NCBI GenBank assembly: GCA_958009085.1
Contig: OY253681.1
Location: 744,001 to 808,000 of the forward strand
Direction: 5' to 3'
Length of the DNA stretch: 64,000 nucleotides
DNA from: Protoeuglena noctilucae
Lineage: Eukaryota
Part shown: piece after piece, positions 1 to 64,000 of the stretch
Layout: each line of letters begins with the position of its first letter
Numbering within the stretch: the stretch's first letter is position 1
Translations under genes and position numbers: made by a program
Notes under the pieces: model-generated
What the model was told of the DNA's origin: nothing
What the model saw: the letters and a program-made list of their open reading frames with translations, nothing else
The model's database searches: none

Positions 1-91
1 TCTTGGGACGAGTGACGCGCCGCCTGCGCCTGCGAGCGGGCGGGCGAGAGAGGGCTGTTTAGCGGGAAACTGCGGCGAGATATCCTAAATG

Positions 92-1716
92 CTACACCAA
101 CACACCGCTGTCTGTCCTTCGGCAACCGAGTTGCAGTTGCTGCTCACTGCAGGTCGCCACCTGCAGCGCCCGTGCGTCGCTAGCAAGACAGTTCCCGCCG
201 CCACGCACCTCGCGCATCGCCACGCGGTCCCTCCAGGATTGCCGCGGGGCCCTCGCCCGCCGCCCCGCCCAGCCCTTCGAGTCCGGAAGCTCGGTCCACA
301 CGCTGCGGCGGACGCTGAGCGCCAGCGCCACGTCCTCGAACCCCGCGAGCCCGCCCGACGCTCCCTCCGCGCCGTCGTCGTCTCCCGTTCCGTAATACGC
401 GTCGGAAAGCCCGGGACCCGCAGAGTCGATCTCGTCCGGAGGGCCACGGTCGGTGCGCGCCTGGGCCAAGCGGTGCCGCGGGGCCGGCGGCTCCAGCCGG
501 CGCCGCGAGCGGGGAGGCGCGTGAGGCGATCCGGGCTCCACGCTGCTGTCGCGGGACCTGCGGGCGACGGATCAAGCGCAGCTCGCCACAGCATCAAGCA
601 GCAAGGGCGAGGCTGCAGCCTGCAGCCAGGCGGAGCTCGAGCGCGCCGCGAAGAGCATTGACATGAAAGATGGCATGGATAAGAACGCTGCGACGCCCGC
701 TCTCACCGCCTGCCGGTGCTGCCCGGCGACTGTGCGCGGGTGTCGCGGCTGGGGACCGAGTGGGCCAACGACGCGAGCGCCGCGGCGCTCATCAGCGTGT
801 TGTGCGCGTCGCCGTCCGCGGGCTCCACCGGCTCGCGTGCGTCCCGGCTGCGGGCCCGCCCGCCGCTCATCGGCGAGGCACGGCCCCTGCCACGCTGGGT
901 GCGGGGCTCCGGTGCAGCTTCGCGCGCCCGTACGCCCGCATCCCCCGCAGCGGCCTGCGGGATGGCGGGACATTCGCATGTTGACTTGCCAGCGTGTCCC
1001 CGGGTCGCGGCGCGGGCGCTCGGCGCTCGGCGCCCCTCGCACCTGCTGCCCGGCCAGGGCCATCCGTTTGTTCGCGCGGAACTGGTTGCAGAGATCCGGA
1101 TACTTGCGCTTGAGCGTCGAGTTAAAATGGTTCTTGATCGCGTTGTCCGTGCGGCCCGGGAGGCACTGCGGCGCGCGGAGGGCGGTTTGCAGTTGGCACG
1201 GCGATCCGAAAGTTGCCGCCGTTCCGGCCGCCGCCGCGGGGCCGCACCTTGGCGATCTCCGCCCACTTGTTGCCCAGCCTCGCGTGGCAGGCCAGGATGC
1301 TCATGTCCTCCTCCTCCGTAAAAGGGTCCTTCTTCACGTCCGGGCTCAGCTGGTTGCACCACCTGCGGGCCCGGGGGCGCGCGGGGTCGCGGGGCGGCGC
1401 CGGCGTGAGCCCACCCGTCGCAATGGCATCGCATCCGCACTCGCCTGAGACGGCACGACTTGGAAGAGCGGCCCGGAATGTGCTTGGCGATGTTGCTCCA
1501 TTGCCGGGGGCCGTACTTGGCAATCAGCGACAACAGGAGGCCGTCTTCGTCGGCGGTCCACGCGGATTTGGTTCGAACTGCGAAAGATGAGACGGCGGGC
1601 GGGGACTTCAGTGCGGCGCGGCGCTGCGGCGCGGCCTGCGGGGCCCAGGCTGCGACATGCGACATCGAGGGCCCCGGGCGCGGCGGCGGGCCCGCGCACG
1701 CACGGCGCGACACCAT
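92..1716 (-). CDS. R2R3-MYB transcription factor (spliced; both ends approximate)
   Basis: Spliced translation gives KSAWTADEDGLLLSLIAKYGPRQWSNIAKHIPGRSSKSCRLR|WCNQLSPDVKKDPFTEEEDMSILACHARLGNKWAEIAK|CLPGRTDNAIKNHFNSTLKRK, the classic R2R3 repeats. The first intron has a GC donor at 1444. Low-complexity C-terminal exons run toward the window start. Confidence 0.9.
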
Positions 1717-2757
1717 TATGCCGTACTTCCATACGAGATGCCGTCGCGACCCCCACGGCGGCACGAAAGGCTTCCCTTCGACCGGGCCGCAGGTGGGAGG
1801 CCCCAACCGTTCCACAACTAACCCACACCCTTATCCCGCCGCGCTGCGCCCTCCAAGTGCGCCGGGCACGAACCCACCAAGCGACAGGTCGAACAGGAAG
1901 GTAACGGTGCCGCCAACGCGTGCTCACCGGCGCCCTCCGACTCCCACTCGCTCGCTCGGCCCCCGTCGCTGGCTGCTCTCGTGTGCCGTCCCATCGCGGC
2001 GACCCGTGCGGCGGAGACGCGGGCAGCAAGCACGAGATCCTCGCTCCTCGGCAGCGGTCCTGCGAGAGCGGCGGCGGCGCGGGTGAGAGCGCCGCCGGGG
2101 CCTCCCTGCCGCTGCGCGTCGTTCAGGTGCATGCCGAGCCGGGCGGGTCGACGTGGGGGCGGGAGGAAGGGGTCGCCGTTCAGCGAGATCCCGTCCCGTC
2201 GATATCCACCGGACTGCCGCACGGGCCGGGGAACGCCCCCGCGCGGCGCCCGGGGCTCCAGACACCCCAGGGCGCCCTAACGACCGCGAGCTGTGCCCCC
2301 GGGTGCCTCACCGGGCGTCCGCTACTTCGTGGGGGATATACGAGCTCCGATTGTGCGGCGTGCGGGAACTCAGCGGCCGCAGCGGGCGGGGCGACCGACA
2401 AGTCGCCGTAGAGGGAGAGGGGTTGCGCGGTGCGGTGCCCTCACGGGCCGGTTGCTGACAATACAGCCACTGGACGCCCGCGAGCCGTCTTCCGCAACGG
2501 GTTTCCGCCGGTCCGACTTTGTGCAGCACAAAGAAGGGGGCGGGCCGTTGAAAGCCCCGAAGACGCTGAGGTTGATTCATTCGTTACGTGGGACCTTTGA
2601 TGGGCTTGAGTGACGTCGCGTCAACCTTCGCCTGGCTCTCCCAGACCGCAGCCATCACAGCCATCGCCGCGTAGTTCAGCTTTGGGCGGCGGGCAGTGGA
2701 GGCGTCATTGGTGGGCCAGCAAGCTTGAATTTGGTGCCAATATAACCTCCTGTTCAG

Positions 2758-4331
2758 ATGCCGAAGCGGAAGGGCCACCCCGCCACGGAGGAGCCGGGGG
2801 AAGCGGAGCCGTCCTCGTCGCAACCGAAGGTGGGCCGGGCGACGAGGCGACGCGGCGACGCGGCGGCCGAGGACTGCGTGTTGCTCCATATGTCTACGAG
2901 ATGAAGTGTCCGAAGTTGGGTTGCGAACGGCGACTGCTTCGCGCTCGCAGGGCGCTGGGTTCAGGAACAAGGAGAAGCCGCTCGTCCTGTGCAGCCGGGG
3001 CATCACCTTCCGCTTCAGGTGCGCGGTGACACAAGCGGTATCTCTCTAGCACCGCTTCCCCGCGCGCGCGAGGCTCCCGCTCGCCCGCCGCCCGCCGACG
3101 CAGGCACCTCATGACGGACGTCGCGCAGCTGATGCCGCACAGCAAGCGGGACTCGAAGCTCGACACCAAGAGCGACAGGTGAACGTTGGCTATTTGCGGG
3201 TGCAGCAGCGTTGCGCAGCCAGCTGAGGCGCAGCGCTCTGTGGGTACGTGACGATTGTGACGACTGAGCGGCACGGGCTGTGCCTTCGCAGGGGCATCCT
3301 GAACGAGGTGGCTGACCTAAAGAACTGCACGTCGGTGCTCTTCTTCGAGGCCCGCAAGAAGAAGGATTTGTATCTGTGGGTCGCCAAGGTGTGCAACGAC
3401 GCGTGGGGCGGGGTGGTGCGTATGTTGCGGCGGTGGGGAAGTGCATCGTTTTGGCTTCCGTGCGCAGACGCCCATGGGCCCCACGGCCAAGTTCCACGTC
3501 ACGAACATCCACACCATGGCGGAGCTGAAGCTCTCCGGCAACCACCTGCAAGGGTCGCGGCCTTGCGTGTCGTTTGACAAGATGTTCGACGAGCAGCCGC
3601 ACCTGCAGGTGAGCCTGCTCGCTGAGCACGCAGCTTTTCGCTTTTGGGAACAGCTCGAGGTATGCGGGATGTGCTTTGCCTGGCTCTGCGTCCAAATGAC
3701 CGTACTTGGCCGCAGCTGATCAAGGAGATGCTGGGGCAGGCGTTTGCCACGCCGCGCGGGCACAAGAAGATGAAGCCCTTCTTCGACCACGTCATCTCCT
3801 TCTCGGTGGCGGACAACCGCGTCTGGATGCGCAACTACCAGGCGAGGGATGCGTCACTGCTTGCACCATAGGGCGGTACCTGTAGGGTCAGCGAGGGCGC
3901 CCGCGTGCGCTTCGCCCTGGCATCGCGTGCGGCATCGCTTGCGAGCGCAGGTGGTCGTGCCGGAAGACAAGGGGAGGCCGGAGGTGGACCAAGCGACGCT
4001 GGTGGAGGTGGGGCCGCGGTGCTGCCTCAACCCGATCAAGCTCTTCGCCGGGTCGTTCGGGGGAGCCACGCTGTATGAGAACCCGACGTACGTGTCTCCC
4101 AACGAGATCCGGAGCGCCGTCAAGGCGAGTTGGGGCCGGGCGGAAACGACATCGCAGCAACGCAGGGTGGAGGTGCAGGCTCACCGCGCCCCCTCCCGCG
4201 CTACGCCGCAGCGGCAAAAGCAGGGCAAGTACTCGAAGAAAGTCAAGGCGAGCCAGCGCCGGAAGCAGATCAAGGAGGAGCTCGTAATGGAGGCCGACCC
4301 GCTTGCCTACAACCACGCCTTCCGCGACTGA
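2758..4331 (+). CDS. BRX1: Ribosome biogenesis protein BRX1 (Brix domain), 8 exons
   Basis: Exons join as MPKRKG...|GAGFRNKEKPLVLCSRGITFRFR|HLMTDVAQLMPHSKRDSKLD...|GILNEVADLKNCTSVLFFEARKKKDLYLW...|TPMGPTAKFHVTNIHTMAELKLSGNHLQGSRP...|KPFFDHVISFSVADNRVWMRNYQ|...LVEVGPRCCLNPIKLFAGSFGGATLYENP. GC donors at 3842 and 4125. Stop TGA at 4329-4331. Confidence 0.93.
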
Positions 4332-5076
4332 GGGGCGCAGCGGCGCGGCCCGATCATGGGGCGCAGAGGTAAAGGGACGTTTCAGCTTAGCATAGCCAGT
4401 AATTTCTCGCACATGTTAGCCCCGGCACGCCGGGGCTGGATGACTTTCGGTGCTGAGAGAATGCTTGTCATCATCAACGTCCCGGGAGGGTCGATCGCAA
4501 GCGCGAGCGGCGTGAAATGGCAAAAAGAGTGCGTTGGGGTCACTGGACAGCGATGAAAGGCGCCCGATGCGCCGGGATCTGGTGCAAACGCTGGGGGCCG
4601 CACCTGGGCCGCACGCGCGCGACGGCGGCGGCCCCGCGGTCCCCGGGCGCGCGCGGCGGAACGCTCATGTCTCGAAGCAGCACTCACTCGCAAGAGACTT
4701 CCGGGGAGGGCTGTGTGGAGTCACACAGGGTGTGGCTGGGCCACGGGTAAGAGCCCCCGGAGGGGAATGCGGGGTTTTCCACCCGCTCTCGAGAAATGTG
4801 GAAGTGATGCCACAGCGCACGCGAGGGGCGCTTTTCAGGCCTCCGGCTGATGCGGGCTTGCCCCGGGGCACTCCACGCCAGTGCTTTGAAGCCAGCGCAT
4901 TGAGTTTGAACGACAGGCGTCCCGCTGACGATTCCGTGGACTCAGCGCCGCGCATGAGTCACTCCCTTTTCACATGCGCTGCAGACTGTGCGCGTTGGTG
5001 CCCATGAAATGAAATGAGCTGGGCGTAGCTCCGTGCGTGGTGCAGTTTTGCTGACCAATTCGACGTCCGGAGCCAA

Positions 5077-8000
5077 ATGTCAAGCGAAGGCGTCGGCCCG
5101 GAGCCTCCGGAGCCTTCTCCCGCGCTGGATGGGCAGGGAGAGGGGCAGGGTGCGGACCGTCTCGACGCTTCGAGCGCGGGGGGCGCGCGGAGGGGCGGCA
5201 AGGCCTTCACGGTATCGCGGACGTACGGTTTGAGTCCCTACAGTCCCAAGGTGGCGAGGCACGCTGGTCGCGCGCGCGAGAGAACCACCGTTCGCGTCGC
5301 GCAAACACAGTTGGGCGCTCTTCTGAGCGAACATGGCCGTAGTCGTTCCGCGGTAACATGACATAATACTCGTGCTCTCTCTCGCTTCCCCCAGCCCATC
5401 GTCCCGCCGGCCGACCTGGCGCGCCCGCTCGCCCGCGGCCGCGCGAACCATGGCGTGTCGCAAGCCCAGCAGGCCCCTGCGCCCGCAAGCTCCGCCGAGC
5501 TCTCGCCGACCAAATCTGCGCGGCCCGTCAGGACCCGGTGAGCGCCAGTTGCTGCTCAGAGGCGCTCGCGTTGCGCTGCCAGAGCCACGCCACGCATACT
5601 CGCAACGCGCCTAACCATGTGTCACCACCTCGCTCCATTCCAGTCTCTTCGCCGGCCACGACTCCGCCCCGGAAGACGACGGTCGCGCGGAGAACACGCC
5701 CCGCGCCGCGGACGGCCCCTCCCCGCGCCTCAGGCCAGCGCATGCACCTGTCGCGCCCACGCCCCCCCGCACGCCGGCATCGGCAGGGCCCAGCCCCATG
5801 GCAGGCACGCACCAGCAGGTGAGACATTTGAATATTGTATGTGGAGTTTAAGAGTAAACTGCCCAGTATGGATATGATTGGAACCACCGGCCACCTCACC
5901 CCCGCCGTGCAGGCTCCAACACCCACTGACCCATCACCCACTCACCTCTCTCTCCCCACCTCACCCACCTCACTCACAACCTCTCCCTTCTCAGCCCGTG
6001 TTCCCCCGCCTCCTTCTGGACATCTACCAGTCGATCAACAACATGCACGCCGCAGCTGAGGAGGACATGAGCGGGAGGGCCGTGTCTTATTTGAAAAGGA
6101 CCGCCAAGTGAGAGTTGGGTTGTAATCGAATAATGTCTTAGATGAAAGGACCGATAGCCGGGAGACGGCAACCATATTCATACCTCCATGCCCACATCAC
6201 CACCCCCACATCTCCATTCCCCATGCCCCACCATCCTCCTCACCCCCACATCTCACCCCCTCGTTCTCCCCCCAGCCTGCTCGACCAGGCATCCCGCGAC
6301 ATGCAGCAGCTCGCGGCCGCCTTTGCCTCCCTGCCCCACGCCCACGGCCGCGCGGGCGTCGCGGAGTCTGACGTTTCGGAGTCGGGGGGGGGCGTGTCGT
6401 CGTCAGGGCCGCACCCAGGCGAGTAGGGGGTTGGAGATAGGAATTATGGGAATATGAGCGATTGTGATGGTTACAGATAGAGGCAGGAGTGGTGCAGGCA
6501 AGTGGGTTTTGGAGTTTGTGGCGATGGCTGTCATACGCGCACCGGGTGGGCCTGGAGGGGCAGTGGGTGAGTAGGTGAATGATAGTATGCATCTTCTGCA
6601 GTGAGGTTGTCATCTCCCGTTCTCGTTTCACTCCTCATGTCTTCCCCACTGTTGCAGAGGGCCCCTCTTGGACGGAGGACGCGGCCGGTGTGGGTCTCAG
6701 CAGCAACGCAGACGCGTCCACGCAGCCGCACCCCTGGGGCAACGCAGACCACGTCAGGTGAGGGAATGAATGGATGGGTCGCAAAGCATGCAGATGGGTG
6801 CATGGGTGGTGGTGCACAAGTGGTGGGCAGCCATGAATGGTCACTGCCGCCCGCACCGGCGCTCTGCTCACAGCACGATTTCAACTGCGCAATGTCAACA
6901 GCACAATTACATCCCACCCCTCCCACCCACCCCCCCAGGCGCACCCTGGAGCGTGACTTGCGCAGTCTTAATGAATGATACCATCCGCAGTCTTAACAAA
7001 TGATCGCATCCCAACCCCACCCACCCCCCCAGGCGCACCCTGGAGCGTGACTTGCGTGCCCGCCGGACGCGCGCCGAGGCGACCATGACGCGGCTGGAGA
7101 GGCAGGCGAGTGGATGAGCGCATGGGAGATGGATAGTGCGCGAATGGTGAGATGGCTGTGCATGGACGGGACTGCTACCGGTCATACATCTATCTGCGCT
7201 TTGCTTGCTCATCATGATATGTGCTACATCCCATGGTTGTAATCACCCATCGCCGTCACCCCCAGGCGAGGGCGGAGGAGGCGAGGGTGGCGGCGCGAGC
7301 GAGGGCGTCGGAAAGGGAGAGGGCGGCGGCGGGGCAGGGGAGGGAGCTGGAGCAGCGGCAGGAGCGGTGAGGGATGGGATGTGCATGGGATGGGGTGGGA
7401 TGGGTGCGGTTGAGATGAGAGGGGGTGACATGGGCGCGGTTGAGGTGGAATTGAGAGATGAGACATGAGCATCTCATCTGTTTATTTACACTCATAATAT
7501 CGCCATCGCAGTTCCCGCTCCCTGCGCGAGCGTTACCTGGAGAGCGTGGCGGCCAAGGCGCGTGCGGAGATCGAGAAGGTGTCGGAGGTGCTGTTCATCA
7601 ATAGCCTGCAGAACAGGGAGAGGGAGATGGACATGGAGGAGAGACACAGGCGAGGTTGTGTGGTGATATTTGTACGCGATAGATACTGTGCATGGGACAT
7701 AGATGTGATATGGAAGGGAGATGGACATGGAGTAGAGGCACAGGCAAGGACGATAAGCGATGGTTTGTAATTAATGATAATTAATGATAATTAGAAACAT
7801 TTACAACAATATATGGTAATTTATAAATATCACAATCTTATCTTTCCTTCCATGCAGGGACGCGGAGGCCAGGCGCCGTGACTGGCTGCGGCGGGGGAGG
7901 GACAGGGGGGCGGCAGAGGGGCAGGTGCGAGGGGTGGCAGCGTTGTCATGTCTAATTTATTGTTATTGTATATTGTTACTATTTCTTTGTTTACATCATT

Positions 8001-11000
8001 GTTAATAAGTGTCATTATTGCTTCGTTACCCCCGCAGTTGGCGGATGCGCATGCCGGCCGCCCCCAGGGCCACCGGGATGTGGCGAGGCGGGTGCAGGAG
8101 GAACATGAGAGGGATGTGGAGAGGCGGGGCAGGTGAGGGTGGGAACATGGGAGATGGGGAGAGGACGGGCAGGTGAGGGTGGGTGGATGAGATGGGGCAG
8201 GTGGGAGAGTGAGGGGTGTATGACGAGCCTCTTCACACCCACTGCACTGCACCTTTCCCCACCCCACTGCCACCCTCATCACCACCCCCACTGCCACCCC
8301 CACTACCGCCCATATCACCGTCCCCCATTACCTCCCACCCCCACCCCTTGCAGTGCCCTGGCCCTGCGCCTCCGTCGTGCCGAGCAGAGGCGCATGCAGC
8401 ATCTGCGACTGATACGCGAGAGGGCGGGGGCAGCCGCAGCCGGACCCTTATCCCCCGTCCGACGCTCTGCTTCCCTCAATGCAGCGTCCCTCACCGCATC
8501 CCTCACTGCAACAGCATCTCTCAACACAGCTGCTCCTCTCACCCCTGCCAGTCGCGGGGCTGGGGGGAACGGGGGTGGCAACGCGGTGCATGGGGCGCAT
8601 GGAGTTACTGCGATGGTTACGGGATCGAATCCGGGCAGCCTCTTTAGGGAAAGGGAGGCTGCCACTGGCGACATGAGTGCCCCTGCCCCCGCACCTACCC
8701 CGTCGTTTGCTGCTGGGTATGCCGCACCCAAGCGCCCCGCAGTGCAACGTATGACAAGCGACGAGGACCGTCTCTTTCAGAGCGCCACAAGCACTGCAGC
8801 TGACTACGGCTCAACAACCGGCATCGTGACCCCTCGCGCCACCGCCCCACGCAACCCCTGGCCCCTCGCTGCTCCCAGCGCCGCCCCCCGCACCCCCACT
8901 TGGCTTAATGCGGACAGCGCCGCCCCCGCTGCGCTCGCATGGCATAACGCCGACCCTTATGCTGTCCCCGCCGCCCCCCCGGGCACACCCTGGCAGTTCC
9001 CGACATCCAGGGCGGAGAATCTATCGAATAATATTATTCCATCGACTGATATTATTCCTTTGATTATTCCGTCAAGCGCTGCCCACCACCACCACCACCC
9101 CAGTGGGACTGGGGCAGGTGGCGCGCATAGCGGTGGGTGGGGCATGCATGCTATCCACGCAAGAGCCACCCCCACCCCAGCTCGTTATAACGCATGGGAT
9201 TCCGTCGATGTCTGGGATGATAGAGACGGTCGCGCGTCATCGAGCAATGCCGAGAGCCTCATGTGGGGATTGATGGGGGCGGCAGGGGTGGGCGGTGGTA
9301 CCAACGGCGGCGGCGGGAGTGTGATGGAGAGCGGCGATGGGGATGGGGTGGGGGACGCAGTTGACTCGTGGGGCTCGAATTCGAATTATTTCCATAACGG
9401 GGATAGCCCTGGCGTCAGGTTCGGGGCTCAGTCAGCCCATTACCAGGCGCAGCAAATGGGGTTGGGGGGGCCGGGGTGGCAAGGGGCGGTCACGCCAGCC
9501 CTGTCACCTAGTGTTCTTACTGGCGAGTTAACTAGCCGGGATATGGGGTCGAGGGGGCGATGGGCTTTGGTGGATAGTAGTGAGCGTGCACGGAGGGTGC
9601 GGGCAGGGCGGGGGGGTGGGTCGTGGGTGTGGGGTGGGGGTGAGGATGAGATGGGCGGAGGGGCGGAGATGTGGGGGGTTAGTAGCGGTGTTATAAAAGT
9701 TCCGGGAGGGCAAGCGGGCGCGTCCCTGAGTGTCGCGGAGTGGTGCGGGGGTGGCGGGGCGGGGGCGGGGGTGGGGGTGGGGCGTGAGGTGGTGGGGCGG
9801 GGGGCGGCGAGCGCGTTTGAGGGTGGGGGTGCGCGGGGGGGCAATGCGGGGAATCTGTTTGCATCGGCGTCGTTCAGAGAGCCCGTGACGCATCACAGGC
9901 TGGTTAGGGAGGCGGAAGGGAGAGCGGGTGCGGGTGGTGGTGGTGCGGGTGGGGGTGCGGGTGGTGGTGGTGGTGGTGGTGGTGGTGGTGTGGCATCACA
10001 GCCTGTGGTGTCTGTGGCTAATCGGAAAAAGAATCTGCGGAGACGGACGGCGAGGATTCAAAAGGAGATGGAGAGGTGAGGGGGTGGGGTTGGGTGGATG
10101 GTGGGGGGAGTGGGGGGGTTGGATGGGTGGTGTCGGACAAGTCATACCATTGTCTCTTCACCACCCCAATGCTTCCGCTCACACCACCTCCCCCACTGCA
10201 CCCACTCACCCACGCAACCCCACTCACACCACCCGCAGTCTCAGGCAAGCGTTGGATGCCATGCCGGATCCCCTGGGCTCTTCAGAAAGCCCCCCCGGCC
10301 ACCCTCACGTTTCTGGCACGGTCAGTGTCTCTGGCACCACTGACGTTTCTGGCGGACCCCCCCGCGCCAGTCTGCCGGTCACCGACAGTACCACTCGCAG
10401 TGCCCCATTGGTGCCACCAATGAACACCGCTACTGACACTAAGAGCATGGTCACTGGTAACAATGGGGTTCCTATCATCCCAAATGCCAGCCACAGCCAT
10501 AGCAGTGGCCCTATCACCCTGCCCCACCCACCCTCACCCACCAATCCCCACCCCGCACCCCCCACCGCCCCCCGCCACTCCCCGCCATCCTCGTCAGCTT
10601 TATTACACCCCTGGGCCTTCTTATGGCATGATTTGGAGTCATCATGGGCTATGCCTGCGATGTGGGGAAGCAGTGCGGGGGTAGGGGAGGGTGAGGGGAG
10701 GGGTGGGGTGGCGAGGCGGCGGCGGCGGCGGCGGGCGGGGGCAAAGGGGAGGGCTGGGGATGGGGCGGGGGGAGAGGAGGGGCAGGGAGGAGCAGAGGGG
10801 GGTGGTGTGGGTGCGGGTGCGGGGGCGGGGGCGGGGGCGGGTGCGGGTGCGCGTGCGGGTGCGCGTGCGGATATGAGGGGTGTTGGCAGTGGTGCGGGTG
10901 GGGGTACTGCAAGTGCGGGTCGCGCCGTTACAACTGCGGGTGTCGCCAAACCCCGCAGCAGAGCTAAGCCGGGACCGAGCGGGTCGTTGGCAAGAGCAGA

Positions 11001-11371
11001 CACGCATGCAACTGCCACTGCCACTGCCATTGCTAATACCACTGCCTTCCCCCAACCCCCCCGCCCTCACTTGTCCGTGGGTAAAATGCTTTCGTCTCTC
11101 TGTGCTTTGGAGGAAGTGACGTTGAGGGCCAGGCGCGGGGTGTGGCACTGGGCGGGGGAGTCGGGGGTGTTGGACAAAATGGTGGAGCTGGTGAGGGGGT
11201 ACTGAGGGCTGTAGAACATAATGCAGCTGGTAATTAGATAGATAGTGGTGTAGATGGTGAGATGTGGACAGTGATGGAGGGAGTCGGGGGTGCTGGACCG
11301 AATGGTGGAGTTGGTGAGGGGTTACTGTTGAGGGAGGGGAGTGGTAGTGGGGAGTTGGTGAGAGGTGGACA
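5077..11371 (+). CDS. SCAPER-like coiled-coil protein (multi-exon; 3' end lost in the N gap)
   Basis: Exon segments LLDIYQSINNMHAAAEED...LLDQASRDMQQL, YLESVAAKARAEIEKVSEVLFINSLQNREREMDMEERHR and RKKNLRRRTARIQKEM resemble, from recall, the N-terminal, KVNEI/VxFINxL and KKRAKKI motifs of SCAPER. They are separated by long Ala/Gly/Pro-rich exons. Confidence 0.6.
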
Positions 11372-11571
11372 NNNNNNNNNNNNNNNNNNNNNNNNNNNNN
11401 NNNNNNNNNNNNNNNNNNNNNNNNNNNNNNNNNNNNNNNNNNNNNNNNNNNNNNNNNNNNNNNNNNNNNNNNNNNNNNNNNNNNNNNNNNNNNNNNNNNN
11501 NNNNNNNNNNNNNNNNNNNNNNNNNNNNNNNNNNNNNNNNNNNNNNNNNNNNNNNNNNNNNNNNNNNNNNN
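11372..11571. other. Assembly gap (200 N)
   Basis: Run of exactly 200 N, probably a placeholder length. Confidence 0.99.
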
Positions 11572-11914
11572 GTCCTATGATCCCGGCGTTGTTCATCACA
11601 TCGTCGCGCGTCCCACTTTCAAAATCTGGCCCAGGCTAACGGCCGGTCCGCTTGCCGCTGTCGCCATCTAAGCAAATGACTGTGGGCCGCCGCAGATCGT
11701 GCTTTTCGAGGGAAAGCACGGTGCCAGAGAGTGGCACCGAACAACACCAGACACAACTCCACCACTCCCCGCATCGCCCACCCCTCGCCATTGCACCCCG
11801 TACACTCGCAACTGCATTGCCACTGCCCACACCACCCATCCCGCCACCCATACCCCCCCTCCCTCACAGCTTGATTACCACCCACATCACCCATAGTACC
11901 CCTCCCCCCCCCCC

Positions 11915-14900
11915 TCACAGCTTGACCTTCCGGACGCGCACCGACTGCGGCGTCACCTCCACCAGCTCGTCCGAAACAATGTACTCGATCGCGTCATCCA
12001 GGGACATGTCTGGGCGGGAGGTGAAAGGGGAGAGGTATTAGGCAGTAATATTATTATTTATAATCTTCTTATACGTACTTGTACAATACATCATAATGGT
12101 AACATATCAATATTAGTCCATCATCAAACTATTATTATCATAATAATTAAAGTACATGCCATCAACAGGCCCCCCACTCGCCCTTGGGGGTGTCGAGCAC
12201 GACCGTGGCGTCCTTCCCCGCGGCGCGCATGTTGGTGAGCTGCTTGGCCTTGCATGCGTTTACGCGCAGGTCGCCGTAACGCTGGTGGATGCCGATGACC
12301 TGGGGGATGGGAGACGGGGGGGGGGATGAGATTTGAAGATTGTAGAATGAGGGATGAGATGACTCACTACCCGTCACCAGCGCATCGCTCCTCACTCCAC
12401 CAGCCCCTTCACTAACCCGCAACCACTCACTGCCAAACCAAACCCACGCCACCACTCACAGCCCCTCACCCCTCACCGACAACTCGCCACTACTCACTGC
12501 ACCCACTACACCCCACCCCCCATCCACCCCCCCATAATCTCTCACCTGCCCCTCGTAGATCTTGTCCCCCGGCCTGACGAACAGCACCCCCCTCTCCTGC
12601 ACGCTCTTCAAAGCATAGGCCGTGACCTGCCCCGTCTCGTGCGCGACCAACGACCCGTTCTCCCTCACATTCACGTCCCCACACCAGGGGCCGTAGTGGC
12701 TGAAGTTGGTGTTAAGCACAGCAGTGCCTTTCGTGGCCGTGAGCATGGCGTTCTTGAGGCCGAGCAGGCAGCGGGTGGGGATGGTGTAGGTGACCTGGGG
12801 GGTTGGGGGGGAGGGGGGGGGGTTAGAGGGTAAGTGGGGAGTGGGGGTGGTGGATGAGAGGGTAAGTAGTGGGGTGGGTGAGGACTGGGGATGGAGTAGG
12901 TGACCTTGGGGGGGAGGGGGGTGGGGGTGGTATAGGGTGGGGTGGGTTAGAGGTCGCAAGTAAGTAGAAAGAAGTGGGGTTGGCATGTTGTTGATAATAT
13001 ATATACCAACACATACCAGTATATCGTACATTACACGTACAATCCACCCTCACCCTCTGCGCCCCCTGCGCCCCCGCCACCATGTCCTTCATCTCCCCCT
13101 TCCTTCCCCCCATGAGCGTGGCCACCCCCCCCATGTACTCCTCCGGCACCTCAATCACCGCCTCGTCGTACGGCTCCAGCTTCTCGCCCTTGGGGCCCAA
13201 CTGGGGGGAAGAGCAAGGGGAGGGAAAGTTGAGGGTGAGTTACTATTACATAAATATCATAGTAACAGACTTATAAAAGTCTAGTTTTCATTTATTTACA
13301 AATACTGATTTTTATTTGTATTGAAATCCACACGTCTGCAACGACACCCCCACCACTCATCCCCCCCTTGCCTTGGTGATGACGGTGGGCGCACCCACAC
13401 TGAACTCGTACCCCTCCCTCCTCATGTTCTCAATCAAGATGCCCAAATGCAATGCCCCGCGACCGGAGACCACGAACTGGTCCGCCGTCTCCCCAGGCTC
13501 CACACGCAGCGCCAGGTTGCGCTCCAGCTCACGGTCCAGGCGGTCCTTCAGGTTGCGGGAGGTCTGGGGTTAAAAGGGGGATAGGTGTGAGTTATTAGTG
13601 ATTAGTATTCTATTGTAATATCCAAGAGGTCTTTCAGGTTGCGGGAGGTCTGGGTTGGGTGGGGTGGGTGTTGGGGTGTTTGTAAATGTGTAGTGATGAT
13701 AGTCTATATGAATTGTGTTATAATGCACAGGGTGTTGATGAAATTCCACATTACACATGTCTCGCACCACCAACCCCCCCCCGACCCCCACCCCTTCTCA
13801 CCACGAACTTCCCCTCCTGCCCCGCGAAGGGCGACGTATTGACGGCGAAGGTCATGCGCACCGTGGGCTCCTCCACTTTAATCGCGGGGAGCGGCATGGG
13901 GGACGCGGGGTCGACGATCGTGTCGCCGATCGTCACGTCACCCAGGCCGCAGATGGCGCAGATGTCGCCGGCGGATACGACGTCCACGGGGGACTTCTGG
14001 GGGAGTGGGGGGGGTGGGAGTGGGGTGTTATGACTGTATGTTATATTGTAGTATTACCATGAGTGTTACATTCTCAGATAGTAACTATAATGATACTATT
14101 ATTTACAGATCATTATATGTTTGTCATACTAACAAGCACTACCCTCTCCCTGACTCACCGAGAAGTTGTCGAACACGAAGAGCTCCTGGATGCGCGCCTT
14201 GCGGATGTCGGTGTCCGGCTGCATGACCCCCACGGTGGCGCCCTTGGTGACGGTGCCGCCCGTGACGCGGCCGATCGCGATGCGCCCCTTGTGGTCATCA
14301 TAGTCGATGTTCGTCACCAGCATCTGCAGGGGCTTGTCGATGTCCGCGCGGGGGGGGCTGACCTGGGGGGGAGATGGGGGGGGGGGGGGGGTGGGGGTGT
14401 CGGGAGGGGTGGGGGTGGGGTGGGTTGAGTGGATGCACTCGGTGGGGGTGGCGAGAGATGAGGACAACAGATATCACACGACACCAACACACAGCGGCTC
14501 GAGTGTCAGTCACTCATGTCAAACTCACAACCCATTCAACCACTTAACACTCGCCTTGTCCACGATGGTCTCGAACAGCGGCTCCAGCGTCTCCCGCATG
14601 TCCTCGGGGTCAAACCCAGCGATGCCCTGGAAGCCCGAGGCGTACACCACGGGGAAGTCGCACTGGTCGTCGTTGGCGCCCAGGTCCACGAACAGATCGA
14701 AGACCTGAGTGTGTAAAGGGAGGGGATGGGTGAGTGGTGGGTGAGTGGAGTCGTCACTGTCGTGCTACATCGCCACAACCTGTGGTATATCATCGTCTCT
14801 TATGATAGTGTTCACGCCCGCTGGTCGCGACTGCGCATTCATGAAATACACATGACCCATCTCCTGTTACCGCACAGACACAGTCACTCGCCTCGTTGAG

Positions 14901-15564
14901 CACCCAGTCGGGCCGGGCTGCCGGGCGGTCGATCTTGTTGACCACCACCACCACCTTCTTCTCCAGGTCCAGCGCCTTCTTGAGCACGAACCGCGTCTGC
15001 GGCATCGGGCCCTCCACCGAGTCCACCAGCAGCAGCACGCCGTCGCACATGTTCAAAACACGCTCCACCTCCCCACCGAAGTCCGCGTGGCCGGGCGTGT
15101 CGATGATGTTGATCTGAGGGCCACGGAAAGTGCGCGGATAAGTGAATTATTAGTAAGTATAACGCAGGGAGGCCGCGCAGGGGCGCAGCGGAGGTCCGTG
15201 GGGCAGCTGCGGTGCAAGCGGCAAAGCAATGCGTGCCTTGTTGCCCCGGTAGCGGATGGCCGTGTTTTTGGCGAGAATGGTGATGCCTCGCTCGCGCTCG
15301 AGGTCGTTGGAGTCCATGATGCGCTCCTCCACGCGCTGGTTGGACCGGAAGATGTTGGACTGCTTGAGCATCGCGTCGACCTGGGGACGCAAGCGGAATC
15401 GTCGCCACGTGCGCGGCGCAACGCCGCTGCGCCCGCCCGACAGATGCTACGGAAGAATATCGACGTCGCAAGACCGGCGCGCGGGTCCCGGGCACGCGGA
15501 CGCGCGCGGAGGGGAGCCGTGCCCTAGCGGCGCGTGGCGCAGGGGGGCGCAGGCCGCGCGGCTC

Positions 15565-15613
<49 letters not shown>

Positions 15614-15920
15614 TAATTTGAGACGGGTCCATGGAGGACCCAGGCGCCGCGGGCGCCTCGAGTGCACCGGCGGCCGCCGCGCAGATGAGGTGTGTGGCCC
15701 GCTCCCCGCGGCCCTGGGCCGAGGCCCTCCCGCGCGGAGCTCCCTTGACTTGCACCCGAGCCGACGCGGGGGCTGCGGAGCAGGAGCGGGAGCCACGCTG
15801 GCCGGCGCGGGGCCGAGATGCCTCGTGGCCAGGAGACGCGGCGTCGTCCCCACAGGCGTGAGTTCGCGCAAGCGCCGGGCGCGCAACCCGGCGACGAGGA
15901 ACACAAGCGCATGGGCATGC
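11915..15920 (-). CDS. typA: Translational GTPase TypA/BipA, probably plastid-targeted (SVR3-like); start uncertain
   Basis: [25 protein letters not shown]...[19 protein letters not shown]...|[43 protein letters not shown]...NKID, then [29 protein letters not shown] and [12 protein letters not shown]. Ends [16 protein letters not shown] (11915-11917). Ala/Arg-rich N-terminal extension. Confidence 0.93.
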
Positions 15921-16579
15921 CGAAGATCAGCGCCAGGAAATGCCGTTCGCCCGGGCCGGGCCGTCCCGGACCGATCAGGGGGCTGGGGCCCCGCACCAAC
16001 GCCGTCACGGGCCCTCCTGGACGGGGCGCAAGGCGACTCCGGGACGAGGAACTCACCCAAAATCTGCACGGCGGGCTCGCCGCGCGCACCCAGCGTCCTC
16101 GCGCGGCATGCCACCGAGAAAGAGGTCAGGGGGGCGGCCATCGCGGATCCCTGAGGCAGACGACGACCGGGAGGAAGCTGTGTAACACGCGCGTATTCGT
16201 CGCGCGCGGGAGAGGGCGTGGGGTGTCGTACCGGCGCTTTTTTGACGGCCGGTCTCGTGCCAGTCGTGGTGTTACCCCATGCGTCAGCTGGGCCTGGCCG
16301 GGCTTAGGGCAGAAATGCGTCACACCATAAGCCAAATGTTGGCATGAGATCAGCCGCAGCAAGGCCGTAGCAACCCCAGCATCTCTCTCCGCGTTGCCTC
16401 CCGCCGTGCACAACCTTGCCGCCGCGAAATGCCGATCGCCGGGGGCGCGGACCGTGGCGTGAGGTGCTGTGCTTCCGCGCTCCCACGCCCTGTCGCATGG
16501 CGTGAGGGACGCCTGTGAAGTGCCCCCCTGTGCGTGTCCGCGCGTCGGCCGGCGCAAAGACCGCGTTCTGAGGACGAAG

Positions 16580-19500
16580 ATGGGAATCCTGCGATGGCTG
16601 GCCGTGGCCCTGCTGGCGGGCGCGCTGCGGCCCGCGTTGGCACGGTGGACCTTGTCGACAGGCATCATCGCCCCCGACGCGCCCATATCGTGCAACCCGT
16701 ACAACTTCACGGACTTTAACTTCAATCCCCAACTCTCAAAGGCGAGCTGCCGCCGCAAGCGCGGCCCCTGCCCCGCCCGGGCGATGTCGCGCGGACTACC
16801 GCGGGCCAACATCCCGCAGCCCGCCTCTGCAGCGGGTCCGTGGGCCTCAAGTCAGGTCTGCTGGGCGTTTGCGTGCAAATGACTCACTAGCGGCTCGTTG
16901 CGCGCGTCAGGGTCCTTCGCGCGCCCCGCCTGCAGGGCCGCTTTCCCCCGCGCACGCTCGACTACACTCTCGTCGACCCGCCCGCTTCGACGCTCCAGTC
17001 CCCGCTGCCCTTTGACCAAGATGCGTCGATCGTCATGACCAGCGAGTGCGCCCTCGTCGTGGACACGCCGTCCGGCTCGGCCCACCCCTCGCTGTTTGCG
17101 CACTGGTGCGGCGGAGCGGCGGCAGGCTGGCGCGCTGTCGACAGCGCCATCCGCGCGGATCTTTGTCTGAGTCCATGGTTTCGGCCCTCGCATGGCTCGC
17201 ACGGCCGCGCGTCCGTCGCTCGGGCGCCCTGCGATTTGCGCATCTGCCCCGCCGCCCCCGCAGCCTCTCCGGCTTCTCCGACAACGTGTACGTGACCTTC
17301 GAGGAGATCAATCTCAACCAGTCCCGCGTGGAGAGCGTTTTCAACCTCAAACTGCAGACCACCGTCAACGCGTACCTAGCAGTGAGTTTTTGGGCCTCAA
17401 ACGCCGCGCCCGGCGCCCGGCGGGCGACCGCAGATGTGCTTTGCGTGACTATATATCGTCATCAACAAGAAGCGGTGAGCGCATTTAACGATCCTAGCGC
17501 GAATTTCGCCCCCGCAGGGCTATGTCGGGTCCACGCGCCTTTTGGCCCCCGACCGTCCCGGGATGGGCCAGCTGGCCGCGTACGCCGGCCGCGTGGTGTG
17601 GTCTCAGCTCACAGCCGATGGCGCCGACGCGTACGAGATCGGAGCGTACGATTTCTACGAGAGCCGCTTCATCAGCTCGTCCGCCTTCACCCCGCCCTCC
17701 GGCACGTCCTACACCTCCCCCACGGTGCGCGGACAGCTACGCGTGTTGTTCATACATATTACTCGCTTCGCTCTCATTTCCAGCTTCGAAGACGCCCCCC
17801 TCGCGTCGCCCGCGCCCCCAGGTGTGCGATGACTGGACAGCAATTGTCGCCTTCGACCACGCGACCGGTCTCTCGTCCATTCTGCTGTACGAGTACGACA
17901 CGGACTCCATCGAAGTGCTGTCCCGGGGCGTCCCGGGCCGCAACGCCTTAGCGGCGCGCCTGGCGCCCTTCGGCCGGTTGTGGCCGCTGGTGCACGTGAC
18001 AACGGCCGACATCCGGAGCGGGCCGACGACCACATCGAGCGCGTACTCGTCTCCGGGGGGTAAAATATCGTCCACGACCGACGCGGCGTCGACGGCGGGT
18101 TGGGGCGAGGCGGCGGTGGCGAGCGCGGATCCCGCGCGGCAGGGGTGCCGATTGGTGTGGGTAGAGACGGCAGCCCCGGTCAAGCTGGTTGGCGGGGCGA
18201 ACGTGGTGCCGGACACGCCTACCGGGGGCGTCACGGACGGGATCGTGCGGGTCATGGAGCTGCCCCAGCGCCGCATCCGCACGCCATCGACTCCGGCGGA
18301 GTGGACCGTGCACGCGCAGCCAGGCCCGGGGTTTGGGAAGGGGCTGGATGAGAAGGAGACGGAGATATGGTGAGGGAATGTGTGGGTGAACATTGGAAGG
18401 GGTGTGTGGTTGAATGGCGGTGGGGCGTGCCAGCGGGGGGAGCGGTCGGGATTGGTTAGTGCATACGGTGGGGTGCACTGTGGATGAAGCAGAGGGGGGA
18501 GCGGGGCGCGGGGGACGGCACGTGCCATGGAAGATAGGATGGGATTGCGGTGGAAAGGTCCTGCTCCTTTTCATGTCTTTGTCATTGGCACCCATACAGC
18601 CGCCCCTCGCCCCTTGCCCCAGGCGCCAGGCCGGCACGTCCACCACCGCCCTGACCTACGGCCTGCTGATGGACGTGGCGACGTCAGAGAACGAAATCTT
18701 CTTCCTAATCGCGGACGGGACGGAATCTGTTGCCCCTACGCGCTGAGTCGCCTCACGTCGAGTGGTCGACGACAGCGGGGCGGAGCTCCCCGCCACCGCG
18801 GTGCACTGGCCGCAGACCGACACGGCATCGCAGCTGACATTCGGGGAGGCGTCGGACCAGAACGTGGTGCTGCGTCAGGACCGGGGGGGCGGCGCATCGC
18901 TGACCGCGCTCTTCTCCGTCTCCCAGATCAACCGCGACACGCCCCCGCACTACACGCGCTACCCCTCCATGTGCACGCTCGTCGCGTCCGGCTCCCCCGG
19001 CACCCACGCGGGCGTCTTTCACGACATCGTGCTGTGGGCCGAGGGCGCCGGACGTGCTCTGCAGCTGATGGATGTCAACAAGGACAACGACGAGCTCATG
19101 GACGCGACCGACTGGTTCCCGCTCGATTTCCTCTACGTTTTCGACAACGACAACGACGGCATCGGCAACGCGGCCGACATAGTACCTGCCCACGGGTCGT
19201 GCGTGCAGTCGGACAAGCGCGGCGCGTGCTATAGCGACCTGATGGTCCTGTACCTCGTGTGGGCCGGCTTCGTCATCGTGCTCACGACATCCGTCTTTTT
19301 CATGGCGAGGTGGTACTACCGGCGCAAGCTCATCATACGCGCGGCGGCCAAGGCGCCCCTGGCTAGCTCCAATGGGGTCGCGTCGGGGGGGTCGGGGAGA
19401 ATGGGGCAGGTGAGGGGGGGTGCAGGGTGCGGGTGGTGGTATGGGTGAGGGTAGCAGCATGGGTGAGGGTAGCAGTGTGGGTGTAGGGTGCGGGTGGTTG

Positions 19501-22500
19501 TGTGGGTGGGAGTGAGGGTGAGGGTGGTGGCGGTGTGGGTGAGGGTGGCAGCATGGGTGAGGGTGGTTGTGCGGGTGAGGGTGGCGGTGCGAGTGGGGGT
19601 AGCAGTGTGGGTGAGGGTAGCGGTGTGGGTGAGGTGGCAGTGCAGGTGTCCGCGAATTTCATCACCTTGCCTGACCTTCCAACATCCATGAATCTCACAT
19701 TCTCGTCTCCTCCGCCCGCAGCGCGTCACGGAGGGCTCCGCGCACGGCGCAGGGGCGTCCGCACGGTCCATCACCGCAGCGGTCCTCTCCTCGGGTCGCC
19801 GCGGCAGCGACGGGGGCGGAACCGCTTCGCGCGGATCGCTTATGGGAGACTGGGACGTCGAGTCTATGACCGGCGCGGACGCAAAGACGGAGGCGATCGT
19901 AGCGGATGCTGCCGGAATCAGCGACGTCCGCGCCGTCGAGGGCCCCGACCCCGGACTGCGCCGGCTGGTCGTGCGGACGCAGCTGGTGTCTCTCGTGGGA
20001 CAAATCTTCATGCTTCTCCTCGCGATCGCGTCGCTCCTGACCGCGATCATCCCGTACTTGAGTCTGACGCCCACCTCGCTGCGACTGCTCGAGCGTTTCT
20101 CGTGGTTCGATTTCTTCACCGCTTACATATTCCTCGTCGACATCGTCACGCGATTCGTCACGCGCAACCCGGAGCACACGCCCAACTTCCGGTCGTTCCT
20201 GCGCAAGAACTGGTCGGACTTCCTGGCGCTCTTCACGGACATCCCCGGCCTCACCACCGCCGGAGCGCTGCACTTCCTGGTGTTCACGCGGTTCCGGCAT
20301 CTCTTCAAGATCTTTCGGTGAGGGAGGGGGACTGCTTGCTGCAGCTAGCACGTACTGTTGTCGCTCAACCCTCGCCCTATACTCACCGCCATTGTCATGG
20401 CACATTCTCCCCCACGTGATCCCACCACCCCGCCGCGCACCCTCACAACCCATTACACCCCATGACAACCCTCCCCGCCACCCCACCACCGCCACGTGCC
20501 CTCACAGCCCATTTTACCCCATGATGACCCCCCTACTTCCCAACTTCCTCCCTCACCTCCTTTCACCCCCGCAGCCTCGCGCGCATCCTGAAGATTTTCC
20601 GTGTGGTCCGCGCCTACCGAAATATGACCCGCACCACGGCCGTGCTGGACTTCATGATCAACAAGCCCCACATGTTCATGGGAGTTCTGCTGGTCCTGCT
20701 CATCCTGGCCTTCTCGGCAGGCACTAAGATATTCGAGCAGGGCAGTAACCCCGTGTGGTCGTCCTACGCCAACAACATATGGTTCAGCATAGTCACGGTG
20801 ACGACGATTGGCTACGGTGACATGGCGCCACGCACGATTGGCGCGCGGGTGATGACGGTGCTGATGATGGCGCTGGGGATCGGGCTGGTGGGGCTGCTGA
20901 CGGCCACGGTCATTCGCGGGGTGATGGTGGGGAAGCAGGGGTCCAAGCTGAGCAAGAGGAAGAGGGAGCACCGAAACCGGCTCGAGATGCTCAAGGGCAC
21001 GTGAGTGACTGATGTCTGTGTTATGTCAGTATATCATAGTATAGTTGGTAGTACCAACTAATGCCAATTTCAGCCACCAACCTTCCTCCGACATGAGCAT
21101 GCTGCTGTATATCATTATTCTATACCATGATATTGTCATCGTTCCTCTCTCTCTCAGTTCGGCGCGCATGTGCATGGCCTTCAACCCGCTGGTGGTGTCG
21201 TTCGGGGAGCACCTGGAGCGTTCGATGGGCAAGAAGCTGAGCATGGTGCAGCTGGCCATGCAGCACAGCAGCGCCCAGTACAACATGGTGGCGGGACTGG
21301 ACGAGGACGTCCTGCTGCCCATGGAAGAACTCATGGCTCAGGCGAGGAAGGCGGTGTTGAGTGTGATATATTTCAATAGTTGTATTATATAATATTATAT
21401 TATCTATCGTGCTCGTTCATCGCAGTCATCGACCAAGTTCTCTGCGGCGGGGGAGACGCGAGAGCTGACGGAGGCAGAGGTGAGGGGGGTGGGGTAGTCG
21501 GCGGGGTAGAGGTGACAAGGTGAAGAGGTAAGGGTGGTATAGGCATGCTCATGATGTTGAAGACGACGTGTACCCAACCTAATCCATTTCCCCTTTGCCT
21601 CCAGCAGCCCCAGCACCGCCGCACCCTCACCATCCCACTCCACCCTCACCTCATCCCCTCACCACATCCACTCCCCCTTCCCCCACCACGCAGCGCCAGC
21701 ACAGCTGCACCCTCACCACCCCATCCTCACCTCATCCTCACCTCATTCACTCTCCCTTCCCCCACCCCCCCCAGCGCCAGCACCGCCGCACCCTCACCAG
21801 CCAGCGCCGGGCGCTGCAGACGTTGGTGGAGCGAAGCATGTCCACGGCCATCGTGTCACCGACGGAGAAGCTCAATTACGTGCTGCGGTTCTCCAAGCTG
21901 GACTCCAAGTCCGAGGGAGGCGAGTGATAAGTGGTGTGGATGGGATGGGTGGGATTTGGACGGGTTGCGGTTCGGTGGGTTGGCAGTGAGCGAGGCGGGG
22001 GTGGGAGGGAGGAGGGGCAGGTGTTTCATTGCTGCTGTGGATTGCTGCCGAGGGATGCGTAGAGATATGCTCAGCCGGCGGGTGCTCAACAAGTACTTAG
22101 CCCATCGCAATACACCTCGCTCCTCCAGCACCAGCACTGTAGCACCGTCCCTGATCCCCTCTCCCCCTCCCTCTCCCCTCCCGCAGTGCGCAACTTCGAC
22201 TCGCTCCTCACCGAGCTCCAAGAGGCCATGTTCCCGGCTGTAAAGCCCGAGGACACGTTCGTGGGGCGCGTGCTGGCCCTCTCTCTCGCCATGGACGACG
22301 CCGGGGGCCTCCCGCCGGGCGTGGAGGCCGACCTCACCGACCCGCTGGACCGGAGACTGGTGCGGGTGGAAGAGATCCTCAAGCGACACCAAATCCCCGG
22401 CCGCGACAACTACCACGAGCTGCTTCTGGAGTTGACCACCCTGGCGGTACTCTACGACCGCGTGCAGAACGCGCAGTACTGCCTGCAGGCCGTGCAGTTC

Positions 22501-24125
22501 ATTCCCGAGGCGAGAATGCGAATATTTAGCAATTGCGGGCGCCGCGGCCGGCCGCGATGTCCGCGTTGCGTGCAGGCAACGGTTGTTGCGATGCCAGCCC
22601 CGTGCTGCGACCTCTCCCGCCCTCCCCGTCCTCCCCCGCCCCCGCAGCTGCATTTGCAAACATATATAGCATTGATATTCACCGCTCTTTTCATCGCTCG
22701 CGTCCTCGCAGCTGGAAGCGGAGATGTATCCACCAGCGCCCATCCGTGCCCAGGCGGACGGCGATGTGCCTCAGTTCTCCCGCACCACCCTCGTCCCCGC
22801 CTTTAACTTCGTCAGCCGGCGCACCAACCTCCCGGCCCTCGAGTCCCTCTACCGCGTCCAGGCGAGCGACGTGGAGTGTCACGTCCACGACGCCACGCTC
22901 ATGACCACGCATCGCGCTGTGCTTGGACCGTCGTCGAAAACATATACAATTACCTTGCCGACTTCCACTCCCGTCCTACACCGCGCACGCTCACTTGGAC
23001 TCCGCTCCCCTCACCCCCTCATCCCCACCTCATCCTCGTCATGCTCAACCCCACCCACCTGTCACCCACCCCTCCCTCCCCTCCCAGGCCCGCACCGTCG
23101 CGAGCCGCGCCAAGGACCCGAGATCTCGCCTGGGCATCCAGAGCCAGGCCATGCCTCTTGCAGCCGTTAGCGGCGCCCCCTCCCACGCCGCCTCGACCCC
23201 CGGAGTGACTGGCACCGGGTCAATCCCCACTGACACCCCGCGTAAGAAACGGGGGGTGCTGGGCCTGCGCCCGCTGGGGCATCTGTCCCTGGGCATCAAA
23301 CTGCGCAAGCCGCGCCGGGAAGATTCGTTCATCGTCTCTGAAGCAAAGGTGAAGGTGGCGGGGGGGCAGCCGGAGCTGCGGTGGGGAGAGGGGTCGTCGA
23401 GGGGTGGGGTTGGGGCGTGGGGGAGGGCAAACGGGGGTGACGGGCATGAGGGGTCGCGGGGCGGGCGCGGGAGCGGTGGTGGGTACGGTGGGGATGAGGG
23501 AGAGGGGTCGCAACCGCACGCATCGGCCCAAGCTTCGGTGGTGGCGCGGGGCGGTGGTAGCGGGGGCTGGGAGGGGTTGTCAGAGAGAGGTGTTGGCGCA
23601 GGGAGTGGCGGGAGGGGTGCGGGGGGTGAGGTGGGGGGGAGTGGGAGCGGGGGCTGGGAGGGTGGGGGCGGCGGTGGGAAGCAGAGGGCAGGGAGTGAGG
23701 AGAGGGGGGGGCATCCCCATGGGAGGGTGGTACATGAGCACAGGGGTGGTGAGGGGGATAAGGAGGGTGGCGGGGTGCGGCGGGGTGGGGCTGAGGAGGG
23801 AGGGGGGGGTGGTGGGGGCGGTGCAAGTGCTGGTGCGGGTGTGGGTGCAGGTGGCAGGACGGACACTGGCAGCAGGGAGGGTGTGGATGGGTATGGTGAG
23901 GGAGATGAGGGTGATAGGAGAGATGGTGGCGAGGAGGAGGGTGGGGATGGGGCAGACACGGTGCGTGCGGAGTGGGCTGCTGCTGCGGGGGACCTCTCAA
24001 TTGGTCTGCCTGGCTTTGGCATGTCTGAGGCGATCCTGCGTCACGCGAATGACGGGGCGGGGATGGGCTACCTGAGCGCTCGCAGCTCAGGGCATGAGCA
24101 TGGGGGTGGGAGGGGCGGGGAGTAG
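16580..24125 (+). CDS. Putative chimeric voltage-gated K+ channel: signal peptide + large ectodomain + extra TM + 6-TM Kv core + unrecognised cytosolic tail
   Basis: Signal-like start MGILRWLAVALLAGALRPALA. TM LMVLYLVWAGFVIVLTTSVFFMA followed by RWYYRRK. A phase-0 GT-AG intron at 19410-19721 joins this in frame to S1-S4 (…FKIFR|LARILKIFRVVRAYR) and the pore NIWFSIVTVTTIGYGDMAP. In-frame TGA at 18744-18746. The channel core itself is near certain; the fusion is less so. Confidence 0.75.
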
Positions 24126-24457
24126 CGTGGGAGGCGGCTGGGTGGTGGGTGGGGTGGGAGGTGGCGAGTAGCGTGGGAGAGGGAGCGCTTGCGCCGTTTT
24201 TTAGCAACATTGGAGACCGAGACACTGGGAGTGTTTATCTGGACACCGTAACAGTGCGTGTGCCGTGTTTCCTTTGTTGTTGTTGCAGAGACTTTTGTGT
24301 TATGTGTAGGCGTGGCACGTGGCAGTCGCGTGACATGGCGTGATATGTCGAGACTTTTGAATAGACAGTTGAAGAGTAGTAATAAGAGGTTGGCTTATAT
24401 GCACGGTGCGCTAGCAATCGCGCAATCTTACGTACATAGCACAGTTACACCTGCGCC

Positions 24458-27400
24458 CTAGTCATTCCCACTCTGCCCCCGCGCCCGTTTAGTCCCCGAA
24501 GCACGTTTCCTACCCGCGCCCTGCTTCCTACCCGCACCCTCCCCATTATCAGCCCCATCACCCCTTGCGACATCGCTACCCCCAACACCGCTCCCACCAC
24601 AGCCACCATTTGCACAAGTGTCGCCAAAGCCGAATCGAAAGACATCTGCACCTCCCTCCCCCTCTTCGGAACCCTTTGCTATGCCACTGGCACTCCCACC
24701 GCCTCCCCCAGATTCAAACCCAAACCTGAAGCCACCCCCACCGCCCTCACCAAGCCCCTCCCTGTCCCTCGCCCCTTCGCCACCCTCCCTCCCCACATCC
24801 CCCGCCCCCACCCCTCCCTCTCCCTCTCCCTCACCACCCCGCCCCGCCCCTCCCTCCCCACTCCCACCACCGCCCCTCTCACCCCCGCCATTCGCCCTCG
24901 CTCCCACCCCACTCGCACCACCCCCAGCAAAGAGAGACGCGAGCTTCGGCGCTCTCCCTCTCACTTCCTCCGCCCTCCTCTCCCTCACTGCCGCGTTCCT
25001 TGCCCAAGCATCTGGGTCACGCTCATTGATGGCTGACATCAACCAGTCGCAGAGCAAGGGGCGGTCCGACTGCAAGAAACGGACGGGAGGATATAATATG
25101 GGTTTGATTGATGCGCTTGTGCAATGGGAGAGCTTTGGGTTCGAAAGGTGTGAATCGCAAACACGCTGCCACTCCCGCCCCTCGCGCTCGCTGCCACCCT
25201 CACTGCCACCCCCACTGCTACCCTCACTGTCACCCTCTTATTACCACCATCGCTGCCACCCCCACTGCCACCCTTATCGCCGCCCCCACTGCCACCCCCA
25301 CTGCTACCCTCACTGCCACCCTCACCTCTCCATACTAACACCACAGCATACCACACAGCATGCCTTCACCTCCGGGCACCCCGAAACGAGATCCGGGTCC
25401 CTGGTCTCGAGCACTCGCATCACACGATCGAGATTGGCAGAAGAAACGAAGTTCTGGGTCACGGCGATGGAGGTGCCGGGGTCGATGTTCATGACGCAGT
25501 GCCACCAGCCGGACGGGACGAAGACGACATCACCGGGGGAGCAGATGCACTGTGGAGAGAGTGAGGGTGAGGGTGAGGGTGAGGGTGAAAGGGAGGGTTA
25601 GAGTGGTGATAAGGGTGGCAATGTGGGTGAGGGTGATTGCAAGGGTGGCAGTAAAGGTGACAGCAAGGACGAGTGTGCAAGTAGAGCAGTGTTTGAACCA
25701 CATCACGCGAAGCAATCAACAGATTGTCGCTACTAAGCACCATGCATTCGCAAAGTAGCTCGCCTCGAATGGCCTCACGGGTCCCTTCTTCGTTTCCACA
25801 TAGAACTTGTCGAACCACTCCATGAGGCTCAGAGGGGTGGCCACCGTGGCACCGCCCTCGCTCACGCGCACGCCCGGGGGGGTGTGGTTCGGAGGGTAGA
25901 GCACCCACTTCTTCCGGCCGCGGACCTGTGTTGTTGTAGGAGATGAGCGGATGGCACCGGCGATGGTGATGGGTTGCATCTATCTGTCCATGTATGTCAA
26001 CCTCTCACCGGCGCGTTCCACGCAACGTGCTATCATCGCATAGCACAATCTCGCTCCCTCACCGGTGCGTTCCATGCGCTGGTGCCGTTGGGATCGACGT
26101 GGAAGGAGGACCCACTGCGCTGCCCGCCCACGATGAGCCATCGGTAATCGGGGCGACGGTCGCTCAGCAGAGAGAAGAGGTCCTCGGAAAATACACGGGG
26201 GACCTGGACGAAGTGACGAGGATCACATTGCATGAGGAATAGAACCCTAGCACCACATCATACGGCAGCGGTGGTAACAACGGCAGTCGCGGCAAAGATT
26301 GCATCGCTGCGCGACATCCACGAGGTGCAGAGGACCTGGTTGCATGCAATAACAGTTTCGTTATACAATTCCCACTCTCCCCGCACCTGGAAGTCAGCAG
26401 CCAGCTCGGGCGCCGTCTCTGCGAACGTCTTGTCGAACAAGTAGAGCGGCTGCTCGTCCCGGTTCTGCGCGCGACGCCGCAATGCGTTTGTTTATCATAA
26501 CACTTCGATTATGCGCGAGATGCATGGCGCAGCGAAGGCTTATTGAGGTGTCAGGCTATTGATGCTCGCCTCTTGCAGGTACCGCTTGTACTCGTCCCAG
26601 GTGGTCGGGGCGTTGGACACGATGACGGGCTTGCCCCGGAAGGCCTTTCCGAGGTAGCCGTCCGTCCACTTGCGCAGGGCAGGCCAATCGCGGGTGGCGC
26701 CCTGGGTGCACGTGCCGGGGTGCATGCGTGTCATTTCCAGGCAAAATGGTAAAGCTACCAAATCCAAGAGCTTCTCAGAAACCCATGTGCAAGAAGGCAT
26801 TGATCATGCACGCCCCGTTCATCTATGCCACGCCGCAAAGTCCAAACTCGCCTCGATGACGACTGGCCGGTTGCGGGCCTCAAATCGCTCGCGGAAGCCC
26901 TCCACGTCCTTTGCCGCGATGCGGGGCATGTTATCGACATCCAGCCACGCCGGGTCAATCTGCGGGAAGGGCTCTGCCGATGTTAGGATGGCGCTGACGC
27001 AAAGTGCAGCTGCACGCGTTTTGATGCGATGCGCCCCTCGCCTCCCTGTGAGCGTACATCCAGGGCTCGTAAAGAACGTCGGAGAAGACGCTGCGCAGGA
27101 CGCGGGGCCTGCAAAACGGGAAAACGCAGCGCACATGAGATCTGAGTGTGCCCTGAGGTACAAAGGGCGGATTCAGTCGCCGGGCCCCAGAAAGCGAGCC
27201 CTGCTTATAAATGGGGTGCCAGTAAGATTGACGGCACCTCATGCAGAGAATTGCACTTTCAGAAGCGCAGGCAGTCACCGCAGCGCCTGGTCGGAGGAGC
27301 GGGGACGGAACTGGGACGGGTTGGACCACCGCGCATACGTCTCGCGCCATGAGAATCGGAATTGGAGGACACCCTCGCTCGCACGAAGCGCCAGCGCGCG

Positions 27401-27845
27401 CCAGATGTCCTCATGAAACGCTGCAACGATGCCGCAAGCAGCCGGGCATCATGCGCCTGCGCAAGCAGCGATGCGTCGTAGGTCATCCGTCAGCGGCCGC
27501 TCACCGAAAGCGTACATCGTCTGGCTCGTCGCGGCGAGGTTGCAGAGGTCCCGGGCGTCGAGATATCCCAGCACCATCAGCAGCTGCGCGCAGAGGGCGG
27601 CTGGCGGCCGTGAGATGCGCGAAACGACGCCGCGGGTATGCCAACGCGATCTACTAGTCAATATTCAGGCAATGAGTGGCCCACATGGCGCAAATGGCGC
27701 TCACCGTGTGGTCTTCCAGTGCCGCGAGCGAGCCAAGGCCCTGACGGCGGCGGACGGGGGGAAGTACGTCCCTTTTATCGTCGCGTCCGTCTCCGGAAGA
27801 CATAAAATACGAGCCCCATGGGCGGACGCCCATCGGATGAGCCAT
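24458..27845 (-). CDS. F-box + JmjC domain protein (JMJD6/plant JMJ22-like)
   Basis: F-box-like [32 protein letters not shown]. JmjC motifs [69 protein letters not shown] and [12 protein letters not shown]...AVTQNFVS. Confidence 0.9.
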
Positions 27846-28303
27846 CGCGCTAAGGTGCCCAGCCGAAGGGGCAAGCCTACAGCGCCCCGGGTTTTCCGAG
27901 CTTCTGTGTCTCTACCGCGCGACTGGAGTCAATGGAATCACGAGGTGTAACCGGTGGAACGAGGGGACTCTAGCGAGCCCCCTTTGTGAGCTGGCGGTGT
28001 CAGTTTGCAGCACAGTGCTATTTGACATGCGGCCTCGAGGCTGACATCCCACAGGGTGGGCCACAACGACACACGTCTGCCCGGCCTCTACTGCTGCCTG
28101 TCGTGGCTGGGTCGCACCTCCCCAGCACCGCAGCCGCCCACACCGCGCCAACGCTGGTCCCTAGACCACCTGCACTCATTCACGGCACAGAGCGTCGCCA
28201 TCAGACCCACGCTTGCATTCGACTGCCCAAGCCCGCCAACGGCCCAGCCCGCACCACACACCCACTCTGCCACATCCCAACACCCCTCACCTAACCCCCG
28301 TGG

Positions 28304-29911
28304 TCAGCCGTGCCCGCCACTGCTCTGCTCGACCCGCAGCTCGGCCACTATGCGCTCCAGCAGCCCCAGCTCCCCGCCCGCGTTGATCAGGTTGCCATGC
28401 TCCATGGGAACCAGCTCCGCGCCGCGGTCCGCCAACCGCAGCACCACCTCGTGTCTGGGCGGCGAGTCAGTTGCGGCGACGTAGATGGGCGTCGAGATCT
28501 CGGAGTCTAACGCCTCCAGGTCTGCCCCGGCGTCCAGCAGCAGGTCGACGCACGCCGCGGTGCGGACCACGTGCAGGGGCGTCTGGCAATCGGCATCGAT
28601 GGCCTCGACGTCGGCCCCCGCCGCCAGCAGCAGCCGCGTCATCTCCGCGGCATCTGACTCGCGGTGGTGTTGCACCGCGCAGTGGAGAGCCGTGCTGCCC
28701 CTGTCGCCCGTGCAATCGACGTCCGCGCCCAGCTTGATCATAGCGCGGACGGCGCCGACGCGGCCATAAGAGCAGGCCCGCAAGAGTGGGGATTCGCGGA
28801 CCCCATCGCCCTGGACGCTCGCCCCATGCGCCGCCAGCCACCGCACCATCTCCCCCTCCACCGCGAAATGCATCGCGCCGAGCCCCAGCCTGCCAATGGC
28901 AGAAAAGCCGGCCTTGGCATCTGCCATGGCCTCCAGGATGGCCAGGTCGCCTCGAGCCACGACGATGTGAAGGGCTGAACTTAACTCGCCGTCCTCCTCA
29001 TTCACGTCCGCACCCGCCTCCACCATCCGGTGCACGATGCCCGGCGTCGGCTGACCGTCGCACACCGCCACCAGTTTCTCGTCACCGGTACCAGGCTCGG
29101 CCTTGGCCGACGCCCCCTTCTCCAGCAGCAGCTCCACCACCGCCTCGTGGCCCATGCGCCCGGCATGCACCAGCGCCGTCCACAAAGTGCTGCCGGAGGT
29201 GCCTTTCCCATCCACCTCCGCCCCCGCGTTCAGGCACGCCTTGACCGCCTCCAAGCAGCCCCGCATCGCGCAGTACGTCATCAGCGGCCATGCGAGCCTC
29301 AACCGCGAGTTGAGATCCGCCCCCAACCCCGCCGCCACCCGCACCGCCCGCGCCACCTCCCCGTCCCCAAGCGCGTACGCCCACTCCACCTTGCCATCCG
29401 CCCCGCGCCCCACCGGCCGCAAAGCCCGCACCGCCACCATCAGCGGTGATTGGTCCCGAAACACCGCGTTCCAGGAAATGCCGTTGATGTCCGGCCCCTC
29501 CGCCACCAGCATGGCCTGCCTCCACAGCCCCATGCTGGCCAGGTGGTGCGCGTAGGACCCCTTACACGCGTACACCATGAGCGGGCCGAACTTGAGCTTG
29601 TGCTCATTTTCTTGACACATGATGTACTTGCGGATCTCCTCGCTTGTGGCCTCCGCCGTGGCCCGGATGCCCCACTCCCTCCACACCTCGTCCACCTCGT
29701 CATGCATCTCCCGCGACACACCCCGCGCCGCCGTCGCGTCGCGCAGCGGCACCAGCCGCAGAATCTCGTGATGCAGCTCCCCGGGCAGGTCGTCCCACCC
29801 TGCACGCGCCAACGGACCACGCAAGGTGCCCTCACGAAGCCACGGCTATGCAACAGCGGATGGCTTCAGCGCCTCACTCACGGTCGTTGCCGACATGTCC
29901 ACGCGCTCCAT
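28304..29911 (-). CDS. N-terminal F-box-like + ankyrin repeat protein (at most one short 5' intron)
   Basis: WDDLPGELHHEILRLVPLRDATAARGVSREM is F-box-like. It is followed by several ankyrin repeats (TALVHAGRMGHEAVVELLLEKGA, SPLLRACSYGRVGAVRAMIKLGAD, GSTALHCAV, QTPLHV) in one ~1.5 kb exon. Confidence 0.85.
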
Positions 29912-30399
29912 TTATCAAACTCCGCAGGCCGCCTACAAGCCCCGCCTGCGAACACGCCCGCCGCGCAAGGTCTTTAACAGTCACGCCGGACATTCAACCG
30001 GCGCAGGCGCGGCGCCGGAGGCCTCTTTTGTCCTTTGCCAGCCCCGTCCTGCCAGGCAGTTATATATCCTACTCACAAGTTCTATGCCCGGCTCTGTCGG
30101 CCCTGGAACGTTGCGCCGTCAGGACTCAAGCTGCGTTACGTGAACAAGCAAGTTCTAGCTCACTCCGCTCGCGTTCTCGCGACCGATGCCTCAAGCTCGC
30201 ATCCGACAACTCGCGAGATGTGTGCTGCGCCAGGTCCGAGCCCCGCGGTCGGTGCCCGGGCCGCGCGGGGGAGGCCCCGCGTCGGTTGCGCGCCAGGCCG
30301 GCGATTGCAGCGTCCGTGAGCCCGCCAAGCTGGCAGACATCGCGTTGTTGCTGGATATTTATTGAGAAAATCGGCGCCATCAGTCATCAACGCGCCATC

Positions 30400-33300
30400 A
30401 TGGGCGGCCGGGCTCTGCGCGCCCTGTGCGCGAGTGCGTCCTGGGCCGCACGGGGGCTGGTTGCCGACGCTGCGCCTGCCGCCGCGCTGGCAGGAAATCC
30501 GTTCGTTTTGGAGTCCTCCAACTCGCGAGCCTCCATGCACGCGGAGGCGTCCAGCCGAGGCGCCGCGGGGGACCCCCGCCAGAGCACGCCCCCGCCGCCG
30601 CGCCTGTGGCCCTGGGCCCTCTCCGGAGCCGCGGCGCTGGCGTGCGCGAGTGCTGTCATCGCGGAGTCTCCGTCACAGGGCGCGGAGGGGCCCGCGTCTC
30701 GCTCCGACCGCGCGGAGGGCCTGCGAGCCTTCCTTTCGCGCATCGGAGTCGATTTGCGGGGCCTCTCGCTGGGTCCCTCTCCATCTGCCGGCGCATCGAA
30801 TGATGACATGGGCATTCTATTCACTGACGAGGCCCGTCGGCGCGTGTTGGGCTCGGCGGCGTGGCGCGCGGCCTCGTGGGTGCTGCCCTGGACGTGGTTC
30901 GGATCCGCGACGCTCGCTACGTTCCCTTTGCCCGCGACCATCTCCGCCGACAGCGCCGCGAGCGACCCGGTCTTCGGCGGCGCGATCTCCGAGTGCATGG
31001 CGGCGGGGCTGGCGGACGAACGGGTGGCGCTCGCGATGTACCTGGCCATGCATCGGTGAGCCGCTTGCTTGGTGGGTGATGCGTGATGGGCGATGTGAAG
31101 GAGAGTAGCTGTGATTTGTGATTAACATGGTGTGCTTTGCTGAGAGTGGGTGGTGTGTTGGGATGGGGGCGTGCATGAGAGGTGGAGCGCACTTGTATGA
31201 CGTGACAGTCTCACACGAACCACCACGCCCTCACCGCCCTCGCAGGTCCCTGGGAGCCAAGTCTCCGCTCTACGACTACCTGCGCGCGTTGCCAGAAACC
31301 ACAGACGCCCCCCTCATGTGGAGCGAGCAGGAGCTGGAGGAGATACGGTGAGTTGTTTGGGGTTGTGGTTACAGTCGAGAGTGATGCAGTGGTGGGTGCT
31401 AGAGATACGGTGAATGACACGGGGTTGAAGTGCAATATAGATGGCACCGTGCACGCACGTACTCCATCCACAATTCATTCCCCATGCTTGCTCCCATCTC
31501 CCCCACCCAGGGGCACCCCGCTGTTCGAGGCGGCATCGGCGATGCGGGCGGCGGTGCAGCGGCAGTGGGAGCGGTTCGGCCCTTTGATGAGAGAGGCGGT
31601 GCGAGCGGCATCGGCATCGCAACCAAGCAAGTCACCATCTGTAGCATCATCCACCACATCCACCTCATCTACTTCATCCATTCCATCCACCCTATCCACC
31701 TCATCCATCCCATCCACCGCATCTGCTACTACCCCATCTTCTACCCAATCTATTTCGTCACCCCCTCGCGACCCTCGCTTGGGCGACTTGCTCTGGGCGC
31801 ACGCGATGGTGGCGTCGAGGGCGGTGGGGCTGCCCACGGGGCCGCACGGGGCAGAGGAGCTGGCATTGGTGCCTGGGCTGGACTTCGCCAATCACCGAAC
31901 GCAGTCGCCCTTCAGATGAGACAGTGTCATGGATGGAGATGTGCCGGGGTGGGGTCGATCAGAAGTGAACGAGTTATGCTCTATTTATGATATCTTCATA
32001 TGTGTTTTGTTTGATTGCTGAACGTATGCGTGAAAGCTGTCATAAAAAAGGATGTATTTATTGCATCATTATCAACTGTCATTGCAGCGGTTGTAACGAT
32101 TGTCAACACGAACCCTTTACATAGTCGCAGGTGGGAGCTTGTCCCTTCCCCCGACCTGTCCTGGGAGCGCTCGCGGGTGGCGCTGGTGGGGCCACGGAGG
32201 GCGGTGTGGGCGCTGCGGTCGGGAGACGAGATCCGCATCGATTACGGCGACAGGGGCCAGGAGGCGATGCTGTTCGCGTACGGGATGCTCAGCAAGGCGA
32301 GGCGGGGGGGGAGAGGGAGGGACTGTATTTTGGAGTTGTCATACCACTTGACGGTAACATCAACTTTCTCATTTGTCACAATGGTTATTTATTTATGGAG
32401 CTTCTTTAAATATGCAGGCTTTATAATCCTGTGATTATTTTCCATCATTACCGCCACCGCAGGGCCCGGGGGACCGCTGGGACCAGGAGCTGCGCCTGGC
32501 CTTCCCCCTGCCGGGCGACCGCGACGAATGGGACGAAGTGACGAAGAAACGCGTCGATTTGCTGGAATATTCGAACATTCTGCCGGGGGTGGCGGTGGGG
32601 GCGTGCCCCGCAGACACGGCCGAGCTGAGGGGGATGACGGGGGAACAGGCGAGGGGGTTTGGGTGGGGTGTGTTTGTTGCATGTAACATACCACAGATAG
32701 GAGCTCATGCCAGATGGACTGCCATGCATGGAAATCAATTCTTCTCTCTGATGTCAATACACCCCCCCCTTCCCTGTCTTACATCAACATTTTAATAAAT
32801 ATTCCAATACTATTCCAGTAACCTTCCTTATTCACCCTCTCCCCTCCCCCAGGCCCTCTCGGCCCTATCACGCGCCGCTTCCCCCGGCAGCTTCGCGGCC
32901 CTGCGGGTATTCACCTTGCTAGAAACGGAGATCGACGCGCTGCACTCGGCGATGCGGGTGTGCCAGGAGCGGGGGACGGAGTTCCGTGGTTTGGACTGGG
33001 GCGACGTTAGGGAGTGGGAGGGCGGGGATCAGATGGCGGTGCTGACGCTGGTGCGGTGAGTGGGTGGGGTGGGTGTATGGGGGATGAGATGGTGGGTATG
33101 CATGGGGGAGTGGCAATCAAATGCCATGAAGTTCGCACCCCTTCCTTGCCCACTTTCTCTGTGTCGAGTTGAGGCCCACCACCCACAACACCGTCGCAGC
33201 TTGCTGGAGGTGCGTTGGGGCGAGCTGGAGGGAGAGGCGGGGCGAGGGACCGGGTCCCTGGAATCTGACGTAGCTTTGCTAGAAAGAGGACAGCTGCCGT

Positions 33301-33428
33301 TGCGATTGCGACTGGCCGTGACATACCGTGCGCACGTCAAGCGTGCGGCGAGGGAGTGGGTGGTGCTGGGGCGGAGGGCGCTGGCTCACGTGATGGAGAG
33401 GGCGAGGGGTGGGGGTGAGGGGAAGTGA
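30400..33428 (+). CDS. SET-domain protein lysine methyltransferase (Rubisco LSMT/SETD3-like)
   Basis: ERVALAMYLAMHR|SLGAKSPLYDYLRALP...PLMWSEQELEEIR|GTPL, LLWAHAMVASRA, ALVPGLDFANH and GDEIRIDYGDRGQEAMLFAYG. The N-terminus looks like an organellar transit peptide. Confidence 0.85.
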
Positions 33429-33761
33429 GGGTGCAGCTTGCTCATGTGATGGAGAGGGCGAGGGCAACGGGTGGGGGTGGGGGTTTGAGAGGAAGTGAGG
33501 GTGGGAAGTGAGGGTGCATGTGAGGGTGCGTGTGAGGGTGGAAGTGAGGGAGCAAGGGGGATGGTGGATGAGAGGGTGGGGTTGCGCAAGCATTGCGTTG
33601 CAAGAGCTACGCTTGCGAGGTTTGAATTTCAAAGCACGCTAGTTGTTGAGTGTATGCGATGACATCAACTCGTGCACACATCCAGTGGCTTGCACTCGAT
33701 CCTATCCCATGCTTGCATTGGTTGGAATGAACTAATTGCGATGATATTATCCCTACTCCAA

Positions 33762-35805
33762 TTAGACCGCCTCGACAGGCGGCAGTCGCATGGCCTCCAG
33801 CCCCGTGCGTGGCTGCCACCGCATCGGAACGCCGAACATCAAATGGACGAAGTTCCTGCGAGAAGGGAAAAGGGGAGGCGGCGGGGAGATGCGTTGTACT
33901 TACTGGTTACCTCTATCTGTATGCTGTCTACGTTTATGTAAACCCATCATACACTACTATGTATAGTAGTGTGACTATACAGACCCATATACAGGCCCAT
34001 CTATCAGTGCGTGTCATGACAACCCCCATCCGCAATATAGACCCTCACCTCCCCAGCGCCGCTGCGCCTCTCTCTCCTCGCACCTCCTGCCCATTGACGG
34101 TGTGGGATTTGGTGGTGACGTCCAGGAATGCCATGCCCAGGTTGGCGAATCCAAACACGAACAGGCTGCCGCCGACTGGGGGGGGGGGATGGGCAGGGGG
34201 AGGTGAGGGTTCTGTGTGTGTATGGACAGGTTGCTGCTGACTTTGGGGGAGTGGGAAGGTGTGGGGGAGAGGTTTGTGAGCATCACTGCACCCGCACTGC
34301 ACCCCCACTGCACCCACTCGCTCCCAACACCCCCCTGCCACCCCCACCAGGCCCCCCCACCACACTCACTGTACCCCGCGAGTATGATCCAGATCGCCGC
34401 CAGGGCCACGTCCCACGCCTGCGTCCCTCTGCCCTCGAATCCCCCCCCGGTGACCTCCCTTACCACCGTGCCTGCGACCGACACCAGCAGCGCCGCGCCT
34501 CCAAAGAAAATGGTCCCCGCGAAGAATCGAACGTTGTACTCGGCGACGCAGCGCCCGAAGACCCCGCAGTGGTGGTCGAACTGGGGGTTTGGGGGGAGGG
34601 GGGGGAGCGAGTGGCATGTGGGGGGTGGTGTGCATGAGAGCGGCGGCATGGAGGGGGTAGGTGTGGAGCAGAGCAGGGTGACATCGATAGCCATGTTGCA
34701 ATGCCTCACCCGCCTCATGCAAAAGCCGCACTGGTTGCAGTGGGTGGTGCGGGGTGGCCGCCAGATGTGGCTGCGGCAACAGAGAAGCAAAGTCAGACAT
34801 CAATGTTATGACAGCAATGGCAAAAGTCATTTGTTGCCATGACTAGGGGACGTCACAGGTTCTCACCACGTGTGGCAGTACTTGAGCCACGCACCCTCTC
34901 CACCCTGCAATGGGGCAGCGACGAGGCAGAATCACCACTCGCAGCAGTGTGTCACATTGACCGCTGACGATCAGTCAGCTGTCGATACTTCCTTTTCAGA
35001 AAAATAGGTCCTCACCCCGACGTGCCTCCGCAGCCAGCTGCGGTGGAGACCGTACATGGCCGAAGCATCGCCCTCCAAACTGTACTCATATCCAGCGACA
35101 GTCACGGGGAACTCGAGTCGCCCTTTGCAGTCGCGGAGCTCCTTCGCGTTCGCGAGCACCACACGATCCGCTGGCTGCGCGTCTCTCGCGTCGCTGCAGT
35201 CATGCGCAAGGTCGCAGGTTTATGTGCTGTGCAACCCTAACCCTATTGCCAGGCGTGCGCTGCGCTGCGCTGCGCACGCGGCTTGCAGAATCTCAGTCAC
35301 CTAATCATTTTATCGACGAGGGCAGCGACGACCGCGTCCGGCTCGGAGGAGGGCGGAACGGTCCCGGCGTCCGCGACCGCCATGCAGAGGCAACAGGCGA
35401 ACGAGGCGCCGGCCAGGATTACGGAAGGGACCTGCCAGTTGACCCAGCGGGACCCGCGCACGCCGAAACCCAGCCCCAATCCGAGCATCGCGAGGATGAA
35501 CGCGGCCACGCCCAGGGGCGGGCCCCACCCGTCCTTCATAAACTCGCCGCCGTCTCCCAGGCGCTGACGGACCAGCCCAGGATCGAAGGCCTTCCGTGCG
35601 TTCTCCGCCTGGCTGCACGCGGGAGTCACAGCGTAAGAAGTGAGCCAGCATTCACTCGAAGCGTTCGCTCGCGTTTGCTCTTGTGCAGCCTCGCTAGCAG
35701 GGCTCGCGGGGAAGAGAGGATCCGAGTCCGGCATCACCTCATTTGCATCGTTGTCTCGGAAGCCGCGGCAGCGTCCTCCCGCGGCGAGGACGCCGCGACG
35801 GGCAT
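33762..35805 (-). CDS. DHHC palmitoyltransferase (S-acyltransferase)
   Basis: Two N-terminal TMs ending in ADAGTVP, then WLKYCHT|CHIWRPPRTTHCNQCGFCMRR|FDHHCGVFGRCVAEYNVRFF, two more TMs, LDVTTK and a final exon RNFVHLMFG ending at TAA. Confidence 0.9.
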
Positions 35806-36091
35806 GGCGCCCCCGCCATGCCACGTGCGGCTGTAGCCGTGGATTGCGGCTTCCGATTTGCCAGCTGCGTAAGGTTCGGGTTTGCGCTTTCGAATACTGA
35901 AGCGGGAGCGCTGCCGATTCCACCCCTTGAGCTTCCAGTAAAACACCTGAGTCGAGAGATTTTTACGCGCTGACCAAGGCCTTCTTCTCGAATCTCGATC
36001 TCCCGCCGCTGGCCAGGTGCGCGCACAAACTCTGAATGCCTTGAGCTGTGACCGATCGCCTGATCCGGGCTATCCAGGGCTTCTGCAAATC

Positions 36092-37246
36092 ATGTCGCAA
36101 CGACGGCTCACGCTCAGCGACCCGATCACGGAGGCCCAGATGACAGACATGTACAAGGCGATGGTTCGGAAAGAAGACCGCTCCAGGTGACCCAGCTCGC
36201 AAAGAAGCGCCGGGGACGCAAGAGGTCACGTCCCCAGGCTTCCCTCCGGCCAGCGCGCCCCCAGAAGCCGGCGATGCCTGGTCCTGCATCGCCAGCGTGG
36301 TCTTCACGACACGCAAAGTGCAGATGCTGCGACGATTCCGGCCCTCCTATCTTAGTTGGTCTCCGGGGGCCTCCCAGCCACCCACCCTGCGCCTTGCCGC
36401 CCTGCGCGAACGAACGCTCTATGCGCGCCCCCCGCCCTTCCACCCCCGACGCAGGGATACCTTCAAGCGTGTCTGGGGATTCATGTGCGAGCACGACGCG
36501 CGATCCCTGGAGCGCTCTCGGGGAATTCAGCAGCAGCATAAGATCCAGGCGAAATATTTCTCCACCCCGCCGGCCAAGGGCCAGCCGCAGTGGGTCACGA
36601 AGGACATCCCTCTACGGTGCGCATGTTGCGGCCCCGTTCCTCCCACCCGGCCGCGGCCGCGGGGACTTGCAGCGCACGTCGCGGTCACATCCCGACGTGA
36701 CCCCTGCACCCATCGCCTCCCCATTTCGTTTCCGCTCCTGGCCCGCAGCACTCACGCGCACATGGTGTCGCGATCACACGGGGAGTCGTCCCTGGCGTCC
36801 TCCCAAGCCCTCAGCTCGACCATCTCGTCGCACTCGTCGAGGATGCAGGAGCTGCAAGACGAGCACCGCAACCCCTTCCTCGCCAACACCAACCGGGTGC
36901 GTGCCGCGAGGGGCACCGTCATCAGACACTAGTTGACAACAAGCCACACGCTCATATGGCTATTGTGGACGCCTTTCTGCACACCTCGCCTCCCCTTTCC
37001 CACCTCCCTGCACCCGTTCCCGCACCGCCACCCCTCTTCTGCACCCCTCACCTCCTCACCCGCCAGCCCCGTGTCCCCACTGCCCCCATCCCACCCCACC
37101 CCTCGCCCCGCACCCCCCCCCAGGTGTACGGCTCCCGCCTCATCACCCTGGAGGCGTTTGGCGTGAGCGAGCACGGCAAGCGCCGGCCCCTCTCCGTTCC
37201 CACGAGCTACTTCGCCCCCCGCGGGCATGACTGGAAGGCTCTGTGA
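36092..37246 (+). CDS. Small protein, possibly C20orf85/LLC1 (ciliary microtubule inner protein)-like
   Basis: Four exons in compatible phases: MSQRRLTLSDPITEAQMTDMYKAMVRKEDRS|RDTFKRVWGFM...|...FLANTNR|VYGSRLITLEAFGVSEHGKRR. The family call rests only on recalled similarity to the 'E...W...WGFL' motif. Confidence 0.5.
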
Positions 37247-37969
37247 CGCTCTGACACCAGATACTGACACCGGATGATGTCACCGAGCACCCCGTCACTG
37301 GGAGGCCCTCTGACACCGGATGATGTGTCACGGAGCAGTCCTCTGTCCTGGTGCCCAGACACCAGTGCCCGCACCCCCACGCCACCGCCACCACCTCGTC
37401 GGTTGTCGGTTGTTGTGCCCCAGTACCCAAGGCCCGCCCCTTGTGCCGGAACAACGGACGCCGTCGCAGCTAGACGAAGCTCCCCTCCCCTCTGTCCAGC
37501 GAGCTATGCCCCGATCGGTTTCCCCCGCATAGCTCACACGCACACCTCACAGGCGCGCCTCGTCAGCCTGGCGAGGCCGTCTCGTGTTTCCCTTCCTCGC
37601 AAGCGTGTCTGTGATCTGCCCACCCAGTTGTGCCCCGAACTAGCCTTGCGATAGAGTAGACTCTCTGGTCGTTTGCCGTTGATCCAGTACAGGATCTCTG
37701 ATGCCGCAACGCTTGTGATGCAACGCGTCGCTGCGTTGAAAGACGCGACGCGCGCAAAGAGAAAGAGGAAGCAAAGCGGGTGTGTGCGGGTGTTGTGCAG
37801 ATGTGCCGTGCGCAGGCGTCACCCAGCAGATAGAAAGGGCTAGGGAGGCGCGGGGCGGTACTGGTCGCACAGCGCACCTCGCTAGCTGGCGCATCGAAAC
37901 GTGCTATGCCCCGGGAGAGGCTTGCTATGCGCGAGCGGACGCACGGTGTTAAAGCCTCCCAGCTAACCC

Positions 37970-38510
37970 TCAGTTGCGCAGCTCCACTTCCCGGAAGATG
38001 CGGTCGAGCTCCTCCGTCCACACGCGGTCCTCGCCGGGCGCGGATCGGAAGGGCTGCCGGTCTGCAAGGACAGGGTGGAGGGCGTGGCTGCTGAGCTGAT
38101 GACGTAGCGCACGCATCTAAGGCCAGATGTGCACTACTGCCAAGCCGGAACAGCACAGGGCACACCTGCTCCGTTCATTGCGACATGCTCGCTAGCCCTC
38201 ACCAGTCGTCATGGGCCGCCGCGCTGCCTTCAGAATGGCGTCTTCGACCTCCACCATCCGAAACGCCTTCGCTGCATCCCCGTGCCGCGCGGCCCGCTCA
38301 ATTTCCCTCTCCAGCTCGCGCGCCTCGGTGAACTCTTCCAGAAGCTCGTCTCGAGGGCTCATGGCGTCCTGCAGGGGCGCAGTTATAGCGGGGGCTTTGT
38401 AGGTCAACGAGTTGGTTATCAGCATTCGGGTTAGGGCGCGATATCTCTTCCTTCAGCGCACTCGCCTTCATATCCAGTGCCTTGTTAAGCTTCTTGTGCA
38501 GGGAGGCCAT
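37970..38510 (-). CDS. Small uncharacterised helical protein (~100 aa, 3 exons)
   Basis: MASLHKKLNKALDMK|DAMSPRDELLEEFTEARELEREIERAARHGDAAKAFRMVEVEDAILKAARRPMTT|DRQPFRSAPGEDRVWTEELDRIFREVELRN-TGA, with phase-compatible GC-AG and GT-AG introns. Confidence 0.6.
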
Positions 38511-39061
38511 CTCTTGGCTGTGGAAGGGATGCGCGGGGGCCGCCATCGTGCGCCTGCGTCCATGAAGGGGGTCTCGTGGAAAACATGGAGTGATAGAGCG
38601 AGCGCTCGTGCAACTAACGAAAATTTTAGGCGTAAAACAACACCATGCGCGGCTTGCGAGGAGATACCAAACGCGGAGACGGGCGCGAGGGCCCCGTACC
38701 CTAGGCGCGCATCCCCTGCTGCCGAGGCCGCGTCGCGATTGAAAAGCACAGCAGCAAGGGGTTCCTTGACAATCAACGCGACTGAATCTGCCAATTACTT
38801 CCAGCTAGAGTAATCACACGTGGTTGTTGGGCCTGTGTTGCGAAGCGGTTAGGTCTCGCCGTGATGGGAACGTTGGGTTGCTCGGCCAGTGGCACTCGTG
38901 GATGCATGACTGGCTTGGCGTCGATGGTATGGAGCGCAAAGGACAAGGCACCGTCTGACGTGTCCAGTCAGTCCCAGCCTGACAGCGCTGCTCATTTTCC
39001 AGCAAGGGCGGACGGTATGTGCGATGAAATTCAGCAAGTTTGTCATCTATCGCTTTTGAGG

Positions 39062-40074
39062 ATGTCAGGGATGATCGCGGTTAGCGCATTTATCACCCCT
39101 CACGCGCCCACACCGCACAGAAGAAGGCGGGCACAACAACTCACGGCGCGTTCCCTTCCGGAGGACGATGTAGTCATCGTTACAGGTAGAGAGTACTGTG
39201 GAGCGCGAAGGGCGTTGATCGGGGGCGCGCTGCTGCTGCCGGTCGCGGCGTGGGTGACGGTTGCGGCGGAGGACGGAAGCAAACGAGCATCCACGTTCCG
39301 GTGCGTGGCTCGTCTCACCAACTGGCTGCGGTGATGCACGCGGCGCCAATTGACGAATCTTTGGAGAGCGTCGCACCACCGCCATCCTCAGGCGCGATCG
39401 TCGGGGCGATGATCTCAACGCGCAGGTCGAGCTCCCGCGCGACTACGCGTTCTCATACCCCTCGGTGACCCGCGCCATATCTGAGATCACAACTCATTCC
39501 GTCACTCCGCCGGTGCGCCACGTTCGGTAGCGCTGTCGTCGCAGGGTTGGGAGCCGGAGAGGGTTTCAAGGAGCGATGCAGACGCTTTCGGGACAGATGC
39601 GCGGGTGGTGGGCAAGGAGGGCTCGGTTGAGGTCTCCATCTTCCCTTTCCAAGGCCTAGCGACCGCCGACGGCCTGCGCGGAGTGCTGACGCGCACCCGC
39701 CTGGGCCCCGACACCGACCTGACGGGGGCGACCGTGGTTGCGATGTCCGAGGTCCGCAGCCGAAAAGGCGGTCCTGCTGCGTTCGTCCTGGAAACGGAGC
39801 GGCCCCGCGCAGTCGTGGTGGCCATCGCGAGCGAGGCGAGGAGGCTGGGTGCTTGCTGCCGGGTGCTGCTGCATGCTGCGAGTTCCACTCCCGCACGTGT
39901 TCCTGCGCTGCGCCGGAACTTATGTACGGATGACATTCTATTGCTGCAATCACGTTGTGATTCCAGGGCGCGCTGTACGTGCTGCACGGGAGGGCCACCG
40001 CCAGGGGGTCGCGGAAGTGGGACGCCGTCAAAGGCGACCTGCAGCGGGCAGCGGTGAGCTTCGAACTCCTGTGA
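39062..40074 (+). CDS. PsbP-domain thylakoid lumen protein
   Basis: Transit-like N-terminus with twin-arginine RRALIGGALLLPVAA, then DYAFSYPS|GW and a C-terminal GALYVLHG...KWDAVKGDLQRAAVSFELL typical of the PsbP fold. Confidence 0.72.
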
Positions 40075-40388
40075 TGCTGTTGCGTAACCAAGAGAGCCCT
40101 GCAGTATATGTTCACCTTTTGAGCAAGCTTGGTTGGTTCTTGCCAGCATTTGTGCTCCTTCCCCCATTCCCAGTCTTCTCTCCACAATCGTGGGATCGCA
40201 GATCGAATTTGTTCTGAACACTCACACTATACGGCTCTCATCCATTAAACCTCGTACTATCACGCGTGTCACGCTGCCCTAACATCACATCAACCAACCC
40301 ACTCCTCCCCATCGCCCCATGCCCCCACATGCCCCCGGCCCCCCGTCGCTAGCCCAACCCAGCGTCTGCCCGTTCAGCCCCCACCCCC

Positions 40389-42559
40389 TCATCGCTCCTC
40401 GTCTGCCCAGTTCAGGGTCTGCCCGATGAGCCGGAACAGCTCCTGGTTCCATGGAGCGAAGGCGTGGCGCAGCTGCACTTGCATCGTCGGGTGCATCTGC
40501 CTGCCACGGTACTCCGACTGCGGGGGCGAAGCACGGCACGATTGCATGCATTGCATGCTGACAGCAATAAAGAAGAATTGATGGAGGCGACGCTTGCTCA
40601 CAGGTGCTCACAGGCGTGCTGAGTGGGACCGTGATATGGCATGTGGGTCACGAAAGGCACAAAGGAGGGGTGCGGGCAGGACTAGCCGTGCCCAGCTCAT
40701 GACAATAGCGAGCGTGACATTGACGTGACACGGGGATAACAACCGCCCGTGTGCGCTGTCACCTGCATCCCCGGCCTCATCTTCCGGTGCTTGTACAGGG
40801 ACGGGTCCGCTCCCACGAAGGAGATGACCTCCTTCACCACCGCCTCCTCGTTCCGCCTGCGCACGGTGCGACCCCTCGTCACGTTTGCTGGCGGCCAGGA
40901 AAGCCATGAAGCGTCCCATCACGTTCCTGTGACACACCCTCAGAGAGCTCGCCTGTATTCGTCGAAAGAGATGAAGAGAATCCGGTCGGCCTGGAAGCGC
41001 TCCACGAACGGGCGGACTCCTCTCACGGTCTGTGCCCCTCTGATCGCCATGCCGATTCTGCAGGGCAGAGGAAGAAAGAGCGTGTTTTGTGCTGCGCCTG
41101 CCGTCCACGCCCACAAACGCTACTATATACATACAAAGGTGCCTGCACTGGCTTTATTATCAATCTCCGTCTCACCTGTTGTAGAAGAGCTCGGGAAGGT
41201 TGTCGGGCAAGGGGTCCGTGGGTCCCTGCACGCATGCAACAACAAGCGAGTCTCTGCGCGACCCCGCGCATGTCTGCGGCCCGGACGGCGCGGCGATGCA
41301 TTCATTTCTAGGCATAGATCATCGCGTCGCACCAGGTTCTCGAGCTGCTTCCACAGCTGCGCCTCGTCGTCCCGCACAGCGAGCCTCGGGTCGCTCGGAC
41401 CCTGATACGCCTCCATGAGCGTCCACGGAACGTCGTGGCCCAGGTTGCGCAGCATCACCTGCATGCAATCGACGCAAACGAAACTTTCTCCATTTTATCC
41501 TGTCTGAGATGGGATGAAAGAGCAACGCTAAGTTACTGCAGGGGAATACGCAGCATGCACCTCGGTGCTGAAGAGGGCGGAGACGGGCTCGCGGATCATG
41601 AAGATGAGCTTGGCGTCGGGCGTGACCCGCCGGATGCGCTCGGCTGCGGAAGGCACGGCAAAGAGAGGCGCGTTATGACATGGCGTGATCGGGCGTGATG
41701 GCCACGACAAAGCCACGCGCAATTGCATACGCACCGGTGTAGGGGAGACACGCAAAGACCGGACACGCGTCGAAAAACAGAGACCGTGACACGCCACGGA
41801 CGCACTGCGGGCGCGAAATCCAATCTTAGAGCTTGAAAGAATGCAAGGCGCACCGTCCCCACCCTCGTGCCCCACCAACCCTCACCTCCGCCCACCACTC
41901 CTCGACCAGCGTCGGGAAGAAGGACCGGTAGAGCCACGGCTGGTGCGCGGCGTCCTTCCCCAGGCACCCCGCGAAGAAATGGGACTCTTTGCGTAGTGCC
42001 TCGTGGCCCCTCACGCCGTCAATGCCCAGCATGGCCGGGTGGTCCCGGAGACGGTTCGCGAGGCTCGTGGTGCCGGCCTCAGGGAAGCCCAGGATGTAGA
42101 AGTCCGGCAGGCGGCGCCGGACGGGCACCGACAGCACCCTCCGCAGCACGTTGATCGTGTAAGCCACCTCGAAGGCCTGGCGCACCAGCCACCCGCGGCG
42201 CCTGCGCACAGGGGGATACAGAAGTGGCGCGTGACGCAGCTGCGTGGCGCACGCAGCGCAGGGCGGCGGCGGGCGGCGCAGCGAGCGGCGCACCCGTAGG
42301 TGGCCCAGACGCCTCTGGCGAAGGGCAGGGCCCAGTAGAAGCGCTGCAGGAGGATGCGCCGGGGCACGTACGTCAGGGTCAGCAGCACGGCGAGGACGGT
42401 GGCGACTGCGGGGGGCGCGGAGGCTCTGATGTCTGCCCAACGGTCGCGACCCGCGCACTGCGCCGCGCGGGGACCGCGTGGGCGCGACGCATCACCAGTG
42501 TGCCAGAGAAGGGCCACCGGCAGCGCCAGCGTGAGCGCTAGCTTCCGCAGGAGCCCCAT
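40389..42559 (-). CDS. Membrane-anchored sulfotransferase (heparan-sulfate sulfotransferase-like fold)
   Basis: Hydrophobic N-terminus, 5'-PSB-like LPDFYILGFPEAGTTSL, KESHFF, 3'-PB-like PDAKLIFMIREPVSALFS and C-terminal FAPWNQELFRLIG. Confidence 0.82.
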
Positions 42560-42856
42560 CCCGGCGGGCCCGCACTCCCCGACACTCGGCCTCCAAGCGC
42601 GAGCGCCTCCGCCCGGGGAGGTGGATGAAAGGGGTATATCGCGAGGTTTCAACGCATGAAGCTCCGGGATGGCATGTGTCGCGGACGCGCGCGCGAGAAC
42701 TGCGAGCTGCGAGCTTCCCGAACCTAGGGCCGTCCGACGCAGGAAGCGAGGGCAGAGTGACCTGACGCGGCAGGCATCCAGACCCGCAAGCACAGAAGTG
42801 CGAATTGCTGCGCGCTAGCCGTCGCAAAAGGCGCTGCGCACGCTCAGGGGACCCGA

Positions 42857-45800
42857 TCATGCCTTCCCAGGCTCCGCACCGTCCCCGTCTACCACCTTCG
42901 TGCCGATCTTCCTCGTCCGCTCCGCAATCTCCTCCCGCTTGCGCTGGACGCGCGCCTACGAGGGTGGCAACGACGGCCAGGGTTCGCTGCAGCGCGACAC
43001 ACATTCGCGTCGACACAGTGCAGCTGCAACGGCCCTCCCCCGCGCTCCGCGATCGCACCTCCAGTTTGTCCAGCGCACCCCGCACCGCGTTGATATCCAG
43101 CTGCTCGGCGGACTGCAGGAGCCCGGCGGGACCCGCATCCTCGCCACCCCCGCCCCTGCGCGTGCAAGAAACACACGGTGCAGCTTTCCCTGAAAAAATG
43201 CAGTCACATGTCAACCCTATCCCAGCGCACCCCCGCTGCTAGTCCCCGCCATGCCCCATCCCCACTCCCCGCACCCTCCCAACCACCACCACCCCCACCA
43301 CGCATGTCCCCACCGCCCCTGCCACCCACCCCCACGCCCCCCCCACCTGGGCATGAGGGCTCCCCCCGGCACCGCCGGCGCGGCCCGGTCGAGCTGCGCG
43401 ACCAGTCGGTCCAGCCGATCGTCGTTCTCGAGTCGGTCCATTAGGTGCATTTGCGTGACGCGTATGCCAAGGGACATGAGGGAGCGGCGGAGCAGGGAGA
43501 CCTCGGACTGGAAGCCCTGGGGGTGGGAGGGGTGTGGGGGAGAGGTGAGTAAGGGTACGGGTGGTGAGTGATGTGAGAAAAAGGCCTCACCTCCACCACC
43601 CTCTACCCCCTCACCATCACCCCACAACACCCCCACCACACCCGAACAGCCCCTCACCTCCATGTCCATGACCCTCCTCTGCTCGGACCTCCTCAGCGCC
43701 GCCTTGAGATCCCGCACCCGCCCCTCCAGCTCGGCGATGCGCCCCTCGTACGCCACCCTCACGGCGTCGTGCATCGTCTCCACCTGCCGCATCGAGTGCT
43801 CCTTCTCCTTCAGCTGCTTGCGCATGCCGTCCGAGAACTCCCTGGGAAGCATGAGTGACTCTTGTGCATGTGTGATTGGATGGCACAGGACGTGGCACTG
43901 CACACCGCTCTCTCTTAGGCATGACGACCAGCCACGCTTCCCCACTCACCTCATGCTACCCCTCGCGCTCACCTGCTGCCCCACCCTGTTCATCTCTCAC
44001 CTCACTCTCCCCACCCACCCACCCAGCCCACCCCTCACCTCACTCTCCCCTCGCATGCTTCCTTGAACAACGCCATCTCCTCCCTCCCCCTCCTCTTTGT
44101 CGCCTCTGCCTCCGCCCTCGCCTCCTCCACCGCCCGCGTCAACGCTTCCCGCGTCTCCACCAGCTCCTTTTCAGCTGCGTGCTTCACCTGGCGGGCCTGG
44201 GGTAGAGGGGAGAGAGAGGGGGGAATGGATTGAGAGAGGACCCCGTCACACTGTGTATAAGAGGCAGTGATACTGCTTTGTCTGGGTTGCCTGGTACAAG
44301 GGGACAGAGACAAGTAAACTGAGCAACTTCATGTGGCCCTCGATGTCAGTGCCACCCCTCCTCATCCGACCACCACCCCTCATGTCAACGACACCCCTCC
44401 CCATCCCTTCCACACACACCCCGCACCCCTCCTCATCCTCACCTTGATGTAGTCCCTCGTCGTCGCCTCCAGCGCCTCCTGCAGCCCCCCCTGCCTCTCT
44501 AATGCGTGGTCCAGTGCCGCACGCAACGCCCCCGCCTGCGCATCCGCATCCACCTCCGCCACCCTCCTGTCCTCTAACAGCGCCGCGATGCGCTCGTGCG
44601 CGAAGGTCTTGTGTTCCGACAACTGCGCTTTCAATGACTTGATCTGGAGGAGGAGGGAGTCCACGGAGACGCCCTCGCCGGGGTAGGGACGGAAACGCGA
44701 ACGGCGGCCTTGCTCCCACTGGGGAAGGGGTGGAGGGTGGGGGGCAGTTTGCCAGAGATAAGAAGGGAGATTGCCGCTGAAGGTAACGTTCCAATGACGT
44801 ATTGTCGCGTTCAGCTCCACCCCTGACCCCTTGTCCTCACCTGCCCCGCGTCACAGTCAACCCCACCCCTCTTCTCCCTCACCTGCGCGACGTCTCGATC
44901 GTCCCCCCCAGCCGCTGCCGCCATGGCACCCCCTGGGCCGTCCCTGTCAATGAAGTGGGTCGTCTCTGGGCCAGCCGGCTGCGTCACGGCCAGCAAGTGC
45001 TGGATGCGCTTGCGGTCCTCTGTACGGGAGTCATGAGATGTGAGTGGGTAAGAATGTCGATGGGCACGCAGTGGAGGCTTGGCGTGCGATGCTGTGCGCT
45101 GCCACGGCGTCGACGTTGTCACATGACATCATCACAGCAACCCTCCCTTCCCTCCACCACGCCCCCCCTCGCCTGCCTCCTGGATCCTCAGCTCGTCGTT
45201 CTGGGCCTGCAGCGCCAGCAGTTTCTGGCGCTCGTCGAAAAGCATCACGTGGGCGTCCGACAGCGCCCGCTGCAGGTCCCTAACCTCCTGCATCCGCGTC
45301 TTGCTCTCCACCTGGAGACGATACAGCTCTTTCGTGTCCACCCTGCGGGGAGGTTTATCGCAGACGCGCGGCGGTGATTTATCACACAAATGCAATTTGC
45401 ATGGAAAGGATGGACCCAGCTGCACCCGCGCGAGGCGCTCACTTGACGCGGTCGAGCGCGTCAAGGAGTTCTTTGCGCTCGCTGTCGAATTCCTCGCATC
45501 GCTGCTTGTAAAACTCCAAGAGCTCGCTCTGGTCGAGATGCGCAGCCTGGGGAGGGGGAGCCGGGGAACGCGTGGGCATCGGGGGCGCCCAAGGATGCGA
45601 CAGCTAGCACACATTTGCAGCACGTACGACCGTTCAGCGCTGGTAGGGGCGAAGCGGGCGCGAGGGGCGGCAGGAGCGCTGCAGAAAGGAGCGCCTGAGC
45701 GTCACGCGTGTCCCCGCAGCTCGCGCGTCCCTTTTGGCCCCGGCGCAAGCACGCCGCTTCGCACTTGCCTCTGCTTTCTTCGATGGCGGGGCTGCGGGGA

Positions 45801-45858
45801 CCTTGACGGCGCTCTCGGGCTTGGGAAAGCCCAGCGAGACTTTGGTCACCGTCGACAT
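42857..45858 (-). CDS. CCDC77: CCDC77-like coiled-coil (centriolar) protein
   Basis: ELLEFYKQRCEEFDSERKELL and EVRDLQRALSDAHVMLFDERQKLLALQAQNDELRIQE..EDRKRIQHLLA closely match the recalled CCDC77 signature (LQKALSD...LFQERE...ENDRLRIRELEDKKKIQ). Late exon MDME|GFQSEVSLLR. Confidence 0.78.
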
Positions 45859-46187
45859 TCCTCCCGCACTGACAAGGTCCAGTCGCCCGGTATTCGGGAT
45901 CTAACCAAACGTGAAAAGCTCTATGGGACGCGGCGACGGCAGCGCCGCACGTGCGGCGCGACCGCGCGGGATGACGCGCTTTGCGACGCTCCTCTGCGCC
46001 CTCCGGTGCGTCGCTTGGTCGACCAACGCCGCGCCACGCTCACTTATACGCGTGTTGCAAAGTGCAGCTTGCAAGACGCCCCGCGGGACCAGTGAGATTC
46101 AAACGCGGCCGTCTGTCGTGGGCGCCAGTCAACAACATGCCAGAGTCAGTCGACGCATCGATCCCCACCGAAGCGCCGATTCGCCCA

Positions 46188-48560
46188 TTAATGCCCGGAC
46201 AACGCGCGCGGGGGCGGCGCGGGGACGGGAGGCCGCCATCGCCCCATGTGCCGCGTAGACCCCCCCGTCCCTACACCGTTCTGCCCTAGCGCCTCGACTT
46301 TCCTCACAAGCCGCCCCCGCATATCCCGCAGCCGCACGGCGAGCTCGTCCCGCAGCGCGTCCCGTTGCCGCTCGGCTTGCTCTGCCCGCGCTGCTGCCTC
46401 TCGCACCGTTCGCTCCGCCACCCCGGCCCCATCGGGCCCTCCCCTGCCACCCTGCGCCGCCAGTCGCCGGTTCTCGTCCCGCAGAAATGCCACCTCTGCC
46501 GTCAGCTCCATCGCCGCGGCCTCCGATTGGTCCCGCGACGCAGCCAGGTCCCTGGGACGAGCAACCAAAACACGACTGTCAGCCAACACTTCAGCTCCCA
46601 GTCACCAGAGGTGCCAACGCAGTCGCCGCTGGCATGCATATGATTAGATCGTGTAAAGCATAGCACTCCCATCGTCATGCGGGCCAGGACAGGTCACCAG
46701 CGCTGCACACGTGCACACCGCCACGTTCGCCACCCCTCTGTGCCTCACTTGGCAGCGTCTCTCAGCCGCGCCACCTCCGCCTCCGCCGCCGCCAGCGCCG
46801 CGCGCGCGTCCCGGACCTGCCCCCGCAACACCTCCACCTCCTCTCTCAGCCCCCGCACCTCCGCCGCCGTCACGCCCCCGCTCGCCACCCCCCGCAGCCT
46901 GCCCTCCAGCTCAGCGACCCTCCCCTCCAACTCAGCTGCCCGCGCCGACAGCTCCGCGTTTTCTGATACCAGCCGCTCCTCCCTCGCGGCACCACCAGAG
47001 GCGGAGGCTGCGACAATCAAACACGAGTCGGGCTGAGTCGGGACCACACCAGGCATTACCCATCATGCCTTGTATTGTATCCCGCACTTTGCGACCCATT
47101 GTGCAAGCATTCGGTGCGCGGTCACACTCCCCACATCTGCAAACCCAAACCCGACAAGCCCTCGCCTCTCTCAAACGCCATCAGCCGCTCGCGGATTGCC
47201 GCCCCTTCTGCCTCCAGACGCCGTTTCTCAGACCGCAGCTGCGATGCCTCGCCCGGCGCTTCGTGCCCCGCCGCAGCCCCCGATGCCTCCGCCTGGGCCC
47301 GGAGACCCTCGTTCTCCTCCTGGAGATGCAAAAAGGTGTTAAACTCAACGCCGGTGGGGATCGATGCAATGACCGATCGCGCCGTGCATGGAGACGCCTT
47401 GGCTTGCAGCACCGTAGCGCCCATACCTCGAGCTGCTCCATTTCCCGCATCTGCGCCTCCACCCGGGCCAGCAGCTTGTCTCGACTCTTCTTCATGCGGC
47501 CCAAACTCGCGCGCAGCTCCCGCAGCACAGACGCCTCCACCTCCACCACGTCCCCGTCCGCGTCGCTCGCACCGGCGTACGCAAACTCCTCCGCCGCACT
47601 CGGCCCGTTCCCCTGGCCGCCTGCACCGGAAGACTCCAGCTCACGCACCCTGCCCAGTGCCGCCCGCAGCTCCTCCTCCAGCCGCTCCACGCGCCCCGCG
47701 CGCTCGGTAAGCGACTCGATGCGCTGCTCCAGAGATGCATTCCGACGCCGCTCCTCCTGCGAAGGATGGGTCACGACGCTGCACTTCGCGAACAAGCTTC
47801 GCCTCTCTTGCCACACCACCGTGCCACCGTCTGTCGCAGTCGCCCATGCACCTGCACGATCCGCAGCATTTCCTCGTCCACTTCTCCCGCCCGGTCCGCC
47901 AGCCCGCCCGCCGCGCCGTCCGCGCGGGCTGGCCCCGCAGCGCCCCTGTGCGCCCTGGCGTCGTCCTCCAGCTCCTCGATGCGGGCCTCCAGTTGGCGCA
48001 CTTGCCGCGTGAGTTCCATTCTTCGCTGCTGCAACGACGCGCATTCCTCCTGGAGGCGATCCTCTGCCTGCAGAGCACCATGTGCCGGGTGCAGGACTTT
48101 TCCTGGGCGATGCAGCCGCCCGCGGTCGCGCGCAGTTCGTGCGGGCATGCGCACCTGTTGCGCTCGCTTAGCTGCGGACAGCGCCTCGTCGCGCTCTCTC
48201 TCCGCGCGCTGCCGGCGGAGTCTCTCGTCCTCGAGGCCCCGCTCCACCTCCCGCAGGCTCGCGCGGAGGGAGGACGCCTCCTCAGACGCGCCCGCTAGTG
48301 CACGAGAGCTACGAGGGAGTTGGAAACGAAAGCTTTTCTGCCATGGCAGCGCAGGTTGGACTCGGGAGGGTCCCGAGGTGCAACTCGCGTTGAGCGAGGC
48401 TCTCTCACCGTGCCGACTCGGTCGCCAGCTCCCGCTTCAGTGACCCAATCTCCATCCTCAACCGCTCTACCTCCGCCGGTGGGTCCGCCACCTGCGGGAC
48501 AGATACACGCGGCGAAATGGCGACGCAGTAGCAAGACTTGCCCCTCGGCGTCGCGCACAC
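46188..48560 (-). CDS. Uncharacterised coiled-coil protein (multi-exon; ends approximate)
   Basis: Successive heptad-rich exons bounded by splice sites: AEVERLRMEIGSLKRELA, EDRLQEECASLQQRRMELTRQVRQLEARIEELE, EERRRNASLEQRIESL, LVSENAELSARAAELEGRVAELE and ELTAEVAFLRDENRRL. Confidence 0.6.
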
Positions 48561-49295
48561 GCGCCGATGCGATGCGTTAGAGCAGGCAGTCATTGATAGG
48601 TTTGTAACAACGCCGCTGACGCACCATGGTTGGCGCGCACGCTGTCTAACAATCCACGAGGCTTGGAAGACGCCCCTGCCGGTCCTGGCGGCCTATGCAC
48701 CAGCCCTCCCGATGCTCTTTGGACCCACGAGCATGGGCAGCCGATGGAGAAATGTGCGCCCAGCTGCGTCCTGAGCAGGCGGAGACGGGTCAAGTCGCGC
48801 AAGAATCTGATGGCACCGTTGGGTGGTGCCAAGGATCCCGCACGCCTCCGCGCACCTCCATTCCCGCGCAGGCTCGGGTTGAGTGAGCGCGCGAGCGGGT
48901 GCGGGGCCTGCGGATCTTCCTCGCGAGACGCAGAGCACGGCGTCGCACGTGACCAGGCATCTGCGCCGGCGTCTAGGTGAGAGTCGCGCTCGGACATCGC
49001 GCTGGCTGCGGGACATGAATGTTTTGGGCTCCATGCATCGCAAATGGCGTCGGGAGGGCTGCGGGGCCCTTGCCGGAGGCGATGCTTTTGCGGCTTTTCA
49101 GCGGGCCTTCGCCCCGAACCGAGGCCCCACCTGGGGCGAGCTGGGGCGTGATCGCTTTCTGTACTATTGGACCATCGCAGGTTTTGCGCGCGAGTCCTCC
49201 CGCGCTCTCCGCGCGTCGCAGGGTGCGGGAGTGAGTCGCCCACCAGGGCTGCTTTGTTGGCGCCCGCGCCGCCGCGCCTGGTCCCGGGAGTCGGC

Positions 49296-52200
49296 ATGGA
49301 CCTCAGCGGCGGCGGCTCCTCGACCGTCCTCGGCGGTGGCTTCCGGCACACGCGCACCGGGGTGTACCTGGTCGCGTACGGGGCTGCAGGTGGGCGCACG
49401 GTCACTTGCGCCGGTGCGCGCGCACTCTGCCGCCCGCGCGCCCGACTCGCAGCGCGATCCGCTTCCTCAGTGCTTTTCGCTCTCGACAACGTGTCCGGGA
49501 TCCTCCGCGCGCTCCGCGAGAACGCCCGCTGGTTCTACTTTTGGGGAGCGGTGGCGTTTTTCGTCTACGTTTACCTCGGGTGAGCATCTCCTGGACGCTT
49601 TGGGTTGGCTTGATAGAGGATGGAAGACTGTCTGCGATTGTTGCAAAGATACCTCTTTCTGAGGCCTCTCGGCGCATAGGCGTCGAGTGGTGTGGGGCGC
49701 AGCTGGCGTGCGGAGCATCGCCGGGCCTTGCCGCTGCGATCGCGGCCGATGGTCGTCGTTACCGAGCGTTATTGCTTCTATTCTCACCGCAGGACGGACA
49801 TCCGGCGCAGGCTGGGGTCCGCCAAGAAGGGCCAGCTCAATTACACGACTCTCTACATTGCGTGGCTGCTGGCAGCTGTGCTTTACCATGTCCCGGCCTT
49901 GTCTGCACTCGGCATCGACACGCGGGCCGACCTGTCCCTGTCACTCACCGGTGAGGGCGCGGGACGCATTGGGTGACGGACTGACTAACTGTGGAGGGAA
50001 GGGAGGGCGGTAATGCGACGAGCATCGCAGTGCAAACGAGGGGACTCTTGGCATGTGTGACCTGACTTGCACTGTCATTTCTTTCGACGACCCCAGTCTT
50101 CCCATTCATCTGTACTCCACCTATCCGATCCCTATCACTTGCGCCAGCCCCCAGCCCCTTCCTCTCACCCGCACCACCCCTCCCCTCTACCCCCACCCCC
50201 AGCCTTCAGCGCCATCCTCGTCATCCTCGTCGCCCTCCTCGCCCTCCACGAGGCGGGCGTCTGGGCAGGCCTCCTCCCCGCCCTCCACAAGTCCCTGCCC
50301 AGGGGCACCTCGGGGAAGACCCTCGCCACCGTCGTGCTCGTCAACAGCGGCGTGCTGGCGCTGGCGTGCTCCAGGCGAGGTTGCTGTGTGCGCATGCGCG
50401 ACTGTGAGGGATACAGTTACGTATTGTTACTGCATATATTTGGCAAGCACTGCTCGCATGTCGCTCCTGCCACTCTCCCCCCTCCCGCAGCTGCCCCATA
50501 CTTCACCCCTCACCCACCCACCCCCACCCCCGCAGCTACTACGGCTTCTGCGGCAACTCCCCTCATCCCCCCTACTCGAGCATCACGGGGTTCAGCCTCC
50601 GCACCCACGCCAAACGCGCATTGTGCCAGGCCCTGCCAGCCACTTTGGGTGCGCCAGACACCTACCCCACGTATCGATCCCTGCTGTTCTACACGCAAGC
50701 GCACCCGGAAGCTGTGAAGGGGGGGGAGGGCGAGGGGGAGCGGGTCGTGGGAGGGGTGGTACTAGATGGGGCGGTGGGCGGGGCGGCTGAGAGGGCGGCG
50801 ACTGGTAGGGTGATTGGCGGGGTATCTGAGGAGGCCACTGGTGCGACTAGCAACCCCCCTGCCACCCACCACCATGCTACCACCCCTACTACTCACGCCA
50901 CCACCCCTACCACCCACGCCACCCCCACGACCCCAAACAGCCCCGCCCCTCCCCCCGCGTCCTTCTCTCCCGTTCTCGTGTTGGGTATGACCCTTGTCGC
51001 CATGGCGGCTGCCAATCACCTGTCCCATGCGGCAGTGGCTGCGGTGCAAGCGGAGGCGGCGAATGAGGCGGCGGCAGTGGAGATCACGGCTGCGCTGGGG
51101 AAGCACGCCCGGTGAGAGATGAATGGGGGTGGGTGGCGATGATTGGGGGGCAGGGTGTATGTGCACCATGCCTATCGCTCCTTCCTCCACATATTCCCCT
51201 ATCATTGCCCCGCTCCCCTCCCTTCCCCTTCCCCGCAGAACCTTCAGCGTCCAGGCTCTGCCTTCTCAACTGCGCCGCCAGCGAAGCACGAGGGGCGCGG
51301 GCGGCGTTTCTGGCACGTCGACCGTGCCAGGATCGTCGTTTGAAACGGCGGGGCAGGGGCAGAGGGGAGTCAGGGGTGCCAGCCCACCTCCGCCGCTTGT
51401 GCGGGGGGCAGGGGTGGGAGAGAGGGCGAGGGGTGCGGGGATGGGGGGTGCGGGGGTGGGGGTGGGGGTGGAGGAGGGGCATCGGGCGCGGATGGTGTCT
51501 GCGATGGCGGCGGGGGGATGGGACTGGGAGAGGTCGGCGCTGAGGTGAGAGAGGGGAGATGGGTATAGTGAGAGGGGTGAGGGCAGAGTGTTATGAGAGT
51601 GTAGGGGTGGGTGGGAGTTGGGATGAGGCGTTGGGTCGGGTGACAGTGAAGTCGTGACAGGGGTGGAGTAGATGTACGATGTCAATTATCTCCATTCCCT
51701 ATTACCTCCATCCAACGCAGCCCCTGGGACGACCCCCCCACCATGCGCCGCATCCACACCGCGCTGCCCGGTCCCTTGGGCGGTGTGTGGGCAGAGAGCC
51801 CCGATGCCAGTCACTTCGGGGCGTTCACGAGATTCCAGGCATTCAGCGAGGAGGACTCGCGGCCGGGGTCGCCGGGGTCGGCGCTGGGATTCGAACACGC
51901 GACCCCCCGGGTCACGGCGAAGGAGGGGGCGGGGGAAGACCACCTGAGGTGAGGGGGGTGGGGGGGTGGCAGGGGGGTGTCGGGGTGGCAGTTGCATCAA
52001 CATCCCTCCCTCATCACCAATCCTGTCATGTTCACTCACGTCTCCCCTCCCCTCTCAGGGTCAGCCTGGCCGAGCACCTGCGCCAGGCGTGGGGGAGCAC
52101 CATCGGGGACCTGGGGCAGACAAGGCAGGGGCACCAGGCGAGTGGGTTGAGGAATGCTGAGGATTGTAGGATCTGCAGATGCACAGTCCATCGCAACAAT

Positions 52201-55200
52201 AGCACTGTTGCAACGCACAGCCCACCCCACACTCTCACCCAACGACCACTCCCCGACCCACACCCACCCCACTCCCCCACCCACACCCACACCCCCTCTC
52301 CCCCCCTCGCAGCCCCATCCCCACGATCACAAGGGCATACCCGTTACATCGAATACCGTAACGACCACTGACCCCCGCGTTTCTGGCAACGGGGCCCCGA
52401 CGGACGACGGGGACGGCGCGACCACCGCCGTTCTGGCAACGTCGGGACTGACAGCGTCGTCAGAAACGAGCCACGCGCCATCGGTGGCGAATGCGAGGGG
52501 TGGCGGTGGGGGTGGGGGTGGGGGGCAAAGGCAGGGGCGGCGGGGGCGGCGGCGGGGGGGTGGGGCAGGAGAGGGGGCGGGGGTTGGCGGGGAGGGCGGG
52601 GGTGGCGAGGGGGATGGGTCGGGTGAGCTGGGCTGCGATGGGATGATGGGTGGTGATAAGTGTGTTGATGGTAAGTGACGAAGAGTAATGAGTGATAGTC
52701 GTTGATAGGTGGCATTGGTGCTCTTTGATCCCCATCGCATATTCTGTTTCTCCGTAGCCATGTTACATGGATCATATCAAACTCTACCCCCCCTCATATC
52801 TCCCTCATCTGTCCCTATCACCCCCAGGCCAGGAGGCGGACGCCGAGGACCTGGCCCCCACCTCCCACGCATCGCCCGGCATTGGCAGTGTTACTTATAC
52901 TAATAATAACAGTAACAGTAACACCACGGCATCGATGAACGCAAACACGTCATCGGTGAATACAAATACAATTACAAATACAATTAACAAGAACCGGGTG
53001 TTTTTATCGAGGGCGCCATCGATGGGGATCTGGGGAAAGCGGAGGAGGGGAGGGGGCGTAGTAAAGGGGTGCCGAGGAGGGTGGGGAGAGTGAGGGGGAG
53101 CAGTGGGGCGGAGGGGGGAGAGGGAGNNNNNNNNNNNNNNNNNNNNNNNNNNNNNNNNNNNNNNNNNNNNNNNNNNNNNNNNNNNNNNNNNNNNNNNNNN
53201 NNNNNNNNNNNNNNNNNNNNNNNNNNNNNNNNNNNNNNNNNNNNNNNNNNNNNNNNNNNNNNNNNNNNNNNNNNNNNNNNNNNNNNNNNNNNNNNNNNNN
53301 NNNNNNNNNNNNNNNNNNNNNNNNNNCTCAATATTTATACTAAATACTTTTCATACTAATTATCACCATTACTGTTCCCGCTGCCCGCAGTCCCCCGGCC
53401 AGCGCGCGCAGGAGCGTGACGAGTGCTGTCACGTGCCTCGCCACGGCGACGGGACTCTCTACGAGCATCTCGCCGACAGAGATTCCCTGTGGCTCGACTT
53501 CGCGGCTGACACGGGGGACGGGGGGGATGCCACATACACGGTGGCGAGGTGCCTTGCACAGAGGGCACTGCAGGTGAGGCAGTGTGGCGGTCACTGAGGG
53601 TGATATTACTGTCATCGGTAGTTTCAAAGCTGTTACATGTACTGCCATGGTCGTTGCCACCCCCACTGCCACCCTTACAACCACCCCCACTGCCAACCCC
53701 ACTGCCACCCCTTCCCCAACACAGTCATCATCACAATGCCTCATCCCTTTCAACTCCCATCTCTCTCCCCTCCTCAGGTCTCCGACCCCAATCGCCTCGT
53801 CACTTAAACTACCACCCCTATTCAATCAAACAACATATTGACATGGTTATCATCTTCATTCCTCACTTCCCATATCTCTCTCCCCTTCTCAGGTCTCCGA
53901 TCCCAATCGCCTCCTCACCCCCCACCTTAATATAGTCAAATAAGATAATTACAGTAGTAATTATACCATTTTACATTTCCCCTTCCAGGTCTCTGACCCC
54001 AATCGCCTGGTCACCCCCCACCCCGCCGGCGCCACCCCCGCCACCTCCCGCCACGCCCCCGGTCATCTGGCATCCGATGAGAACGCAGACGCAAGAATAT
54101 ACGAATCCCTCGATTCCGCGACCGATGATTCGATCGATGGAGACATGCACACATCGAGGGGGGGGGGTGGTAACATGGGTGGTGGTATTGGTGGTAACAC
54201 TATGGGTGCCAATACTACTACTACTAATACCATCAATGGTGGCTCGACTATGGGTGATGGTAACGGTATCACTGGTGGCAATCGGGGGCCCTGGACGCCG
54301 TCGCGGGCGCTAAGGAGGCTGTTTGTGGGGGCGAGGGGGGGGCAACAACAGCAAGGGGGGGGGTGGGGAAGGTGAGAGGGGCGGGTGTGGGGTGGGGGGT
54401 GAAATGAGGAATGTTGGAAAGTGATGGGGTTTGTATGAGCAGTGAGACGTTGCGTACTGTATTTAGCGAATCATCTAATTTTACTACTTTACTTCTTTAC
54501 TATCTTAATATCCTCTCACATTTCGCAGTCCCACGTGTGGGAGAGCACCCGGGGCGTTCTGTTGGATGGCGCTCAGCGCATCCGACGCCTGGCGCGGCAC
54601 CTGGGGAAACGTGCTATGCACCGAAACGCGCCCCCCGCTTTCGTGCTGCCGAGGGCGGACGTGCTCGTGCTGGGGGGGGACCTGGCGTACCCCAACCCGT
54701 CCGAGGCGAGTGATGGGGGGTGGGGTGTTGTACTGTAATGCAATGGTTATACTATACAGGTAATCAAGAGTACATATGCGTAAAAATGTTACACTGAAGT
54801 ATAAATTGAAAAATATTTATTTATTATTTTATTGTAACTGCCACTAACTCACCCTGTATATCTCCTAACCCACCCCCGCAGTTCACGTACGAGCACCGTC
54901 TGTTTGGCCCCTTCCAGGACGCCCTCCCTCCCCCGCCCCACTACCACCCCTCGCGGCTGGTGGTGCAGAAGCCAGACCTGGCCGATACGGCCCAACCACC
55001 CGCATATGTACCTGCAACTGCAAATGCATTCACAACATCAGCACCCGCACCCGCACCTGCATTTACCACCGCACCCGCGCCTGCCATGCACCCCAGCCAA
55101 TCAGTGGCAGTGGGTGGTGGCGATGCGATGCCATCTCAATCCCAGCAGCAGCAGCGGGGGCGATCTGCGGTGGAGGCGAATCACGAGTCATCAGTGAGGG

Positions 55201-58200
55201 AGGTGAGCGATGGGGTGTGTGGGTTGGTGTGCGGGGGGGTGTGGGGTGTGTTGGTGGGTGTGGTCACAACCATAATGACTACGGATTATAACTGTCTATC
55301 AAAACTGTATACTTGATTTCGCAATTATCACCCCACCCACCCCTCGTCTCCTACCCCCACCCCCACGCACCCAGGACCCCCCCGCCCCCGGCGCCCGCCG
55401 CCAGCTCTGGGACTCTGCCAAAAACGCAGATTACAACGCTGTCAGAAACGCAGCGACGCCGCCCCTTGCGCCCCGCCACGCTAACGGCCGCCAAAGCACC
55501 GACGGTGATAGCGGGGGGCGATCGATGCGCAAGGAGGGGCAGCGGGCGGGGAGTGGGGTGGATGTGAATGGGCAGGGAGAGGGGGAGAGGGGGGAGAGGA
55601 AGGTGGATGGGGTGGATGGGGCGGTAGGTGTGGTGGGAGATGGGGTGGGTGTGGGTGGGGCGGTGCGGAGTGCCCCGGGTCCCGATGTGAAAGGCAATGG
55701 TGGTGGGGTGGAAGCAAGTGGGGGAGAGAGGAATGGGGAGAGGGATGGGGAGGGCGATGAGGGGTTGCGGTGAGTGGGAGTGGTGGCAGTGATAAGGAGC
55801 TGCAGTGTTGCGATGGAAATGTGGTCGCAGTTTGTTGCCATTGCTAAGAAATGCAAAATGACGATCCTCACCACTCCCCCCCCCCCCCACCTCTCACTGC
55901 CATACTCACCCTCACCCCACCCCACCCTCACCCCACCCCCCCAGTCAGCTCCGCGACTACCCCGGCCCCCAATGCTTCGCCATCCCCGGCAACCACGACT
56001 GGATCGATGGACTGGACACCTTTCAGAGGCATTTCCAGCATAAGGGGTGGCTGGGGGGGTGGCTGCTTCCCCAGAGCAACTCCTACTTTGCGCTGCGGCT
56101 GCCCCACGGCTGGTGGCTGCTGGCGCTGGACCTGGTGCTGGTGGGCGACATCGGTGAGTGTTAATTACAAGAAATGGTATTGTTAGCTTTCATCGATGTG
56201 TCCTTGTTTAATCAAAATATATATAATGCAATTATTGCAATAATAATAGTATTTATAGTAGAACTGATTAGTATTGCTCATCATATCCTTTCCAATATTA
56301 ACACCCTCCCCCACCGCAGACATGCTGCAGTACCAGTACTTTGCGTCCCTGGCAGAGCACCGCATGTCCCCCACCGACCGCGCCGTCATCGTCACCCACG
56401 AGCCCATGTGGCTCATCAACTGGTGAGGGATGCGTGATGTGTGATAATACGTATTGATTAGTCGATATTCAATGGATGGGAGAGCGTAGTTCACTCCATC
56501 CTCACCAACACCCACCCTTGTCACTCCCTCAAACTGTCACCCCCGCTATTCAAATATCTATACTTGTTATTCAAATTCCCACCCCACCCATCTCTTCCCA
56601 GGTTCTGGGGCTCCCGCCACTCCGCCCCCAACCTGCGCCAGTTGGTGCGGGGTCCGTTGCGCGGCAGAGTGGCGATGCACCTGGCAGGAGACATCCATTT
56701 CTACATGCGACACTCGCTATCACCCCCCGAAGCTGCGAGAGCGGCTGCGAGGGGGGCGGGGGTGGCGGGTGGGGGTGCGGGGGCGGGGGCGGGGGTGGGT
56801 GCAGGGTTGTTTCCTACACTGGCGCAGGGAGTGGGGAGGAGCGAGGTGAGGATATGAGATGGGGGTGTGGTGAGGGAGGGTGTTTGAATGGTGGGGCGGG
56901 GGTGGGTGCAGGGTTGTTTCCTACACTGGCGCAGGGAGTGGGGAGGAGCGAGGTGAGGATATGAGATGGGGGTGTGGTGAGGGAGGGTGTTTGAATGTAG
57001 GCGAGCGTGTGAGGTGGTTGGAGTGGTCGTGCGGTTGATGGTGGGTTGTGATGGGTGCGACCGTCGTTACCGCTGCCACCCCCACTGCCACCTTCACTGC
57101 CACCCTCATCACCACCCCCACTGCCACCTTCACTGCCACCCTCATCACCACCCCCACTGCTACCCTCATTACCACGCTCACCCCCACCCCCACTACCTCC
57201 CTCACTACCCCCACTCCCCCCACCCCCCCAGTCCCCCCTGTACCTGGGCCGCGAGTGGCAGCCGGGCGACCCCCTCCACCTCATTACGTCTGGCTCTGGC
57301 GGTGCGTTCCTGCACCCCACCCACCTCTTCCACAAGGCACGGTTCCCAGGGACCGTGGACCTCAGCGTCATGGGGGCCGTGAGGCAGAAGGTGAGAGTTG
57401 ATGTAGATGTGGATGTGGATGTGGGATGGGCTGATTGGAAGTATATATCTACTGTGCCGTTGTTTACAATTAACATGAGTAGCTTGTCTGCTTGAATTGC
57501 TTCTGTTCACCCACCCTCTCACCCCACGCACTAACCCCCACCCTCACTCACCTCTACCTCACCCACCACCCCCCCCCACTCACCCCCCCCAGGACTCCCG
57601 CCCCGCCCCCACCCACACCTCTGCCTCTGTTAATAACAATGTGGATTTCGTGGAGGTGGGGCAGGGCCAGGCGGAGGGCGTCTACACGATGCGGGCGTGC
57701 TTCCCGGACCCCGCCACATCGCAGAAGCTGGCCTGGATCAACCTGCTGCAGGTGAGGGGATGGATTTGAATGATGGGAGTTGCTGGAGTGGTGGACTTGA
57801 ATGCGATGCTGCCGGTGGCTACCCACTCACGCACTCACTCACTCATTCACTCAACCACACAACCAGATCGACGTCATGGGCGCAGCACTGTACTAAAACA
57901 GTAACTACTACACTAGTTAACACTTCAGTACTCACTCACTCACTCCCCCACCCCCCTTCAGCTCCGCACCCACAACCAGATCGACGTCATGGGCGCTGCC
58001 CTGTACTTCCTCCTGGTCGTCTCCGTGCTGCCCAGATGCGGCATGGCCAACGTGCTGCAGTCCCCGGGGCCCCTCGCCGCCGCCGGGGCGTTCCTGGCGC
58101 AGGTGGGGGAGGCCCTGCAGGACCTGTGTGCCAGAGGGGTGGTGTCGCTGGTGACGCTGGTGGTGCTGGCGGTGGGGATGGTGAAGTTCGCGCAGGGAGG

Positions 58201-59941
58201 GGGCGTGGGGGCGCTGTCGGCCCAGGCGGGGAGGCGTGTGCCCCACGCCACCCCACCGCTGCGACTGGGGGGGGCGGCGGCGGTGGTGGGAGTGGGGCTG
58301 CAGCACGCCGCCACGCATTTGGTCACTGCCGTCGTGCTGGCGTGTCTGCTGGAGCTGGGGATCGAGCTGTGGTGAGTGGCTGTGTGGAGAGTGAGAGGGT
58401 GTGATTGACTGGTAATTGACTGGTGAGGGAGTGTTTGGCAGTGTCACCACTGTGAAAGTCTGGTGCTTACCGCTCGCACACCCGGCCCACACCCTCGTTT
58501 GCACACATTCCCCACCCTCGCCCCAGTCAACCCCCCCGCACACCTCTCATCTCCTCAACTACCCCTTCATCCCACCTCACCCCACTCACCCCCACCAGCC
58601 CCTCCCCTCTCCCCCCCCCAGCATCCGCTACGAGGGCCTGGGCGCCGACGGCTACCACAGCCTCTTCAAGTGGTACCAGAGATTCGAGTCGGAGAGATTC
58701 TCCGACCCCTACGGCGTCCGAGCGATGCTCTCCAAGGCATCCCTGGGGCTCTACCCGGCCGCGCTGCAGTGGACGATGGCCGTGTTCGACGTGCCAGAAA
58801 CTGTCGCGGTCGCACGCGGGCACATCTGCACCGCGGGCGCCGCCTCGGTGTCGCGGATGGAGTTACTGGGATTCTACGGCGGGTCCCTCGCCTACCTGTG
58901 GCTGCTGGCGGTGCCCGCGGGGTCGTTTGTGCTGGGGGTGTACCTGTGGCTGACGGTGGGGTTCTTGGGTGTTCACTACGACGAGGGTTTCTCCAGTTTG
59001 CGCATTCGGGACTTCAAGGGGTTCCTGAGGCTGCACATCAGCGAGGAGGGGGAGATGGATGTGAGGGGGGGGTGTGTTATTGTGTGTGTTGTGTTGGGGG
59101 GTGGGGTAAGGTGGGTGTAGGGTGCTGTGAGAAGGGTGGGGTGAGGTGACGAGAGAGGGAGGTGAGGTGTTGATAGCAGTTGTCGTCTCGAGCAGTCTCA
59201 CTGTTATCACCCTCACATCACATCACCAATCGTCATCCATTCCCTCTCACTCCTCCGTCCCACCATCTCAGGTGTTCAGCCTGGGCGTCTGGCGCGTCCC
59301 CACCAAGTGACATCAGTCTCATCTATCCATCTATACCCACATCTACATCTTTCAAAGAAACACTCACTCCCTCGCTCATCTCAGGTGTTCGGCCTGGGCG
59401 TGCGTCCCACCAAATGACATCTCTCACAACACTCACTCCCTCGCTCTTCCCAGGTGTTCAGCCTGGGCGTCAGGCGCGTCCCCACCAAGTGGCGGGAGGA
59501 CCCCCGGTGGGCGGGGGACCGGGGGGCGGGGCACCCCTCTGCCTGGGGTGGGGGAGGGAACACCGTGGCGTCGCATGAAGCGGCGCACCCCAGCAGGTGA
59601 GAGAGAACGTGATGGGATGGGATTGGATGGGTTGGCATTGTGCTAAGCCATACACTCACCTTATACGGGAACGTGCTTTGGCAGCGCTGAGCTGCGTGGT
59701 GAAAGGCGCCGAAGGTGGCGTCGTGTCAAATAGCGCATTCCACTCAACCCATACCGACCATCCACCTCTCTCCCTATCTCTTTCTCTCTATCCGTGCACA
59801 CGCAGGTGGGTGCCCGTTCGCGGCGTCAGTCGCATGGCGCAGCTGCGGGGGAAGCGCAGGGGGCGGCTGGAGGTGGACCCGATCCAAGTGGAGGTGGTGG
59901 ACTACTTCAAGGTGCCCAAGGGAGCACTGCCACTGGAGTGA
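49296..59941 (+). CDS. Multi-pass membrane calcineurin-like metallophosphoesterase (plant At4g11800/At4g23000-like)
   Basis: N-terminal TMs (LNYTTLYIAWLLAAVLYHVPAL), LWLDFAADTGDGGDATYTVAR, LVLGGDLAYPNPSE|FTYEHRLF, CFAIPGNHDWIDGL, VIVTHEP, LAGDIHFYMRH, SGSGGAFLHPTH and HYDEGFSSLRIRDFKGFLRLHI. The gene spans the second N gap. Confidence 0.88.
53127..53326. other. Assembly gap (200 N)
   Basis: Run of exactly 200 N inside the phosphoesterase gene. Confidence 0.99.
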
Positions 59942-60185
59942 GGCGGTGTGGTGGTGGGGATGGATGGGGCGAGATGGTGCAGCGGGTGGGGAAGGGGTTG
60001 AGATGGCTGGAGTGGAAAGGGTCGGGGAGCTGGATGGGAGGAAGTGGCTGTACATGTAGTGCCCTGCTGGCGTTGTGCGGCAAAGCTTGCCTGGTGTGTG
60101 TTCGTGGATTGAAGAGTGAGATAGGCCATCCATGATCAGAAAGTGCCGTCGGCAGTGCCTGCTGTTGTGGATGTCTGGTAGAGCA

Positions 60186-60495
60186 AAGGCAAACGGTCGC
60201 CTGGCTGTGGATAACAAAAGCGCTCCTTCTCACAGCCATAGGGACCCGTTGAACCGCACCGCGGCCCGCATCGCAACGCCACCAACCATCGACAAGAGCC
60301 ACCGAGCATCCGCAACCGCACCACCCTCACACGCACGCGCGCACGCACACACGTTCCATGTGCCGTGACGTGCCCTCTCAAGCGCAAAGCACGCGCGCCC
60401 GGCGTCATCCCTCTCCGCGCAAGACAAACCCCCGCTCATCCGCGCCACCCGCGCAGCGCAGCGCTGCGTCAGTGGCGCGAGAGAGAGCGCTCCCT
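60186..60495. repeat. Diverged direct repeat, copy 1 (SUMO 3' end/UTR relic)
   Basis: Collinear with 62967-63266, e.g. CTCCTTCTCACAGCCATAGGG, GTTGAACCGCACCGCGG and GCGCAAAGCACGCGCGCCCGGCGTCATCCCTCTCCGCGCA. Confidence 0.9.
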
Positions 60496-60975
60496 CAGAC
60501 ACAGCATTGCTGGCAGGTAGGTCAGTGGATTTAAGGCTTGGAGCACTTCAACGGACCTACAGTGGTGTCCAGCAATCGCAAAGTAATCACTCGATCATCA
60601 CCAGTGCTGCACCTTTGACGGCGTGCGCTGATATCAACCGTGCTCCTCAAAGACCCCCCGAGGTGAGCTGCGGAGGATGATCGGGGAGGTTTGCCAGTCA
60701 CACCGGGTCGCATCTGACGGCATAGTGCGGCAAAAGCGAACGAGCGGGCTCCGGAAGGGCCGGGGGCGACGTCGCGGGAGAGCACGATGGGCGGAAAGCA
60801 TCAGACCGCGCCCGGAGACCTCCGGGAGGATGTGTGCGCCTTAAAACATGTCCCAGGTGTCGATGTCACTCAAATTCCTTGCACTCCGCCGTGCCTCGCC
60901 CCCGCAGCGCGACGCAGGCGTCCGCAGAGTGTGCACAACTATACATTTTGGCCGCGCCCGGCGCGGGGCGGCGCA

Positions 60976-62900
60976 ATGGGGCTGGAAAGGAGGGTGGCAG
61001 AGGAGGAGGGGAGAAAAGTGGCTGAGGAGAGGCGTGTGGCGGAGGAGAGGCACTTGGTGAGAGAGGAGAGGGGGGCGGGTGATGGTGGGGAAGCACGCAC
61101 TTTTGCTGCGGTGTGGGCTGCATAGTCTGATCGGTGCGGTGCGGTGCCCATGGCGTGTGCATGGCTGGAAGACCCAGTCCCTCCAATGCCGGCATGCAGG
61201 AGGAGGTTGGACCTGCACGTACGCTGCTGCGCACGCTGGCGGGGCACTCTAACTTGGTGCCATCGGTGGCCTTCTCCCCGGGCGGACGGTGGGTGGCGAG
61301 CGGGTCGGGGGACCACACGGTCAAGCTGTGGAACGCCGAGACGGGTGGGCTCGTGCGCACACTATCCGGGCACTCAGAATGGGTGCACACAGTGGCCTTC
61401 TCCCCCGACGGGCGGTGTTTGGCGAGCGGGTCAGGGGACAGCACAGTCAAGCTGTGGGACTCGGCGACAGGGGAGCTGGTGCGCACGCTGGGGCACACGG
61501 ACTGGGTGCGCTCGGTTGCCTTCTCCCCCGACGGGCGGTGGGTGGCAAGCGGGTCTGATGACAGGACGGTCAAGCTGTGGAGCGCGGAGACGGGCCAGCT
61601 CGTGCGCACGCTGTCTGGGCACTCAGAGTCGGTGCGCTCGGTGGCCATCTCCCCTGACGGGCGGTTGGTGGCGAGCGGGTCGTGGGACAACACGGTCAAG
61701 CTGTGGAATGCGGCAACGGGGGAGCTCGTGCGCACTCTGGGCCACACGGACTGGGTGCGCTCGGTGGCCTTCTCCCCCGACGGGCGGTGGGTGGCAAGCG
61801 GGTCTGATGACAGGACGGTCAAGCTGTGGAGCGCGGAGACGGGCCAGCTCGTGCGCACGCTGTCTGGGCACTCGGACTGGGTGCGCTCGGTGGCGTTCTC
61901 CCCCGACGGGCGATGGGTGGCGAGTGGTTCCGATGACAGGACGGTCAAGCTGTGGAACGCGGCGACGGGGGAGCCCGTGCGCACACTGTCCGGGCACTCG
62001 GGCGGAGTGTACTCGGTGGCCTTCTCCGCGGACGGGCGGTTTTTGGCGAGTGTGTCTGGGGACAAGACGGTCAAGCTGTGGAACGCGGCGAGGAGGGAGC
62101 CTATATGCACTCTGTCCGGGCACTCAAAGTCGATTACCTCGGTGGCCTGCTCCCCCGACAGGCGGTGGATAGCCAGCGCGTCCGACGACAGCAAGGTCAA
62201 CCTGTGGAATGCGGCAACGGGGGAGCTTGTGCGCACGCTGTCTGGGCACTTGGACTGGGTGCGCTCGGTGGTTATCGCCCCTGACGGGCAGTGGGTGGCG
62301 AGCGGATCCGATGACAGGACGGTCAAGCTGTGGAGCGCGGAGACGGGGGAGCTCGTGCGCACGCTGTCTGGGCACTCGTTGTCGGTGACCTCGGTGGCCT
62401 TCTCCCCCGATGGGCAGTGGGTGGCGAGCGGGTCGTGGGACCACACGGTCAAGCTGTGGAACGCAGCGACGGGCCAGCTCGTGCGCACGCTGTCCGGGCA
62501 CTCGGGCGGGGTGAAGTCAGTGGCGTTCTCCCCTGACGGGCGGTGGGTGGCGAGCGGTTCCGATGACAGGACGGTCAAGCTGTGGAACGCGGGGACTGGG
62601 GCAACTAGCTGGTGGTGGTACTGGGCAGTCAAGCTGTGGAATGCGGCGACGGGGGGGCTCCTGCGCACGCTGTCTGGGCACTCTGAGTGGGTGCACACGG
62701 TGGCCTTCTCACCCGACGGGCAGTGGGTGGCGAGCGAGTCTGGGGACAACACGGTCAAGCTGTGGAACGCCGCGACGGGGCAGCTCGTGCGCACGCTGTC
62801 TGGGCACTCGCTGTCGGTGACCTCAGTGGCTCTCTCCCCCGACGGGCGGTGGGTGGCGAGCGGGCCATGGGACAACACAACCGAGATCTGGGGGCCGTGA
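60976..62900 (+). CDS. WD40 repeat protein with 13 highly similar repeats plus one truncated repeat
   Basis: A single exon (~61200-62900) of ~42-aa units LVRTLSGHxxxVxSVAFSPDGRWVASGSxDxTVKLWNAxTG. A possible short first exon MGLERRVAEE...HL has a phase-0 donor; an alternative ATG lies near 61194. Confidence 0.9.
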
Positions 62901-62966
62901 TGAGTGGACAGGAAGCCCCTGCTGCGTTTGTTCGATCCCTGTGCTGCTACGGCGCTGCCTCTTCAT

Positions 62967-63266
62967 AAGCAAGCGGTCGCCCAACTGTGCAGAGCAAACT
63001 CCTTCTCACAGCCATAGGGGTCCGTTGAACCGCACCGCGGCTCGCATCGCAACGCCACCAACCATTAACAAAGAGCCACCGAACAACCGCAACCGCACCA
63101 GCCTTACACGCACGCACACAGGTTCCATGTGCCGTGCATGTGCCGTGCCCTCTCGAGCGCAAAGCACGCGCGCCCGGCGTCATCCCTCTCCGCGCATTCG
63201 AAACCCCGCTCATCTGCGCCGCCCGCGCAGCGCGGCGCTGCATCAGTGGCTTGAGAGAGCGCCCCC
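62967..63266. repeat. Diverged direct repeat, copy 2 (SUMO C-terminus and 3' UTR)
   Basis: Collinear with 60186-60495 and contains the SUMO GG-ALSSH-stop codons on the minus strand. Confidence 0.9.
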
Positions 63267-63548
63267 AGTCTGCGCGGTCATGACATCAATCGTGTCCCCT
63301 TCCTCCAACTCCAGGCTGTGGGGGCTATCCGTCGGATTCACGGGCTGCGGGAGATCCAGATTTCTCGGCTTCGTCCCCGGCTCCGCGCGCAGGGCCCGCC
63401 AGCGCCACAGCTGCGCAGCCGCTCTCGCCTGCCCGTCAAACATGAAGCGGACCGTCGATTCCTCCTGAGCCATCTGCTCGCACCACTTCCTGATGATCTT
63501 CGAGAACGGAGTCGAGCGCTTGACCTTGAACGTCAACTCCTTGTTGTC
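63243..63548 (-). CDS. SUMO: SUMO, last two exons (5' exon not identified, probably beyond the window)
   Basis: DNKELTFKVKRSTPFSKIIRKWCEQMAQEESTVRFMFDGQ|PVNPTDSPHSLELEEGDTIDVMTAQTGG-ALSSH. GC donor at 63428. Confidence 0.9.
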   Translation of the reverse strand, partial: DNKELTFKVKRSTPFSKIIRKWCEQMAQEESTVRFMFDGQARAAAQLWRWRALRAEPGTKPRNLDLPQPVNPTDSPHSLELEEGDTIDVMTAQTGGALSSH

Positions 63549-63581
63549 CTGCGGGCGGAAAGAGGGCTCTGAGGTCCCACA

Positions 63582-63679
63582 AGCCGCGTGAGGTCCCTGC
63601 GCCACGAATCGCATAGTCCAGACGGTAGGTAGCCGCGTGAGGTCCCTGCGCCACGAATCGCAGAGTCCAGACGGTAGGT
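63582..63679. repeat. 49-bp tandem duplication upstream of the SUMO exon (probably intronic)
   Basis: AGCCGCGTGAGGTCCCTGCGCCACGAATCGCA(T/G)AGTCCAGACGGTAGGT occurs twice, with one mismatch. Confidence 0.92.
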
Positions 63680-64000
63680 GCAACATTCAGGCGAGCAGCG
63701 CTGGGCGAAAGCCGGCCCCACGGCGGGAGGAAGCCCCAACGCCTCCCCGCGCCGTGCACGCTTTGCCCCGCAGCGCGACCTTCCACACGTGCGCAAAGCC
63801 AGGCGCGTGCATGCATTCCCGACCACTACGACAATCCACAGGAAGCACGGGATGCTGGGGCGGGTCAGCGCCGGGGTGCTGGAGCCGGGGGCCCGGCGCA
63901 CCGTGCTCCCTGCCCCGCTGGCATCCCAAGCGCCATCCGCGATCCCAAACACACCGAGACACCCAAACACACCGAGAGTCGCTGCCGAAACGAGGGCCCC

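Follow-up and report, generated by a model that had tools for sequence, protein, structure and literature searches.

The window, a 64,000-nucleotide stretch of Protoeuglena noctilucae contig OY253681.1 (positions 744,001 to 808,000), contains one multi-exon gene on the + strand, extending from about position 16508 to about 24125 of the window and comprising at least 14 exons. The exon model was based on RNA contigs from marine metatranscriptomes, the open reading frame and colinear homologues. Ten splice joints, each present in metatranscriptome contigs from two or three runs, connected exons 1–6 and exons 7–12 in a single frame, and a transcript of the locus was present in three natural samples from one study. 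GC donors were found in five of the 13 introns (after exons 1, 9, 11, 12 and 13, with exon 13 predicted). The first-pass annotation had placed the end of the gene near 21001, but RNA joints carry on through exons 9–12, and the frame stays open to a TAG at 24123–24125.

As record 1 of the X1 RNA contigs begins at 16508, the 5′ UTR spans at least 16508–16579, and a frame scan found no in-frame ATG upstream of 16580. Exon 1 (16580–16741, GC donor at 16742), whose joint 16739>16934 was seen in three runs, carries the start codon and the signal-peptide-like segment annotated earlier (residues 1–21, 16580–16642), of which residues 3–21 are hydrophobic. Exons 2 (16936–17105), 3 (17264–17381) and 4 (17518–17724), defined by RNA joints and frame, encode ectodomain, and exon 5 (17822–18369), additionally supported by colinearity with homologues P0004 and P0001, encodes propeller blades. 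Exon 6 (18623–19409), defined by joint 18368>18622 (three runs), contigs over 18622–19363 and translation, encodes the last propeller blades, two loops resembling thrombospondin type 3 (TSP3) repeats, a cysteine pair, an extra transmembrane helix (TM0) and a basic motif, and ends at a phase-0 GT donor at 19410. The ectodomain is 586 aa long, in agreement with the roughly 600 aa annotated earlier.

The fold and TM0 helix models are those of homologues (P0004 and P0029) rather than of the spliced protein of the window itself. Residues 1–623 of P0004, the closest homologue, were predicted (pLDDT 77.9, pTM 0.79) to form a generic seven-bladed beta-propeller, followed by two TSP3-like Asp loops, a Cys pair and TM0. 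The top structural match of this model was 2gop_B (Z 19.3, with an rmsd of 3.8 across 280 residues), and many other seven-bladed propellers scored close to it. In the window, the two Asp-rich loops, similar to the Ca2+-binding repeats of thrombospondin type 3, correspond to residues 552–587 (19071–19178, coordinates derived by hand from the alignment numbering). They contain Asp, Phe and Pro columns that are invariant in the family alignment, and as a query this stretch draws multi-repeat TSP_3 and TSP3_bac proteins, while the Pfam TSP_3 model did not match these proteins at E ≤ 1. Two nearly invariant cysteines (residues 595 and 604, 19200–19229) follow just outside TM0. The earlier suggestion that Ca2+ acts on the ectodomain thus gains some support from the invariant loops next to the membrane. 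TM0 itself (residues 608–630, 19239–19307, hydropathy 2.23) has a modelled homologous helix in P0004 (588–622) and P0029 (538–593), and is followed, as annotated, by the motif RWYYRRK (19308–19328), whose charge suggests the cytosolic side of the membrane and of which P0004 has a similar version. Hydropathy and this basic cluster after TM0 fit a predicted topology with the N-terminus outside and seven transmembrane helices.

The remaining exons encode a variable, putatively cytosolic linker of about 120 aa between TM0 and S1, a six-transmembrane (6TM) core and a long C-terminal region. Exon 7 (19722–20317; X1 and X2 contigs over 19718–20316) contains the linker, S1 (~19983–20051), S2 (~20097–20162), S3 (~20208–20252) and the start of S4 (from ~20274), with Ion_trans on residues 95–198. 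Exon 8 (20575–21000; joint 20316>20574) contains the remainder of S4 (to ~20620), S5 (~20675–20737), the pore helix, the selectivity filter TVTTIGYGD (20795–20821) and S6 (~20843–20914), and matched the Pfam families Ion_trans_2 (57.3 bits) and Ion_trans (43.5 bits). The S1–S4 region and the filter were where the first-pass annotation had put them. In the translation S4 is long: every third position is occupied by a basic residue or His, with nine such positions in register. Sequence matches of the core in PDB were Kv4.2, Kv1.2, KCNQ1 and KcsA (E 1e-7 to 1e-11), and Foldseek matches were KCNQ4, Kv4.2, KCNQ2 and MlotiK.

Exon 9 (21158–21341, GC donor), encoding a conserved cytosolic C-terminal region that aligns with P0001 and P0004, exon 10 (21426–21479) and exon 11 (21775–21919, GC donor; joint 21917>22185 in three runs) are defined by RNA joints. 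The intron after exon 11 contains a TGA, at 21925, that is not used. Exon 12 (22187–22509, GC donor) encodes a conserved helical C-terminal domain; contigs reach 22509, with a loose end matching 22712. An exon 13 at 22712–22861 with a GC donor is predicted from this match, from the reading frame and from the alignment to P0004, which is colinear up to residue 1313 and crosses the joint between exons 13 and 14. Exon 14 (23088–24125), which includes a Gly-rich tail and runs to the TAG, is defined by open frame, the RNA comparison having extended up to 22600; its GC3 is only 0.70, and an unrecognised intron may lie inside the tail. Pfam gave no match on the C-terminal exons, and the helical domain belongs to no named family.

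Homologues with the same architecture were found as single proteins. In BLASTP, one HSP aligned residues 20–1313 of the model with residues 43–1298 of P0004, a 1445-aa protein of Pedinophyceae sp., at 38.8% identity, and a second HSP aligned residues 41–1277 with 170–1308 of P0001 from Pycnococcus provasolii (30%, E ~1e-166). When exon 6 was used as the query of an exhaustive search, 119 matches were obtained, 42 of them in a single stretch. In 24 of the 26 relatives of at least 800 aa, Ion_trans or Ion_trans_2 lies downstream of the match, after the same ectodomain and extra helix, at a spacing of about 50–390 aa (mostly 60–140). These relatives belong to green algae, a glaucophyte, diplonemids and a kinetoplastid. 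Members include PPROV_000675300 (Pycnococcus provasolii), CAG9467358.1 (Pedinophyceae sp. YPF-701), KAJ9471647.1 and KAJ9451282.1 (Diplonema papillatum), and EukProt entries of Cyanophora, Papus, Namystynia and Artemidia; besides these four genera and Diplonema, the sources include transcriptome ORFs marked complete. In NCBI and EukProt the members bear automatically assigned names ('hypothetical', 'Shal', 'putative potassium channel protein 2'). The first-pass annotation knew of no described channel with this layout, and the literature searched likewise yielded no description of a propeller ectodomain, TM0 and Kv core in one protein, although the sequences were already deposited under generic names. 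The family is a real and widespread variant of Kv-type channels, undescribed as far as we found.

In the P. noctilucae locus, exon 6 contains an in-frame TGA (18744–18746) at residue 443 of the model, in a variable loop of the propeller. The layout proposed for the receptor-channel thus stands, while an uninterrupted frame in this genome does not, and a full-length receptor-channel would need readthrough. The TGA was present, with no other letters, in X1 record 1 and X2 record 6, and every database ORF of exon 6 implies it: ORFs end at the TGA on 13 contigs and start after it on 14, and an uninterrupted ORF of high identity across it was not found in the databases. GC3 is 0.87–0.97 on both sides of the TGA in the same frame. 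An Rfam scan detected no SECIS element in the whole window (gathering score) or in 18600–25200 (E ≤ 10), 24100–25000 contained neither an ATGA core nor a SECIS-like fold, and RNA structure after the UGA was not significant (z = −0.62); therefore, there is no positive evidence for recoding. We give roughly even chances that full-length protein is made from this locus at a useful level; the locus may be recoded or may have become a pseudogene recently.

The strongest alternative, to which we assign a considerable but less than even chance, is that the locus is a transcribed pseudogene or null allele, in which UGA terminates translation after 442 residues within an incomplete propeller and the rest of the mRNA is untranslated; more widely, the receptor-channel would have been lost, or be in the course of loss, in this species, with the family real elsewhere. 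The TGA in RNA contigs and in all exon 6 database ORFs, and the lack of a SECIS or readthrough-type structure, speak for this reading. A change from CGA to TGA is also a single transition, and P0003 has Arg at this site (the residue only, its codon not having been seen). Judging from the modelled strand map, truncation after roughly five blades would leave a protein that is unlikely to fold. However, about 1190 codons downstream are still open, eight downstream introns are spliced in frame, and exons 7–13 have kept a GC3 of 0.84–0.92. In the 215 codons that follow the TGA, three haplotypes (P0002, P0121 and P0122) show no amino-acid change, while they differ in the next 12, intron-derived codons. 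The mRNA in three natural samples also speaks against loss, and the exhaustive search found no close intact paralogue, the next match being 46% identical.

It is less probable, indeed improbable, that the mRNA is used in two parts, UGA ending a secreted N-terminal fragment and a shorter channel starting at a Met further downstream, such as one immediately ahead of the TSP3-like loops; like BK, this product would have a short N-terminus outside, followed by TM0 and the Kv core. In-frame Met codons do occur after the TGA, the Asp loops, Cys pair and TM0, which are the best-conserved parts of the ectodomain, all lie behind it, and word depth in X1 was 22.6 for the downstream contig against 12.6 for the upstream one, although depth cannot rank the parts. 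Yet the downstream product would have no signal peptide, a GC3 of 0.90–0.97 and conservation with P0003 set in directly after the TGA, some 70 codons ahead of the first Met, and the RNA contigs showed no RNA start near that Met. Eukaryotic ribosomes are not expected to reinitiate past an ORF of 442 codons, which also counts against two-part use.

Algae of the haptophyte type have many selenoproteins, a point in favour of reading the UGA as selenocysteine if the organism is of that type. Its GC–AG introns make it look like a haptophyte (PMC4028052). Nevertheless, we consider selenocysteine very unlikely, as no SECIS was found in the regions scanned, the two closest relatives have Arg (P0003) and a gap (P0004) at the site, others Asn or Gln and none Cys, and residue 443 falls in a variable loop at the surface rather than in a redox motif.

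The two halves of the layout are joined across intron 6 (19410–19721, GT–AG), most of which is an 18-nt tandem repeat (19425–19642, 11.9 copies). The donor CAG/GTGAGG lies in phase 0 after 1992 cumulative nt, and the acceptor CCGCAG/CGC opens exon 7 at 19722 in frame into the S1–S4 region, both as annotated. RNA contigs beginning at 19718 (X1 record 2 and X2 record 7) carry 12 and 17 additional letters, which together with the shared GCAG equal the final 16 and 21 bases of exon 6. The 21-mer occurs once in the window, at 19389–19409, and was matched in none of 100 shuffles. The RNA check proposed for the 19409/19722 junction was thus positive on two contigs from two samples, and signal peptide, large ectodomain, extra TM helix and 6TM Kv-type core lie on one transcript. 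The idea of two independent tandem genes, one for a secreted or anchored beta-rich protein and one for a separate Kv channel, could draw on the absence of this junction from the RNA joint table, on upstream contigs ending at 19343 or 19363 and on unspliced pieces across 19622–19938 in run X4, one of which crosses the acceptor, but it is scarcely tenable and already contradicted by the X1 and X2 loose ends, which put the exact end of exon 6 onto 19722 in phase 0 and in frame, and by the presence of both parts in one protein in 24 of 26 long relatives and in P0001, several of these being transcriptome ORFs. Among the contigs listed, none joins exons 6 and 7 with long flanks and none covers 19364–19388. 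Since the fusion is conserved as single proteins, homologues are not always two separate genes, the finding that would have spoken against the fusion.

Taken together, these observations make it very probable that the locus is one gene of a widespread family of voltage-gated-type K+ channels with a propeller ectodomain and TM0, its frame being broken once by UGA; the protein would form a tetrameric channel with a receptor-arm mechanism. The order of parts in the family is a signal peptide, a seven-bladed beta-propeller of about 450–500 aa, two TSP3-like Asp loops, the Cys pair, TM0 with its basic cluster on the predicted cytosolic side, and a variable linker of about 120 aa; then come the 6TM core, in which S4 is long and the T-x-G-Y-G-D filter canonical, and a conserved helical cytosolic C-terminal domain. 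With the N-terminus outside and TM0 preceding S1–S6, the propeller and TM0 would work in the manner of an auxiliary subunit, or receptor arm, covalently linked to the channel, and in a tetramer the pore would be surrounded by four ectodomains. Gating may be modulated, or the channel anchored, by Ca2+ or a surface ligand that binds the propeller or the membrane-proximal loops.

The 6TM core, S4 charge array and TxGYGD filter are shared with Shaker-type Kv1–4, KCNQ and CNBD/EAG/plant Shaker channels, whereas Pfam detected no cytosolic T1 domain, CNBD or KCNQ helices A–D here, and the N-terminus is predicted to be extracellular. The plant ACR4/CR4 'crinkly' WD40 ectodomain and bacterial propeller lectins (PDB 7a0k, 7a0j, 6gxr and 5c9o) are likewise extracellular seven-bladed propellers (Z 16.5–18.0), but identity is 6–10%, and intracellular WD40 proteins of no relation score at least as well by the dozen, so that the likeness is one of fold only. 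BK channels (Slo1, KCa1.1) also have an extra N-terminal helix (S0) before S1–S6, and hence an outside N-terminus. That N-terminus is short, in contrast to the 586-aa folded ectodomain behind a signal peptide here. A figure legend in the review PMC3283738 names KCa1.1 as the exception among K+ channels in having this extra helix and outside N-terminus. Unlike BK, the gene described here has no RCK domains by Pfam in its C-terminal exons, and its TM0–S1 linker is about 120 aa.

Kv4 channels pair with the auxiliary subunits DPP6 and DPP10, which likewise place a beta-propeller ectodomain and a single TM helix beside a Kv voltage sensor, and Kv4.2 is among the best sequence matches of the channel core. 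PDB 7e8e ('Kv4.2-DPP6S-KChIP1') and the S9-family propeller DPP4 were among the Foldseek-search matches, and the S9-family propellers DPP8/9 appeared among further matches. DPP6, however, is a type II protein of its own, with its N-terminus inside and a hydrolase-fold domain in addition, whereas the propeller and helix here are predicted to be type I and are fused in cis; only the generic propeller fold is in common. BK gamma subunits (LRRC26 family) and CatSper beta, gamma, delta and epsilon combine a signal peptide and a folded ectodomain with a single TM helix that is followed by basic residues, and they attach to a 6TM voltage-sensor channel. The order of parts is alike, but these subunits are separate polypeptides, the LRRC26 ectodomain being an LRR rather than a propeller, while here the parts form one fused polypeptide. 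The members already in the databases have the same colinear domain order, the closest two aligning over nearly their whole length in one alignment each, and their frame is uninterrupted where the P. noctilucae locus has the TGA.

Transcript support for the gene, which lies on the + strand, came from four runs of marine metatranscriptomes (X1-X4; three samples of a single study), which contain 27-55% of the words of the stretch, roughly the exon share; the window itself is eukaryotic, with short introns and a GC content of 0.53-0.71 per 2 kb. Contigs of X1-X4 placed on 16000-22600 yielded 10 splice joints, every one of them in two or three runs. RNA joints and a frame check defined exon 1 (16580-16741), exon 2 (16936-17105), exon 3 (17264-17381), exon 4 (17518-17724), exon 5 (17822-18369), exon 8 (20575-21000), exon 9 (21158-21341), exon 10 (21426-21479) and exon 11 (21775-21919), while exon 6 (18623-19409), exon 7 (19722-20317) and exon 12 (22187-22509) were placed from RNA contigs and the frame check. 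Exon 13 (22712-22861) takes its start from the loose end of a contig and its extent from frame and homology, and exon 14, from 23088 onward and open to a TAG at 24123-24125, was drawn from frame and homology. The end of this final exon (23350-24122) is a Gly-rich, repeat-rich tail with GC3 down to 0.70; it may conceal an intron, and the true C-terminus is therefore uncertain.

The first-pass annotation had joined the ectodomain to the channel core by a splice at 19409|19722. This junction is absent from the joint table, as upstream contigs end at 19343 or 19363 and downstream contigs begin at 19718. The downstream contigs are, however, preceded by 12 (X1) and 17 (X2) additional letters, which, once the shared GCAG is added, match the final 16 and 21 bases of exon 6, respectively; the 21-mer occurs once in the window, and 0 of 100 shuffles matched. 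Because these loose ends correspond to the end of exon 6, spliced exon 6-7 molecules existed in two samples, and the proposed junction is thus borne out in RNA. A G-rich run at 19364-19388 is in no contig among those listed, and the gap is probably an assembly break. The remaining elements of the first-pass reading were likewise found in place: the ATG at 16580 with a hydrophobic signal-like segment, the beta-rich exons, the helix and the basic motif, the phase 0 GT donor at 19410, the AG acceptor with exon 7 from 19722, S1-S4 and the K+ filter.

Several side observations concern the transcripts and introns. X4 holds unspliced pieces over introns (17467-17955, 19536-19938 with 19622-19938 at the exon 7 acceptor, 21582-21698 and 21996-22285), some just 90-95% alike, which might come from DNA carry-over, pre-mRNA or a different strain. 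X2 contigs depart from the window at 18636 and 20108 with 85 and 55 foreign letters; the loose ends at 18636, 20108 and 21582 matched nowhere in the window and were set aside as chimeric or foreign, and the first two may be chimeric contigs or the transcript of a related gene elsewhere. A neighbouring transcript (15743-16220) reaches a contig depth of 68 in X1, against about 12 for the gene described here, and has its end or a splice at 16057, with a loose end that maps to 15743. Intron 6 (19410-19721) is nearly all an 18-nt tandem repeat (19425-19642, 11.9 copies) that begins at the donor and carries a donor-like GGTGAG site in each unit; intron 10 has a C-rich 81-nt repeat (21605-21799), and a 12-nt repeat of 11.4 copies (25187-25325) lies downstream of the gene. 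GC donors (GCGAG...) occur in 5 of the 13 introns, at 16742, 21342, 21920, 22510 and 22862. This share agrees with the prevalence in Emiliania huxleyi, for which 56% GC-AG junctions are reported, as unusual among genomes (PMC4028052); taken with the GC content, it gives the locus a tentatively haptophyte-like character. Such donors may account for the absence of a full-length model of the gene from protein collections.

The fusion is not confined to this locus. A search with exon 7 returned a single long protein from Pycnococcus provasolii (PPROV_000675300; P0001, 1421 aa), whose residues 170-1308 aligned with residues 41-1277 of the spliced translation (hereafter, the model) in one HSP at 30% identity (E about 1e-166). 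The best relative, P0004 of Pedinophyceae sp. YPF-701 (1445 aa), aligned as a single HSP with model residues 20-1313 at 38.8% identity. An exhaustive search with exon 6 gave 119 matches, 42 of them in a single stretch; 26 of these 42 are at least 800 aa long and the other 16 are fragments of 59-703 aa. Ion_trans or Ion_trans_2 lies downstream of the exon 6 match in 24 of the 26 long relatives, so that the fusion recognized by the first-pass annotation recurs within one protein in other proteomes. Family members include three proteins of Cyanophora paradoxa, two of Diplonema papillatum (which carry the automatic names 'putative potassium channel protein 2' and 'Shal'), the diplonemids Namystynia and Artemidia, the kinetoplastid Papus, and complete ORFs in a transcriptome assembly. 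Given these sources and the downstream channel domains, the fusion is a conserved family trait and not an accident of the locus. Its occurrence in Protoeuglena as well as in green algae, a glaucophyte, diplonemids and a kinetoplastid suggests that the family is old or has spread widely.

The two exceptions among the long relatives, P0019 (1181 aa) and P0061 (882 aa), have the membrane-proximal part of the ectodomain and TM0, the extra helix ahead of S1-S6, without a channel domain. P0019 shows weak TPR-like matches in its place, and the ectodomain-TM0 module may also be joined to other cytosolic partners. P0009 of C. paradoxa (1955 aa) carries a Peptidase_M13 fragment at 2-138, before the ectodomain, and is probably a merged gene model. 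A JGI metagenome scan with exon 6 found two loci, both with the Asp-loop motif only, and no orthologue.

Pfam gave no match on the ectodomain or C-terminal exons, and a PDB sequence search gave none for the ectodomain or the C-terminal domain. Residues 1-623 of P0004 were modelled: with 27 relatives as alignment they gave a pLDDT of 77.9 and a pTM of 0.79, and comprised a signal helix, strands over 112-533, an irregular but confident stretch, and TM0 at 588-622. In a structural scan the best match was 2gop_B (Z 19.3, rmsd 3.8, 280 residues), and 629 chains, mostly propellers, had Z >= 8; within about 2.5 Z of the best were Sec12, RbBP5, a Burkholderia lectin, S9-peptidase propellers and the ACR4/CR4 receptor-kinase ectodomain. 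Foldseek gave the same outcome. As modelled on this homologue, the ectodomain is a generic seven-bladed propeller, and the matches single out no specific propeller family. A full-length model of the relative P0029 (pLDDT 67.3) showed the same domain order and a helical C-terminal domain; Foldseek with it matched propellers and KCNQ/Kv4 separately, and no chain had both.

TM0 in the model (residues 608-630, 19239-19307; feature coordinates were converted by hand from model residue numbers) is strongly hydrophobic and is followed by the basic motif. With a signal-peptide segment upstream and a basic cluster on the C-terminal side of TM0 in hydropathy and charge, the predicted topology fits an S0-like TM0 and an N-terminus outside. 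In the alignments, Asp, Phe and Pro occupy invariant columns of the interval between propeller and TM0, where two Cys are also nearly invariant. The TSP type 3 Ca2+-binding repeat follows the pattern DxDxDGxxDxxD, and an Asp-rich stretch of the ectodomain forms two loops resembling such sites, which are putative Ca2+ sites. The remaining exon 6 matches (about 77) matched repeatedly, and only within query residues ~130-220, for the most part 150-185; these multi-match proteins are TSP3-repeat proteins, since three of the four tested contain TSP_3 or TSP3_bac. The Pfam TSP type 3 families (PF02412 and PF18884) had no match at E <= 1 on exon 6, P0004, P0001 or P0029.

The frame 16580-24122 contains one stop only, a TGA at codon 443 (18744-18746, exon 6), which the homologue model would place about two blades short of the propeller end. 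The TGA is present in X1 and X2 RNA contigs with no differing letters. Database ORFs from environmental and other assemblies end exactly at it (P0025 and P0125; 2 and 11 contigs) or begin just past it (P0002, P0121 and P0122; 12, 1 and 1 contigs), and the collection held no uninterrupted ORF of high identity, a near-length search returning only the ORF cluster of the species and P0003, the nearest relative. P0003 (46% identity) has an open frame here, with Arg at this position; the residue is Asn in P0011 and Gln in P0009, and the site falls in a one-residue gap in P0004 and in a gap in P0001. Past the stop, GC3 remains 0.87-0.97 in the unchanged frame, falling locally to 0.67-0.73 around the TGA, and the haplotypes P0002, P0121 and P0122 are identical over 215 codons past the stop and differ in the next 12 intron codons. 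We read the part downstream of the stop as still under constraint; therefore, readthrough or very recent loss are the main options, and a full protein from the Protoeuglena copy needs stop-codon readthrough. RNA structure downstream of the UGA was no different from shuffles. At loose settings, stops flanked by coding-like GC3 numbered five TGA, three TAA and one TAG across the window, several of these nine on antisense strands, which gave no clear sign of an altered genetic code.

Other explanations of the TGA were rejected. For a selenoprotein, Rfam found no SECIS at gathering score in the whole window or at E <= 10 in 18600-25200, no ATGA core was seen by hand in 24100-25000, and Cys occupies the site in none of P0003, P0004, P0001, P0011 and P0009. 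Two splicing alternatives, an in-frame acceptor at 18776 and an in-frame GC..AG mini-intron of 36 nt surrounding the TGA, are contradicted by record 1 of X1 and record 6 of X2, contigs that continue without a joint through 18622-19343 or farther, and by P0003, which retains the segment as coding. The choice between recoding and gene loss, posed by a UGA fixed in frame in a gene that is expressed and otherwise intact, is a minor puzzle in its own right.

The channel core is of the voltage-gated K+ type. Exon 8 matched Ion_trans_2 (PF07885) at 57.3 bits (cut-off 22.5) and Ion_trans (PF00520) at 43.5 bits (cut-off 25); exon 7 by itself scored 19.3 bits for Ion_trans, under the cut-off of 25, because intron 7 splits the domain. 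This intron interrupts S4, in which a basic residue or His recurs at every third position, nine in register (eight Arg/Lys and one His, residues 854-878). The filter T-x-G-Y-G-D (20795-20821) is canonical, its G, Y, G and D hardly varying across the family alignment, and the acidic residues of S2/S3 are found among invariant or nearly invariant W, D, F, D and R columns (family alignment A2). PDB sequence matches of the core were TOK1, KcsA, Kv4.2, Kv1.2 and KCNQ1.

Taken together, these results show an architecture that exists, is transcribed and has been kept in distantly related eukaryotes, as a variant among voltage-gated K+ channels. The ectodomain may have a receptor or Ca2+ role. A fuller scheme, which we consider rather unlikely as a whole, is that of a receptor-channel in which the propeller and Ca2+-type loops sense a surface ligand, the cell covering or external Ca2+ and relay this via TM0 to the voltage sensor, the UGA being a programmed readthrough site; lying in a tolerant propeller loop, it would let the level of readthrough set the quantity of full-length channel. 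If so, protists would have in cis what animals assemble in trans with DPP6, LRRC26 or CatSper subunits. How an extracellular domain held by a single helix can adjust a voltage sensor could be tested naturally in this family, which may also give unicellular plankton a way of linking surface or Ca2+ cues with membrane potential.

Voltage-gated-type K+ channels are generally described with cytosolic N-termini; a review figure legend names KCa1.1 as the only exception, with its N-terminus outside (PMC3283738). A term search of a survey of Kv/CNBD channel diversity (PMC7576140) met none of the words 'extracellular', 'N-terminal' and 'signal peptide'. A literature search of open-access main texts found no publication on K+ channels whose N-terminus forms a large ectodomain, in agreement with the first-pass annotation, to which no described K+ channel of this layout was known. 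Shaker channels (Kv1-4) have a cytosolic T1 (BTB) domain, whereas this gene has a signal peptide and ectodomain instead, and BTB/T1 had no match at E <= 1 on any exon, P0004, P0001 or P0029. No cNMP_binding match was found on exons or homologues, which leaves the family without the CNBD of EAG, HCN and plant Shaker channels. BK/Slo1 has tandem RCK domains, whereas the C-terminal part of this family is modelled as helices only; no Pfam family of any kind matched the C-terminal exons, RCK was likewise absent from full-length homologues, and the best ESM Atlas score with exon 12 was 0.85, under the lead threshold. The extracellular N-terminal tail of BK is short, whereas this family has a folded ectodomain of ~590 aa and an S0-like helix within the channel polypeptide.

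Follow-up and report, generated by a model that had tools for sequence, protein, structure and literature searches.

The locus considered here raises the question of how a single intron comes to hold three near-identical copies of its own 3′ splice site together with the start of the following exon, and of how only the last of these leads into coding sequence. We examined it in the context of the window, i.e., the whole 64-kb stretch of DNA that was analysed, which has a GC content of 63.7% and is dense in short introns.

A decayed array of three acceptor copies

The three copies, which the original prediction had placed at 59269, 59382 and 59451, are recovered by a repeat finder as 59266–59309, 59379–59422 and 59448–59491, with spacings of 113 and 69 nt, and each consists of intron tail, CAG and exon start. 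A search of the whole 64-kb window with the 20-mer CAGGTGTTCAGCCTGGGCGT, allowing up to 3 mismatches, returns matches only at these three positions (3 observed as compared to 0.01 expected), and none of 100 shuffles reached three. The pattern CAGGTGTTC(A/G)GCCTGGGCGT occurs three times with 0–1 mismatch, the pseudo-sites being near-identical to the authentic site and having comparable tails. Copy 1 differs from copy 3 at a single position (40/41 identical), and copy 2 shows an A>G change, one deletion and a G>A change. All three copies read CAG|GTGTTC; thus, AG|GT lies inside the duplicated unit.

When cut at the recurring ACATC, units 1–3 align across both the intron tail and the exon head, with the last unit entering the exon. 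The array is hence a series of head-to-tail units on the forward strand, the terminal unit of which spans the intron/exon boundary. Unit 1 (59215–59309) comprises a tail, a ghost acceptor CAG at 59269–59271 and a ghost exon head at 59272–59309, with a TGA at 59308–59310 at the unit joint. Unit 2 (59310–59416) begins with ACATC and contains an extra CATCTA-like expansion, a tail and a ghost acceptor CAG at 59382–59384; it ends in the exon head decayed by the above-described A>G change, deletion and G>A change (59385–59416), again with a TGA (59415–59417) at the unit joint. Unit 3 (59417–59491) begins with ACATC and continues through a tail and the working acceptor CAG at 59451–59453 into the first 38 nt of the real exon. 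The units differ in length (about 95, 107 and 75 nt), and Tandem Repeats Finder did not call the 59215–59491 array. The two upstream copies, hereinafter ghosts 1 and 2, have both flanks in common (catctcag...tgacatc).

With the upstream exon spliced on in frame, ghost 1 translates as VFSLGVWRVPTK-stop, with the stop after 12 codons, and ghost 2 reads VFGLGVRPTK-stop, with the stop after 10 codons, while copy 3 remains open for 48 residues. In-frame translation thus bears out the claim that the ghosts read VFSLGVWRVPTK-TGA and VFGLGVRPTK-TGA and that only the last copy reads on. That each ghost ends in an in-frame stop is likewise true, but this carries less weight than it was given: judged from the sequence, the TGA of both ghosts is formed by the unit joint AAGTG|ACATC and has one origin, not two. 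Accordingly, the two stops are not independent evidence for design.

Recovery of the array from metagenomic and metatranscriptomic contigs

The array was compared with four separately assembled short-read data sets, two of DNA and two of RNA, from four samples and two studies. Among the marine metagenomes, a 2831-nt contig of X5 spans 57580–60410 and a 520-nt contig of X7 spans 59050–59569, each with 0 differences to the window and with the same copy number, though these are two contigs only, possibly from one strain, which may not be independent of the sample behind the window's assembly. Metatranscriptome contigs of X8 (59125–59483) and X11 (59125–59434) include both ghosts, also with 0 differences. 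The longest exact run common to two copies is 21 nt, which is shorter than an assembly word of 31 (an assumed value); hence, such contigs can resolve the copies and would neither collapse nor multiply them. As the four data sets reproduce the array letter for letter, assembly stutter is unlikely. Stutter over a single genomic copy was the outcome that the original prediction had itself named as speaking against it; what we found instead is that the two DNA and two RNA contig sets, all built from short reads, retain the array. In X5 and X7, the many short joints and loose ends of G-rich or C-rich sequence represent repeat noise, as do uncovered parts, and they were excluded.

The host gene and its working acceptor

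The host gene lies on the forward strand from ~49.8 kb to 59941 and codes for a long phosphoesterase-like membrane protein, a label based on its GNHDW motif and on the name of one homologue. Its closest relatives are green-algal proteins from Chlorella ohadii, Micractinium and Gonium, with 52–61% identity over the upstream exon, and one homologue is named a calcineurin-like phosphoesterase by its source. Pfam recovered no family in four single-exon translations of the host gene.

The upstream exon (58622–59060, forward strand) ends in ...GAG ATG GAT. RNA contigs of X8 (record 26) and X11 (record 4) span 58621–59060 and join to 59454, and tblastn with the green-algal proteins P0003, P0005, P0006 and P0009 aligns 58623–59060 at 53–57% identity. 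The same homologues read ...EMD|VFSLGV unbroken over the joint, resuming at 59451–59597. Together, the RNA joint 59060→59454, present in one contig each of X8 and X11, and the homologues reading across it identify copy 3 as the working acceptor and 59061–59453 as the intron (393 nt, GT..AG, with the two ghost acceptors inside it). The real exon, 59454–59596, begins VFSLGVRRVPTKWREDPRW... and is followed by a probable intron at 59597–59805, placed by frame, consensus and homologue alignment, with no RNA joint among those listed, and by the last exon at 59806–59941.

No joint into either ghost (59272 or 59385) is present among the 15/22 joints listed, in which 59060→59454 is the only one found here, with the proviso that contigs drop rare and NMD-degraded forms, so that ghost use would be invisible in them if rare. 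In the unspliced RNA contigs, the sequence continues uninterrupted across both ghost sites. A protein scan of the metagenome contigs for the DNA of relatives found none, and a 20-mer scan of the same contigs yielded 34 loci, all of them single chance matches of 20–28 nt in sequences otherwise unlike the locus. Rfam gave no match in the 59061–59453 intron, and an intron hairpin between a G-rich 5′ arm and a C-rich 3′ arm, folded for one intron, is not convincing (z-scores of −1.2 and −1.8). Elsewhere in the window, weak Rfam matches to miRNA precursors fall far below the gathering scores and reflect possible hairpins.

Recurrence of junction copies and intron length

According to the original prediction, four or more genes of the window show the same pattern, and this is confirmed by a self-comparison of the window, inspection of each match and homologue alignment. 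On the acceptor side, 41 nt are copied with 100% identity at 6922/7016 (6922–7056) around a 53-nt AT-rich spacer, which is itself a 25-nt tandem repeat. Two introns of a minus-strand gene for a TypA/BipA-like GTPase contain copies at 12776/12886 (12776–12927) and 13535/13621 (13535–13654), the exon starts in these cases being set by homologue alignment. A true whole-unit tandem array with a junction is found on the forward strand at 21605–21799, with three copies at a period of 81–84 (2.3 copies at period 81). Its units (21600–21800) consist of an acceptor, 25 nt of exon head and a C-rich tail, and the last copy runs on as exon (…QRQHRRTLTSQRRALQTLVERSM…).

The array's own host gene has a second acceptor-side stack of three copies, CAG|GTCTCCGACCCCAATCGCC..., at 53759/53874/53978 (53759–54022, forward strand). 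In this stack, the third copy alone opens a long frame, of 128 codons as compared to 9 and 16, and the spacers are AT-rich, both beginning with TTAA. Further examples comprise a copy of an exon head at 57858/57971, which covers positions 10–46 of the exon without the acceptor, and an acceptor-side pair at 11156/11279 that adjoins a 200-N assembly gap (11372–11571); the window has one other gap of 200 N, at 53127–53326, inside the phosphoesterase-like gene. All acceptor-type ghosts inspected retain their AG, which is what young neutral copies would be expected to show.

Donor-side copies are also present. One is a whole-unit tandem duplication at 56786/56893 (56786–56997; period 107, 2.0 copies, 100% identical), which is beyond checking by short-word contigs as a perfect 107-nt repeat. 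Copied in it are the donor GT with the last 60 nt of the exon before it and 45 nt of the intron after it. On its left side, the RNA joint 56950→57230 has 56 nt, which lie entirely inside the 100%-identical repeat; the joint is thus compatible with either donor. Other donor-side copies occur at 7621/7715, at 8100/8142 and probably at 33380/33436.

To place these cases against a background we used 21 introns of two genes, as set by RNA joints, homologue alignments and consensus. The first 25 nt of the exon have a match of at least 19/25 in their own upstream intron in 4 of the 21 cases, as against 3 of 420 comparisons with other introns; at a threshold of at least 20/25 the counts are 3/21 and 0/420 (Fisher p about 1e-4). 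Thus, the comparison that the original prediction proposed across the genome, carried out here on 21 introns of two genes with other introns as the control, shows the expected enrichment. The last 25 nt of the upstream exon are copied in its own intron once in 21, as compared to 0/420. Overall, about a quarter of the introns examined in the two genes carry junction copies. The copy-bearing introns (n = 6) have a median length of 322 nt, as compared to 179 nt in the other 15 (Mann–Whitney p = 0.0008). When the added periods are subtracted, five of the six fall to 149–279 nt, near or within the usual range, and the sixth (57752) is left with only 97 nt.

Thus, the idea of repeated local duplications that make introns longer at their junctions fits the alignment of units over tail and head, the enrichment in the own intron and the greater length of copy-bearing introns, but a preference for junctions over intron interiors is not established. 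The interiors are rich in short-period repeats, and in this one window there is one exact 49-nt tandem copy off any recognised junction. This duplication, at 63582–63679, lies in a minus-strand gene upstream of the acceptor of a SUMO-like exon and represents an intron-interior or UTR example.

Other repeats and introns of the window

Apart from the local copies, the self-comparison of the window returns only WD40 coding repeats, the CACTGCCACCC minisatellite, one 265-nt pair and one short low-complexity G-rich pair (GGGGC/GGGTGC; 10809/56767). Beyond the minisatellite, the window contains no dispersed intron family, and an introner or transposon-derived intron was rejected on this ground. The WD40-repeat gene, with coding repeats of about 126 nt, occupies 61.2–62.9 kb, and the 265-nt direct repeat (87% identical) lies on both sides of it, at 60223–60485 and 62999–63259. 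The CACTGCCACCC(T/C)CA minisatellite is found in introns of several genes (8262–8319, 19409–19642 in reverse, 25187–25326, 53651–53711 and 57071–57206). Its metagenome word depth is about 250–276 as compared to about 12 nearby, indicating that it is either highly repeated in the genome or common to other organisms.

GC-AG introns appear to be common: 5 of the 21 supported introns begin with GC (GCGAGT or GCAAGG), namely that at 54706–54881, which has RNA joints in two runs, and those with minus-strand starts at 14891, 14554, 13371 and 12181. Introns (55550–55945, 59061–59270 and others) tend to be rich in G towards the 5′ end, in AT in the core and in C towards the 3′ end; as a result, the GC skew flips inside each of them.

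A proposed origin by junction-spanning duplication

We posit that the copies are best understood as tolerated local duplications that span splice junctions and lengthen introns, and that the array is a decayed three-unit tandem array of this kind; we put the probability of this reading at about 0.7. A unit of roughly 75–107 nt, made up of the last 35–65 nt of the intron and the first 38–41 nt of the exon, would have been duplicated twice across the junction. Such an acceptor-spanning duplication would be tolerated because the mRNA is unchanged as long as the copy adjoining the intact exon is spliced. The two extra periods would have lengthened the intron, which is 393 nt now and would be about 211 nt without them. 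The look-alike acceptors left upstream would then decay, with small slippage events added, and the TGA at the joint AAGTG|ACATC would be a by-product, inherited when the unit was copied again. The mutational route may have been replication slippage or break repair, either of which could produce short tandem duplications, sometimes with filler, and we infer that the ghosts are neutral. With regard to site choice, each unit might bring its own branch-site region, and use of the branch site nearest the exon and then of the first AG would lead to copy 3. Ghost-spliced RNA, if any, would have an early stop and could be degraded.

Certain observations go against so plain a history. The spacers at several other loci are AT-rich (GC 0.18–0.50) and not clearly homologous to the predicted flank (z mostly <2), and the 41-nt copy at 6922/7016, though 100% identical, has dissimilar surroundings. 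Simple duplication followed by decay does not fit there; such loci call in addition for inserted filler, for gene conversion or for selection acting on the ghosts. A purely neutral reading has also to contend with the 59061–59453 intron itself, where, alone among the introns assessable in the gene, the unspliced contigs are about as deep as the exon contigs.

Unspliced RNA and alternative explanations

The unspliced contig of X8 has a depth of 26.3 as compared to 19.2 for the spliced exon contigs, and that of X11 has 16.6 as compared to 15.2, contig depth being a weak measure of retention. In five other introns of the host gene, bins that fall entirely or largely inside the intron have depths of 0–2.7, and among the introns assessable in this gene, only 59061–59453 shows such exon-like unspliced depth. 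The X8 unspliced contig stops 30 nt inside the exon, at the kind of point where a spliced and an unspliced path would be expected to come together. The second three-acceptor intron of the host gene (53574–53988) has no cover in X11, though its upstream exon is covered. The unspliced signal may represent slow splicing or retention of the 59061–59453 intron, possibly through competing sites, or retention may simply follow from its length, which is among the greatest of the introns, and from its G-rich start. A regular-expression scan finds one G-quadruplex-type motif in this intron, at 59096–59122 on the forward strand in its G-rich 5′ part and ~150 nt from ghost 1. The unspliced contigs of X8 and X11 both start exactly at 59125, just 3′ of this motif, which may be due to reverse-transcriptase stalling or to a coverage gap in G-rich sequence.

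A stronger version of the duplication reading would hold that splice junctions attract short duplications or preferentially retain them, as a main route of intron lengthening and splice-site turnover, and that the stacked acceptors brake splicing. We treat this as a minor possibility.

A different proposal is that the ghosts are maintained for a function, either as decoys that slow or stall splicing and so promote intron retention or detention, or as poison 3′ splice sites that lead to NMD and thereby adjust how much full-length protein is made. A stop would follow within 10–25 codons if either ghost were used or the intron were retained; the unspliced cover of 59125–59483 in X8 and 59125–59434 in X11 and the ghost junction at 6922/7016, far better kept than its surroundings, agree with such a role. 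Yet the joints listed include none into 59272 or 59385, the intron contigs run unbroken through both sites, ghost 2 is visibly decayed, and the other three-acceptor intron lacks intron cover in X11. Given also that contig depth is a poor measure and that the great length and G-rich start of the intron might themselves cause its retention, we consider maintenance for function unlikely. For poison acceptors coupled to NMD, the second alternative of the original prediction, the contigs offer no support, nor do they refute it, since rare and degraded forms drop out of them.

Alternatively, the ghosts might be separate templated insertions made during double-strand-break repair by polymerase-theta-type end joining, each with ~40 nt copied upstream from the nearby junction, at breaks that intron ends rich in G or C and able to form G4 would perhaps promote. 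The accessible part of one study (PMC8654963) describes G4-induced breaks repaired with templated insertions and tandem duplications from aborted polymerase-theta repair, as well as more complex patchwork insertions in plants. The arrangement of copy, unrelated AT-rich spacer and copy at the other loci fits this scheme, the C-rich tails offer microhomology, and G4-type motifs are present in intron ends. In the present array, however, the homology reaches into the tails and all units begin with ACATC, for which whole-unit duplication is simpler; moreover, the sole G4-type motif of the intron lies well away from ghost 1, and the repair pathway would have to be assumed for this organism. Separate templated insertions are thus quite unlikely as the source of these ghosts.

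A third proposal takes the ghosts for recursive splice sites, whereby the upstream exon would be joined to a ghost and the regenerated GT of AG|GT would then act as a donor, giving the same final mRNA. CAG|GT is indeed found in all three copies and in the ghosts at 53759 and 12886. However, the regenerated donor would be GTGTTC, whereas G(T/C)GAG is the donor of 20 of the 21 supported introns and GCAAG that of the remaining one; the real exon begins with the same GTGTTC yet stays in the mRNA; other ghosts read AG|GC, AG|AC or AG|TA; and no intermediate is seen in the contigs. We therefore regard recursive splicing as very improbable. Least credible is that the genome has one copy and the array is an artefact of assembly, for even though the evidence comes from short-read contigs, with X5 and X7 perhaps not independent of the assembly source, the array is reproduced with 0 differences in four separately assembled sets, two of DNA and two of RNA, and its copies differ enough to make words of 31 unique.

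Comparison with known systems

The proposed junction-spanning duplication has its closest precedent in human F7. According to the accessible text of PMC1557585, intron 7 of this gene has a 37-bp VNTR, the first unit of which lies across the boundary of exon 7 and intron 7, and the identical donor pseudo-sites downstream were shown by experiment to be silent. As far as that text goes, the two cases have in common a head-to-tail repeat with a terminal unit over an exon/intron boundary, several look-alike splice sites in the intron, and the appearance in the mRNA of the site adjoining the intact exon, which in the algal case is read from contigs where rare forms are not visible. On the same basis they differ in that the F7 repeat is donor-side, has identical units and is a single human locus, whereas the algal array is acceptor-side, decayed and of unequal units, and is accompanied by copies at many junctions in several genes. 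Single junction-spanning repeats are thus known already, with F7 as the model; what is described here is the acceptor-side form, and it is recurrent. The literature that we searched holds no account of recurrent junction-spanning copies in an alga.

A second parallel is intron gain by tandem duplication of an exon segment with an AG|GT proto-splice site, as set out in the portions of PMC3265369 and PMC2891723 available. To the extent that these describe it, such gain resembles the present case in that splice signals are copied by a short local duplication, splicing removes one copy so that the mRNA is unchanged, and AG|GT lies in the unit; it differs in that the algal duplication lies across a junction that was already there and makes the intron at that junction longer. 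We considered and rejected the birth of the 59061–59453 intron from a duplication of AG|GT: 208 nt separate its 5′ splice site (59061) from ghost 1 downstream, and the intron start carries no exon-head copy. The tail of the upstream exon has no copy in the intron either (best 14/25). Thus, with neither an exon-head copy at 59061 nor a copy of the upstream tail, the intron was not born from the array's duplication.

In NMD-coupled alternative 3′ splice sites and poison exons, use of the site brings an early stop. Use of an upstream acceptor would do the same here; however, the stop in this case appears to be a by-product of the unit joint, and ghost use is putative. Introner elements of marine algae shape many introns and have direct repeats at the intron ends; unlike these, the repeats described here are local copies of each gene's own junction.

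Implications

The weight of these observations lies mainly in the frequency of the pattern and in the intron-specific unspliced RNA. At a practical level, stacked acceptors are an annotation hazard, as gene finders may take the wrong one and thereby predict truncated proteins. If short duplications were indeed targeted to junctions and acted as a brake on splicing, such introns would amount to dozens of natural experiments on how the spliceosome chooses among identical 3′ splice sites. If the pattern is genome-wide, it would offer a natural series of identical competing 3′ splice sites of various ages and spacings for studies of splice-site choice, and it would point to simple means by which introns can grow and splice sites be replaced with no change to the mRNA.
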